64,000 bases of DNA, from assembly GCF_016433145.1 (NCBI RefSeq), contig NC_058132.1:616636219-616700218 (forward strand), in the 5' to 3' direction. This document shows positions 1 to 64,000 of this stretch, one piece after another; the stretch's first letter is position 1, and each line of letters begins with the position of its first letter. Position numbers and translations under genes: made by a program. The notes below the pieces were generated by a model. That model saw only the letters and a program-made list of their open reading frames with translations. It had not been told where the DNA came from and searched no databases. The DNA is from Gracilinanus agilis. Lineage: Eukaryota.

Positions 1-1030
1 GGGGAGGGGGAAGGGGGCTCTCTCAGAAGGGGGGAGGCGGCGGGTGGACGCTTTTCGGGAAGTGCCCCGCCGGGGGGCTCTCAGCAGGGGGTGCTCGGCG
101 GGAGGCTGGAGCAGGAACAGGGGCGCGGGGATGGGGGCGGGCCCAGGGCCGGGGAGGAGGGGGGAGGGAGCACCGCGTCGGCGCTATTCTCCTCTGTGGA
201 GCAGAGCCCACGTCTCGCCGCCGCGATCTGTCTCGACTCTGACTCGATCTGACCCGAGCCTAGGGATAGTAGGCAGGTCCAGCGCCGCCCGGACCGGCCG
301 CAGTCACTGCCGCCGTCCGACGTGTCACTGGACCGGCCCCGCCTTAGGGGTGGAGCCAAGCGCTCCCGCTCCGGCGGGGGGCGGGCACGGGGGCGGGCCA
401 GAAGACCGCCGCCCCCCCCACCCCCTCCTCCGCCCGGAAGTGCCCCCTCTTCTGAGCTCGAGGGCCGGCCCCTGCCAAGTCCGTCCCCTCTCCCGGCGCG
501 GGCCGTGCGTGCAGGTCGTGACGTCAGGAGCAGCCCTCCTTTGCCTGGGTGGTGCGCCCAGAGTGACGTCAGGAGCAGAGACCGGAGCTGTCCATCAGCA
601 CCAAGAGGCCTCGGGCAGGCTGCTGGGCATGGGGCCGTGGCGCCGGGCCTGCCTGAGCCCGAGCTGGAGCTGGAGCTGGAGCTGCAGCCCGAGCCCAGGG
701 GAGCCACGGGAGCCAGGGGGCCCGAGCGGGACCCAAACAAGGAGTCGGCGGAGCAGCGGCAGTGCCGTGCAGGTACCAGCCCTTCCATCCCAGCCGCCAC
801 TGCCCCTCCACAATGCACTGTTTTTTTGTTTTTTCCACCTGGCGTCCCTACCAACCCTCTCTCCCAGGCCACCCTTCCCTGTTCTGGAACTCCCCGGCTC
901 TGCCTCGCCCCCTACTCCTTCTCCACCAGCCTCCTCAACTTTAGGCCCCTCCGCCCCCGGCCCCTCTGCTCTAGGCTCCTTCCCGAATCTTCCCACCTTT
1001 CACAATAATTCCAGCCCCAGGTCCCCTTTA
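1..1030. promoter_or_regulatory. CpG island / probable bidirectional promoter (TMEM198 on +; CHPF expected on - beyond the left edge)
   Basis: Very GC- and CpG-rich with several GGGCGG boxes and two TGACGTCA sites (519-526, 564-571). The CHPF neighbour is inferred from human synteny; no CHPF coding sequence is visible in the window. Confidence 0.75.
580..772 (+). other. TMEM198: Probable non-coding first exon of TMEM198 (start uncertain)
   Basis: Lies downstream of the CRE pair and ends at the donor GCAG|GTACCA (772/773). The next acceptor is tctctctctgccag|G at 1413/1414. Confidence 0.5.
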
Positions 1031-1458
1031 GCTGCAGCTCGGACCGCTAACCTCAATCCCTGGAATCTCCTACCACTCCCTCCTTTCTCTCTCCCTCACC
1101 CTGCACCCCATCTTTCTTGTTTCCTCTGTTTCCAGTCTGTCCAGCCACAGGGCTTCCTTCATCTCCCTTGTCTCTCTTCCTGGCCCTTTCAGGCACTAGT
1201 AGCCTTCTCTCTCCTGTAAGGGCCTTGGAACTGGAGGACCCGTGTGCCTCTCCTTGGTCCTGTGTGGTCAGATTAAGTGCCCTCCCTGATAATTGAGACT
1301 GTCCCGAGGAGTCCTTTTAGAAAGCCTCCTTAGACTTCCTCCCTCCAGCTCCTAACCTTGGCTCCCATCCCAGTAAAAATGGACTTCTGTGACCCCTCTT
1401 CTCTCTCTGCCAGGCTGCCCCTGGTGGGTGACCCCACACCCCTGCCCTCCTTGGCGCC

Positions 1459-1624
1459 ATGTCCGGCACTGTGGAGACACTACGGTTCCAGCTGCTACCT
1501 CCCGAACCAGATGAACCCCTCTGGGGCCTCCCCTGTGAGCAGCCCCTGGAGCGGAGGTATGAGGCGCTGCCCTCCCTCGTCTGCACCATGTGCTCCCTCT
1601 TCGGCGTTGTCTACTGCTTCTTTG
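1459..1624 (+). CDS. TMEM198: TMEM198 coding exon 1 ([19 protein letters not shown]...VVYCFFG)
   Basis: gccATG start and G|GTGAGG donor, phase 1. Joined CDS 1459-1624, 4850-5425, 6559-6761, 7118-7255 = 1083 nt = 360 aa, matching recalled TMEM198. Confidence 0.95.
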
Positions 1625-4600
1625 GTGAGGCCCAATCCCTGGGGGCTAATCCCTCCACACAGACCTTTAGTCTTAGGGTTCCCTAAACCATCATTTTAAC
1701 TTCTCTCATTCCTTTCCTCATTCTCCTTCCCAGACCCCCCCCCCCAAGCTATTTTCTGAAGTATGGTGCTAGAAAAAAGGGCAATGGGGACTTTGGTGGT
1801 TGGGTTCAGGGCTAGGGCAGGGACACTGGGTTGGTGAAATCTCTAAACATCTTCTAGTCCTAAGAGTAGCTGAATCTGGGAAGCCAAGGCCAAGGCTGCT
1901 TCTTGTGTATGCCACCTCCTCCTTCCCTTCTGTGAATTTATCCCTTTTATAGACTGTGACTGAACCCCTTATGATGGAGTTGTAATAGGGCTGAAAGATG
2001 TTCCCCAATCCAGGGGTATATTTATGAGCTTGGCCAGGTTGCCTTTTCTAAGGCAAATTATAGACTGCCTAGGATTTACTTGCAAGGGAGTCTAGCCTCT
2101 CTTTTCCCTTTTCCCATTTTTCCTGACCCCAAATCCAAATATTTTTACCCCTCCCCTTGAATGCTGCATCCCAAATCAAGTGCTAAGGGCCTCAATATTA
2201 CCTGCTTCTGAGTGACACATGACATTTCACTGGAGTGACACCTTGACTATCTACCTAATCTTTTTGGGCCTCAGTTTCTTCATCTGTCAAATGATAAAGC
2301 TGGATTAGATGACACATCTAAGGTAGTTTCCAAGTCTAAATTTGGCCCCAATGCAATTTCCACATTTTCAGTTCCATGTCTTCCTTAAACTCTGACTTTT
2401 CAACCAGATCTCCTTTCCTCTCCCCAAGTCCAAATACCTCATTGTTTCTTGGTTTGCAATCTCTTTCTTGAACCTTGATCTCTAATCACTTCTTCAGTAG
2501 ATCCAGATCTAGCTCCTAGATTTTGCCTCCAGGGATATCCATTTCTTTGGACATCCAAGTATAGGGTACCTTTGCTCTTGGAACTATGACTTTTATTTTT
2601 CATTACTTTCTAAACTTAGCAGATTATTGGACTGCAACTCAAAGTATCATGCTTCCTGTACTTTTTCTTGGTTTCCAATCCTTGCCTAGTTCCTTAGGCC
2701 CTGAGAGCTGCTGCATCTAAGCCTTAACGACTATTTCTCCCCTCTTTTGCAATTACAACGATAACTCGAGATGCTAAATTCTGGTATCTACTTTCTCTTT
2801 CTTTTCTAACTCTGGTTGCCACAAAGTAGAGGCAGCAAGAGTTAATTTCTAGGCTTATTTACAAGGGAAAAGAGCACATGCAAATTAAGAATACACTAGG
2901 GTAGGGTAATTAGAAATGCAAATAGGAGGGGAAAAAACTATTCAGTCCTAGCCTGGGGGATACTGGATAGTAAGTTATTCTACCTAGCCTCAGTTTCCTG
3001 GGGCTAGCTTGATCTGCCGTACTATCTAGCTCTAGAATGGCTCCCTTGTAGTAGTCTTACATGCTTAAGAAAATGACATCCTATGCCAACAGAACATCCT
3101 TCATTGACTTAGAATTAACCTACCCGAGTGGACTTTCAGGGTATGACACAATTTACTGTTATCTCCCTTTTGCCAAACATAAAAGTGAATCAAAGTCATA
3201 GGAATGTAAGAGGTCATTTAGCACATTTCTCCCCCTCCCTAATTTAAAAATAATGAAACTGAGGGCCAGAGGGGTTAGGCCCAAGGTTGCACAGGTGAGA
3301 AGTATCAGAACTGAGATTTGAACCAAGATTCTTTGACTCTAATCCAACCCTATTTCCACAGCCCCATGATGCTCTTAAAGAACTAACATAAAATGATTTT
3401 TTCCTATCACTTCAAAAAATAGAATACAGCACCACTCCAAATATACACATAGTTTTCTGTCACATATTTTTATACTCAGGGTTCCCCAGTCTTTTGGGGT
3501 ACTCTACAACATGGCCTTTATTTTGCGTGTCATCGTTACCCATTGTTCTGATCCTCATCTCTATGATGCCTTCATGGCACCTTTTTTTTCTGGCCCCCAA
3601 GGTCCCAGCCTTTGACCCCATGTTTCATATCTCTGACTCCCCCATAACCCTCAGATATGAACTTTCTGTATCTTTCATCTTTGACCAACTTATCTCCATC
3701 TTTTTGAGTTTTCTATGAGCCCCAAATCTCTGACTCCTTGGGCTGCTCTCTGATGTTCTACATCTGTGACCCCATCTCTTGAGGCCTTTATGAGAGCTAT
3801 ATATATACCTCTGTAGCTCTGATCTCTCTGCTTCCCACTCCTATGGCCTTCACTTCTCTCTAACTTCTGTCTTTCTGACCTCTTATAAATGTCATCTCTC
3901 ATATTTACCCTTACCCCATCTCTCAGACCCTCCTTCCTTCATTTTTCTGACACTCCTTTGTGAATGAAGGGACCTGGAAAAGGGTTCAAAGAGAGACCAT
4001 GGAAAGGATGTATGACCCTATAGTGAGAAAGGGCCAGGAGAACATGTGTGGCTAGTTAGCCCAGGATGCTGTTGCTAGTTTATTTTGAATAGATATAGGG
4101 AACTTGAGAATAAAATGAGTGTGATCTGTAACTTGACAATTGCTCTGTGGATCTGTTCCTGCCTCCCCCAACCCCTCCCCCTTTCTCTTTAAAGTTTAGT
4201 AAAGTCCTTTGTTTAAAAAAAAATCCAAACTCTGCCTTTTCAGCACTAAAGGATATAGAAGGCAGAGGTTCATATTTAGACCAAGAGAATTTGGAGGTAT
4301 TATGGAAGTCAGGTAAGGCCTACTGACTGACAGTTCACATTAACAGCTTAGGAATCAAGGGCAAGGGAATAAACTGGATAGAAAAGAAAACTTCAGGACC
4401 TAGGTATGGCTGAGAAAGACAGTGCCCCTTCTACTTGGGGTCCGTTTCTTAGTATGGGATCCCACTGACCATCTCCATAAGCCCCTCAGTTTTCCCAACT
4501 CTCCGACCCCTCTCTGTCCTCCAGCTACCATCATCTACATGACTTTCCTTTGGATTGCATTGTCTCTGTGTGCTCCTTGGGTGGCAATCCACTCGGACCC

Positions 4601-4849
4601 TAACACCATAATCTCTATCCCTCTGGTCCTATGACATTTATTTGATCTTTTTCTGATGTCCTGTTGTTGCTCCTGACCTTTCATCTCTTTGACCCTTTTT
4701 CTCTGGTCTGTTTCTCATCTTTACATTCCCCTTTTTCTGACCCCTTCAGGCTCCCCTTTTTCTGATATCCCATGACCCTCATTTCTCTGACCTGTTCCAT
4801 GACCTTGTTCTTAGCCCTTTCTCTGCATCCCTACCCATGTTCCCTACAG

Positions 4850-5425
4850 GTTACCGCTGCTTCAAGGCTGTGCTTTTCCTCACGGGACTCCTGTTCGGTT
4901 CAGTGGTCATCTTCCTGCTCTGCTACCGAGAGCGGGTGCTGGAGACGCAGTTGAATGCTGGGGCAAGTGCGGGCATTGCCCTGGGCATTGGCCTGCTGTG
5001 CGGGCTGGTGGCCATGCTGGTGCGCAGTGTGGGGCTCTTCCTGGTTGGGCTGCTGCTCGGGCTGCTGCTGGGGGCAGCTGCCTTGATGGGCTCAGGCCCC
5101 TTCTACCAACCAGGCTCTGTATGGGGGCCACTGGGGCTGTTGTTAGGAGGAGGCCTGCTGTGTGCCCTGCTCACATTGCGCTGGCCTCGTCCATTCACCA
5201 CTCTGGCCACTGCTGTGGCCGGGGCTGCACTGATTGCTGCCGCAGCCGACTACTTTGCAGAACTGTTGCTGTTGGGGCGCTATGCCGCAGAGAGGCTTCG
5301 GGCTGCCCCAGTGCCTCCACTTTGTTGGCGGAGCTGGGCCCTGCTGGCCATCTGGCCGCTGCTCAGTCTGATGGGCGTCCTAGTACAGTGGAGAGTCACA
5401 GCTGAGGGGGACTCACATACTGAGG
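4850..5425 (+). CDS. TMEM198: TMEM198 coding exon 2 (multi-pass TM / DUF4203 region)
   Basis: ccctacag| acceptor; [25 protein letters not shown]...[10 protein letters not shown]; G|GTGAGA donor. Confidence 0.96.
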
Positions 5426-5676
5426 GTGAGACATTGTGCCAGTGTGGCAGCTACTGGGGGTGGAAGAGAGGGCAGAGGAATTAATTGCCAATTGGTGAGA
5501 GAGATGCTGGAGTCAGGGTGAGGAAAAAACCTGAGGGAACTCATAGCAAGGACAAACAATTTAGGAGTGGGGTGGTGAGGGGGACTTATACATGAAGGGT
5601 TGATGCATAGGGTCATAGATTAGATCCAGAAGGGAACCTTGGAGGTCATGTGGTACAACTTTCTGTGACTTCAAAT

Positions 5677-5871
5677 CCATTAGATGTAGAGTCCATTCTT
5701 GGAATGCCCTCCATTAGATCTAGTGTCCATTCTTGGAATGCCCTCCATTAGATGTAGAGTCCATTCTTGGAATGCCCTCCATTAGATCTAGTGTCCATTC
5801 TTGGAATGCCCTCCATTAGATCTAGTGTCCATTCTTGGAATGCCCTCCATTAGATGTAGAGTCCATTCTTG
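5677..5871. repeat. 34-bp minisatellite, about 5.7 copies
   Basis: Unit CCATTAGAT(G/C)TAG(A/T)GTCCATTCTTGGAATGCCCT starting at 5677, 5711, 5745, 5779, 5813 and 5847 (partial). Confidence 0.97.
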
Positions 5872-6558
5872 AAAGGTGGGTTCTCACCATGGAGGGGGGA
5901 GAAGGGAGATAGAGAAGTTGACAAAGACCCAGGAGGATTGGGATGGTGTTCAGGGAAAGGGAAAGTGTGTAGGAGAGGGGATGGCTGATAAAGTAAGATT
6001 ATATTTGTGGACTGGGAGCTAAATATGGAGGGATCATGGGAGAGGGAATGGAGTTAGTAGAGATAAAGGAAGGCAGAAGAACATTTCCACACTGAGGGTG
6101 AGAGATTCTAAGGGATGGAATAAATAAAGCAAATGAGGAGTTCTGTAATTCTAAAGATTGGGAGAGTAGGGCAAGGAGAATGACCCTTTTAATGGTGAGA
6201 GACAGAAAAAGTGCTTTCTAGGCTTATAAAGCACTTTCTTCCTGACAACCATCTGAGGTAGGTAGAGTGAATATTATTCTAATTTTGAAGTTAATATTAA
6301 TTTATTTGTCCACCATCAAATGGGCTTGAAGTGGCAGGGAGAGGGCTGGAACCCAGGTGTTGCAATTACAAGTCCAGTAAGCTCTCCATCGTACTCTTAT
6401 CAGAAGATTTGGGGAGCACATTTAAAAAATGAGGGGTAAATGACAGATTTTTGGGAGCTTGGAGCTACTAGTTTAGGAGGCAATGAATGAGGTTTGGATA
6501 TAAAGGGGAACCTGGGTTCCCAGGGGTCACTTTTCTTCTCTACCTCCTGCCCTCTCAG

Positions 6559-6761
6559 TGGTGATTAGCCGACAGCAGCGGAGGGTCCAATTGATGAGAA
6601 TTCGGCAACGGGAGGAGCGGAAGGAGAAGCGGAGAAGGAAGAGACCCTCTCGGGCTCCTCCTCGGAGTTCCAGGGCCCCACCAAAGCCAGGCCCTCCTGA
6701 CTCTGGCTATCGACGAAGGCCTGTGCCTGTCAAACGCTTCAATGGAGACGTGCTCTCCCCT
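6559..6761 (+). CDS. TMEM198: TMEM198 coding exon 3 (basic cytoplasmic tail)
   Basis: ctctcag|TG GTG ATT; [20 protein letters not shown]...FNGDVLSP; |GTGAGT donor. Confidence 0.95.
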
Positions 6762-7117
6762 GTGAGTATCCTTCTCTAGACATCCCTACTTGTCTTGGGT
6801 TTGATAATGAGGGTAAGTGTTCAGGACTGTGGCATCTAGTTTGGGCTGTTCCTAATGTCTGGACACCCTAGAGAGATCTTGTTTGCTGGCACCAGAAGTC
6901 ATCACTTCAGAGAGGAGGGTTCTGCTAGTTCAGAGTCTCAGGGCCCTAAATTTGAAAATCAGAAAGGGTTTAGGATCTAAGGCTTATGGATTTTAAGGGT
7001 GGAGTGTCATAGGAATGAGTTTTAGAGGGGGAGTTTTGGGAAACTGATCATGGATGGGGAGGTCTCAAGAGTGTGGATTTAGGGGTGAATTTCAGATTTG
7101 TCATTTCTTCTACCTAG

Positions 7118-7255
7118 AGCTACATCCAGAGCTTTCGGGACCGGCAGACTGGGAGTTCTCTGAGCAGTTTTGTGGCACCGCCCGTAGACCTGGATTATGA
7201 ATGTGGTTCCACAGTGCCACTGACAGCTGCCTCAGGCCCCCCTGTTCGTGTGTAG
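7118..7255 (+). CDS. TMEM198: TMEM198 last coding exon ([10 protein letters not shown]...SGPPVRV*)
   Basis: tctacctag| acceptor; TAG at 7253-7255. Confidence 0.95.
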
Positions 7256-8091
7256 CTGACCCTCATCTGGTCAGAGGAGACCCTGAAACTTGACTCTGGA
7301 TACTTCAGACACTGACTCTGCCAGTCTGGGGTGGTGGTGGGGAATAGCTTCATCCTTGCCCCATGGATTGACCTGAACCAGGGCTTCATTCACTGCCCTA
7401 GGGCTGGCCTCCTGATCAGAGTTCCCTTGGGGGGTCAATTACCTGAGGGTAATCTACTCAGACTCCTCCCTCAGGGGCTACTGAGAGTGAATCTGGCCCA
7501 TTTGGGTCCCTGAAGGAAAAGGATCTGCCTTTGGGGCTGAACTCAGGAGTTTTGTGTTTGTATGTTGGGGGGGTGGAGGGGACCCAGCCCCCTTGCCTTA
7601 GATCTCTGGTGTGTAGGGCTGCTTTCCAGGGGACACTCAGCCTTCTCTCTCTCTCTCAATGTTCTGGATCCTAAGGGCCATCCCCCTGCATGCCTATGTT
7701 GGTGGGACAGGCCCACCCTTGTCACCTCAACCCCAGCTCAAGGGCTGGGGCTGCTTTCTGCACAGGCTCTTCATTCAGGCTGCATCCCTTTTGGCTGGGG
7801 TGGGGGAAGGTTGCAATGCCCTTTACTCTCATGTCCCCCATCCCTCCTCATCTTCTGCTAGATGCCAGCTACAGTGGTATTTGGTGGAAGGTGGGCAGGG
7901 GCTTCTGGAATTGCCCCAGGTGGAGAGGGAGGGAGGGAATGGGGGAGGGTGTGTGGGCTGAGGGATTGGGTGGGTGGGTTTTGGGGGCTTGTACACGGTG
8001 CATGTCTGGTGTCTTTTGTTCTACTCCAGACACCTCGTGCTTCTGTCTCCTCCTCCTCCTCCTCCTTCTCTTCCTCTTGTTTTACATCTTT

Positions 8092-8097
8092 TATAAA
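8092..8097 (+). terminator. Candidate variant polyA signal (TATAAA) for TMEM198
   Basis: No AATAAA seen on + between the stop and the OBSL1 3' end; the TATAAA sits in a U-rich context. Confidence 0.4.
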
Positions 8098-8267
8098 TGT
8101 GCCAAACTGCACGATTTGAGCCAGGAGTGGTTTCCCAGCAGCCCACTTGGGGGAGGTTGAGCAATGAAAATGGGAGATGTTCAAAGACATATGTGAATAG
8201 TCAGAGAGGCAACCCAACACTACAGAGAGCCTGAGGAACAGGTGGATGGAAGGACTCCTGGTCCGTG

Positions 8268-8273
8268 TTTATT
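8268..8273 (-). terminator. PolyA signal AATAAA for OBSL1
   Basis: tttatt on +, about 90 nt downstream of the proposed OBSL1 stop. Confidence 0.7.
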
Positions 8274-8360
8274 TCCCCCTGTCCTCCCATGCTCCCCAGA
8301 CCCAAAGCTCTCTGGTTTCCCATCTGTCCATGGGCATCCATTCTGTGTCTGGGGCTGGTT

Positions 8361-8368
8361 CTAGCTAC
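8361..8368 (-). CDS. OBSL1: OBSL1 exon 22, coding part (…VE-S-S*)
   Basis: tcttttcctctgcag|GT AGC TAG; the same two-residue-plus-stop layout as the recalled human ending (…VE-G-N*), followed by AATAAA. Confidence 0.7.
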
Positions 8369-9108
8369 CTGCAGAGGAAAAGATTCTTTGACTCCAGGCC
8401 TCCCTCTTCCCCTGATTCATTCCCTTTGTCATTTCACATAAGAAGAGGATTTTCCCTTTCTGCTCCAGAGCCTGTTGAGGCTCTAAAGAGAAGGGAAGAG
8501 GTAGGATCACAGGGACTCAGGGAAGATCAGAATAGGGAGACTCCCACATGGTGGGAGAATGACACCAGAGGACCTAGCTACCCTGGAGCTGTAATGCCTC
8601 AGAGCCCAAGTTTGGCTGTCCAAGTCTTTGCAGCTCATGGACCCTCTTCTCATCCTCCTGCCTCCATATCCTTTCTGAGAACATAGGGATAAGGAGGACA
8701 GAGATGGACATACTGTAGATCAAAAATGATACAGGGGTCAGTGGTGGGAAAAGGTTCAAGTTCACAAGTTGGGGTTAAGGGAGGAGTTATGGAAGGAGAG
8801 AAAGGGAACAAAGGGAAGGGGAAAGGAGGGGAGGCTTTCAGCTGTGGACAGAGCTGCTGAGGGGTCCTCTCTAGAGTAGAGCACAAGGGACCTCTCTTAG
8901 ATTCTGCCCTTGCCCCTGGTTGACCCTGGCCTGTGTCCCTTTCCCCATCGTCATCCCTGAATAAGCAGACAGCTCTTTGAGACTTTCCCCTGACCCTTAT
9001 CTTTCTGGGATTCCCCTCTTGCCTGCTGCTTCCCTAAGACTCTCAACGAAACCCAACCCTAATACCTCAGTTCTCTTTCCCCTATACCAGCCCAGGTCCA
9101 TTACTCAC

Positions 9109-9378
9109 TCTCCACTAGCAGATTAGTATTGGCGATGTCTTCTCCAGCCTGGCAGCAGTAGGTGCCCTCATCAGTGGGCTGGACGTTGTGAATGATCAGA
9201 CTGTGGGTGACACCATGGCTCCGAAACTCATACTTTGGTCCAGGTGGCAAATCAACCCCACCCAGCAGCCATCGAACATGGCCACCTCCCCTGGACACAG
9301 TCACTTCTAGGGCTGCCCTCCGGCCAGCTAATACCGTCTTCTCTCGAGGGGGTCTACGACAGATCTGGAGAGGCAGGA
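9109..9378 (-). CDS. OBSL1: OBSL1 exon 21 (terminal Ig)
   Basis: 270 bp; VLPLQICRRPPREKTVLAGRRAALEVTVSR...YCCQAGEDIANTNLLVE; A|GTGAGT donor. Confidence 0.92.
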
Positions 9379-9696
9379 CTGGGGGTGGAGAGGAAGGAAA
9401 GATGATCAGTGGTGTGATATTTCATTGAGAGTTCCACACCGAGAATTGAGTCATGTTGGCCTTAATGTCCCATGCCACCTATTCTTGGGGAAATCCCAAC
9501 CTCTCTGGGACTAGATGAGGAAGACTGTTAGTTCTTAATCTAGTGGCTTCTACCAAAGTACTCCATTTGGGGAGGTTAATAATACCATCCTCTCTCCTCC
9601 CTTCAGAGGGCCAACCATTCTAGAAGGTAGCTGCAAACCCACACATTTTAGTTCACAGCAGCCTCTTCCCCTAGCCCTCCAGTGGTCCCTTCTTAC

Positions 9697-9801
9697 CCTC
9701 AACCTCCAGTTGAGTGGAGGATTTTGCTTGTCCAGCCTGAAATTGGATCTCCCCAGAATCCTCAGCCTGCAGCTCACTCAGTACCAGCGAGTGAAGGTTC
9801 C
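9697..9801 (-). CDS. OBSL1: OBSL1 exon 20 (second half of a split Ig)
   Basis: 105 bp; GNLHSLVLSELQAEDSGEIQFQAGQAKSSTQLEVE; ccccag| acceptor, |GTAAGA donor; absent from the ORF track. Confidence 0.9.
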
Positions 9802-10151
9802 CTGGGGTGGGGAGTGAGAGGAGGGAAATAGGATTCATCTTTGGCTACGAGCAAAGTTGGGGGAGCCCGTAGGGCATGTATGGAGAATCTCCTTGGGTCA
9901 TTGAGCTAGTCCTTAGGGAAGGCAGGAACTGGAGATGGAGGGAGTGGTCTTGGATGCCTGGTGAGGGAAAGGGAAACTGGAGCGAGATTGAGGAAGGGCA
10001 CAGTCTCATAGTTGAGGGCTGTGGGGATGGGGGAGGTGAGTGGTTGGGGAAAGAGGTTGGGAAACAGTGGCTTGCCTGCTGCTGCTTTTGGGGTGTATGT
10101 GTGTGTGTGGGTCTGTTTTTAAGGTCTGGGGAGGGATGCTGGCTCTCAAAC

Positions 10152-10313
10152 CTTCCTGTCGGATTCGGACACGGCCTCCTGGGCGCAAGACTCGGCCTCC
10201 CAGCTGCCAGCTACCAGGGATGTCGGGCTTGGATACTGTACACTTGAACGTGGCGCCGTCGCCCTCCCGGGCCTTCACCGGCTTTAGTTCCAGGAGCACT
10301 GACACCTCCTTCT
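10152..10313 (-). CDS. OBSL1: OBSL1 exon 19 (first half of a split Ig)
   Basis: 162 bp; KEVSVLLELKPVKAREGDGATFKC...RVRIRQE. Confidence 0.92.
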
Positions 10314-10573
10314 CTGCAGGGTTAGACCGAGGAGGGGGTGGGTTGAGGCCGGGGCACCTCCCACCACTTCCCTCCCCAGTGACCCGGCCTGCCAGGAGAG
10401 ACTCCAAACTGAGCACAAGCGCCCTCACCCCACCCCCATACACCCACGCGCAGGCAGTCTCCCTTTGACCTCCCCGGAGCCCAAGTTAGAGCCCCCGCCC
10501 CGGCCTCCATCCCCCTTCCCCAGGGGACCCCGCCCCGCCCCCTGAGCTGAGTCGCGGGAGCCCCAGTACCCAC

Positions 10574-10730
10574 TCCGCACAGTGAGGCAGGCGGCCGAAG
10601 CTTGGGAGTTCCCCACGGAGCAGCTGTAGGTGCCGGCGTCCTTCGGGCCGCAGCACCGGAGCTGCAGGAGCCGGCGGGAGCCGAGAGCCTGGATCCGGAG
10701 CCGAGGGCTGGGAGACAGTTCCTGGCCGTC
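10574..10730 (-). CDS. OBSL1: OBSL1 exon 18
   Basis: 157 bp, phase 0 to 1; DGQELSPSPRLRIQALGSRRLLQLRCCGPKDAGTYSCSVG...CLTVR. Confidence 0.9.
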
Positions 10731-11476
10731 CTGGCAGGGGGAGGGGTGCGGTCACCGGGGCCAGCCCCTCTCCTTCCTCCCCTGGGTTTTGGGGGCGCTG
10801 ACCCGCCGCCGAGTCCAGCTGCCTCCCACGGCAGACTCCTGCTCGGCCGCTCTGAAATAGAGCTCACCTTCCCTCCCACACCAGCAGTCTGTAAACCCGC
10901 CCCACGAGCCCGGTTGGCTGGCTGCCTGGCACCCCCCTTCCGCCCCAAATCCTCTATCAAGGCTGCGGGAGACCCTTAAGCCATCGTTTCTTCCTTCAGA
11001 TCGCCTGGCCTTTTCACCCAGATTTCAGCTGTGTGAACGGTGGTACTGGGGGCAGAAGGATCCACTCCCCTCCCGAAAGGCTCCTTACCAGACATCTACA
11101 GCTGCCCCCTTCCCTTCCTCGCCGTCCCCTCACCCCCCACACTGGTCCTGCCAGGGACACAGAACTTGTGGCAGCATGAAGGGGGACTTTACATATTACA
11201 CATAGTCCAACCCCCTTCATTTTACAGATGAAGAAACTGGGGACTAGGGAAGGGAAGGGACTTCCTAGGGTCATAACAGCTGGTAAATGGCATAAAAATA
11301 TATAAACATTTATAAACAGAAGTGGATAAACAGCTGGTAAAGAAGTCCTTCTGAATCTAAAATCAGGGCACTTTCCATTAGCCTCACTCCTCCTCTTGGG
11401 ATGGGGTGGGGTGGGGAGTGGGGAAGACCTTGGTGATGGGGGAAGGGAAAGGAAGTGCACTGGTTTGGTTTCTGAC

Positions 11477-11589
11477 CTTATCCCATGTGAGGTCCGCCTG
11501 GGTCCTGGACAGCTCACACTCAAATGTAGCTGAGTCACCTTCCATCACTTCGAGGTCCTGGAGTCCCTTCACAATGGCTAAAGGTATCT
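11477..11589 (-). CDS. OBSL1: OBSL1 exon 17
   Basis: 113 bp, phase 1 to 0; EIPLAIVKGLQDLEVMEGDSATFECELSRTQADLTWDK. Confidence 0.92.
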
Positions 11590-11684
11590 CTGGGGATGGA
11601 TAAGGGAGAGGGAGATGGTCAGAGAATATAAACAAGAATACCAGGTGAGACATGATTAATAAGAGATGAGGAAGACAAGGACAG

Positions 11685-11880
11685 ATAGGTGGTTGCATTG
11701 AGAACCAGGTCTAGAGATGGAAGGTCCTGGGTTCAAATCTGCCCTCAGACACTTCCTAGCTGTGTGACCCTGGGCAACTCCCATTGCCTAGCTCTTACAG
11801 CTCTTCTTTCCTCCTTGAAACCAATATATAGTATTGATTCTAAGATGGAAGGTAGAGGTTAAAAAAAAAAAAAAAAAGAA
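11685..11880 (+). mobile_element. Marsupial CORE-type SINE (opossum SINE1-like)
   Basis: gggttcaaatc...cttcctagctgtgtgaccctgggcaa...tattgattctaagatggaagg plus A tail; boundaries approximate. Confidence 0.8.
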
Positions 11881-12023
11881 ATGAGGGAAGCCCAGAGTGT
11901 GGGGTGGAAGGAGGCTGTCAGAGTGGGATGGCCGCTAGGGGGCAGAAGGATGCTGAGGCAGAGCTGGCCTAAGAAGAATTGGGGGTGGTAGATGCCACAG
12001 ACAGAGAGCCATGAAATAGAGAC

Positions 12024-12290
12024 CTTTCACTTCCAGCCTAGCTGCACAACGAAGGGTGTCAGTGGTGAAGGACACGGTTCCAGTATCGGCCAGGCCAAGG
12101 CTGCTGAGAACCAGGCAGTGGTTGTGGCCCTGGGCACTGATCTGGCAGTTCCGGCCAGGCTCCAACCGGACCCCTCCCCGGGCCCATTCTCCGGTCACCC
12201 CAAACTGAGACAACTCCAATTGGAAGGTGGCACTGCCCCCTTCAGTGACCACCACGTCCTCGAGGGGATGCCGAACCTTCAGCTGCTCGG
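12024..12290 (-). CDS. OBSL1: OBSL1 exon 16 (Ig)
   Basis: 267 bp; EQLKVRHPLEDVVVTEGGSATFQLEL...RCAARLEVK. Confidence 0.94.
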
Positions 12291-12899
12291 CTGTGGGGAG
12301 GAAGGGAACAAAGGCATCATCAGTACCAGGGTCCTGAGCTGTGTGCTTGTGGAGAGACATCGTCCCTAATGTCCTACAACGCCCCGATTTCATGGAATCT
12401 ACCTGGAAAGGAATCGTTTTAGCTTTGGATACTGGAGATCATAAATACAATCAGAAAGGTCAGAGAGGTCTCAAGGGTCCTTACACCTATTCCCTTATGA
12501 CTCCCACCCTGCCCTGGTCTGGAAGAGACAGAGGGAAGCTTCAGAAAGAATATAGGGGTGTTGGGGGGGTGCTCCTGGGGGTTGACTTGTTGCAGGGTAA
12601 ACCAGAATTGGAGTGAGCTACCCAGACCTGGGAAGTGTTTGGGGCCAGACGCCAGACTCATATTTCACATTGAGGTAGGCATTGGGGGACATGGCTAAGA
12701 CCCGGGGGAGACACTTGTACTGAAAGGTCTTGGAGGGAATGAAGGGTTCCTGGAGAGGGCGATTATATCCATCTTCTCTACTGAACCGGAAGGGAAGAGA
12801 TCCTAGAGAAGGGATGGTAGACCTCTTCCTGAGCTAGGCCAGGGAAGGGTGAGTGACTGAGGTGTGTATGGAAAGCAGGAGTTTCTCTGGGGTACTCAC

Positions 12900-13172
12900 G
12901 CCTCACAAGCAGCCGGGCCTGGGTACGGTCATGGTGGCTCTTGCAGCCGTAGATGCCCTGGTCACCCACCATGACTTTGTGGATGATCAGACGATGCACT
13001 CGGCCATCCTGGACCACTGAGAACCTAGGGTCTTCAGGAAGAGGCTTTCCCCCTCGTAACCAGCTCACTACTCCTTTTCCCCCGACCCGACTGGTCTCCA
13101 CCTCCATACACAGCTCCTGGCCCTCTTCAGTACGGGCATCCTGGAGCCTTCGCAAAAACAGCAGCTCAGCCT
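12900..13172 (-). CDS. OBSL1: OBSL1 exon 15 (Ig)
   Basis: 273 bp; EAELLFLRRLQDARTEEGQELCMEVET...HHDRTQARLLVR. Confidence 0.94.
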
Positions 13173-13297
13173 CTGAAGAAGAGGGAAGGGTAATAAATTC
13201 CAGGTGGAGCTAAAATAGAGGGATGACTGGGGAGGAGGGTAAGGGATCCTGAAGGAGAGAGGAGAGAGGCAAGGAGCTTCTTCAAGTTGCATTGTTC

Positions 13298-13555
13298 TGC
13301 CTAGAGATAGGAGATCCTGGGTCTCAATTTGGCTCAGACACTTCCTTGCTGTATGACCCTGGGTGAGTCACTTAATTTAACCCCCATTGCCTTGCCCTTA
13401 CTGCTCTTCTGCCTTGGAACCAATACTTGATTTTATTTTATATTTAATTTATTTTAAATAAATAAAATAACAATTTAATAAATTTATACTTTATTATAAA
13501 ATATTGATTTTATAAATTTTGGTTTTTAAGATGGATGGTAAAGGTTTTAAAAAAT
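13298..13555 (+). mobile_element. Marsupial SINE interrupted by an AT-rich insert
   Basis: SINE body to ...ggaaccaatac, then about 95 nt of nearly pure A/T, then taagatggatggtaaagg tail. Confidence 0.75.
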
Positions 13556-13597
13556 GTAATATATATAATAAATGAAAAAAAAGTGTATAGCTCCAGT

Positions 13598-13780
13598 GGC
13601 AGCTAGGGGGCTCAGTGGATAGAGTGCCAGGCCTAGAGTTGGGACAACCTGGATTCAAATCTGGTCTTAGACACTTGTTAGCTGTGTGACTCAGGGCAGG
13701 CCACTTAACCCTGTTTGCCTAATCCTTTCCTTTCTGCCTTAGAGTTGTTCCTGAGACAGAAAATATGGGTTAAAATAAAA
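13598..13780 (+). mobile_element. Marsupial SINE (variant 3' end)
   Basis: ggcagctagg...tcagtggatagagtgccaggcc...ccctgtttgcctaatcc. Confidence 0.75.
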
Positions 13781-14081
13781 AAAATGGATTGCTTCTTATA
13801 AGGTCATTCTGGTAGAAAGAACAATGATCAGGGAGTCAGGAGTTCTCAGTTCTAGTCCTGGCTATGCCACCTAAATTTCCTGAGCTTAGACATTCTCAGT
13901 TTCCTCTCCTGTAAAATGAGAACTCTGGGTGAGATGGTCTCTAAGGAATAGCTAAAGGCTATGATTCTAGGTTGAAGTAGGAGCAACAAAAGGGTTAGAA
14001 AGTGAAAGAGAGCCTTGGGGCTGAGTAGGGAAGACAAGAGGTGGTTTCGCCCATCAGCCCCTAGGTGGTTAAGAGTCACAC

Positions 14082-14351
14082 CTCGGACATGGAGCCTGGC
14101 AGTGGACTCGGAACCCTTGGTCTGGGCGGTCACGTTGCCTGAGTCACTTATCTGGCAGCACCGAAGGGTCAGGCTGTGGTTTGGGCCATTCTGGCTTGTT
14201 TCTATCCGGTTGCAGGGGGTAATTGCAGTCCCATTTAGAAGCCAGGTGAGCTCAGCATCTGGTGGGAAGACCTCACACCGGAATGTGGCATCATCCCCCT
14301 CCTGGATGGTCAGTGGAGTCAGTTCTAAAACTAGCTTCGCCTGGGGGATTT
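14082..14351 (-). CDS. OBSL1: OBSL1 exon 14 (Ig)
   Basis: 270 bp; EIPQAKLVLELTPLTIQEGDDATFRCEV...STARLHVR; weak donor G|GTGTGA; only partly in the ORF track. Confidence 0.92.
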
Positions 14352-14895
14352 CTGCAGGGAGAACAGGGACCCTTAGTGGGACCGAGGTAGGAACATTCCC
14401 TCCTCTGCCCTACATCCATCCTCAGCCCAAATATATCCCAGGGAAGCATGCCTTCTCTCTTTCTTATCACCCTTCTCCCAGATCCTCCATTCTTCCCCCT
14501 TGTCTTGCCCTCCCCCGAAGTGCAGGCTGGAGTTGTTGCATCTTTCCCCTCCTTCCCAATTCTGGCCCCTATTTCTTCTTTCTTTGCTCACCACTTCCTA
14601 TTCTGTGGTCTTTGTTTTTTTGTTTTTTTGTTTTTTTTTAAATATCAAGTATAAATCACTTCCTAGCAAAATCTTGTGATAGCTTTCCCCGCTTTATTTT
14701 ATTTTAATGAGCTGCAGATGGGGGAAGAGCGCGGACTGAGAAGGGACCCAGGAAGGGAAGGAAAGCGGAAGGGAAAGAATAGGATACCCGGGATTAGGAG
14801 AGCCAGTGGGGTGGGGCGGGGCAGTGCGGGGCGAGGTGGGGGGCGTTCAGAGAGCACTGTAGGGGTCTGGGGTGTATGTGGGGAAGACTCTTTAC

Positions 14896-15171
14896 CTTCC
14901 ACAGAGACGAGGAAGATGCGACTGTCCTGGGAGGCATCACAGAGGTACTCGCCGGCATCCCCGCTGCGTGCCCCCCGCACCCGAAGCACCCGCCGTGACC
15001 CGGCCTCCTCCAGCCGCACCCGCCCCCGGCTGGCCAGCCGCTCCCCGTCTTTGTACCAGCGCACGGCCCCCCCAGGCCCCGAAAGACACACAGCCAGCTC
15101 CAGGTCCCTGCCTGGGGCGCATCGAACCCCAGTCCGGGATGCCTCCGGCGACAACACTTTCACGGGAGGCT
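14896..15171 (-). CDS. OBSL1: OBSL1 exon 13 (Ig)
   Basis: 276 bp; EPPVKVLSPEASRTG...YLCDASQDSRIFLVSVE. Confidence 0.95.
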
Positions 15172-15434
15172 CTGTAGGGCCAGAGCCCAGGGCATCACGA
15201 GGAAGGCAGGGAAAGGGGTGGTGGAGAGGACAAGGCCAGGCGGGAGGGAAGTGGGACAAAGGTTTGGGGTCGGAGCTTTGAGCAGAGTCGATGGTGTGCA
15301 TGGACGTGTATGTTTGTGTATGAGGGACGAGCTGACCCCCGAGTTCTGGGGTCGGAGGATGCCCATCCCCAGGGGCCTCTGCTCCCCCTCCCCCTGCTTA
15401 GCCCACTCCCCCTAGTCTGCCCTCCTCTACTCAC

Positions 15435-15722
15435 CAGTCACCTGGACAGGGAAAGTGAGGGTAGGGGCTGCGGGCTCAGACCCAGCCTGGCACGTGTAAT
15501 TCCCGGCATGAGAAGGGTGGGCAGCCCGGATGAGCAGCATGCGCCGAGGGCCCTCAGACCGAAGCTCCAGGTTCCCGTCCTCGACCACTGGGCTCCCATT
15601 CAGGCTCCAGAACACTGGCGCGCTCGCCCTGGACAGCTCACAGCTTAGAATGAAATGCTCGCCAGGGGACACAGACAGCGGGGTGGGAGCCGCCTCCGGG
15701 AGGAGGAATTGCACTGGAGACT
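15435..15722 (-). CDS. OBSL1: OBSL1 exon 12 (Ig)
   Basis: 288 bp; ESPVQFLLPEAAPTP...TLTFPVQVT. Confidence 0.95.
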
Positions 15723-15808
15723 CTGTTGGGGTGGGAGAGTTAGGATTGAAGAAAATGTTGGGGCGCTCCCCCTTCTTCCTTTCTCCCCTTCCTGAGCAGA
15801 GCACTGAC

Positions 15809-16084
15809 CAGCTAGGCGGAGGTCAAAAGTGACTGCCTCATCTCGGGTCTCACAGACATACTCTCCAGCGTCCTGGGGCCTGGCCTGAGGCAGGGTCAGG
15901 GTCCGGATTGGGCCCTCAGCCCCCAGTTTCAAATCTTCTGATGCCTCCACCTCCAGCCCGTCCTTGTACCAACACACACGGGCCCCCACAGGGGCCACCT
16001 CACAGCGAAGCTCCACCCGACCTGGAGACCTGAATTGCAGCTGTAGGAAGCGGGCAGCTGGGCGCACAATCCGTTCTGGGGGTA
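15809..16084 (-). CDS. OBSL1: OBSL1 exon 11 (Ig)
   Basis: 276 bp; VPPERIVRPAARFLQLQFRSPGRVELRCEV...AVTFDLRLA. Confidence 0.95.
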
Positions 16085-17277
16085 CTGGTAGGAGGGAGGG
16101 TATGAGGAGGAGGGGCAAGGGCAGGGAGCTTCTGCTTCCCCCCAACTCCCATCAGGCATTGTGGTCCCTACAGACCCTGATCTCCAGCACCTTCAGCTCT
16201 GACCCTCTAATCCATGTGGTTCTCCTCCTTCATTGTCTTGCTCCAGAATGTTGTCTCAGGTCTTTTGTCCAGTTCTCCCTGCTCTCCCCACACCATTTTA
16301 CTTCTGTCCCCTTTTCTTCCCCCACTACCTAATACTCTTGGCTAGTTAGGAGAGGTGATACAATGACTGCAAACTGGGTAGTAGCTTTGGCTTTGCCACT
16401 CTCTAGCTGTGTGACCTTGAACAGGGTTCTTAACTCTCCCGGGTCTCATTTTCTCAGTCTGTCAAATACCGATAATATTTGCACTGCCTGCAGTGGTGTT
16501 CTGGTACAGATTTAACAATCGGCTTTCTGGGAAAAAATGTATGCTTGACAAACAAAAAAACCCCAAACAACTCTTCTGTCTTAGAACTGATACTAAGTTC
16601 TGGTTCCAAGACAGGAGAGTGGTAACAGATGGACAATGGGGGGTCAAGTGACTTCCCCAGGGTCACACATCTAGGAAATGCCCACCTAGCTGCCCCTCCT
16701 GACAAACTTTTAAGTTAATCTACATTGTGAACATTTTCTCCATCACTTTTTTAAAAAAAAGTCTAGATAACCAATAAAACAACAAATCAAGCCTCGACTT
16801 GTAGGATTTGCTGATTTCCAAGGGGGTTTATACTGAAAATTAAACCACCAGCTCCCTAGATAAAGCTAGCTTTGGTACCTCCCTGATTACCTGCCTCATA
16901 GGACTGTTGTAAAGCTCAAATGAGGTCATGTATACACAGTGCTTTGGGAGCATAAAGCACCAAATTAACAAGTGGGCATATTTGATTTGATTCTGTAAGT
17001 GACTTCTCTGGAACATTTCATTGAATGGTAGGATCATAAATTTAGAGTTGGAAGAGACCCTCAGAGGTCAATCTGGTCCAACTCCATCATTTCACAGATG
17101 AGGAAAACTGAGGCCCACTTAACCAAGATTTGTAAAATAAGGAAGACTCTCTTCTAGCTTTAAACAGCTGATCCTGTTGGATAAGAAGGTTGGAGAACCT
17201 GCCCAAAGTCACAAAGATAGCCAGTGCCAGAATCAGGGTCTGGCTCCAGACTCAGTCCTCCTTCCATCCTGCTGGTC

Positions 17278-17415
17278 CTGGGTTCAGATTTGACCTCAGA
17301 TACTTCCTAGCTATGTAACCCTGGTTAAGTCACTTATGACCAACTGCCCAGCCCTTACCACTTTTGTGCCTTGAAACTAATATACAGTATTGATTCTAAG
17401 ATGGAAGAGAAGAGT
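17278..17415 (+). mobile_element. Marsupial SINE
   Basis: Shared core and tail. Confidence 0.75.
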
Positions 17416-17599
17416 TGTGTTTTTTTTGGGGGGGGGGGATAAAATACTTCATAAACCTTAAATGCTATAGAAATTCTAGTTATTATTTTACTGTTATTGT
17501 GTGGGGAAATTTTATTAGAAGGATATTATGATATGATTTCTGGGTTATGTAACTTTAATATTCTGGCTTTTAAATTTAGATTTTAAAAATTATTATTAT

Positions 17600-17735
17600 T
17601 TAAAATCCTTGCTTTCTAAGACAGAAAAGCAAAGGCTAGGCAAACAGGGTTAAGTGACTTGCCCAAGGTCACACAAGAAGTATCTGAATTCACATATGAA
17701 ACTGGGTCCTCCTGACTCCAGACCTGATGCTCTAT
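17600..17735 (-). mobile_element. Marsupial SINE
   Basis: Reverse-orientation core. Confidence 0.7.
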
Positions 17736-19022
17736 TGAGAGAATTTATTCCTAAAATATTGAATGATTTCTACATCTGGGTTTTGAATTAGAGACTCAAA
17801 GCAGTTCTTTGATCTTTATACTCTTTCCTTTGTCTTTAGGAATTCCAAGGAATGTCCTACTCTAAAGCTTGGTATATAGAAAGGGGAGATTATAGGCTCA
17901 TCCGATCCTAATTTAGACTAGGAGCCACAGCCAATGGCATAACACTCAATATGTATCTGTCCACCATTACCCAGCATATGGACAAGGGTTGAGAATTTTG
18001 ATGGATCTCCTCCCTCTTGGCTATTCACCATTTAGAAATGCTTTGTGTGTCTAGGAGAGAGCCAAAGGGTGAGCTCCCAAAATGTGTCCTTGGACCCGCT
18101 TGAGGGGACTTCCTGGTTTTGATCACCAATCAATTAATTTATTGGTTATTGCTAGCCTAATCAATAAATTGATTTTCTAACCCAGAACTCAGTCTCTTGG
18201 AAGTTTTAATTGCCATATTGTTAATATAGAGACTGTCAACTCTATGAGGGCAGGTGTTGAGTCTTGTCTTTCTACCTCCAGCACTGCCTAGAATAGTGCT
18301 TTGTATTTGCGAGGTACTAAGTTAAACTGATTTATATTCTTCCCAAGTTGGTTACATTTTTACTTGTTTCTCTTAATTTCTAGCCAGAATTCTTTGGATA
18401 AAACAAATTCTGGTTCCATGTGGGCTAAGGGAATGCAAAAGGGGCAAGAGGTGGGGGTGACACTCCCATTGGGGTGCTTTGGAGCTATCAGTGAGTCAAG
18501 GTTGAATATTGAGTGAAGTAAAACTAGGAGTTTTATTGAGGAGGAAACATGTGTAGAGAAAATTGGGCCCAAATAAGCAGCAGGTGGGTCTGGAGCTGGG
18601 TGGCTAGGGACCCCCTTTCCCTGCCTAGCATGCTAAGTCTGAACTGGGGCTCTGAGAAGAGTCTGGCTTCTTCAGGGGGGAAGGTGGGACAGGTGGCTCT
18701 TTTGGGGGCTCTGTCCTATAGATCTCTCTCTTTCCACCCTGGTTACCTCTGAATGCTCCAGAAGTGAGTCTTAGCAAGGAAAATCTCCCAGAAGGTCATC
18801 TGGGGCTTAGCTGTGAAAGCTCCTTTCCTTCTCACCTGGGCAGCTTTACAAATGGCGGCAAAGGCAAGATGAGCCTAAGGAAGAGACTCCTCTACACCTG
18901 AGTTTAGGGTGTTGCTGAGGAAGGCAGAGGGTGGTAAGGAAGAGAAAGTCCCCTGGAACCTTGCAGGCATCTCCCTCCCTCGCTGGGGCTACTCTGAGCC
19001 TTAGCTCTGCCAGACCCCTGAC

Positions 19023-19295
19023 CTGTGACACCAACGATGAAGAAGGCTGAGTCATCCCCTGCGTCGCACACAAACTCCCCTCCATCCTGGGGCTGGGCTG
19101 CAGGTAACACCAGGCGGTGATAGGGGCCCTCGCTCTCCAGAACCAGGCCCTCGTTCTCCTCTACCTCCAGCCCATCCTTGTACCAGCGCACGGGGGCTCC
19201 GGCCCGAGACAGCTCACACGTCAGAACCACCCGCTCCGAGCTCACGGCAGCCACAGACACCTCATCCTGGGGGAACAGGATTTTCACCGGAGGCT
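19023..19295 (-). CDS. OBSL1: OBSL1 exon 10 (273-bp Ig repeat, copy A)
   Basis: ctgcag|AG CCT CCG; EPPVKILFPQDEVSV...SAFFIVGVT; G|GTCAGG donor. Confidence 0.93.
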
Positions 19296-19589
19296 CTGCA
19301 GAGGGGAGAAGCATAGCCATATCTGGAAACAAAATCTGGAATCATAGTCGTGCAAACACTCTGGAAACAATCCCAGAATGGAGGCATCTCAGAGGACCCT
19401 CAAGCAGTCATCTAGCCCACCCAGGCTGTGAGCTGGAATCCCTGGCTTAGCATATCCTCACAGTTGTTTACCTCCACTTGAAGGCCTTGAATGACAAGTC
19501 TTCATGGAGCTCTCTCTACGCCCATCCCTGGAGCCTAACTGTCACCCAAATCAGCCCATTCCACAGTTCTAAGAGGTAAACTTTTCTTT

Positions 19590-19795
19590 TCTTTAAAAAC
19601 AACAACAACAACCCTTAATTTCCATCTTAGGATCAATACTTTGTATTGGTCCCAAGGCAGAAGAGTGGTAAGGGCTAGGCAATGGGGGTGAAGTGACTTG
19701 ATCAAACAGTTAGGAAGTATCTGAGGTCAGACTTGAACCCAGGACCTCGCATCTCTAGGTCTGACTCTCAATCCACTGAGTCACCTACCAGCCCC
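19590..19795 (-). mobile_element. Marsupial SINE
   Basis: Near full-length reverse copy. Confidence 0.8.
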
Positions 19796-19839
19796 CGGTA
19801 GGATTTTCTTGGAACACTAGAAAGCAACTCAAGACAGTG

Positions 19840-20170
19840 AAGGTATCATGCAAAGATGAGTTGAAGGAATTGGGGTGTTAAGCTGGAAGACTCAGGGGCA
19901 CGTGAGTACCATGAGTACAATCTGGGCCACCCTGTGGAGGCAAGACATTCTGTGTGGACCCAGAGGCTAGAACTTGGAGCAATGGGTGGAGACTGTAGAA
20001 AGGTAGTTTGAGTTGCTTCGCAGATCTGTCTAAGGAGGATAATTCTGCCTTGGAAGGTAGCGTGTTCTCTCTTGTTTGAGGATCTCCAGGCAAAGGCTGG
20101 GTGCCCTCGTGAAGAGATTCTCATACAGATATAGCCACCGAGGCTGATCAGCTCTCGAGATCCTGTGAGC
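19840..20170 (+). mobile_element. L3/CR1-like 3' fragment
   Basis: agaacttggagcaatgggtggag...aggctgg...gagatcctgtga resembles the CR1/L3 3' end; family call from recall. Confidence 0.55.
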
Positions 20171-20860
20171 TAGTGTGTTTTTCCCCAAGTCTCTTTCTCT
20201 CTGAATTATCTCTAAATTCTCCCTAGTTTCTCCAGCTGATCTTGGTATGGCATTAAGGGGGAGCACTTTCCTCAATTTCCTTCCCCTCCAGCCCCCCAAA
20301 ACTCTCAGCCAGCCTTTCCAGCTACAGGTATGCAAAGATCCTGCTCATCACCGACAGGCTGGTCTCATCCAGCCACACCAACCCATCCTCACCAGCTGAT
20401 CTCCCCTAGTGCTCCCATAGAAGGGCTGGTGTCCCACGAGGTGGGGTGTGCAGTGGGGAAAATGTAGGATTTGGAAATTCTGTGTAAAAACTGAACCTAA
20501 GGTCCAGCCCCTCGATTTCCTAACGATGTGACTTTGGGCATCACGTCATCTCTGACTTTATAGGTCCCCATCTGTAAAATGAGGGTCGGGGCAAGAGGGT
20601 TGAACTAAATGGAGGTCATATTGTCTTCCAGCTCTAAATCTATTGCCAAGATCCCCTAGTTACCTTCTCCCCGCTTCAGCTGGTCCCCTCACCTTGGCTG
20701 TTGTGTTTAGGTCCTAGGGAATTTCCCGAGTGCTGAGCAAGCACCTTCTTGCCCAGAAGTGTCCCATTCCCCCTATTATTCTGAGAGCAGGGGAAATGGA
20801 AAGCTTTAGGTGGTTAGGGCTCCCTCCATTCTCTGCATCCAGCCCTGCCTGGTCCCTGAC

Positions 20861-21133
20861 CTGTGATGGTGACATTGAAGAAGGCTGAGTCTTCTCCTGC
20901 TTTGCACACAAACTTCCCACCATCTTGGGGCTGGGCTGCAGGCAGTATCAAGCGGTGATGGGGTCCCTCACTCTCCAGGATGAGGGCTCTACTCTCTTCC
21001 ACCTCCAGTCCATCTTTGTACCAGCGCACAGGGACTCCAGCCCGGGACAGCTCACATTTCAGGACCACTGCTTCTGAGCTGAGGGAAGCCAAGGACACTG
21101 TGTTCTGGGGGGATAGAATTCTCACCGGAGGAT
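20861..21133 (-). CDS. OBSL1: OBSL1 exon 9 (273-bp Ig repeat, copy B)
   Basis: DPPVRILSPQNTVSL...SAFFNVTIT; open frame, canonical splice sites. Confidence 0.92.
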
Positions 21134-22430
21134 CTGCAGTGGGGGAGATGCAGCCACTCAGAATCACCCACAGTTGACTTACATGCCAACAGATCAAAAT
21201 CTTGTTTGCTATCCGGGAACTGAGTTGGCCAAGGATCCAGCTAGGGCTGTGTTGGTGAACCTATGGTACATGTGCTGGAGGGGGCTGCTCTCTTCCCCCT
21301 CTCTACCATGCCTGAGGATATTTTTTGGCATCATCCACCCCTCTGCCCAGCAGCCCAATGGGAGTGCTTCTTCCCTCCCATGTCTGGGGAAAGAGGGTGG
21401 CTCACCTTTGGGTGTGAGGGTGCAGTTTGCTCACTCAGTCTCTAAAAGGTAACTATCATTGCACTAGGGCATCCCCTGTTCAAAAGCTTTGTGACATTTG
21501 TCTCAGAAACAGTGACCAAGAGAACCTGAACCCATAGTCTGCCCCCATGAAGAAGATTAGACTCTCCAAGCTAGAAGGGTCCCAAGATGTATTCTATTCC
21601 AATCATACCTGAACCACCTTCACAACATCCCTAAAAGAGGTCTTCTAGCCTGTACACGGAGACCCACATTCTTCAGGAACTCAGTATAGTACCTCCTGAG
21701 TCAGCCCATTTAGGGTCAGGTCTAATTGTTAGGGAGTCAAGTTAATGAGCCCACAAGGGTTTATTAAGCACTCACTATGTTCTGGGCACTGAGCTAAGTG
21801 ATAGGGGTACAAATATAAGCAATAAGATGTTCCCTGCCCTCAAAGAGATTATATTCTAATGCAGGAGAAGAACATAAAACAAGAGTTGAAAAGCAGGGAG
21901 GAATGAAGGATGACTGGCCTGACTCTTTCCTCAAATTGGAGAGTTTTACCTTTTATGGAACATCCCTGAAAACTGGACACTGAATAGGGAGGAACCCACA
22001 AAGAGTTACTCATTGGCAGAAAGGAGGCCAGAATGGATTTAGAGATTACCCATCCGCAGAGCTCTGGCTTGCCAGCTCTCCCAGATTTACCAAGCCTCTC
22101 CAGATTGCCGCAAGACTCTTGGCTCCCAGAAAGAGTTACTTTGTGCAAACCCTGCTGTATCCCCTCCCAGCCCTCTAGGGCTGGGATGTCTTGAGAACTG
22201 TACCTCCCCCAGACTCTCTAGCGTGATGGAGAAGGGCTGACCACCTCAGGTCCACCCCCTGCCCATCTACACCCACCCCCAATATTCTCCCACACAGGGC
22301 AACGACAGCAACTCCTGCCAATTGGAGTAAAGCTAGATAGAAAATATATTTGAGTTCCATTTCAAGAACTGAGTCTTGGGACTCATTTTCCAAGAATTCC
22401 CTTATTCTGCTGCCTACTGGGCCACCTGAC

Positions 22431-22703
22431 CTGTTACAGTTAGAGTGAAGAAGGCAGAGTCGTCTCTGGTGCTGCAGACAAACTCGCCCCCATCCTGGAG
22501 CCTTACAGAAGGCAGCACGAGACGGTGTTGGAGCCCCTCGCTCTCGAGTACCAAATATTTGCTCTCTTCCACCTCCATTCCATTCTTGTACCAGCCCACC
22601 GAGGCTCTGGGCTGGGACACTTGGCAAGTGAGGACGACTCTCTCTGACGTCACAGCAGTCAGGAACATCTCATCTTGGGGTTGTACGATCCGTACTGGGG
22701 GCT
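22431..22703 (-). CDS. OBSL1: OBSL1 exon 8 (273-bp Ig repeat, copy C)
   Basis: EPPVRIVQPQDEMFL...SAFFTLTVT; open frame, canonical splice sites. Confidence 0.92.
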
Positions 22704-22807
22704 CTGAAGAGGGGGATATGATGTCACAATCAGGGGGCTTGTGAAATTCAAAAGAAATTGAGCAGTTTACAAACCTTGAAGTTGTCATGCCAGTTTTCAT
22801 TATCACT

Positions 22808-22860
22808 ATCATCATCATCATCATCATCATCATCATTATTATTATTATTATTATTGTTGT
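22808..22860. repeat. Compound microsatellite (ATC)n(ATT)n(GTT)n
   Basis: Read directly. Confidence 0.95.
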
Positions 22861-23029
22861 TGTCTTGAGTCATGGAGCCCCTCCAGTTTGGGGATGACAA
22901 TTCCCTGAGTTTTCTGCTACACTCCCACTGAGCTTAAGCAATGTTTATAAAGCACCAATCGAGGGGTAAGCAGGTAAATGTTTAACAACTGGGCTCTCTA
23001 GGGAAAAATTATGCACAGTTTCTTTTTGA

Positions 23030-23220
23030 GCCCATACTTTCCACCTTAGAATCAATACTGTGTATTGGTTCCACAGCAGAAGAATAGTAAGGGCTGGGCA
23101 ATGGGCTTAAGTGACTTGCCTGAGGTCACCCAGCTAGGAAGTCTCTGAGACCAGATTTGAAGCCAACACCTCTTGTCTCTAGGCCTGACTCTCAATCCCC
23201 TGATCTACCTATGTGCCCCC
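23030..23220 (-). mobile_element. Marsupial SINE
   Basis: Near full-length reverse copy. Confidence 0.8.
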
Positions 23221-23369
23221 TCAGCCTCCTTTTGAAGAAGACCACTAGAACCTACTAGCTTTTGAGGCAGCCCATTCCACTACTGAATGGTTCTAAAGTC
23301 AGAAAAGTTTGGGTTTTTGGTGTGTTTTTTTTTTTTTTTAAATACTGCAATGCAATTCAAAATGGTGAA

Positions 23370-23736
23370 GTTTATGTCATGCAAAGATGGGCTGAAGATG
23401 GTGGAAAAGTTCAGGCAGGAGAACAGAAGACTCAGGTAGTACATGAAAGCCCTCTTCCAATATCTGATGAGATATTAAATGGAAAAGGGATTAGATTTGT
23501 TCTATTTGGATCCAGAGGGCAGAACTTGGAACAATGGGTGGAGGTTGTAGAAGGGCAGATTTTGTTTGCCTAATAGGACCGAGGACGGCACATTCTGCCC
23601 TGGGAGATAGTAGGCTCTCCCTTGTTCAAGGTCTCCAGACAAAGGCTGGGTGACCTCTTGATAGGGACACTGTAGATACAGTTATGGGCTAGTCTAAATA
23701 GCTGCTGAATCATCCAACTTTCGAGATCCTATGAGC
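23370..23736 (+). mobile_element. L3/CR1-like 3' fragment, paralogous to 19840-20170
   Basis: cagaacttggaacaatgggtggagg...aaggctgggtgacc...tcgagatcctatgagc. Confidence 0.55.
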
Positions 23737-24139
23737 CATCAAACTTCTCTCTAGTCTCCTTCCCTCTAAATCCAACACCCCCAATTCCTTTAGCTGACCC
23801 TGGTATGGCCCAGGTGCATTGTGACCATTCACCTGGAGCCTCATCCAGCTTTCCCAGCTGCTCTCACGCCACCCCCTCTCCCCACACATCCCCATTCGTC
23901 ATGGACAGGCTGGACTAACACAAGACAAATCAGCCCCATTAGCACCATCTGCTTGCCCAATTCATGCTGAAGTGATGAATCTCTCCTCTACTTTAGTGAC
24001 TGGGGGACACGCTTAGATGCCAAAGACTCTCGTGACTCCTGGGCAACCTTTTCCCCAGAAGACTCCCCCATCTCTCTATTACCCAGACAGGGCCTCGGCT
24101 GAACAGCTCCCACCGTACTTTTCATCTTTTTGTGCCCAC

Positions 24140-24412
24140 CTGTGATGGTGACATGGAAGACTGCCTGGTCTTCTCCTGCCTTGCACACAAACTTGCCCCC
24201 ATCCTGGGGCTGGGCTGCAGGCAGGATCAGATGGCAGTGGGGCCCTTTGCTCTCCAGGAGCAGGGTTTCACTCTCCTTTACCACCATTCCGTCCCTGGAC
24301 CAGTGCACGGGGGCTCCAGCCTGGGACAGCTCACAGCTTAAAACCACACGTTCGGAGCTCTCCGCAGTCACAGATACCTCGTCCTGGGGGAATAGGATCT
24401 TCACAGGGGGCT
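24140..24412 (-). CDS. OBSL1: OBSL1 exon 7 (273-bp Ig repeat, copy D)
   Basis: EPPVKILFPQDEVSV...QAVFHVTIT; open frame, canonical splice sites. Confidence 0.9.
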
Positions 24413-25854
24413 CTGCAGTGGGAGACGGTAACATTTTTGAGATATATCATCACCCAAAGACTCAGGGTTAGAGAATGTCATATTCTTTTTTTTTTAAATC
24501 CTTCCCTTCCCAAGTCCACTTGTCTAGCCCTTATGGCTCTTCTGCCTTGGACCAGATACTTGTATGGATTCTGAGACAGAAGGTGAGGTTTTAAAGGATT
24601 GAGGAGGGGGCCAGTTGGTGAAGGTCTTTAAAGAGTTTAAAAGGTCTTAGAAACAACTCTAAGATAGAAGGGGAAGGGCTAGGCAAACAGGGTCACACAG
24701 CTAGGAAGAGTCTGAGGCCAGATGAGAATGCCACATTCATGGTCACAAACACAATCATCTGTGGACGGAGCCCTGGACTTCAGAATGCTCCTATGACCAA
24801 GGTAGAGTACTACCTGTCCTCCGAAGGACCTGGGGCACGGTCGAGGAGGGAAGCTAAGATTACAGACTGGTCTGAAGCTCCTGTGAAATGGGGAGATACC
24901 TACCAGTAAAAGACCCCTGATATTGTGTAAACCTGACTGTTTGCTTGGAAACTGAGGGCTATTATCATGGCACCCTGGCTGGGAAGCCACGGGGCCATTA
25001 TTTAAGAGATTGATCTAAGACTAAATGCAAAGCTGCAATTCTGGACCAAGGGTAACATCTGTTGGGATGTGGCCCCCCACTAGCCAGGCAAGCCGGTACT
25101 GCATCAAATGTGGAATGCAAAGATTTCGCTTCTAATTTTAAAAAATAAATAAAATGCTAATTGTCCTCTTCCCCTTTCCTCACTTTTCCTGAGGTCTGAG
25201 ATTGTTCTCTGCAGGTAATTCCTGTCCTCAGTGTCCTTCAGTAGATTTTCAGCTTTCTCTCACTTTGGCCTCCTTATAAAGCCCAAGTCCAAGAAAGTTA
25301 ACTAGGAGCAAAGCAATTTGGACTTCCTCAAGGTGAGATTTAGTGATGAGTCATGTCAGAACCAAGCCCCAAATATGATGCAGTGGGGATTCCTATATGT
25401 TTTATGGAGAGACATCATCCATGTGAGATGTGGTCCTTCTGGCCATTTCCTTTACAGATGGAAGCAACAAGGAGTGACTTAATGACCTTAATTAGGAGCC
25501 TTCTTGGGTTCCAGTGCCTCCTCCTGCACCCCATCATAGTTGGTCAATGGGGTCACTTCAGAGAACCAATAAGTTAGATAAAAAATGCAGGATTTAGGAG
25601 CTGGAGGCCAAGCCAAAGCTCAGGTCTGAACCAGAGGAGAAAAGGCTTTTGTAGAGAAGATGGACACCACAAAAACAAACACGATGGGGAAGGTAATGGA
25701 TTTGTTTATGTGCCCAGAGAGAGGAGACCCTAGAATGAGTTGTGCCACAGAAATTTCACAGATGGAATTAGATAACAGGACATAATAACTCCATGTGAGA
25801 GTTATGCTTATCTTCATTGTATCTTTCTATATCATAAGTCCATTGGTTTGTGGT

Positions 25855-26030
25855 AGCTAGATGGCCAAGTGGTTAGAGACCCAGGTCCAGAGACAGGAGG
25901 TCCTGCGTAAATCTGGTTTCAGATGCTTTCTAGTTGGGCACAATTCTAATTACCTAGTCCTTACTGCTCTTCTACCTTGGAACCAATATTTGTATTGATG
26001 CTAGGATAGAAGGTAAGGGTTTAAAAAGAA
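25855..26030 (+). mobile_element. Marsupial SINE
   Basis: Shared core and tail. Confidence 0.75.
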
Positions 26031-26444
26031 GAGGTAGGAAGAGGCTAGATCCTGAAGGATTTAAAGATCAAAATGAATTTATATTTGATTTTAGAGTTTA
26101 TTGAATAGGTATGTGTGACTTGGTTAGGTCTACCCTTAGCAAAAATCAGTTTGGCAGCTAGGTGGAAGGTGGTTTGCAGGGGGCAGAGCCTTGGGGCAGG
26201 GAGGTCAGTCTAGGAGGCAACTGCAATAGTCCATACAAAAGGGGATGAGGCGATAGGCTGGGTGAGTGGAGAGAAGGTGATGTATATGATGGAAACCGTG
26301 AAGGGAGAAATGAACAGAACAGACTAGATATAGAGGGTAAGTGTGATTGGAGAATGGAGATGCTCTCAAGAGTAAAAGAGGTCCTGTGAAGAATGGAAGA
26401 TTGGGAACATGCAAAGTTATGAATAGATAAAAGAAAAATCCTTA

Positions 26445-26628
26445 CTTTCTGTTTTAGAATCAATACTGCATTTTGGTTCCAAGGCAGAAGAGCGCTAAGG
26501 GCTAGGCAATGGGGGATTCAGTGACTTGCCCAGGGTCACACAGCTAGGAAGTATCTGGGGCCATATTTGAACCCAGGACTTGCTGTTCTAGGCTTGACAC
26601 TCTATCTCCTGAGTCACCTAGCTGCCCT
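26445..26628 (-). mobile_element. Marsupial SINE
   Basis: Near full-length reverse copy. Confidence 0.8.
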
Positions 26629-27106
26629 GATGGATAGATATTTATTTTTTTTTAATGCTGCAGTTGGCTTATTGGATGTTGAACTTTCCATGGGATGTTC
26701 AAAGAAAGACGGGACGACTACCACCCATCAGGTAGACTGTAAAGGGCTCACCTGCCTGGGAGATAACTTCTAAGGTCTCTTCTGCTTCGATGGTTTCAAG
26801 ATTCTTTGTGATAGCACAGAATGGTGAGACGGTCCTAAGTGGTTTGTCTCCCAATTGGGCAGTTCCTCCTCCTTCACTGTCTGGCCCTGGCTCCCTGTTT
26901 TCTGAATCATCGGGCAAGCTTCCAGCAGAGAGACAAGGGTGGGTGGTGAGGAAGGAAGGGGGCAGAGGAGAAGCTGACGGCATGGACCTTCCAGAGGGAG
27001 CCCCTCTACCAAGCGAGCTGAGGTGTTGCTCCTACTTTAGCTAGCCCTGGGGCCCCGAGACTCCGTTCTCTGGCTCAGAACATCTAAGCTCAATCAGGCT
27101 TCTCAC

Positions 27107-27379
27107 CTTGGATGGTGACCATAAAGAAAGCTGAGTCCTCTCCAGCCTTACACACAAACTCGCCCCCGTGCTGGGGTTGGGCAGCTGGTATCACCAGGCG
27201 GCACCGGAGGCCCTCATTCTCTAGCACCAGGGCTTGGCTCTCTTCTATCTCCAGCCCATCTTTGTACCAATGCACAGGAGCTCCAGCCCGGGACAGCTCA
27301 CATACGAGCACCACCTGTTCCAAGCTCATGGCCTCGATGGATACCTTTTCTTGAGGGAGCACAATCCTCACGGGGGCCT
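27107..27379 (-). CDS. OBSL1: OBSL1 exon 6 (273-bp Ig repeat, copy E)
   Basis: EAPVRIVLPQEKVSI...SAFFMVTIQ; open frame, canonical splice sites. Confidence 0.92.
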
Positions 27380-27832
27380 CTATAGAGGAAAGGCACACAT
27401 ACCCACACACAGATGCAAACACTTATAGTGGCAGTCAGAGGCAGCAGAGCTAGACCACCCGATAGGCACCCCAGGCATGGATGGACCTAGGGGGCTCCCC
27501 AGGCATGGATGGACCTAGGGGGCTCCCTAAGGATGGATAGGAAAATAGTCAGGGTCACCATGGAAACACAGGTTTCAGACTTTCTTCTCACATTGTACCC
27601 TGTCTATCATGGGTCGCCATGGGAATGCATTTCCTATCCACATCACTCCAATGACTTGTTCTTTTTGCTTGGGGATCCCAATGAGTCATTTTTATGTACC
27701 ATTATACCAAATATAACTGTATAAAAAGGTTACCTTTCTATAATAAGCCTACATAATAGATAATTGTCTAGACCACAGATGCCAGACTTGCACCACATGT
27801 GCAAAACTTCCAAGTGCAGTCCAAACCAGAGT

Positions 27833-27935
27833 GACCCTGGGCAAGTCACTTAACCCCCGCTGCCTAGCCCTTACTGCTCTTCTGCCTTAGAACTAATATA
27901 TAGTATTGATTCTAAGATGGAAGGTAAAGGTTTAA
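27833..27935 (+). mobile_element. Marsupial SINE, 3' half
   Basis: gtgaccctgggcaagtcacttaacccc...tattgattctaagatggaagg. Confidence 0.75.
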
Positions 27936-30331
27936 AATATATTTGGGAAATGTTGAACAAAATAAGTAAAAATAAAGTAAAATATAGATTATTTTTAACT
28001 TATGGTTTTCAAAATCTGTGTAGGGCCAGTCAAGATCCCCTTCTAATTGAGCTTGACCCCACTGGTCTAGATAACTCTCTTAAGTTCTGATATAAAGTTG
28101 AATGGGCAGTCCATTGAGCAGGTCCTCATTACTATATCCATCTTGTTCAGGCACTACAGAAGGATAGGGAGCTGGGCCAACTGAATGGGGCAAACAGAGT
28201 GGGCTAGCTTTGGGGAAACTGAACAGCATTTTCAACAACTCCCAAGGTTCTGCCCATAACAAAATCTCAGATTTTTAACTCAACATCCTTTTGGTGATGC
28301 CATATGGCAGTGAGTCATGAAATGATTCAATCTCTGAGGAATCAAAAATATGGGTCATGTAAAGGGCTCTAGAGAGGGTGAGGGTATGATGGGCTTCTGT
28401 GGGCTGCAGCACACGGTACCTGCAGTGAACTGTGTGTGCCAGAAGCAGCCAAGAGAAGTATGACGAGAAACGGAGGCAGGAGGGTCATGTAGGAAGAATG
28501 AAAGAGAACCCCTAGACAGCCTCCGATGGTGCCCTTGAGAGCCCTGGATCGTTGGCTGACCCGAGGGAAGGTTCTGGGTATTTTGGGTGGGCCATCCCTT
28601 CTGTCCTATGTAGGATTTATGGGAGGGCACAGACAAAAGTCTCCCACGATGAGAAGATGTGGACGGGTTGTGATCTGTATTATTGGCTCGAGCTCCAACA
28701 TTGATCAGAGAGCTGACCCGTGGAAATATCGAAGGCTGATAACACAGAAAAGCCTTTATAATTAATGAGTTACTGAATTCAGGCACATTGCCAAGGTGAA
28801 AATCATTAGCCTCTACTGGGCTGAGATTTAGAAAGTGATGAAGTCCCTACCCTCTAATAGGGTTGTTGGGGATGGACGGGGAGGGCTTCCCACATCTCTC
28901 TCTCTGCCCAGCGACTTTAAAGTGGTTGGAATAAATGAATCTTTCGGATAATTTGGGCTCCAGACTGACTCCCTTGCTACGTTAGGTTTCCTGGCACAGA
29001 CAGAAGTGCAGAGGAAACAAGGCTTCTATTTGCCCACTCTCTGACTGATAAGAGAGACACCTGGCCCCTTTTGGCTCTTGTTTCTTGTTCTTGCCTCCGT
29101 TCTCTGGGAGGAAAGGGCATCCCAGGCTGAGGAGACCAGGTGGGCTCAAGTTCCACCATAGGCAGAAGGGAGAACAGGGCAGGCTGGAATTAGAACTGGC
29201 CAGAAGACGCCACACCAATAAAGCTCCTTCCTTTTTTAGTCTATGCTGGACATTTACTTGCCAGCACCCTGAAGCTATTGGTTCAGGCCTTGTTCCATGT
29301 CCCAAGGCTATTCTTACTGGCTGTGACCTCGAGTAAGAGCCTTCCTCATTGGTCATTTAAGAGCAAAACCATGGCCCTGCCTCGCTCACAGGGGTGTTGT
29401 GAAGAGACTGCCTTGTAACCCTGAGAGAGCCACTGATGTATCAGTTGTCTCCATCACTGCTCTCTGAACCTAGATGTCGCTTTGCCCCTGCTCGGCTCTC
29501 CTGCAGATAGAGGTTGAGTTTTACAAGAAGTTTTCCATCATTTGGGAGAGAAATAGTGAGAGAAAGCACTGAGTTACAGGGCGTGGACTCTGTGTCCTTC
29601 CTATTCCTCATCTGGCCTAAGGGACCAGCTAAAACTTCCTGCTCAGTCCAGGAGTCTCCCTCTAGGTCCAATCGGTGCCTGAATAAACCCTCAACATGCC
29701 TGTCCTGCCCTGACTGACTTGGCCAGGCAGCTTCTCATACCGCCATTACAATGTCTTTCCCATTGGAGTGGTCTCCATAGCTATGGTGGATAGCGAGCTA
29801 GACTTGGAGTCAGCAGAGCTGGGTTTGCATCCTGAATCAGACACTAACTGTGTGGTTGTGGGCCATTATAGTCCCTTGGAACCTCAATTTTCTCTTCTGT
29901 AAAATGAGGAAGGGGGTACCCCTCTCCCCTCTTACCTAGTTTTTAGGGCTGTTGTGAAGAAAGCGTTTGTGAATTTTAAAGCACAATGTAAATTGTGAGC
30001 TAGTATGATTATGGTTATTTTCCAGGAGCATCGGTTTTGAGCCGGAGGGACTGTAGAGGCTATTTGGTCCAGGCCCTTCATGGGATAGATGTAAAAATTG
30101 AGGTCCAAACAGCATCAGTCCCCTCCTTACTCCTGGCCAAATCACGCAAGTATTGAGTGACAAATGAGATATTAAAATCCAATCCTCTGACTCCAAATTC
30201 AGAGCATACTTCCACTGAACTATGCCTGCCCTACGGTCATGTAGGTCCTCTTACTCTCAAGCTCGTGCCTTTCCCACCACCCCTTGCTGCCTCTTCTAAT
30301 TGCTGAGGGGTCCCTTATGCCCAGTTCCCAC

Positions 30332-30628
30332 CTTGCACATGGAGTGTGGCAGAGATGTGTACACCAGGGCACAGGAAAGTGATGAGGGTCCCGCTGTCCT
30401 GGAGCCTCGTGGCTCGGAGGAGTAGGCTGTGATGGGGGCCATGCTGCTGCACCAGGTATCCTTGGGCTTCATCCCTGGACCCACTCTCTGGACCCTTTGC
30501 CTTGAGTTCTGCCCCATTCAGAAACCAGGTGCCTTGCACCGAGGTGGAGAGTTCAAGGGAGAAGGTAGCATCATCCCCTTCTTGAACACACACATCCTGT
30601 AGTCCTCTTTGCACCTGAACTGCAGGCA
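30332..30628 (-). CDS. OBSL1: OBSL1 exon 5 (Ig)
   Basis: 297 bp; VPAVQVQRGLQDVCVQEGDDATFSLELS...SATLHVQ. Confidence 0.94.
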
Positions 30629-30759
30629 CTGGGAAGGTAAGAAGCCATCATTAGGGGCAGAGAAGGTGGGCAAGGCCCCAAGGTGGGGAGACCACATATG
30701 GAGGGCACAGATTAGGTGCTGACTATTGAAAGGACAGACAAGACTGAGAGAGAACTCAC

Positions 30760-31062
30760 CCAGGTGCACTGAGCCTGGAAAGAGGATGTAGGGGCTCTGG
30801 CCATGCTTGCTGACCACACAGAGTCGGAAGCGATAGTCACCCTCATTTGGCATGCCATCTCCCGGCACCTCCACCACACCTGCTGCTTCTGTAGTAAGGC
30901 ACTGGACCCAGGCATCTGTGCCCACTTCTTGTCGTTCTAGCCGGTAGGTAAAGGCCGTGTCAGGGGCAGGCACTGGGGGTTTCCAACTGAGCAGAGCTGC
31001 ATTGTTGCATCCTGTGCCCAGCTCGACTGAAACTGGGGGTCCTGGAGGAATCTGCTTCATAC
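30760..31062 (-). CDS. OBSL1: OBSL1 exon 4 (fibronectin type III)
   Basis: 303 bp; PPGPP...LLSWKPP...YRLERQE...YRFRLCVVSKHGQS. Confidence 0.95.
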
Positions 31063-31481
31063 CTAATACAAAATGAGTCAGGGTCCAGGGTTCACTCAAT
31101 AATCACTTCATGACCCACCTGCGCTCTTCCTCTGGTTGTAGCCTGGAAGCAGACTCATCCAGCAACCAACCTCTGTCACCTAGCTCTAACTCTCCTAAGT
31201 TGCCAACCTTTACCTTATTCCCTGAGGCTGTGTCTGCCATGTCTCTCCACCCCACCTTTTACTCCATCCTCATTCCCTCAGTCTTCCATACTCTCTTGTC
31301 TTCTGCCCTGTGCCACGATCCCAAGGCATATCCACCTTCTCTGACTGATTGCTTTCCTCCCCTATTCTTTGCCACGTAGCAGGCTGTTCACTCACCCTCT
31401 AACCCTTACCCCATCCAATCTTCTCTTGCCCTCCTCCCGAGTTTTCCTAGACTCTTGCCTCTTGGCCATGCCCATTCTTAC

Positions 31482-31742
31482 ATTTGACCCTCAGCCTGGA
31501 GGAGGTGTGGGAAGAGCCCAGGCTGAAGGTGACCACCCCAGCATCCTGGCGCGTGACCCCCACCAACACCAGAGTGTGTGTATGGTTGGAGCTGGTTTGG
31601 ATTATCCGGGGTGAAGCCGGCAATTCCTGACCATCTCGAGTCCAGTGGCCGAGGGCCTTGGTTCCTCGGACCTCTACCGAAAGCACCGCGTTCTCTCCTT
31701 CCAGCACATCCAGCTTCCTCGGCAGGCGCCTTGCGATGGGCC
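31482..31742 (-). CDS. OBSL1: OBSL1 exon 3 (Ig)
   Basis: 261 bp; GPIARRLPRKLDVLEGENAVL...SSRLRVK. Confidence 0.95.
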
Positions 31743-31861
31743 CTGGGGATAGAGGAGCCGTAATTGTGCAGATGGGGGTTGGCATGGGCAAACGAGCCCA
31801 GGTTCAGCTTCCCTCATCCCCTCCACCCTGAGGTGGCATCCATCGCCCTGGCCTGGCTGAC

Positions 31862-32131
31862 CTTTGACCGCCACGGTGGCTACCGTCCGCACTCGGCCCC
31901 GCATCTCACACAGGTAAATGCCATCGTCGTCAGCCTCTAGGTCATGGATGACAAGGCGCCGCACGACCCCTGCCTCCCCCATCTCGTACTTGGGGCTGGG
32001 CAGCAGCCTCTGGTCCTCGCGGTACCACGTAGTGGCGATGCCCCGGGAGGGCACCTGACATTCTAGCACGGCATCTCCATGTTCTTCCCCCTCCACGTCC
32101 TCGAGGGCCACTGCAAACCGCACTCGGGGCT
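31862..32131 (-). CDS. OBSL1: OBSL1 exon 2 (Ig)
   Basis: 270 bp; EPRVRFAVALEDVEGEEHGDAVLEC...ADDDGIYLCEMRGRVRTVATVAVK. Confidence 0.96.
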
Positions 32132-32482
32132 CTGCAATCCAGGCAGACAGAGACAGTCAGGCACAGCCAGAGGGACACAGGTTCAAGAGATGCCCCTGAG
32201 GGGAGCCCTAGAGTCTTCCCCAAAGACCTGACCGAGCCGCCTTATTTATTACCCAGGACCTGAAAAACGACGTGATGCCGCCCTGTTATACTGTTCTTAG
32301 ATGTTTCTGGCATGACAGTCTGGTCTCCCCAACTAGACTCTACGCTCCTGGAGGGCCTTCCAGGGTGCTTAGCTGGCCCGCAGGGCGGGGGGCCTATGCT
32401 AGGTGCCCAGGGCTCCCCTTGTTTGGCTGGCAGCACTGCCGTCGGGGCTCCGTTCCTATCTCGGCCGTTCCGGCCCCTGTAC

Positions 32483-33605
32483 CTCGGACGTGCAGTTGCA
32501 CGGCGCTGAGAGTGTGTCCCGCGCTGTTGCGTGCTGCACAGACGTACAGCCCGCAGTCGGACGGCTGGCAGTACAGGACCTTCAGCACGAAGCCGCCGTC
32601 GTGGTCCCGGTAGAGCAGACGTCGCCGCCCGGGGCTCAGAGGGTGGCCTTCCCAGTGCCACTCGGTCTCGGGCTCTGGCTTCCCGGTCACGTAGCATCGG
32701 AATTTGGCGTGCTTTCCCTCACTCACCCAGAAGCTCTTAGGGGCGGGGGGGCCCTGACCGTGCCCTGCAGAAGCCCTCCGGCCCTGTCGGGGCGAGCTCA
32801 GAGGGCTCTCTGGAGAGGGCTGGATCTGGAGCAGGGCAGCGGCCACCGTGCGACCGTGCGTGTTGCTTGCGTGGCACACGTAGACGCCCGCGTCGGGCAG
32901 CCGGATGCCCCTGATCCGCAGCTCGTGGCCCCTGTCCCCAGCCAGGCCTCTCGTCAGAGAGAAGTGACCGCTCTCCCAGATGTCCTCCAGGAGCCGCCCA
33001 TCCTTCTCCCAGTGCACCGCTGGCTCTGGCTGCCCCCCGACTTGGCATGCCAGTACTACTTCCTCACCCTGCTGCACCCACTGAGATTGTGGACCTTCTA
33101 AGAATACAGGGGGCCCTTCCAGGGGCTCAAGAGGTAAGCCTGGGGGCCCCTGGGAAAGGGAGGGGGTCTGGGCCGGGTCTGAGGAGAGGAATGTGGAATC
33201 TGTGTCCAGAGGACTCGGGGTCCTGGCTCTGTGAAGGGGACCCTGCAAAGAGATCAGGTCTGGAGACCCCTCTGAGGGGACGGGCTCTGCCTCCGAAGGC
33301 TCTTGTACTGTGAGGGCTGCGGCCGCATAGGCCTCCCCACATGAATTTTGGGCCCGGCACACATAAACGCCAGCATCTGGGGCCCCAACTTCCCTTACCA
33401 AAAGGCTATGTTCAGCCCCCTCTGTCTGAAGACACAGACGGCTAGAAGCCTCCAGCTGTTGCCCATCCTTCTCCCACAGAACCGTGGGTGGAGGGGACCC
33501 TGTCAGGCAGCAGCGCAAAATGGCATCGGTGCCACTCAGCGCCCGAACGGGCCTTGGGAACCGAAGGAAGCGAGGGGCACCCCCGAGAACACCTCTCTCT
33601 TCCAT
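32483..33605 (-). CDS. OBSL1: OBSL1 (obscurin-like 1) exon 1, coding part (Ig1-Ig3)
   Basis: gccATGG start; FLRFPRPVR...WEKDG...YVCRAQN...FWVSEGKHAKFRCYV; 1123 nt, phase 1. Joined 22-exon CDS = 6084 nt, about 2027 aa. Confidence 0.96.
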
Positions 33606-34477
33606 GGCCGCGTGGTACAGCCCACCCTGTGGGGAAAGAGAGATCTGGGAAGGGCAAGGGAAGGGGAGAGAGGGAGGAATCAGGAGAGAAGAGGGTCAGC
33701 AGAGGTAGGGTGGGCATGGGAAGAGAGGTCTGCCCTGCTCAGGCAGCCAGTGCCCCCGTTCCCTCACCCTTGGCCCTCCCGCACCCTCCTCCTCTCCTCC
33801 TTACCCTCCAGTTTCAGCGGGTGATAATACTCCAGGGAGGCTATTTTGAGACCTCCCACTCTATCTGAAGCCCAAAGCTGAGGGGAGATCGGTCCGGCCG
33901 GTCGTCTGTCCAGCCAAGGGGCCCAGTCCTCCCCGCTCACTGCCTTGTCTTCCACTGAACTGACGTTCTCTTCCCTCAGCCCCCTCCCCACAACCTGGAC
34001 CTCCTCCCTCCCCCACTTCCAGTTCCAACCCCCCAGCGGCCCTGTTTGGGGCCCGAGTGTCACAGACGCCTGCAGCTGCCAGCCCCAAAAATAATCTCTG
34101 ATGATACAGCTGGATGATAAGACACTAGCCTGGCTCCTCCAGGCTAAGTATAGAGCAAAGGAGACCACCCCCATCCCCCAGCTCTTCCCCATAAGCCTGG
34201 GGAGCAGCTGCAGTCTGAGAGGGGCCACAGCTGTCTTGGGCCATAAGACTTTCTAAGGGACCGAGTAATTCTCTCTTAGGGATTGAGAGATCCCTTTTCC
34301 GGGGCCTGAAAGTTCACCCTCTGCCCCCGCTGCACCCCAACTTTGCTCTGTAGACAGTCGGGTGGTAGATTCAGGAAATTCGTAGAATTGGGGAAGGGGT
34401 ACATATCAGGGGTGACTAGGACACTGGGGCATGACATCCCCCTTTCCCCCACCCCCAGCATTCCAGGCGGGGGTGGG

Positions 34478-34517
34478 TGATAAGGCTCAGGGCCACAGAC
34501 ATCTGCGTCAGAGATAG
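34478..34517 (+). promoter_or_regulatory. Inhibin alpha proximal promoter module: GATA - SF-1/NR5A1 - CRE - GATA
   Basis: TGATAA 34478-83, TCAGGGCCA 34487-95, TGCGTCA 34504-10, AGATAG 34512-17; same order as the known rodent and human INHA promoter elements. Confidence 0.85.
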
Positions 34518-34713
34518 GCCTCAATGCCAGCCAGGACCGCTGGGCGTGGGAAGAAGAGAGAGGGCTGGCAAGGAAGAGTGGGGGTGAACGGGGTGGGGTG
34601 AGGAGGGCAGGAAGGAGGCTAGAACCTGCTGTGAGTGGGCACTAAGAACAGTGGACCCGGAACCAAGGGCAGCAGGAAGCTCAGGCTGGGCGATCTTAAT
34701 GCAGCCAATGGCC

Positions 34714-34990
34714 ATGCTGCCTCTGCCACTCATTGTGCTGCTTCTGCTGCTGAGGGACATGAAGGGTGGGCATGGATGCCAGGGCCCAGAGCCAGACAGG
34801 GAGCTGGTGCTGGCCAAAGTCAGGGCCCTGGTGCTGGATGCCTTGGGCCCTCCCACCAACTCCAAGGATGGTGGAGAGGCTGGGGCCCGGCGCTTGCCCC
34901 GCAGGCATGCCCAGACTGGGGGTTCCACACGAAGAAGCATGGAAAATGAAGATGAGGACCTATCACAGGTCATCCTTTTCCCAAGCACAG
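34714..34990 (+). CDS. INHA: Inhibin alpha subunit exon 1 (signal peptide and pro region)
   Basis: gccATG; [13 protein letters not shown]...[27 protein letters not shown]...SQVILFPST; G|GTAACC donor. In-frame ATGs at 34699 and 34708 are alternative starts. Confidence 0.93.
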
Positions 34991-35062
34991 GTAACCTGAG
35001 TGGAGCAGGGGGATGGAAGATGGAATAAGTGTCTAGAAAGGGCCAGTAGGCATCTGGGATCA

Positions 35063-35301
35063 NNNNNNNNNNNNNNNNNNNNNNNNNNNNNNNNNNNNNN
35101 NNNNNNNNNNNNNNNNNNNNNNNNNNNNNNNNNNNNNNNNNNNNNNNNNNNNNNNNNNNNNNNNNNNNNNNNNNNNNNNNNNNNNNNNNNNNNNNNNNNN
35201 NNNNNNNNNNNNNNNNNNNNNNNNNNNNNNNNNNNNNNNNNNNNNNNNNNNNNNNNNNNNNNNNNNNNNNNNNNNNNNNNNNNNNNNNNNNNNNNNNNNN
35301 N
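35063..35301. other. Assembly gap (239 N) in the INHA intron
   Basis: Run of N; SINE-like sequence resumes immediately after it. Confidence 1.
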
Positions 35302-35766
35302 TTGTCTCTAGGCCTGACTCTATCCACTGAGACACCTAACTACCCTATCTCTTTCCTATCTCTTTCAATCCCTCCCCCTGCTTCCTGGTCCCCACCAAGC
35401 CCTAGCCTCCTGGGACCTCTGAATGACAAAACTTCCAGAAATGGTCTAGCATGCAAGAGAGGGAAAGGAGGAATTTTCCAAGGGTGACTTAGGAACATTT
35501 TGGGGCACCCTGGCTGCCTTTAGCTTTCCCTTCCTTCTGACTTTTCTCTCCCCTACTTCATGATTCTCTTTGAAAGGAGTTCTCTCTCTCCATTCCTGGT
35601 GGAGGCTCTCTCATAAAAGGCAATAAATATGGGCTCGTTCCCATTCAGTTCTGCACCTGGTTTGAAGAATGGAGGCAGTAAAAATCCCATTTCCCTAAGT
35701 CTTTTCTCTCTCCTGCTCCTGCCAACCATGGCCGCCCTCTTCCCTTCAGCTGTCTGTCTCCTCCAG

Positions 35767-36575
35767 GTCCTGGCTGTGAGGATGAAACAGAGTCGGGAGA
35801 GGCGGAAGGCCTATTCACGTACACATTTCGGCCTTCCTTGCACATGCGAAGTCGCCAGGTGACGGCTGCCCAGCTGTGGTTCCACACTGGCCTGGACAGG
35901 GCGGGTGCCAAGGCCCACAACAGCTCAGGCCCCCCCGTGACCCTGTTGGAGATGTCTTCGGGGGTCCCCGTGGCGGTGCCGGTGTTAGTGGGCTCGGCTC
36001 CCCGCCACTGGGTGGTGTTTCACCTGGCAGCCCCCGCGCTCGCCCTGCTGGCCCGTCCACTCTTTGTTCTGCTGCTCCGATGCCCCGATTGCCCCTGCCT
36101 GGCCCGGCTCGATGCCACCCCCTTCTTGGTGGCGCACACCAGGGCCCGTCCTCACGGCGTGGGGGAGAGGGCTCGCCGGTCACCTCCTCCCCCATCCTGG
36201 CCCTGGTCTCCAGCCGCCCTGCGCTTGCTGCAGCGCCCTTCCGAAGAGCCGGCCGCCCATGCAGACTGCCATCGGGCTGCCCTCAATATCTCCTTTCAGG
36301 AACTTGGCTGGGACCAGTGGATTGTACACCCGCCTAGCTTCATCTTCCATTACTGCCACGGGGGCTGCGGGCTGGCGCCCTCTCCAGTCCTGTCCCCGGG
36401 GGCTGCCCTCCCCCCTGCCCAGCCCCCACCTCTGGCCCCCGGCTCCCCGCCTTGCTGCGCGGCACTCCCCGGCACCATGAGACCCCTGCGTGTCCGAACC
36501 ACCTCCGACGGAGGCTATTCCTTCAAGTATGAGACAGTGCCCAACCTCCTCACTCAGCACTGCGCCTGCATCTAG
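35767..36575 (+). CDS. INHA: Inhibin alpha subunit exon 2 (alphaN, RARR furin site, mature TGF-beta domain)
   Basis: ctcctccag| acceptor; RARR ending at 36179; [15 protein letters not shown]...CHGGC...[40 protein letters not shown]; total about 361 aa. Confidence 0.97.
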
Positions 36576-37377
36576 GAGGTCCCCCGCCTCCCCTAAAGTC
36601 GGGGCCAAAACGGAGTCAAGGGACAGCTTCCCCCGCCTGCCCCCCATTCTCATCTGATAGTGCTGGTGCTCCCTGTCCAAGGTCACGCTTCTCTGCTGCA
36701 AACATGAATAACTGCCTAGAGACAATGGCTGGGGAAGGAGCCCTCCTCCCATTCCCAGAGCCATGTGGGGGAGAGCTGGAGCAAAGAATTCCAGGGACCC
36801 CCAGCAGCTCTGACCTGAACCTGTAAATCCCCGAATCGGGGGCTCGTTGTGGGGCGGAGAGGAGACTGCGCAAGGCTTCCATGATGGCTCTGCAGCTCCT
36901 TGAGAGGGCACACAAGGGGGCTCCATCTGGACCCTTGGATGACAGATAGCATCAATCTTTTAAAGGGCCCCTTAAGCCGTCCTCCCTTTCTAGCCCTGAA
37001 TGCTGTGAGGTTTGGGAGGGGAGAAACCTTCCAGACCAAGTATACCGGGACCTTCTGAGCACCTTCCCATGCAGGACCTCCCTGAATGCTTGAGAGTTTT
37101 AGCCACCCTGGGCAGAAGTTAGCTGGTGACTGAAGGGCATGACTGTCCCTGGGCTTGTCTAGCTAGGTCCCACCTTGTTCCTGCCTGGCTGCAGATCCAG
37201 GTTCTTCCCCAACTAAAGAGTGAACAGTACCTTTTGGGGGTGGGGTCATATCCTTCTAGACAAGGGGCTGAGTTCTGGGGACATGACAGAAATGAGAAGC
37301 TAAGGTAGCCCCTGAGACGTCCATGGACACTGCCTCCCAAAGGCCCCAAGGCCTTAGACTTGACCACACTGACTCCT

Positions 37378-37383
37378 AATAAA
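37378..37383 (+). terminator. Candidate INHA polyA signal
   Basis: First AATAAA I found after the INHA stop, about 800 nt downstream. Confidence 0.5.
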
Positions 37384-39767
37384 GGCAGCCAGTAAGCCTC
37401 GACTTGGTGTGTGAACCCTCAATGATGTTTCAGTGTCTCTGAAGTGAAGTCTCAGGAACTAGACCTTGGTCTACAAGGCTGATGGGACAGAAGGAGGGAA
37501 GGGAAGGAATAAGCATTTACGAGTATGTCTCACAGCAACCCTGTGAGGTGGGTGCTATTATTCCCATTTTCCAGTTGAGGAAACTGAGGCAGACCTTTTA
37601 AGGATAGATGTCTTGCCTAGGGTAACACAGCTAACAAATATCTAAGGTGGGATTTCAGTGAAATCTTCCTGACTCCAGCTTAGTACTCTAAACATTGTGC
37701 CACTTACAACAGCTTGGCTACCACTGAGTCACTTGCCATCCTGACTCTGAGAGGTTATAAAGAAGAAGAGGGATGGTATTTATAGCTGAAACTGGGACCA
37801 CTCTTTGCTGTTTTACTATTTTTTTTTTTTAAACAGAGCCACACTTTCCTAGAGTTTTTGCTCTAACAGTCCCTTTCCTGGGTACCAGCATTTCCTGAAG
37901 CTTTCTTGGTCTTGCAGTAATAAAAACCCTTCTCTCCTTATATGGAAGACCTCTGAAGTTAGTTCTCTCTCTCTCCAATACATAATGAAGGGGAAAAGCA
38001 AAAATAATCAGATGAGGTATAAAGTGCACATGGCTGAAATCAGAAAGGCAGAAGCTGAAAATTCTTTAAGCTCAGTCTAACCTTTCTCTCTTGATACATA
38101 GGATTTAGAGAGGGAAGGGACTAGAAAGATCTTTTCCTTTAAAAGCCTCCTTAGAGGCTCCCCTTTTCTCTTCCCCACCTCCCCCTACCCCATAGTATCA
38201 GCTGTTAAAACTTCCTAGCACCTCTTTGGAGGGTTACCCTACACATCCTCAAGGGCTTTAGGGGAAAATCAGGCCCACTTCTGGGAAGGAGAGATACCCA
38301 ACTGAAAGAAAAGTCATTTATTTACATGGCCCAGCAAATCTCTGGGATTCCAGAGCAGCAGGTTCTAACTGTTCCCTTTCCAGCTTTAAAGCCTGAACAA
38401 TTAGGTGACCTCACTATCCACCGAATGGTAGCCTGTGTTGGATGGAAGATCACCATGGCCAATTGCCTCATTTCACAGGTTATGAGATTGACAGTGGAGT
38501 GGAGAAGCTACTTGCCTAATTAGTGTCACTACCCTGTCTATTTACCGTTTCTTTAAGGTTATTGAACATTCAAGCCTTCCAAAGGCAGCCTTCCTTTAGA
38601 ACAGTCTTCCCTTTCAGTTAGCCCTGGGCATAATGGGGGAGTTAGGATAGAAAACAGATGACACAAACACCTGGATGGCAAAAGCAATTCATCAGCCCCA
38701 TGCCCTAAAGAGAAAGACCTGGAGGAGTCTTGAAGTCCAGACACAAGAGAATGGCTCATTAATTACTCTAATGACCCGATTACTCTGTGTTGGTCACTTT
38801 GCCATCTACTTTGCCAGCCAGAACAAGTGCTGCCCTGCTAAGTGCCTCCCTCCTGTGGTCGATCACCTTTTTTTTCCCCCATAGTCCTTCACCCCTTTTC
38901 AACTCCAGCTAAGTAGACCATTGCTGCTACCACCCCTGTCACGGTCATCAGACAAAGGCAACTCACTCAGGGATTGGGGGGGCCATACAGCCAATGGCAG
39001 TGATTTATACTCACACCCACGGGGCCTTCCCACATGGTGGCATCAGGAATGATTTCTGGGAACATTCGAAATTGCACCCTGTGGAATTTACAGAAATCAA
39101 CAGGAAGCCACCAAACAGAAGGCAACCTCAGGATTTGGGGATGTGGCCAAAAAAATGACCGCTAAAATGGATGTTAATAAGAACAGACATAAAAATAATC
39201 CCTTCCACACCCTTTATGATTTCGCTGCTTTTCAAACAGTTCCCATCTCCAAGCTTTGGCTATCCCTCATGCCAGAACATTCCCTCTCTTCATCTTGGTC
39301 TCTTGGCTTTCCTGGCTTCCTTCAAGACTCATTTCAAATCCCCCAAGTGGAGGAGGCTTCCCTCAGTCCCCTAGGTTGCTAGGGCTTTCTTCTCCAAGAT
39401 CATCCTTAATCGACTTTGTCTATAGCTTTTCTTTATCTCATTTAAATGTGGTATTGAGTTCCTTGAGGCCAGAGACTGGGTTTTTGCCTTTCTTCGAATC
39501 CCCAGAACTTCATACCATGCCTGGCACACAATCAGAGTTTAATTAAATAAATGCTTATTGACTGACTGACCCTGACAGAAATGGGCTGCAGTACGTTGTC
39601 TAAGAGCTGGTTTGTTGCTGATATAATGAAAAGACTTCCAAGATCTCAGCCAGGAAACTATTGATGGATAAACCATTCTCTTGTGCATTGGCTGAGTGTA
39701 TATTGTTTCCCAGAGCTTGAACCATGCACAGATGTTAAAATACTGAGTTTTAGAAAATGGAAAGCAG

Positions 39768-39955
39768 GGGCACCTAGGTGGCTCAGTGGGTAGAGTACTA
39801 GCCTGGAGACAGGAGGTTCTGGGTTCAAAACGTAGCTTCAGACACTTCCTAGCTGTGTGACCCTGGGCAAGTCTCTTAAACTCAATTGCTTAATGCTTTT
39901 CTGCCTTGGAACCTATACATGGTATGAATTCCAAGACCGAAGATGAGGATTAAAG
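39768..39955 (+). mobile_element. Marsupial SINE
   Basis: Near full-length copy. Confidence 0.8.
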
Positions 39956-40224
39956 AAAATGGAAAGTAGATGAGACCCTAAACCTGTGGTGATCCCTCCA
40001 AAGTATAACTAACTTGTTAAGGCTCCGCCAGCAGTCAGTATCCAAGTTTTTTATCACTTCTTACATATAATGCCTATGAAGGCATTAGAGGATTTGAGCT
40101 AGGTCTTGAAGGACAGAGAGGAAGGCAGACACCTTCATTCTAAAGTCATTTCTAATAGCAGTCTGGGCAACAGATCTGGAATATACTATTGGGCTTTTAG
40201 AAGATACAGTTATTAAAAAAAAAT

Positions 40225-40428
40225 CCAAAACCAAATAACTCATACCTTCCATCTTACAATCAATACTATGTATCAGTTCCAAGGCAGAAGAGCAGTCAGG
40301 GTTAGGCAATGGGAGTTAAATGACTTATCTAGAGTCACATAGATAGGAAGTCTCACAGGTCAAATTTGAACCCAGGTCCTCCCAACACCAGGCTTGGCTT
40401 TTATCCACTGAGCCATCTAGTTGCCCCA
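40225..40428 (-). mobile_element. Marsupial SINE
   Basis: Near full-length reverse copy. Confidence 0.8.
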
Positions 40429-40573
40429 AATATATAATTTTATTATAAAGAACATATTTCGCTTTTGTTATGTCTGAGCTACATGATAATAGGTTTATGG
40501 TATAGTTTTATCCCTTTAAAATTTTTTAATTTTAATTTTTTTACTGATTAATTAATTTAGAATATTTTTCTTT

Positions 40574-41254
40574 TGTAAAAAGGAATTCTTTATTCCCTTT
40601 TTAATTTAACTTGGGAGCTGGAGGTCCTCTTACCATAGAGATGTGTAGAGATTAACCAGTCGACAGTGACAGGAAGTAGAAACCATAGAAATAGGAAGGA
40701 GGAACCACAGAGACAGGAAGTGAGGTAGAAAAAGGGTATAAAAGGGGCCAGCATCAGTTGCTGACAGTTAGGTGCTGGTAGTTTTGGGGAAGTTGGCTGC
40801 TGGAAGTATGTTGGGTTGGTGTTTGGCCTTTAGTTGCTGGAATATAAAAGGCGGGCCTGAGCTTATTGATAGGGCTTTTTGGCCTTAGCTTTTAGAGGGC
40901 TTTTAGGCTTTTGGGTGTTTTGGCTGTTAGGTTTTTTTTTTTTCCTTGAACTGTCTTGGGAGGTGGCTGGTATTCTAGACAGACCTAATTGGGATTGGAT
41001 TAAACACTGATTGGGTTGATTTTGATTGGGCTGGATTGGGTTGGAACTTTGTGAGGTGGTTGTTATTAGCCATAGTTATAGGTAGTTATAGGTAGTAATT
41101 ATAGGTTGTTATAGGATAACTAGTATAGACATTAGGAAATTTTCTTTCTCTCCTATATTATTCTCCTTTCCTGTATTTTTTTCTATCTCTATTTTAATAA
41201 AATTGTTAAAAGCTGCTCTTTTATTTTTGTCAAACCCTTATTTTAACCCTTACA
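40574..41254 (+). mobile_element. Probable solo LTR
   Basis: TGT...ACA termini, TATAAAA boxes near 40737 and 40843, AATAAA near 41196, strong strand bias; no clean TSD seen. Confidence 0.6.
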
Positions 41255-41464
41255 TCATGGTCACATGATTTATATTCTTTCCCTCCCTTCCTCCCTGTTT
41301 TATCCCTTTTAAATGATACTTTTTTTTTTTTAAACAATCTCCTTTGGTATCTAGGAAAGAACACAAGGCCAGGAAGTCAGGGAACTTAAATTAAAGTTCT
41401 GACTTTTTCATTTGTTGTTCAGCAACATACTTAACTTTCTTAAATCTAGGTTTCTTTCTTTTTT

Positions 41465-41650
41465 TTTTTTTTTAAGTCTTACCTTCTGCCTTAGAATCAA
41501 TTGGTTCTAAGGCAGAAGAGTGGTAAGGGCTAGGCAATGGGGGTTAAGTGACTTGCCCAGGGTCACACAGCTAGGAAGTATTTGAGGCCAGATTTGAACC
41601 TAGGACCTCCTGTCTCTAGGCCTGGCTCTCAATCCACTGAACCACCCAGC
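41465..41650 (-). mobile_element. Marsupial SINE (close to the shared consensus)
   Basis: Near full-length reverse copy with T tract. Confidence 0.85.
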
Positions 41651-41720
41651 TTATTCATTCTTAAAAAGGGGGGTGAGTAGCAGGGAGCCTAGACTAGATA
41701 TCTAAGGTTCCTTCCAATTA

Positions 41721-42473
41721 TGTCTGGACTCAAACTCTAATTTAAACTCTCTAAAAAAGAATGGATGCTGACTGAAGGCCTAGTTGACCAAGTTATTTCC
41801 AATAAATCCAATCACACTGACAATGATAATAAGCCTGTCAGGGAAAGTGGAAGTGACAGGCAGAGGGAGAGAGAAAATTCCAGAACTCTGGGGTCAGTGA
41901 CTGGCTGGTGTCAATTAGTCCCTGGACTTACTTTACTCTAGAGGTACTGGCTCCATCTCTCTCCATATCCTGTCTGAGTGGATCATCCAGCTTTCACTGA
42001 CCAGGAAGAGGTTGAGTTTAGTAAGCTACACTGGTGGAAGGTGTAGCCATATCCTTACTCTCCTTCCTTTGGATTTATGTTGCTGAGACCCAACTGGATT
42101 CCTGACAGACCCTGAAGGACAACCGCCATGAGATGTCCCTACAAACCCAGTGGACCTGTTTCCTGTCCAGTTTTCCCTTACTCCTAAATACTATCCAAGT
42201 GGGGGCAGTGTGTGGAGATTCTGGATAGGATAGAGTATAGGTAGCTGGGTCAAGTTAGGTAGAGATCAGAGTAGAAATCTGTTGGACCTTGGTGGGAGGA
42301 AATTGATTTCTACCCTAGTTAGTTCATCCCATTCCCTTCCCTTACCTGTCCCAGTTAAATACTAAAACTCTGTTATTGTTACCTTGTCAGTCTCTCCCTG
42401 GATCCTTTCCCAGATCTATAGGATTTTAACTTACTAGCCCAAGGACTATTAAGAACCTAGAAATCATCTAACA
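41721..42473. mobile_element. Possible second, older solo LTR
   Basis: TG...CA-bounded non-SINE block of LTR-like length; TSD not evident. Confidence 0.3.
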
Positions 42474-44904
42474 CCTTTTAACCTTATACCACCAACCTAA
42501 TAATAGTTATTTAACTACCCACATGTTATTTTTTCAATAGTGGATAGTGAGTGGCTTTCACTGAGTCAGTGTCAGAGGCAGGTCTAAATTCAGCCTGATA
42601 CCACCCTGTCTTTGCCCAGAAAATATACTGCATAAAAATAAGTAATAAAAATTAAAATGAATAAAAAGAAAAAAGAAAAAAAAAGAAAACCCCAAGAATT
42701 TAAACACCTACTATGCAACTTGCACCATGATAGTATTGTTGGTTTTTATATTCAGGTTTGCAATTCTGGCCAGCTTCCAGGCCAATTATGGCCTCTTTTC
42801 CTTCAATTAGGCTCCCCCAGCAAGGCGGTGGGGCCTGTCTAAGGGCATATTATGGTTTCTAAAACACCAGGTGCAGTGGAGGGGAGATTAACATGCTTTC
42901 CCATCCAATTATCCTCTTAAAAAACAAACCGAAATACAAATCTATTAAAAGTTAAGAATGAATTTTAAATAGTGAAACAGATAATCCTAAGGAACAAGTT
43001 TTTCAAGACCAAATTTAGTACCTTTCTCATGACCCTGTTTCCTGTTATTTATTGATTTTAACCCAAGTTTGATGTTGCTGTTATTCAGTCATTTCTGATT
43101 CTTTGTGATCCCATTTGAGATTTTCTCATCAGAGATACTGGAGTGATTTGCCATGTCCTTCTTCAGGCCATTTTGTAGATGAGGAAACTGAGGCAAAGAG
43201 GGTTAAGTAACTTGCCCAGCTAGTAATTGTGGAAAGCCCAGATTTTCATTCAGGTCTTCCTGACTCTTGGCCTGGATGCTGTTCCACCTAGCTGCCCTAA
43301 TTTTATGTATAGACATCAATTAGAATTTTTTTTTTGGCAAATTTAATCATTCTTCTAACTTAGAGTCAAAATATTTGGGTGCATGAATGGTCTGGGACTC
43401 ACTTAGCCATTTCAAATCACACCAAAATCTTGAAAGGTTTTCTTTTGTAGCTACTGACTCTTGTTTCCCTAGAGAAAGTCATTTCTATCTCTTTTCCCAA
43501 ACAATCAAAAGTTTTTTTTTTCCTTTTCTTTCCATCTTCCCAGCCTTTGATTCCTGCTTCTTCAAAATCAGTAGAAGTAGAGCTAGATGGGATTGAAACA
43601 AGACAAGTTTAGGGCTGGAAGGTCATCTAGTCCAACCTCCTCGTTTTTCAGTAAGGAAACTGAGGCAGAGCCAGGGTAAACATCTTGCTCAAGGTTCCCC
43701 AGCTGGGAAGCAGTCGAGGTGGAATTTGTCTTCAGGTTTTCCTGGCTCCAAGCCCAAGGCTCTACCCCCTGGGACATGCTGCCTCATTAAAACAAAAAGC
43801 CTTCAGTCACTGATTGTGGATAAGCTCATAGATTGGGAGGGAAGGATCCTTCTGGGTCATCTAGCCCAATAACTGATTTTACAGACGGACATCCCGAGTT
43901 CCAGAGGGGGGAAAGGCAGGACCAGGATTTGAATCCAATTCCTTCCCGTCTCACTAAATTCCTTCTACCCAGGGGCCCTGGTTTTTCTCATTGTGGGTTT
44001 TTCTGCAGAGCCCCAGGAAGAAGGGCTGGGGTCTATGGGGACAAATATAGGCTCTAGGAAAGCCCATACTCCTCGTGATGAGTGGGTTGCTGCTGCTACT
44101 GAAGGGAGTGAGCTCTCTCTTACTGGAAGTTCAGTGAAGACCGGACAGCCTCTTGGGGGTATGCTATAGAGGGGGCTTTTGTGCAGGCAGAGCCTGACAT
44201 CCTGCGATTCTTTTGGAGAAAGAACCTCGTAACAGCAGCCAGGAGGCACTAGACCTGGAGTCAGACTAAACCTGGGCTCAAATCCTGCCTCAGACTACGT
44301 GGCTCTGTCTAAGTGGACCTTTCTCAGCCTCAGTTTTCTCATCTTGTAAAATGGGGATAATAATAGGACCTTGTGAGGACAAATAAGATGTCCATTGCTA
44401 TCTATCTCGTTAGTAAATAGCTGTTAACTATGAGCTCTTCCTGGTCCCACCTATCTGGTATTATTTGCTCAGGGTTCTCAGTCAATGGTCTGTTTAACAA
44501 CCAGCAGCTGCTCCTGATACCAGCCCAGCTTATAGAACTGTGAAAAGAAAAGAAAAATCTCCCTTTCTATCTGAAATTATTGATCATTTTCCTGCAGAAG
44601 CAAAGCTGCTTCTCACTACACTTGAGCAGAACACTGAACAAGAATTTAAACCCAGCATGTAAAAAGCAGTTTCTTTCTAAACAGTGAAAAAAGAAGTATA
44701 AAATACTGTCCTTGTCCTCAAAAAGCTTCCTGAGGAGATAAGGCAGACACATTAAATAGAGAATGATACAGGAGACTAAGGGGGCAGGAAAAAACCATTT
44801 ACACACCTACTAGGCACCACATGTTTAATAAATATTTCCTCCCATAATCTTCCCAACCCTTGATGGCTGAGGAAACTGAGGCAGAGAGAGGTTAAATGCC
44901 GGGG

Positions 44905-45460
44905 AATTCTTCACATGCTTGGGGTAGACATTTCTCTGGCTGGTCAATGGCTCTGTCCATTACTCTCAGCCTGGTTTAGCCCATTGTCCAGGGCCATGAA
45001 GCTAGCACGTGGCTGAGGTGGGAATCGATCTCAGGTCTTCATGACTCCAAGCCTGGCGCTTTACCCACAGGACGACCTGGTTGTTCTCCCTTGTGCTCGA
45101 AGAGGACCAAAATGATATCGTAGGTGGTGTCTTTGGACTCACGTGTAAACTGGGTTAGGGTGAAGCACAGTCGCCCAAAGTGGTCAGCCTCTCTGTCTTC
45201 CAGAGCCACGTTAGTCCAGTGGCAAGACAAAAGTCAGGTCGATTGGCGATGGCCTGGGAGCAGTGGATGACCTTGGCTTCTTCAAGGTCTAACCGAGCTC
45301 TAAGGGCTCCTCAGCCCTGCTTCAGCCTCCTTCGTGGCCGTTGGAACAAATTGTTCTCCTCTGCACATTGGGCTGGGAAAGTCTTCCCATGCTTGGGGTA
45401 GACACCCTTTTAACTCATCAGTGGGTCTGTCCATTGCTCTCAACCTGGTTTAGCCCATGT
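44905..45460. mobile_element. RTE-related marsupial SINE remnants
   Basis: Two copies of tgcttggggtagaca...ctcaRcctggtttagccc (near 44915 and 45390) flank a gaagaggacca...gatgaccttgg segment; family call from recall. Confidence 0.45.
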
Positions 45461-46334
45461 GGCAGCTGAGAGCTTCTTGGAGTCACAGGGGAGACACCGA
45501 AAGAAGAAAGCAGTCCTACAAAGGGGCTCGGAAAGCCCTCCCCGAAGAGGGACTCATCTTCCCTGAATACCTTGTGTACTCTGGACAGGACCCCTCAGTA
45601 CACACTCAAAGGCTAGGTTTTAGGGGAGAAACAGCAAGTGCTGTAGGAGTTAAAAGAAAAACCAGCTTGAAATGGACACCTGAGGGAAGACTTCCCAGAA
45701 GAGATGGGGCTTAAACTAAATACCTTGAAAATTGGGTAGAATTTGCCAAATGAAAGGAAATTCAAAGAAGCCTTTTTTCTTCTTCTTATACTGGAGAAAT
45801 CTGAAGGAGCCACGGACAAATCACTGACTTCAATGCTGTGTCAAACAAAAAAGATGTCAGTACCTTTTCCTGATAACTATTTCACAGGGGTATGGAAATC
45901 ACTGGAAAACTCATATACCAAGTGACTAGGCAGCCCTTTTATGGCCATGTGGTACCTAGTGGTCTGTGGAGGGGCCAAGTTTGGCATGTGGGATGGTAGA
46001 ATGGTTAGTCAATCTCTACCTAATTCTAGGTGGTTTATAGCCCAGAGGTAGGTCCCTGACCAGTAAGTAGGTAAAATTGTCCTCCTATTCTTAAGACCCA
46101 TTGCTCCTTGTTTACTTGAGTACAATTTTTATTTCAACTGTTTTGTTTTTATTTTTAGCATATTTTCATGAAGAAATGCCTCTCAGTATATACTTTTCAA
46201 TAAAATGTTTTCTAGAAGGCAAAAAAAGGTTTATTTACATTCCTTTTTCTTAATTTGGATTAGTAAATGACATTGGGGTTTGAGAAGTATGCAAACAGGA
46301 GACCAAAAAGGCTTTGAGGAGGAGGGAGGCAAGG

Positions 46335-46505
46335 TGCCTAGGTAGCTCAGTAGATAGAGCCAGGCCTGGAGATGGGAGGTCCTGGGTTCAAATTTGGCCT
46401 TAGATACTTCCCAGCTGTGTGGCCCTGGGCAAGTCACTCAACCCCCATTGCCTAGCCCTTACCACTCTTCTGCCTTAGAACCAATATAGAGTAAGGGTTT
46501 AAAAA
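46335..46505 (+). mobile_element. Marsupial SINE
   Basis: Near full-length copy. Confidence 0.85.
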
Positions 46506-47377
46506 TAAAAATTGCGTGTGATTTTTCAGTGCATTCATGAGAATATTCCACAGTCTTTCACCAGGGAGGGACACACATCCTTGGTAAACAGGAAGGACCT
46601 TAAGAGTTAATTTAGTCCAACCCCCTTTTTAAGCAAGTAAAGAAACAGTCCCAGGGGAGTCCTATATTCAAGTTCAAGGTAGAGTTGGGACTAGAACAGA
46701 GGTCTCCTGGCTCCCAGTATGATGACGATGCATCTTTTCTTAGAACTAGAAATTTCTTCTAGGACACGACAATCTCTGCCTGGAACTGGTACCCCTGATC
46801 CTTCCTCTACAAGACTTCAGTTTGGCTTCCTTTTTGTAGGTTTAAATTCAATTCAGTAAATATGCATCAAGGGCCCACTCTTGTGCTTGGCTCTCGGATA
46901 CCAAAAAATCCAAGCATTATTCCTGACCTCAAAAAGCTTAGATTCATCTAGATGATGATGCCTCAGAGATCTTCAATTTATGGGTACAAATCAACATCCA
47001 TTAAGTGACTGAATGGGCAAACTACTTGGCACATGGTTGAGTTACACATGACATGAGAACAAGTCCTGTCTGACCTCGAGGGCAAAGTTGGTTCTAATTA
47101 CAGTGGAAGAGAAAATTTAACAGGATTTTAAACCCTGTAGAAAAGAATCATTTGAAGTCCTTGTTTTTCCAGAGCTTGTGAGACATTGAGGTGGGCCTGA
47201 GTTCAAATGCAGTCACTTCTTATCTATGACCCTGGATAAGTCACTTAACCTCTGCCTCAGTTTCCTTAACTATAAAATGATAATAACAGCATCTACCTCT
47301 CAGGGTTGTTGTGACGATCTTTGTAAATTAATTAGCATAGTGCCTGGCCCATGACAAGCAAGGTATACATTCAAACT

Positions 47378-47393
47378 ATTATTGTTATTGTTA

Positions 47394-47433
<40 letters not shown>
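47378..47433. repeat. (TTA)n / (TTGTTA)n microsatellite
   Basis: Read directly. Confidence 0.95.
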
Positions 47434-47434
<1 letters not shown>

Positions 47435-48309
47435 GTTAGGAAGATCTGAGTTCAAATGCAGCTTCAGACACTTCCTGGCTATGTGACCCCAAGCCACTTA
47501 GTCTGTTTACCTCAATTTCCACATTTGTAAAACAGGGATAATAACGGCACCTTCATACCTCGGTTGTTGTAAAGATAAAATGATCTTTGTGAGGTACTTA
47601 GGAAGGTATTTGGCACATTATATGTTATATAATATGTAGTTACATAAAAAGGGGATTAGACATACTATATGGAATTATAAGATAGTACATTTTGGGGGTA
47701 GAAACAGAACAATGAGATATGAGGAGGGACATCACATAAGTTCCAACATGAAGTATCTGGGAAGACTTCCCAGAAGTTGTGATGCTTGAATTGGGCAGAA
47801 AAAGAGAACTTTCTTGCTTTTTTTATATTGAAATATTTATTTGCTGATGACTTTTTCACAATAAAATTTCCACAACAAATTTACGATCAAAAGAACATTA
47901 TTATTCTATTTTATAAAGAAGAGGCCCAGACCACAAGGTTGTTTTTAGAGAGTACAAGCATGGACTGTATTTTCGGTAATGACACAAACACTGTAAAATC
48001 TGTAATACAAAATACAGACCCAGAACACGGTCTCCAATAAAAACGAAAGCAACACAGCTTGAAGGGGTGCAGGGTGGGGGAAAAGTCGGTTGAGAAGGGG
48101 CACACGTGAAAAAGAAGTTGTGGATAATCTGCTAACAGCCATATGTTAATATTTATGTGTACGTATATATATTTTTTTGGGGGGTCGTTTGTTCTTGTTT
48201 TATATATATATGTTAAAACTAGTTTATAGCAAATGATTTTACGGTTACCTTTAAAAATCCGGCTTATCTGATAACTTGTACGTACTGATAATTAAACTCA
48301 TTAAAAAAT

Positions 48310-48485
48310 CACGGATTGGGTCCAGAGACAGAAAGTCCTGGGATCCAATATGACCATAGGCACTTCCTAGCTGTGTGACCCTGGGCAAATCATTTATCCC
48401 TTATTGTCTAGCCCTTGTCGCTCTTCTGCCTTGGAAGCGACACATAGTTTTAATTTTAAAACGAAAGGCAAGGGTTTTAAAAATA
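48310..48485 (+). mobile_element. Marsupial SINE adjacent to the STK11IP CpG island
   Basis: Shared core and tail. Confidence 0.8.
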
Positions 48486-48539
48486 AACAAAATAAATACC
48501 CCTCTCCCCCTAGATTTATTTATTTAGAAATGTGAAATG

Positions 48540-49330
48540 CAGGAGGCCAGAGAAGGGAAGGATCCGCGTAGGAACAAGCGGTGGGAGGAGGGGCCAAGTT
48601 CTAGCGTCAATGGTCGGAGGCTCCGCCTTCGGACGGAAGCTGAAAAGCCATTCTGTTTCCTTGGGCGCTCACGCTGCTCCTCGCAAGTCGCTACGAGAGA
48701 CCGCAGCCTGGCTCCTCCTCTTCTTCCGCTTCGTCTACCGTGGAGCCGGAAGCCTCAAGGCTCAGCTTCCGCCTCGGCGGGGCGGAACTTCCGCTTTCTC
48801 TCTCCTTCCCCCCTCCCCCCAGGCCGGTGTCCGGCGGCGGAGTCCGTAGGAGGGGCTCCGGGACCTCGGAAGGATCGTTCCGGCCGCACGCCCTTCTCAG
48901 GGGTCCTGGGACACCTCGGAGCCCGACCTCACTTCCTGTGCCACGCTCTGTCCTCCTGCCCAGAGCCGTGAAGTGTCTCTTCGCCCGGCCCCTTCCCCCG
49001 CCCCGAACTGACCCTAGTAAGGCGGTGGGGAGGAGGCCGGGTGGGATCGCTCGGCTCGGCGCTCCAGCTTGGGGTCCTCCTTCCTCCGGCTCCGCCCCCA
49101 AGCTCCTCGTTGCTATGGCGACGAGCTCGTTGGTGTGGAAGCTGGCGGGGCTGCTGCAGGACTCGGGTAAGGGCGCTTCCGGGTCAGGGAGCGAGGACGG
49201 AGAGGGGGAGAATGGGACCACGCTGGGCAGCTCACATGACCAGCCCCTCCCCGAGGCCCTGGAGCCCCATGCCCTATGGTGTGTCGAGTTCGAGAGCTGC
49301 CTTCCAGCTGTGTCGTTTTGGGCCGCTAGG
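48540..49330. promoter_or_regulatory. STK11IP CpG-island promoter
   Basis: CpG-rich, with ETS motifs (CCGGAAG; palindromic GCGGAACTTCCGC at 48782-94), GC boxes and an X-box-like site at 49109-49122. Confidence 0.85.
49115..49166 (+). CDS. STK11IP: STK11IP coding exon 1 (MATSSLVWKLAGLLQDS)
   Basis: gctATGG start and G|GTAAGG donor; matches recalled SLLWKLAGLLRESG. Joined 24-exon CDS = 3210 nt, about 1069 aa. Confidence 0.9.
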
Positions 49331-49609
49331 GGACACCATAGTGCACAGAGGGCCTGGCCTGCAATCAGGAAAACCTGAGTTCAAATCCTGCCTCCGCTCT
49401 TCCTAGCCGTGTGACCCATGGCAAGTCACGTTATCTCTGCTTCAGTTTCCTCACCAATAAAATGATAATAATAGCTTCTAAGTCCTAAGATGAACATAAT
49501 TATAGAGTGCTTACATAACACAAAGACTGCACATAGTAGGTGCTCTTTGAGCTGTTAATCATCATCATCATCATCATCATCATCGTTAAAAGAGAATAAT
49601 TGGTTTCTT

Positions 49610-49765
49610 ACAAAACCCCCTTAACTTTTGTCTTAGACTCAATATTATTTATTGGTTCCAAGGCAGGAGAGTGATAAGGGCTAGACAATGGAGGTTAAGG
49701 GACTTGCCCAGGGTCACACAGCTTGGCTGTGACTGAGATAAGATTTGAACCCAGGGCTTCCTGTC
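49610..49765 (-). mobile_element. Marsupial SINE
   Basis: Reverse copy. Confidence 0.75.
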
Positions 49766-49849
49766 TGAATCCTGGTAGCTCTTCCAGATCTCCAGGTCAC
49801 TCCTCTGTTCCTACTCTAATACTTGGGGACTTTCAACTTTTCCTCCAGC

Positions 49850-51670
49850 CCAAACTACTGACTCTTTGACTTACTGCTTCAAGCCAGCTCAGCCACGCAC
49901 AAAGATGATCCCGCTCTTGAACTTGTGTCACCCATGAAGGTGCCATCTCCGTGTCCCTCCTGTGACGGCTCCATTAGCTCTCTCCACCTTTTCCTGTGCC
50001 ACTGTGCCAGAGTCCTTTCTGATCTGGTGTTCCACAACCTCAGCTGGCTCCTCACCGCCTCCTAGGCAAAGCTGCTGAACTTTCCTTATTTGCTCATTAC
50101 CTGGCTCTTCCAAACCTTATCATCCTTCCTCAGACCTCCCACGGCTCCCCCTTCCCCTACTTATGAGGGCTGTCCACTGAACCCCCTCTTCTCTCCCATC
50201 ATCCCTTAGGTGTTGCCTGCCACTCTCTCCTCCATCCATCTCTCCTCTCTCCTATTTCACTTGGTGATCTTATCACGACCCCCTTACATTACATCTTACA
50301 TTATACAAAGGCGGCCTTTCCCCTTCCCCAGGCTAAGCCTCTGCCTGCTCAAGGGATCCTGGAACATCCTGTCTTCTCCCACAGATTGCCCCCTATTCTC
50401 ATCCTCATTCTGTCACTCATCTTCAGGTTTTTCTGTCTATTGACTCCTTTCCAACTGCCTGCAAACATGCCCATGCCTCGTCCTGCCTCAACAAAGGCCT
50501 CAATTGATCTCTTCATCCCAGCTGACCATCTCCTGGATCTCTTCTGCCCTTTTGGCCAGATTCCTCAAAAAGACCATCTGCAATAGGTGCTTGGAGTCCA
50601 GCTTCCAACATTATTATTCCACCTAAAGTGCTCTCTCCAACGTTACTAATGACCTCTTAGTTCTCAAATCCCTTGGCCTTTTCTCCATCCTCGTTCTCCT
50701 TGATCTCTCTGCAGCCTTTGGCTCCATCAATCTCTCTCTCCTCCCTGATTCTGGCTTCTCTGAGAGCCTTCTGATTTCAGCCACCTCTAGTTCTCCTCCT
50801 GCCTATGTGACCACTCCTCTGACTGCCTTTCTGGATCCTCCTTCAGACCATGCCCCTCCTGGGGGTGTCCCTCTGTTCTGCCCCGAGTGCTCTCCTTTCT
50901 CCTTTTTCACTTGGTGATCTCATCACGACTCTCTCCATGCTGAGCTTTCTCAAATCTGCCTTTCCTGACTCAGCTTCTCTACTGAGCTCTGATCTCACAT
51001 CTCCAACTGCCTTCCAATAAAGCCTATCCAGGACTGAACTCATGTTTCTTTACCCCTAATTTCTGTCCCCTCTCCTATGGAAGACTGTAGCCAGCAGCAC
51101 CCTCCTTCCCACCTGTCAGGCTACTGCCTGGGGGGATAATCCTCTCCCCCATCACTAGGCTGAAGTCAAGGTAGTTTCATTCTTTGAAAAACGTGCTTTC
51201 TCTAAAAGTATGTGTCTGACCATGTTCCCCCTTCTTTGTAAACTCCAGTGGCTCCCTTTTCCCTCCAGAATCAAATGCAAATGCCTTTCATGGTGTCCCA
51301 GGCCCTTCAGCACCTAGTGCATCCCCCCCTCCAATAACGTATGACATTGGCCTCCTGGCTGTTCCAGCCACAAGACCCTCCATCTCCTGACTCTAGACAT
51401 TCTCTCTGCCCAGAATGTATGTTCTCCCTCCTCGTGTCTGCTTGCTGGCTTCCCTCAGTCACAGCAAAGATTCCTCTTGCAGGAAGGAAGCCTTTCCCAG
51501 CCTCTTTTAATTATTTCCCATCTATCCTTGATTTAGCTTGTTCATACAGGTTTATGTGTTGTTTGCCCTCCTTAGACTGTGAATTCCTGGAGGGCAGGCA
51601 CCGTCTTTTTTTATCCCTAGTGCTTGTCACTGGGCCTGACTGTTAGGGGACTCTTAATAAATGTTTATTA
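49850..51670 (+). mobile_element. Degenerate L2 LINE 3' portion in STK11IP intron 1
   Basis: Pyrimidine-rich; ...atgacctcttag...ccttgatctctctgcagcctttg...; ends cttaataaatgtttatt, typical of the L2 3' end. Confidence 0.7.
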
Positions 51671-52239
51671 CCTGATTTCTCTCTCTCCCCCTTTTCCCCT
51701 CATTTACTTTGCTTAAATGTTGGGTTAACTTTTCTGTCTCCCTACAGTAGTGTATAAGCGTCTTGGTGGTGAGTTCTGTTTCATTTTTGTCTAGAGTCTA
51801 TGGAGCATATGGTAAGGTTGTGGCTTCATAGCTTTAGAGTTGGAAGGTCCCTAAATCTTATCTAATGTGCTCATTTTGTAGAGGAGGATGCAGAAGTCTA
51901 GAGATGGGAAGTGACTGCTCAGGGAAAGGCAGTCAGAAACAGACTCGGGATTTGAACCCAAGCACTGTGACTTTAAATCCGGCGAGTTTTCTGGGGGTCA
52001 TACAGCCCAGGCCCTTGGTGAAGGCTTGATAAAGAATCAAATGGCAGCCTGGGGAGCCGTGCTTTCATGTTGGAGGCAGTGAGGTGCTGCCAGATGTTTT
52101 AGAACAGGGCTGGGGTATGGTGAGAGACAAGCTGGCCTGGCCTCAGGAAAGCAGGTCAGTGGGCTGAGGCTCTCTGCATTGGTGCTGAGGGGTAGAGCTC
52201 CCCAGCTCACTGTGTCTCTTCTTGGTCCTTTTCCCAAAG

Positions 52240-52445
52240 GTGACCTGGTCCTCTCCGGCTGCAGCACACTGACCCTGTTGACCACCACCTTGCAGCGGCT
52301 GAACCATGTGTTTGAACTTCACCTGGGGCCCTGGGGTCCAGGGCAGGCTGGCTTCGTGGCTCTGCCCTCCCACCCTGCAGACTCCCCTACTATCCTGCAG
52401 CTTCAGTTCCTCTTCGATATCCTGCAGAAAACACTTTCACTCAAG
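52240..52445 (+). CDS. STK11IP: STK11IP coding exon 2
   Basis: [35 protein letters not shown]...LQKTLSLK. Confidence 0.95.
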
Positions 52446-52653
52446 GTTTAGGGGCCGATGGGAATGTGGGTATTAGGGGGAGTAGGCAACTAACAAGTGT
52501 TCAAGGGGTCTGAGCCTGGGGCTTGGAGGTAGGTTGGCTCAAGGTCTGGTTGCAAGGATCCAGGAGAGGCGGCCCTGTATAATTAAGGGATGCTGGGTCA
52601 AGGGAGAGGCCCATGGCTCACTCCAGGGAGCTCTATTCTTTTCTCTCTCTTAG

Positions 52654-52728
52654 CTAGTACATATCCCTGGCCCTGGCCCTCAAGGCCCCATCAGGATCTT
52701 CCCCTTCAAGTCCCTGAAGCAGCTGGAG
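52654..52728 (+). CDS. STK11IP: STK11IP coding exon 3
   Basis: LVHIPGPGPQGPIRIFPFKSLKQLE; canonical splice sites. Confidence 0.93.
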
Positions 52729-53066
52729 GTATGGTGAGATGGGAAGGGCATGGCTTTGTACAGCTCAGTTTGAAGAAGCTCTTTGGGGATCTGAGAGGGA
52801 TGATCCTTTCCTCTTTCCCTCTGCCCTCCTCACTTGACTCATCAGAGGTTTCCCAGAATCCAGCAGTACATGACCTCTTCTTCCTCTTTTGATAACTCTT
52901 ATTTTCCATCTTAGAATCAAGACTAAGTATCTGTTCCAAGGCAGAGCCACCTAGTCACCCCTCTTTTTCCTTTGTCATATCAACTACTTTTACAATAATT
53001 CCACTCCTACCATCATCTCCCTTATTGTTTCCTCTGTCTCTTTTGGTTATGAAACCTTCTCCCCAG

Positions 53067-53162
53067 CTACGAGCTGTCCCCCTTCACTGTCTGTGTGGCC
53101 TCCGGGGAGTCTACTCTCAGCTTGAGACTCTGATCTGCAGCAGAAGCCTCCGAGCACTCGAG
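53067..53162 (+). CDS. STK11IP: STK11IP coding exon 4
   Basis: LRAVPLHCLCGLRGVYSQLETLICSRSLRALE. Confidence 0.94.
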
Positions 53163-53304
53163 GTAAAGGGAAAGTGGGAGGGGGTGGGCATGGTGCCCAC
53201 CTTCCTCTGAGAGGATGTTGTTCCTGGTGGTGGGGAATAAGACATGGGCTGTGGGGGACCCTCAGAGAAGGTGGGCAGACTGTTGAGCTTTTCTCCTTGC
53301 TCAG

Positions 53305-53412
53305 GAACTGCTGTCAGCTTGTGGAGGTGACCTCTGCTCTGCCCTCCCCTGGCTTGCCCTGGTTTGTGCTGATTTTAGTTATAATTTTTTGACTACCTTG
53401 GACCGATCCTTG
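53305..53412 (+). CDS. STK11IP: STK11IP coding exon 5 (LRR)
   Basis: [36 protein letters not shown]. Confidence 0.93.
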
Positions 53413-53503
53413 GTGAGTGGGGTGAGGAGAAGGGCCCTGAAGGGAGGAGGGGGGAAATGGAGCCATCCATCCTGAGGGGCTCCTTTTGACTCATTTCCCT
53501 CAG

Positions 53504-53575
53504 CATCTCTTGTCAGCTCTTCAGATCTTGAATCTAAGCCACAATCAAGTCAGGGACTGTGAAGACTTCTTGACT
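53504..53575 (+). CDS. STK11IP: STK11IP coding exon 6 (LRR)
   Basis: HLLSALQILNLSHNQVRDCEDFLT. Confidence 0.93.
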
Positions 53576-53781
53576 GTGAGTGTGAGGGCAGTAGCTGGGG
53601 CTGGGGGGTTGGGTGGAGGCCTGCGATAGCTGCACCCCCGGCCCCTAAACAGTTCTTCCTTCTGTACTCCTCTACCCGACACAACCATTTGGACCTAAAT
53701 CTTAGCTCATTTAGGCTGTTTTGTCTCCCACACGTGGGTACAATTTTATTCTAGCCTTATTATGCCATCTCTGCCCTCCAG

Positions 53782-53908
53782 GCATTGTCTGAGTTGCGAC
53801 ATCTGGATGTCTCTTATAACCGCCTTCAGTCAGTCCCAGTGATGGGCCCCTCAGGAGCTGTGCTGAGGACTGTGGTACTGAGGGGCAACGAGCTTCGAAG
53901 CTTATGTG
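53782..53908 (+). CDS. STK11IP: STK11IP coding exon 7 (LRR)
   Basis: ALSELRHLDVSYNRLQSVPVMGPSGAVLRTVVLRGNELRSLC. Confidence 0.95.
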
Positions 53909-54059
53909 GTGAGTGGGAGGGGGAGGCACGGAGGAGAAAGGTGATAGAGAAAAGAAAGAAAGGGGCCCTGAGAGAAGTGGGGATGGCGGCGTGAGCTTAT
54001 TTAGGGCATAAGTGTGCCTAGTGTGGTATTTGTATTTTGATACCGATTCTCCCCATCAG

Positions 54060-54163
54060 GGCTGGATCAGCTGAGGGGCCTTCGGCATTTGGATGTGGCG
54101 TATAATCTTCTAGAACAACACAGAGAGCTCGTGCCCTTGAGCATGCTGCCTGAGCTCCACAGA
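54060..54163 (+). CDS. STK11IP: STK11IP coding exon 8 (LRR)
   Basis: GLDQLRGLRHLDVAYNLLEQHRELVPLSMLPELHR. Confidence 0.94.
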
Positions 54164-54318
54164 GTGAGCTAGGGCCTTGGGGGACGGGCAGCTGGCTTCT
54201 CCGTGCTGGGAGGAGGGCCCAAGCTCTGAGTTTGGCTGGAAGAATGAAGTTGAGGGACCAGCGTTCCTCTCAGCTCAGTGCCATCGTACTCGATGCAGTT
54301 TATCTTCTGTCTCCACAG

Positions 54319-54417
54319 CTTCACCTAGAGGGGAATCCTCTGTCCTTTCACCCTGACCACCGAGCAGCTACTGTCCAGTATTTGTCACCGCAGGTCAAGG
54401 AAGCTTCTCCCCTGGGG
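54319..54417 (+). CDS. STK11IP: STK11IP coding exon 9 (LRR cap)
   Basis: LHLEGNPLSFHPDHRAATVQYLSPQVKEASPLG. Confidence 0.92.
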
Positions 54418-55380
54418 GTAAACTATTTTGGCCCTTTCTTTCTTCAACTTTTTAAAAGCATTTTTGAAAATCCAATTTTTTAATTGATATCTTGTTTTCA
54501 TATTGCCTGGATCTCCTGCTCCCATCCTTCCTTTCCTTCTCAAGATCCATTGTTGTAACAAGGAATATTTTTTTTTAAAGCAAGAAAAGACTGGAGAAGA
54601 GAAAAATCGATAGAACTGACATATTGAAAAAGTCTGATGTTATAGGCAGTGATTCATCCCCACGGACTTCAAACTGTGCCAAAGAACAGGGGAGGTGCTT
54701 GGGGGTCCAACTGGCTCTTTTTATCTCACAGCATTTGGTTTTGATTGTTTTATTGTTCTTTCTATTTCCATTGCTGTAGTCTCTGTCTTTGCATACTTTA
54801 CTCTGCAACCTTTCATAGGTTTCCCTGTTCCACAGTATGTATCATGCTCTATAATAATATAATATAATAATACATTTCTGGTTTATTTATATCACTGTGT
54901 TACTTCTCAGTGACTCTTCCCAGGAGAATCCTGTCCTGTCTCAGATCAGGACAGTCATGTAGAACCTCTCTGAAAGTGTCTCATGCCTTGGCTCTTTCTA
55001 GAGAGGTGGCAGGAAGGAATGCTGTGGGTCCTCTGTAGGCTAATGGGTTGTCACTGACCCAGGATCTGGAGGCTTCAGGATGATTTCCTCTCATGCCATT
55101 GTGGTTGTTGTGTAAATTGTTCTTCGCCTCTGATTACTTTTCTTCTCCCACCTTTCTTTGCATTCCCTCTTGCCAGGCTTGGGGGCTAATCCTGGGCCCT
55201 TTGGAATGTGGCACATGCGTGCTGTCTCTCTTGTTCTTGTCGCCACTTTGGCAATATTGAGGGTCCTCGGGGTGTCCTGCACTTTTCCCACCTTGCCCTT
55301 CTCCAGGGTATCCAGAGCATTTGCTCATGTTCCCCCTCCCCAGCACTTCCCTGCTCACATGCAGCTTTTGTTCTTTTCAG

Positions 55381-55422
55381 TTTTTTCTGGATGGGGAGCC
55401 CCTGTCCCGTGCAGACCTGCAG
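55381..55422 (+). CDS. STK11IP: STK11IP coding exon 10 (42-bp exon)
   Basis: ttcttttcag|FFLDGEPLSRADLQ|GTCAGT; matches recalled FLLDGKVLSLTDFQ. Confidence 0.88.
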
Positions 55423-55646
55423 GTCAGTCTTGGGAGAGGGATCTGGCAGGGACCAAATAGGGTGGGCCAGGCAGGTTAATAGGTGCTGCCCAGTGAACTC
55501 AGAGGGGCTGCTGGTGGTGGTGGTGATGCTGGCAGTGGTGATGGTTTCCTGCCTAATTGGCAGCCATAATCCTGTTCCTTACCATGACTGAAGCCTGTAT
55601 CTTTTTTCTGTTTTTATAAAAGCCCATTCTTTTTATGTGCTTCCAG

Positions 55647-55793
55647 CCTCCCACATCTTCTGGGCTTTGCTCCTTGGCCCTTCCTCTACCCCCTCTCGGC
55701 GGAAGTGCCTCCGAGACCTCCTATGGCCCTGACCTCAGTGACAGCCCCTCCTCAGGAGCTGTCCTGGTGCGCCCTCTCCCTCGGAAGTCCAGG
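55647..55793 (+). CDS. STK11IP: STK11IP coding exon 11
   Basis: PPTSSG...ETSYGPDLSDSPSSGAVLVRPLPRKSR. Confidence 0.9.
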
Positions 55794-55942
55794 GTGAGCC
55801 TGCACTGCCTTGTGCCTGGGCCACTCACCCCGACCCTTGGCAGTGTTGGATTGGGGGAAGGTGGGGGTACCTGGAGGCAAAGGGTTGTGTGTCCTGAGGT
55901 CCCGCTTAACTCAGAAAGGAATTTCCTTTTTGTCACCCTCAG

Positions 55943-56027
55943 AGCCGAGTCCGTGTGAGACAGGCTAGTATCTCAGAGCCAAGCGACACGGATCCTGAAC
56001 CCCGAACTCCGGAACCCTCCCCCGCTG
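55943..56027 (+). CDS. STK11IP: STK11IP coding exon 12
   Basis: SRVRVRQASISEPSDTDPEPRTPEPSPA. Confidence 0.94.
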
Positions 56028-56347
56028 GTGAGACCCGGCCCCAGATTTTCCTCATGTCCCCCAGAGTTTCAGCTTTGTGCCTCCCGACCTTTGCTTCTGT
56101 CCCTGCTGATGATGCCTCCCCATCCCTGACCCTTCTGCAGTTCCCCTCCTTTAAAGGCCTTCTCTGGGCCCCCCCCCCCCATTGTGCTGGGTGGTTGGTT
56201 CTGGATTCTCAAGGGACTAGGTTGGCCCCAGGGTGATGCGCTTTTCAGCCTCCATCTTCTAAGGCCCATCACAGAGGCCTTGAAGACTTCCGAAGGGCTT
56301 GGGGAGACCTGACCCGGCCCCTCACCCCTTTATTCTGTCTCTTCTAG

Positions 56348-56680
56348 GCTGGTTTGTGCAACAGCAGCGGGAGCTGGAGCTCATGAACAGCTTTCGGGAG
56401 AGATTTGGTAGTGATTGGCTGCAGTACCGGAGCCACCTGGAGACCCCTGGGACACCTCCTCTGGGGACTCCCAAGACCTCTGACTTTGGCGAGCTCCCCC
56501 TGGACCCCCCAAATACTCAGAGCCTTTCCAGCTCGCTGCAGCTGGGGGAGGGAGCCAGCAGCGTAGAGGGATCCCTCCTGATTGGGCCAGAAGGGGGCCT
56601 GGCAGAGGAAGGGGTGGCTGCGGGGGTGGAGGCAGCTGCCGAGGAAGCCGAAGAGGGAGGCCCTGAGGAGGACGGAGAAG
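56348..56680 (+). CDS. STK11IP: STK11IP coding exon 13 (includes acidic stretch)
   Basis: WFVQQQRELELMNSFRERFGSDWLQYRSHLE...GPEEDGE. Confidence 0.92.
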
Positions 56681-56766
56681 GTGAGAGTGTGTGTCCATCA
56701 GGGGGTGCTCTGAGAGGGGCCTGGCCTTCGGGGTGTCCCAGCGCCTCCCCTCGTGTCTCTCTCCAG

Positions 56767-56978
56767 TGGAGCTGTGCCGCCCGGTGCTGGTGCGGCTGCT
56801 GGAGGGGGCCGACGGGGCCTGCGGCCCAGAGCGCTTTCTCCGGGTCACGTCCGGCCATTTGCTGGAAGTGGAGCTGCAGGCCGCGCGCATCCTCGAGCGC
56901 CTGGACCTTCGGAGCCTGCAGGCCGCCGAGCTGGAGTCCGAGGCTGAGCCGCAGGCCTGGAGTGGGGCAGCGTCTGCG
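56767..56978 (+). CDS. STK11IP: STK11IP coding exon 14
   Basis: VELCRPVLVRLLEG...FLRVTSGHLLEVELQAARILERLDL...GAASA. Confidence 0.93.
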
Positions 56979-57083
56979 GTAAGAGGCGGCACGGGGAGAG
57001 GTGGCGGGGGGCCCCGTGCATGGGGAGGGTGTGCGGGGCCTGCGGCCTCCTAGGCCTCCCTTCCTCTCCGTCCCTCTTCCCAG

Positions 57084-57203
57084 GACTGTGATCACGCCGC
57101 CGCCGAGGCCCCGGTCCTCGTCCTGCGCTTCTCCTACATCTGTTCTGACCGGCAGCTCCGACGGTACCTGGTGTTGGAGGCCGATGCCCCGGCCGCTGCC
57201 GAG
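57084..57203 (+). CDS. STK11IP: STK11IP coding exon 15
   Basis: DCDH...LRFSYICSDRQLRRYLVLEADAPAAAE; weak donor GTGCCA. Confidence 0.88.
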
Positions 57204-57308
57204 GTGCCAGGCCCTGGGGGGCCCGGGGAGCTGGGGGGGCACAGAGGAAGGGCGGGGCCTGGACAGGCTCTGGGGAGAGGCTCCAGCCAGGCTGCACTTA
57301 CATTTCAG

Positions 57309-57477
57309 GAGCTGCTCGCTGTCCTGGCCCCTATAGCGGCTGCCACGAGGCTTCAGCCGGGGGCAGCCGGAGGCCCTGTGGGAGGCCGGCTGCGCTGCCT
57401 CCGCTGCCATCAGCTCAGCACAGTGACCGTTTCCAAAGAGGAGCTGGACAGCCAGGGCGGGTGGACACCAAAGACGA
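57309..57477 (+). CDS. STK11IP: STK11IP coding exon 16
   Basis: ELLAVLAP...RLRCLRCHQ...GWTPKT. Confidence 0.88.
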
Positions 57478-57639
57478 GTACGAGGCTGGCCCCCTCCCTG
57501 CCCGCACACAGGCTCTTCCCTCTGGTGCAGGGAGGGGGCCCTAATGGGGTGATGGCGGCTTTGGGAGGGGGTGTGGGGTGAGCACGGCTGGGGCGGGGGA
57601 GCCTCTGTGGGGGGCACCTCACGGCCCCCCTCTCTGCAG

Positions 57640-57873
57640 ATTCCCCCATCCTGTGCCCCGTGTGTGGCAGTGACCACGTCATTCTGTGGCCCCAACACGA
57701 TGACGATGACGCTCCGGGTGGGGATGGATCCGAAGCGGGGCCGGGCCCGGCCTCCTCGCACCCCCCCAGCACCCCCGCCGGCTCCTTGGACGATGTTGAC
57801 GGCGATCCCCTCAGCAGCTCCTCCCCCCGGGCCCAGGCGCCCCACGATGCCAATAGCTGGGGCCTCTGTCCTG
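57640..57873 (+). CDS. STK11IP: STK11IP coding exon 17
   Basis: SPILCPVCGSDHVILW...DANSWGLCP. Confidence 0.9.
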
Positions 57874-58028
57874 GTGAGTCCGGGCTCAGGGTCTGACCCC
57901 TGACCTGCCAGCCGCTCGCCCTTTCTGGGCCTCTGCGTCCCCTTTCATAAACCGGGCCGGGAGTGGGCGGGAGAGGGAGAGGGAAGGCTGAGCTGCGGAT
58001 GAGGACTCGGTCTGTGCCTGGCCTCCAG

Positions 58029-58132
58029 CTTCAGACCGCCGCGGCCTCCGCTCCGTGGATCACCGGATCCGACTGTTCCTGGACGTGGAGGTGTTCGAGG
58101 ATGTCCAGGAGGAGTTTCAGTGCTACCTCCAG
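58029..58132 (+). CDS. STK11IP: STK11IP coding exon 18
   Basis: SDRRGLRSVDHRIRLFLDVEVFEDVQEEFQCYLQ. Confidence 0.94.
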
Positions 58133-58217
58133 GTGGGACTCGGGGCTGCCCCGGCCTGAGCGCTGCCCGCCGTGCTCCCGGAGCCCTCGGTGACCGCCGG
58201 CCGCTCCTCTCTTCTAG

Positions 58218-58315
58218 GTGCCGGTGGTGGTCCGTGGCCGGGCCGCGGAGGTGCCCTCCCTGGTCGTTGTGTCCGATCTCAGGCTCTACGTGCTCGAGGT
58301 GACGGGGGAGCTGCG
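58218..58315 (+). CDS. STK11IP: STK11IP coding exon 19
   Basis: VPVVVRGRAAEVPSLVVVSDLRLYVLEVTGEL. Confidence 0.93.
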
Positions 58316-58403
58316 GTGAGTGAGCGAGCGGAGGGGAGCCGTGCGGGCGGGCGCGCTTCTGCCCCTCGGCTCAGCCCGCCATGCTTCCTCCCTCTGCCCG
58401 CAG

Positions 58404-58582
58404 GGGCCAGCCTTCGAGCTGGCTGCAGCCGTGCCTCGCCGTCTCCCTGCAGGACCTGAGCCGCCTGGAGCTTGGCCTGGCCGGGCAGAGCCTTCGGCTG
58501 GAGTGGGCAGGGGGCGGGGGCGGCTGTGTCCTGCTGCCCCGCGAGGCCAGATGCTGCCGGGCGTTCCTGGAGGAGCTTGAGG
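58404..58582 (+). CDS. STK11IP: STK11IP coding exon 20
   Basis: GQPSSWLQPCLAVSLQDLSRLELGLAGQSLRLEW...RAFLEELE. Confidence 0.93.
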
Positions 58583-58722
58583 GTGAGAGGGGGAGAGGCC
58601 TGGGGGGCTCTGGAGCGGGGAGTGGGGGTGACCGAGTGTTGGGGAGGCCCCTGGCGGCTCGAGGTGTCTTTCTGGGCCCGGAGCTCCATTGCTCTCCCGA
58701 TCCCCCCTTGGGCTCTCTGCAG

Positions 58723-58804
58723 CCATCCTGCAGGCCCTTCCTCCTGGCCGAAGGTCCCGAGTTAGTGCCACCAAAGAGGAGATGATTCCTGAGCACCGCC
58801 TCTG
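58723..58804 (+). CDS. STK11IP: STK11IP coding exon 21
   Basis: ILQALPPGRRSRVSATKEEMIPEHRLW. Confidence 0.9.
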
Positions 58805-59010
58805 GTGAGTCCTCCGTCCCACGGCCCCCTGGGAACCAAGGGGACCCTGGCCAGCGACGGCGGAGCAGAAGCCCCGCTCCCTGCCTCCATCCTGGCCCCC
58901 CTTCTCTGCCCCGGGGTGCTCCCCCTGCCACTGCCCTTCTCCCCTCCTGTTAAAGCCCCCTACCCAGCTCCCCATGGACGCCCATTCCCTGACGCGGCCC
59001 CTGTCCCCAG

Positions 59011-59081
59011 GCCACTGCTGGGAGCCGACTGTGGCCCCGAGGACCCCCACTTCTTCTACTTGCGGCTATTTCGGATCGAAG
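59011..59081 (+). CDS. STK11IP: STK11IP coding exon 22
   Basis: PLLGADCGPEDPHFFYLRLFRIE. Confidence 0.9.
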
Positions 59082-59457
59082 GTACGGGCAGGGGCGCTGT
59101 GTCTCGTGGCATGTTCTGCTTCTACCTGGGGGGAGCCTTGCTTTGGATGGGGGGAGCAATAGCGTCCCGAGCTTGGCTGGAGCCCTGCTCCGGGGACCAG
59201 TTCCCACCCCCAGGGGCCTGAGGAGCCGCAGAAAGCTGAAGATGGCCCCCAGCCCCGCTTGTGCTTGTCTTGTCACCTCAGCAGCGGCCGTGACCCCCCC
59301 ACCCCTGGGGCTTTAGAAGGAGGGGAGAGCGCCGAGGACAGAGGGGTGGAGGGCGGCCCCCCTCCCGACCCAAAGCGTGTTTGCACCCTTCCGTGGGCCG
59401 GGCCAGGGAGCTCTTCAGCCGCCTCTGCCCAGGCCTCTTGACCTCTTGCCTCTGCAG

Positions 59458-59702
59458 GTGGCTCCGTCTGCCCGGTGTCCCTGTTAATAACTCCATCCAC
59501 CCTGTATCTGCTGGATGAAGACCCCGTGTGGCCTCGGGCCGGGCCTTCTCCAGAGACAGCCAAGGAGGCGTCCCCGGCGGCAGCCCCCTCCAGGCTGGAT
59601 CCTTCTGTCCGCATCCATGAGCAGCAGCCGCTCAGCAGCCTCAACTCCATCCAGGTGTATCGAACAGCCCCGACGGCCTTGCGCCTGGCACTGTACGATG
59701 AG
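59458..59702 (+). CDS. STK11IP: STK11IP coding exon 23
   Basis: GSVCPVSLLITPSTLYLLDED...EQQPLSSL...LRLALYDE. Confidence 0.93.
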
Positions 59703-59945
59703 GTATTCGCAGGGGCCTCGGGAACGGTCGGAGGGAGGACAAGAGGGAATCCAGGAAGACAGAAGAGACGGGGAGCCTCGGCCAGGAGGCGGCCTGGGAA
59801 GGGAATGTCGGGGAATTAGAGTGAATGGGGGGGATTCAGAAGCTTGGAAGGCTGTGACTGCGGGGGGTGCTCGAGGCTTCGGGGTGGGGAAGGATGACGA
59901 GACACTCCGGGTGGCCGTAAGCTCGCCGACTCCTCGGCCCCGCAG

Positions 59946-60095
59946 GTGTTGCGACTGGAGAGTTTTTGGTCTCTTCGTGTTGTGTGTCCCGAACAACTGA
60001 CTGCACTGCTGGACTGGATCCGAGGCCCCTGGGAGGATCTCTTTTCCATTGAACTTCGAGTCCTGACCCGGGAAGCCCTCGATCCTGACCCGTGA
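59946..60095 (+). CDS. STK11IP: STK11IP last coding exon
   Basis: VLRLESFWSLRVVCPEQLTALLDWIRGPWEDLFSIELR...DPDP*; TGA at 60093-95. Confidence 0.94.
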   Translation: MLRLESFWSLRVVCPEQLTALLDWIRGPWEDLFSIELRVLTREALDPDP

Positions 60096-60304
60096 GGCCG
60101 TGGACATAAGCCGACCTCTGGGGTCTCACCTGCTGTGCTCTTCGTGGGCCCGTCGCCTGCCCCGGATGTGCTGGAGGGAAGGACTAGGGTGTGCCGCTGT
60201 GGTCCCTGGGCGGCTCTGACCAGAAGGGGCCAACCAGAGAGAGTGTCCAGGGACCCGCCCATGATGGCCTTTGACAATGGGACATTGAATATTTCTCAGG
60301 TGCC

Positions 60305-60310
60305 AATAAA
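60305..60310 (+). terminator. STK11IP polyA signal AATAAA
   Basis: About 210 nt after the stop, followed by a T-rich tract. Confidence 0.75.
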
Positions 60311-62114
60311 GTTTTTTTCCATTCCTGATGCCTTGGCCACAGCTGGGGAAATGGGGTGGCCAGGGAACTGGCTGGAGTGCCGGAGCTTAGATCAAGCCAA
60401 ATGTCCAGCAGCCTGGGGCCTGGCTTGCCTTCTTCCCTCTTCCCAGACCGAGGGCGGCCATGACAGCTCTGTGGTGTGTGGGACTCTGTTCAGTCAGCAC
60501 ATGAAGTTTATTCAGATTTTCTGTCTCAGTAGTGACGGTATCACTTGTTCCCCCTTCTCAAGGGACCTGCAACACCTCCTTGTTCCATTAGCTACAAGGG
60601 GGCGGTGGATAGCGACCCTTCCTCGGAAGGCCTTTGCTTGCAGAAAAGCCTTTTTGGGTGTTCTGTTCCCTCCGTGGCCCATTTCTAAGCCTCCGGCCAC
60701 AAAAAGTGAGAGTATGTGGCTGGATCGGTGCAAGTTCATCCCCAGCCCTGGAACGACAGCCTGGAGCGCCTGCCCTCTTCCACAGGAGCCCGTGTTCTGA
60801 GGCGTGAACGGGATCATGGATGCAAGAGAGAATTCTCTAACCATGAATTACCACATTGATGGAAAGGCTTTGCTATCAGGGTGGAAGGACAGGAGGGTGT
60901 GGGAGAAGGGGCTGAATACTATCACTGATTCTTGAGGAGGGACTCCAGACCTTCAGCTCCCATCTTGGGACCCCCCCCTTCCCATTGGGAAGCTTTTATC
61001 TTCTCCGAGAAGCAAAGATCCTAAAGGTCAGAGCTGGAAGTGACCCAAGACATCTCTCGTAGACTCCTCTTTTGATTTGTACAGGACGTGACCTAGGACA
61101 CTTACTATAAGCCCTATTTGATTTATACAGGGCTTCGTAAAGCCCTTTATGAATATTTTCTTACTTGATCCTCACAACAATCCTGGGAGTTGGGTACTAT
61201 TATCAGTGAGGAAACTGAGGCAGGGAGTGGTGAAGTGACTTTTCCAGATAACAGCAAATAAGAGTCTGAGGCGGCATTTGAACCCTGGTCTTGCTGACTC
61301 CAGGCCCAGCCCTCTGGGTCCCAGAGCACCATATTATAGCTGCTTCTTGGAGTAGATGAGGGACAGAGCAAGGCTAGTCATTCAGCAGTCACTACTCTTG
61401 ACTTTGAGCTATAATCAACAAGGCAAGGATCCCGGACAATTCCGAGGGACGCATGACAAGAAAGGATATCCACTGCTGGAGAAGGAACAGATGCATCATT
61501 CTTCACTTTCTTTCCTCCATGGATTTTTCTCTAGTGTAAGAAATATGTGTCTTGATGAACAGGGAAATATGTGTTATGTGATAATATATGTATGAGCTAT
61601 ATCATACTACCTGCCTTCTTGAGAAAGAAGGAGAGGTAGAAGGGAGAGGGAAAAAAAAGAAAAATTTTGGGACAGCCAAAGTGAGAATTTGTTTCTTTTG
61701 GAGAAGCACATTTATTATAATGTATCACATATATTATATATGTTACATATATATCTATAACCATTTGTATGTATTCTACATATAAAATTGTATTCATATA
61801 TAATATATTATTAAGTTCATAAAAACCCAAAATGGTAAAAAAAGAAAAGGGCCCACTGATTAAAACTAAATTCCCTGCTCAGAGTAACTGAAATTCCCAT
61901 ATCCTTGGTTTCTTTGGATTAGAGTGATAAGATCCTGTAGCATGGTGGAAGATCTGATCCCCTACTATGGTGTGACTTTGGGCAAGTCCCTTATCCTCTC
62001 TGGCTCCCAGCATCCTCTTTTTTAGAAGGAGGTAGTCAGACCAGAGGATCCTTAAAGATCCCTTCTAGCTCTTAGGTCCCATATTCCTGTGAAGTGGTTC
62101 AAAGACCAGGTTTT

Positions 62115-62312
62115 TTTTCTTGGTTTTTGTTTTTAAACCCTTGCCTTCTGTCTCAGAAACAATACTACATGTTGGTTCCAAGAGCGTTTTACCAAGCGCA
62201 GTAAGAGCTAAGCAATGGGGGTTAAATGACCTGCCCAGGGTCACACAGCTAGAGACCAGATGGACCTTCTGCCTCTGGGTCTGCCTCTCCATCCCCTGAG
62301 CCACCTTGTTGC
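62115..62312 (-). mobile_element. Marsupial SINE
   Basis: Reverse copy. Confidence 0.75.
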
Positions 62313-63221
62313 CTCCTCAAAGGCCAATATTACCAGGGAGCAGAAATAGGAAGGCATAAATGAAATGGGATCCCCTTAAGGCAGAGGAGTTTCTATTTCA
62401 TCCTAGAAGCAATAGGGAGTCATTGGGAGAGAAAGGAGAGGGACGTGACTGTTCTGTACTTTAGGAAAATCATGGCAGCTGTGTGGTGGACCAGTTAGGA
62501 AGTCACTGAAACAGGCCATCCTGAGGTGACGAAGGCCTAAACTTGGTGGGCGGCTATATGAGTCGACAGGAAAGGATACTTGCAATAGATGTAGAAGCTT
62601 CTGGATTTGGCAAGTAATTGGATGTTGGAGGGGAGGAATGAGGAAGAAATCAGTCAATCACTGGCTTCTACGAACACTGCAGGAAGGGGGAACTTTATGA
62701 AACGAGCTAAATCATCCCTAATGGGGCCTTGGGAGAGGGTGGTTTAAAGGGATGGAGTTGGAAACAAAGTATGGCACACGAGGCCCTGATGAATGAGGGC
62801 ACCGGGTTAAGAAAGGGAACAGAAAGGAAGATGGAAATGTGCCAAAAAGAAACCTCACCTACTTCGGTTTTGCTTAAGGCAGGCCCTGAATGCTCCACTT
62901 AATTTTTTTTTCCACAGTGAAATTTTAATGAACAAAATTAAAACCTTCCCCAAATATTAGCTTACATTTAGCATTGGGCACAGATAGCATCCCTTCTGGC
63001 TTCGGTGATTTTATAGGAATGGGGCCTGGACCTGTGATTTTATTGGGTGTCTTCCTCTACCAATACAGATGAACACTGTAGTCTCAGAGAATTACCTAGA
63101 GGGCACCGAGAAGTTCACTTACTTATCAGGGTCACACAGCCAATACGTGCCAGGGGCTGGACGATGATTTTGTAATTTAGGAACTAGAGCAAGTATTTCT
63201 CACTGTTAAGAGTGTTGCTCT

Positions 63222-63420
63222 GGGGAGCAGCTCAGTGACTCAGTGGATTGAAAGCCAGGCCTAGAGACAGGAGGTCCTGGGTTCAAGTCTGAACTCATAC
63301 ACTTCCTAGCTGTGTGACCCTGGGCAAGTCACTTAATCCCCCACTGCTTAGTCCTAACTGTTCTTCTGTTTTATACATAGTATTGATTCTAAGTTGGAAG
63401 GTAAGGGCTAAAAAAAAAGT
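63222..63420 (+). mobile_element. Marsupial SINE
   Basis: Near full-length copy with A tail. Confidence 0.8.
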
Positions 63421-64000
63421 CTTTGCCTCTCAAAACTACTTTAAAAATCCATTTGAGGTCTTGTGATAGTTTGCAGATGACAAGGTTCAAACGAAGAAGA
63501 GACCTTAGAGATCATCTAATATTGCCCTCTCATTTTTGTCCAAAGACACCCAATAAGCAAAAACTCCAGGTGCTCAGACTCTGTCCCAGGACACTTTACA
63601 CACTACATAATGAGATGGGTAAGATTAGAGAATTAGACTTGCAGTCAGTGAAATCTATAAATCAATTAATTAATAATAATTAAAATAAAGTGTGTCTCAG
63701 TTTCCTCATCTACAAAACTGGGATAATAATGGTACATACCTTATAGGGATGCTCTGAGGATTTAATGAAATAAAACATGGAAAGCATTCTGCATTACCTT
63801 CCAGTGTTTAAGTGCTAGTTATTATTATCACTCTATGATGCCTTTCAGACACTGACTTGGAAGGAGAGAATAACAGTCATCTGATGGGATGAGATCAAGT
63901 ATTGTGACCAAGTAGCATAATTGCCTCTGATTTGCAAACATTTAAGGGCATGTATTGGTTATTTGAATAAAAGCTACTGTATGTCCATTCCCTTAGTGGG

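What the first reader, a model, noticed from the sequence alone, without database searches (positions are those of the whole stretch)
19023..27379. OBSL1 carries five identical-length, homogenised Ig exons (human has four, as recalled)
Seen: five 273-bp phase-1/1 exons (27107, 24140, 22431, 20861, 19023), all open with both Ig cysteines. Copies A and B share 68 of 91 residues by hand count, and PAAQPQ.GG.FVC recurs in four copies. Recalled: human exons 6-9 encode four more divergent domains (ESPVHI, DPPVHI, DVSSWI, EPPVRI), and all five here look most like the last. Inference: lineage-specific expansion and concerted evolution of a spacer array, as in titin and obscurin, lengthening this M-band/3M-complex scaffold. 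Symmetric exons allow any combination to be skipped in frame.
Basis: partly seen in the sequence, partly recalled or inferred. Interest (0 to 1): 0.7.

Follow-up and report, generated by a model that had tools for sequence, protein, structure and literature searches.

The report
Marsupial OBSL1 five-exon Ig array
The five equal-length immunoglobulin-domain exons in the OBSL1 scaffold gene are real, but they are old, separately conserved copies shared by all marsupial orders checked (placentals have four), not a recently expanded or homogenised array.

Summary
Observation confirmed. Five 273-bp, AG/GT, phase 1/1 exons sit on the minus strand at the stated coordinates. Each encodes one I-set Ig domain of OBSL1, which lies between TMEM198 and INHA.

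- Placentals do have four such domains, with the recalled motifs.
- Sarcophilus, Dromiciops and Notamacropus carry the same five in the same order, one-to-one with the window's copies. Each position forms its own clade across four marsupial orders.
- The copies are not homogenised: DNA identity is 63-77% and paralog dS is 0.8 to above 1, against 0.44 for window-Sarcophilus orthologs. Introns are unrelated.
- Paralogs within a species are no more alike than paralogs across species.
- All five are under purifying selection (dN/dS 0.08-0.23).

The copy number varies widely: placentals 4, marsupials 5, birds 5, turtle 6, crocodilians and squamates 8, gar about 12. Sauropsid copies cluster by lineage, some identical, so birth-and-death with homogenisation is a general property of this array on deep timescales.

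Whether marsupials gained a copy or placentals lost one is unresolved (all AU tests p>0.15). No RNA evidence could be obtained. Interest is modest.

The parts
9104..33605 (-). OBSL1 gene, from the start codon at 33605 to the last Ig exon
   Evidence: Colinear tblastn of annotated OBSL1 proteins of Sarcophilus, Dromiciops, Notamacropus and Cervus. It is flanked by TMEM198 and INHA, as in the Sarcophilus, Dromiciops and Bos loci.
30333..30629 (-). Single-copy Ig exon just before the array ('pre' anchor)
   Evidence: Matches one position in every OBSL1 protein tested.
27107..27379 (-). Array exon A: 273 bp, phase 1/1, one I-set Ig domain
   Evidence: Orthologs at 79-94% protein identity at position 1 of the marsupial arrays. 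Clade support 100/99.
24140..24412 (-). Array exon B: 273 bp, phase 1/1
   Evidence: Position-2 clade across marsupials, support 100/98.
22431..22703 (-). Array exon C: 273 bp, phase 1/1, the most divergent copy
   Evidence: Position-3 clade, support 100/99.
20861..21133 (-). Array exon D: 273 bp, phase 1/1
   Evidence: Position-4 clade, support 96/93.
19023..19295 (-). Array exon E: 273 bp, phase 1/1. It is the copy closest to a consensus and closest to the placental fourth domain. It is absent from the Ensembl-derived Vombatus and Monodelphis models.
   Evidence: Position-5 clade, support 93/87. The closest solved structure is an OBSL1 Ig domain, 2lvc_A, E 2e-31.
15810..16076 (-). Single-copy Ig exon just after the array ('post1' anchor)

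Best explanation
The stretch is the central tandem Ig array of OBSL1, the M-band and 3M-complex scaffold protein. Each 273-bp exon encodes one complete I-set Ig domain. Because every exon begins and ends in phase 1, exons can be duplicated, deleted or skipped without breaking the reading frame.

Shown:
- The five copies are old paralogs that were already in place before the living marsupial orders diverged.
- Since then each copy has evolved on its own under purifying selection, with no detectable sequence exchange in the window's lineage.
- The array is a labile module across vertebrates, with 4 to about 12 copies.
- On long timescales it evolves by birth-and-death with lineage-wise homogenisation. 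This is very strong in turtles, crocodilians and birds and weak or absent in marsupials and placentals.

Inferred: the copies arise by unequal exchange between neighbouring exons. One more domain lengthens the rod-like spacer between the N-terminal and C-terminal partner-binding ends by roughly one Ig domain.

Not resolved: whether marsupials gained the fifth copy or placentals lost it.
For: - Exon anatomy; I-set domains; closest solved structures are OBSL1 Ig domains.
- Sarcophilus, Dromiciops and Notamacropus proteins align colinearly, one array domain per window exon, at 74-90% identity. Monodelphis matches A-D at 90-97%.
- In Sarcophilus and Dromiciops DNA the five exons are also 273 bp with AG/GT borders.
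- Trees: each marsupial position is its own clade (99, 98, 99, 91, 86 SH-aLRT; 100/99, 100/98, 100/99, 96/93, 93/87).
- Orthologous dS between window and Sarcophilus is 0.38-0.55 with dN/dS 0.08-0.23. Paralogous dS is 0.79-3.9. Single-copy exons give dS 0.44 against Sarcophilus and 1.13 against Bos.
- Paralog identity within a species equals paralog identity across species.
- The repeat does not extend beyond about 20 nt into the introns.
- Copy counts: 4, 5, 5, 6, 8, 8 and about 12.
- Sauropsid copies cluster by lineage and reach 98-100% identity.
Against: - Inclusion of all five exons therefore rests on conservation and on other species' gene models.
- Two Ensembl-derived models (Vombatus, Monodelphis) lack exon E.
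- The domain trees rest on 90 columns, and the deep forks are unresolved.
- The dS values rest on 90 codons per exon and are near saturation.
- The structural 'spacer length' role was not tested.
Confidence: 0.85

Rival explanations
1. Marsupial-stem gain. The therian ancestor had four array exons, and one (D or E) arose by tandem duplication after the split from placentals but before the marsupial orders diverged. Some homogenisation of A, B and D may have occurred on that stem.
For: - D-E is the most similar pair in every marsupial, at 76-87% protein identity.
- dS among B, D and E is about 0.8, below the window-Bos single-copy dS of 1.13.
- A+B(+D) group together with 75-89 support.
- Forcing all marsupial domains into one clade costs only 0.9 lnL (p 0.23). 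The positional-orthology clades for A, B and E cost 4-5 lnL.
Against: - The D and E clades do not join in the best tree. Forcing D+E costs 5.8 lnL (p 0.27), and forcing D+E+placental d4 costs 10.3 lnL (p 0.16).
- The dS errors on 90 codons overlap the therian value.
- A is as close to Bos d4 (74% DNA identity) as to its own paralogs.
Confidence: 0.45
2. Placental loss. The therian ancestor already had five or more array exons, and placentals deleted one, probably between their third and fourth exons.
For: - Every non-mammal checked has five or more copies in its longest model.
- Paralog dS of 0.8 to above 1 is about the same as the therian orthologous dS.
- The tree is star-like at the base of the mammalian clade.
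- In Bos the intron between array exons 3 and 4 is 5.1 kb and the others are about 0.6-1.1 kb. That intron is where D lies in marsupials.
- A clade of marsupial C with placental d3 costs only 0.6 lnL.
Against: - No relic exon is detectable in that Bos intron.
- Sauropsid arrays have a different make-up, with two divergent-type domains, so their counts are not positionally comparable.
- Echidna shows only three complete copies plus a fragment, in a locus whose gene model is incomplete (1290 aa).
Confidence: 0.4
3. One reading: recent, lineage-specific expansion with ongoing concerted evolution (gene conversion) that keeps the five copies alike in this genome.
For: - All five copies resemble the last placental domain more than their positional counterparts.
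- Marsupial arrays are more self-similar (median 66-69% identity) than placental ones (about 51%).
Against: - DNA identity among copies is 63-77% and dS is at least 0.79.
- Introns are unrelated.
- Each copy has a one-to-one ortholog in three other orders.
- Within-species paralog identity is no higher than cross-species identity for the window.
- No significant shared identical tracts once ten tests are allowed for.
Confidence: 0.04
4. An assembly duplication created the extra copy.
For: None.
Against: - The closest pair of copies differs at 23% of bases.
- The same five copies, in the same order and with similar spacing, are present in independent assemblies of Sarcophilus (two assemblies) and Dromiciops.
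Confidence: 0.01

Closest known systems
Placental OBSL1 central Ig array (four one-domain exons; Papio, Cervus, Bos, Microtus, Echinops checked)
   Same: Same gene, same neighbours, same position between the same flanking single-copy Ig exons, and one Ig domain per phase-1 exon of about 273 bp. Window exon E is 76-79% identical in protein to the fourth placental domain.
   Different: There are five copies, not four. The marsupial copies are more alike (median 66-69% against about 51%). Placental domains 1-3 sit on long branches of 0.45-0.9 changes per site. Positional orthology between the two arrays is not resolved.
Sauropsid OBSL1 arrays (birds 5, turtle 6, crocodilians and squamates 8)
   Same: Same array position and the same 89-91-residue unit. 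The copy number varies, and predicted isoforms with fewer units exist (Chrysemys 2, Numida 3).
   Different: Sauropsid arrays hold two divergent-type domains (the first and the penultimate) that have no mammalian counterpart. Their remaining copies are nearly identical within a lineage (up to 98-100%), which marks recent homogenisation that marsupials lack.
Tandem Ig-exon arrays of obscurin and titin (from general knowledge of these genes)
   Same: Rod-like strings of I-set Ig domains, one domain per symmetric exon, prone to duplication and differential splicing. Obscurin, titin and MyBP-C domains are the next-best solved-structure matches after OBSL1.
   Different: The OBSL1 array is much shorter. 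In marsupials it has been stable in number and order since before the living orders diverged. No differential splicing could be shown here.

Membership tests
OBSL1 ortholog | Colinear domain architecture with annotated OBSL1 proteins | tested here: met
   tblastn of the Sarcophilus, Dromiciops, Notamacropus, Monodelphis and Cervus OBSL1 proteins covers the window from 33605 to 9104 in order.
OBSL1 ortholog | Conserved neighbours: INHA upstream head-to-head, TMEM198 downstream | tested here: met
   The TM7S3/TM198 domain lies at 4837-5481 (+). The INHA-like sequence lies at 34762-36593 (+). The same neighbours flank OBSL1 in the Sarcophilus, Dromiciops and Bos loci.
I-set immunoglobulin domain | Pfam I-set match above the curated cut-off, with the conserved cysteine pair and core tryptophan | tested here: met
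   I-set scores are 30.6-36.1 bits against a cut-off of 23.7 for all five exons. The C...W...C pattern is present in all five. The best solved match is OBSL1 Ig domain 2lvc_A, E 2e-31.
Array under concerted evolution (homogenised) | Paralogs within a genome are more alike than the same paralog pair compared across species | tested here: not met
   For the window, within-species DNA identity matches cross-species identity for all ten pairs. Only D-E in Dromiciops shows a small excess. The trees group copies by position, not by species.
Array under concerted evolution (homogenised) | Low synonymous divergence between copies, or shared conversion tracts | tested here: not met
   Paralog dS is 0.79-3.9 against orthologous dS of 0.38-0.55. 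The longest identical runs are not significant after ten tests.
Recent segmental (tandem) duplication | Similarity extends into the flanking introns | tested here: not met
   The repeat family covers 300 nt, that is the exon plus about 14-20 nt on each side. The introns share only interspersed-repeat pieces.
Lineage-specific expansion in marsupials | Marsupial copies form a clade that excludes placental and monotreme copies | tested here: inconclusive
   Not recovered in the best tree, but not rejected either (delta lnL 0.9, p-AU 0.23). Positional orthology is also not rejected (p 0.16-0.33).
Cassette exons (in-frame alternative skipping) | Symmetric phase, and transcripts with and without the exon | tested here: inconclusive
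   Phase 1/1 is confirmed. The Vombatus and Monodelphis models lack E, and the Chrysemys and Numida isoforms have fewer units.

The most novel reading that the evidence does not exclude
The central Ig array of OBSL1 is a hot spot of exon birth-and-death across vertebrates, with 4 to about 12 units and near-identical copies in turtles, crocodilians and birds. On this reading marsupials fixed a fifth unit on their stem lineage. That would make their M-band and 3M scaffold one Ig domain longer than the placental one, and the extra unit (E) may be used as an optional cassette.
Probability: 0.4. Interest if true: 0.4.

Novelty: new member of a known kind. Interest (0 to 1): 0.27.

Why it matters
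OBSL1 links titin and myomesin at the muscle M-band. It is also one of the three genes of the 3M growth-syndrome complex. A stable difference of one domain between marsupials and placentals, within a 4-to-12 range across vertebrates, shows that the middle of this scaffold tolerates length changes while both ends are conserved. That helps in reading human variants and exon-skipping events in exons 6-9, and it gives a natural series for testing whether spacer length matters. The finding does not reveal a new mechanism: tandem Ig-exon arrays that duplicate and homogenise are well known from obscurin and titin.

Tried and rejected
Those 36 bases lie in an intron.
- Third word search, with the Sarcophilus array as query. 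It was swamped by frogs and fishes with more domains and gave no further marsupials.
- Echidna locus. It holds only three complete array exons and a fragment, under an incomplete 1290-aa gene model, so it cannot settle the direction of change.
- Intron anchors between the window and Bos. There are none in the array region.
- Relic fifth exon. None was found in the Bos intron or in the window's introns.
- AU tests of nine groupings. None was rejected. A tenth grouping (A+B+D) was already present in the best tree, and two planned ones were not run.
- The look-up of encoding contigs for the Cervus and Notamacropus isoforms. They are not on record.
- Short ORF fragments P0106, P0108 and P0112, from Logan and ENA contigs of unnamed samples. 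They look like the last placental array exon and could be host DNA, possibly human. Their contigs were not fetched or pursued.
All window exons were handled one by one, by reference.
- The N run at 35063-35301 was left as it is.
Full report
**What is there**

The window carries five exons on the minus strand at 27107-27379 (A), 24140-24412 (B), 22431-22703 (C), 20861-21133 (D) and 19023-19295 (E).
- Each is exactly 273 bp, preceded by AG and followed by GT. Each is open only in the frame that puts a phase-1 intron at both ends.
- Each translates to a 90-residue unit plus a split codon. Each passes Pfam's I-set and Ig_3 thresholds.
- The closest solved structures are NMR structures of OBSL1 Ig domains (2lvc_A E 2e-31, 2e6p_A, 2cpc_A).
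- A protein profile of the five finds exactly five strong matches (164-173 bits). The next three Ig exons downstream give weaker matches of 75, 58 and 43 bits.
- A DNA profile finds no decayed extra copy in the introns.

The count '68 of 91 shared residues' fits the pair D/E and not the first two copies listed, which share 55 of 90.

**Which gene**

Annotated OBSL1 proteins of Sarcophilus, Dromiciops, Notamacropus, Monodelphis and Cervus align colinearly from 33605 down to 9104.
- TMEM198 lies downstream on the other strand, at 4837-5481.
- INHA lies head-to-head upstream, at 34762-36593.
- The same neighbours flank OBSL1 in the Sarcophilus, Dromiciops and Bos loci.
- The window is 90-97% identical in protein to Monodelphis for exons A-D. 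It therefore comes from a didelphid relative, not from Monodelphis itself.

**Is five special to this genome?**

No. In the Sarcophilus (2016 aa), Dromiciops (2029 aa) and Notamacropus (2031 aa) proteins, five array domains lie between the same two single-copy Ig domains. Each of them best matches its positional counterpart in the window, at 74-90% identity.

In the Sarcophilus and Dromiciops genomic loci the five exons are again 273 bp with AG/GT borders, and their spacing is similar.

In domain trees each position forms its own clade across the marsupial orders:
- quick tree of 112 domains: SH-aLRT 99, 98, 99, 91, 86;
- careful tree of 61 domains: 100/99, 100/98, 100/99, 96/93, 93/87.

This also excludes an assembly duplication.

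Two Ensembl-derived models (Vombatus 1887 aa, Monodelphis 1795 aa) lack exon E. That may be a real skipped form or a model projected from a four-domain placental protein. I could not tell which.

**Is the array homogenised?**

Not in this lineage.

| Measure | Value |
|---|---|
| DNA identity between copies | 63-77% |
| Protein identity between copies | 52-76% |
| Paralogous dS, B/D/E | 0.79-0.86 |
| Paralogous dS, A against B, D, E | 1.0-1.1 |
| Paralogous dS, C against the others | 1.2-3.9 |
| Orthologous dS, window-Sarcophilus, the same exons | 0.38-0.55 |
| dS over 921 codons of single-copy exons, window-Sarcophilus | 0.44 |
| dS over 921 codons of single-copy exons, window-Bos | 1.13 |

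- The repeat reaches only about 14-20 nt into the introns, which otherwise share only interspersed-repeat pieces.
- For every pair of positions, the identity of the two paralogs within the window equals their identity across species. Only D-E in Dromiciops shows a small excess, 0.87 against 0.81-0.83.
- No pair shares identical tracts longer than expected once ten tests are allowed for.
- Orthologous dN/dS of 0.08-0.23 shows that all five are kept by purifying selection.

Taken at face value, the last exchange or duplication among B, D and E is about 1.8 times as old as the marsupial crown divergence. A and C are older still. That places them at roughly the age of the marsupial-placental split. 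Ninety codons near saturation do not allow a firmer date.

**Placentals and other vertebrates**

All five window exons resemble the fourth placental domain most. Protein identity is 60-79%. DNA identity to the fourth Bos exon is 70-80%.

In the tree this arises for two reasons. The fourth placental domain and marsupial E sit on very short branches near the base of the mammalian clade. Placental domains 1-3 sit on long branches of 0.45-0.9.

| Group | Array units |
|---|---|
| Placentals | 4 |
| Marsupials | 5 |
| Birds | 5 |
| Turtle | 6 |
| Crocodilians and squamates | 8 |
| Gar | about 12 |

Predicted shorter isoforms exist in Chrysemys (2 units) and Numida (3 units).

Sauropsid arrays have a different make-up. 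Their first and penultimate domains are of a divergent type that forms its own clade. The remaining copies cluster by lineage and are up to 98-100% identical within a species. All mammalian array domains form one clade against them (98; 100/98).

So lineage-wise homogenisation and copy-number change are real properties of this array on deep timescales. There is no common ancestral amniote number with one-to-one orthologs.

**Gain or loss?**

Unresolved. AU tests reject none of the groupings tried.

| Grouping forced into one clade | delta lnL | p-AU |
|---|---|---|
| All marsupial domains | 0.9 | 0.23 |
| All placental domains | 0.2 | 0.48 |
| E + placental d4 | 4.1 | 0.32 |
| A + d1 | 4.8 | 0.18 |
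| B + d2 | 4.4 | 0.26 |
| C + d3 | 0.6 | 0.33 |
| D + E | 5.8 | 0.27 |
| D + E + d4 | 10.3 | 0.16 |

- For a marsupial-stem gain: D-E is the most similar pair in every marsupial, and dS among B, D and E is lower than the therian value.
- For a placental loss: all non-mammals have five or more units, the mammalian tree is star-like, and Bos has an unusually long intron (5.1 kb) exactly where D lies in marsupials.
- No relic exon is detectable in that Bos intron, and no intron anchors survive between the window and Bos.
- The echidna locus has three complete array exons, which cluster with each other, plus a fragment. Its gene model is incomplete (1290 aa), so it does not help.

**How it most likely works**

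Shown: there is one Ig domain per symmetric exon, all five are conserved, and number and order have been stable since before the marsupial orders diverged.

Inferred: new units arise and disappear by unequal exchange between neighbouring, similar exons. Each unit adds one Ig domain to a rod-like spacer. That spacer separates the N-terminal domains, which bind titin M10 and myomesin (PMC12812942, PMC6509138), from the C-terminal part. Any unit can be skipped in frame.

Obsl1 is reported to be extensively spliced in mouse (PMC6509138).

**Limits and rules observed**

Exons were used one by one, by reference.
- The N run at 35063-35301 was not touched.
- Short ORF fragments from unnamed Logan and ENA samples (P0106, P0108, P0112) could be placental host DNA, possibly human. 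They were not followed to their contigs.
- The divergence ages used for scale are general knowledge and were not tested here.
- Full-text searches found no paper on OBSL1 array copy number in marsupials or across vertebrates. That is weak evidence of novelty, because many journals are not covered.

**Verdict**

It is an ordinary member of a known kind (tandem Ig-exon arrays). The 'homogenised' and 'lineage-specific' parts are overstated. The one-domain difference between marsupials and placentals, and the wide range across vertebrates, are modestly interesting.

Noticed in passing
window 14897-15172 (-): This OBSL1 Ig exon (third after the array) has very low synonymous divergence among marsupials: dS 0.11-0.13, against a mean of 0.38-0.44 over the single-copy exons compared. 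Against Bos it is 0.57 where the mean is 1.13. Dromiciops isoform X4 skips this exon and the next one. Synonymous constraint of this kind is typical of a regulated cassette exon.
   Followed up: partly
window 34762-36593 (+), N run 35063-35301: INHA lies head-to-head with OBSL1, and the assembly gap falls inside it. The first 26 residues of the Ensembl Monodelphis OBSL1 model map to 36289-36212 on the minus strand, inside INHA's second exon. They look like a model artefact.
   Followed up: partly
window 33970-34911: Non-coding sequence between OBSL1 and INHA is conserved with Bos (68-76% identity over 190-490 nt) and with Sarcophilus. It is probably the shared bidirectional promoter region.
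   Followed up: no
L001 (echidna) 10001-78410: The echidna OBSL1 gene spans 68 kb but gives a 1290-aa model. It shows three complete array exons plus a fragment, and the profile found none of the Ig exons that follow the array in other mammals. Either the model and assembly are poor or the gene is partly degraded.
   Followed up: partly
Sauropsid OBSL1 proteins P0202, P0192, P0311: Array domains are identical or nearly so within a species (turtle d2 = d4; alligator up to 98%; birds d2/d3 98-99%). This marks recent homogenisation or duplication, far stronger than anything seen in mammals.
   Followed up: partly
window 22790-22836 (-): An ATG/CAT trinucleotide run lies in the intron just upstream of exon C. 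It reads as a poly-Met ORF start.
   Followed up: no
window 19604-19800, 23023-23220, 26431-26630: The array introns each carry copies, 76-82% alike, of the same interspersed repeat (SINE/MIR-like). This is the only similarity between the introns.
   Followed up: no
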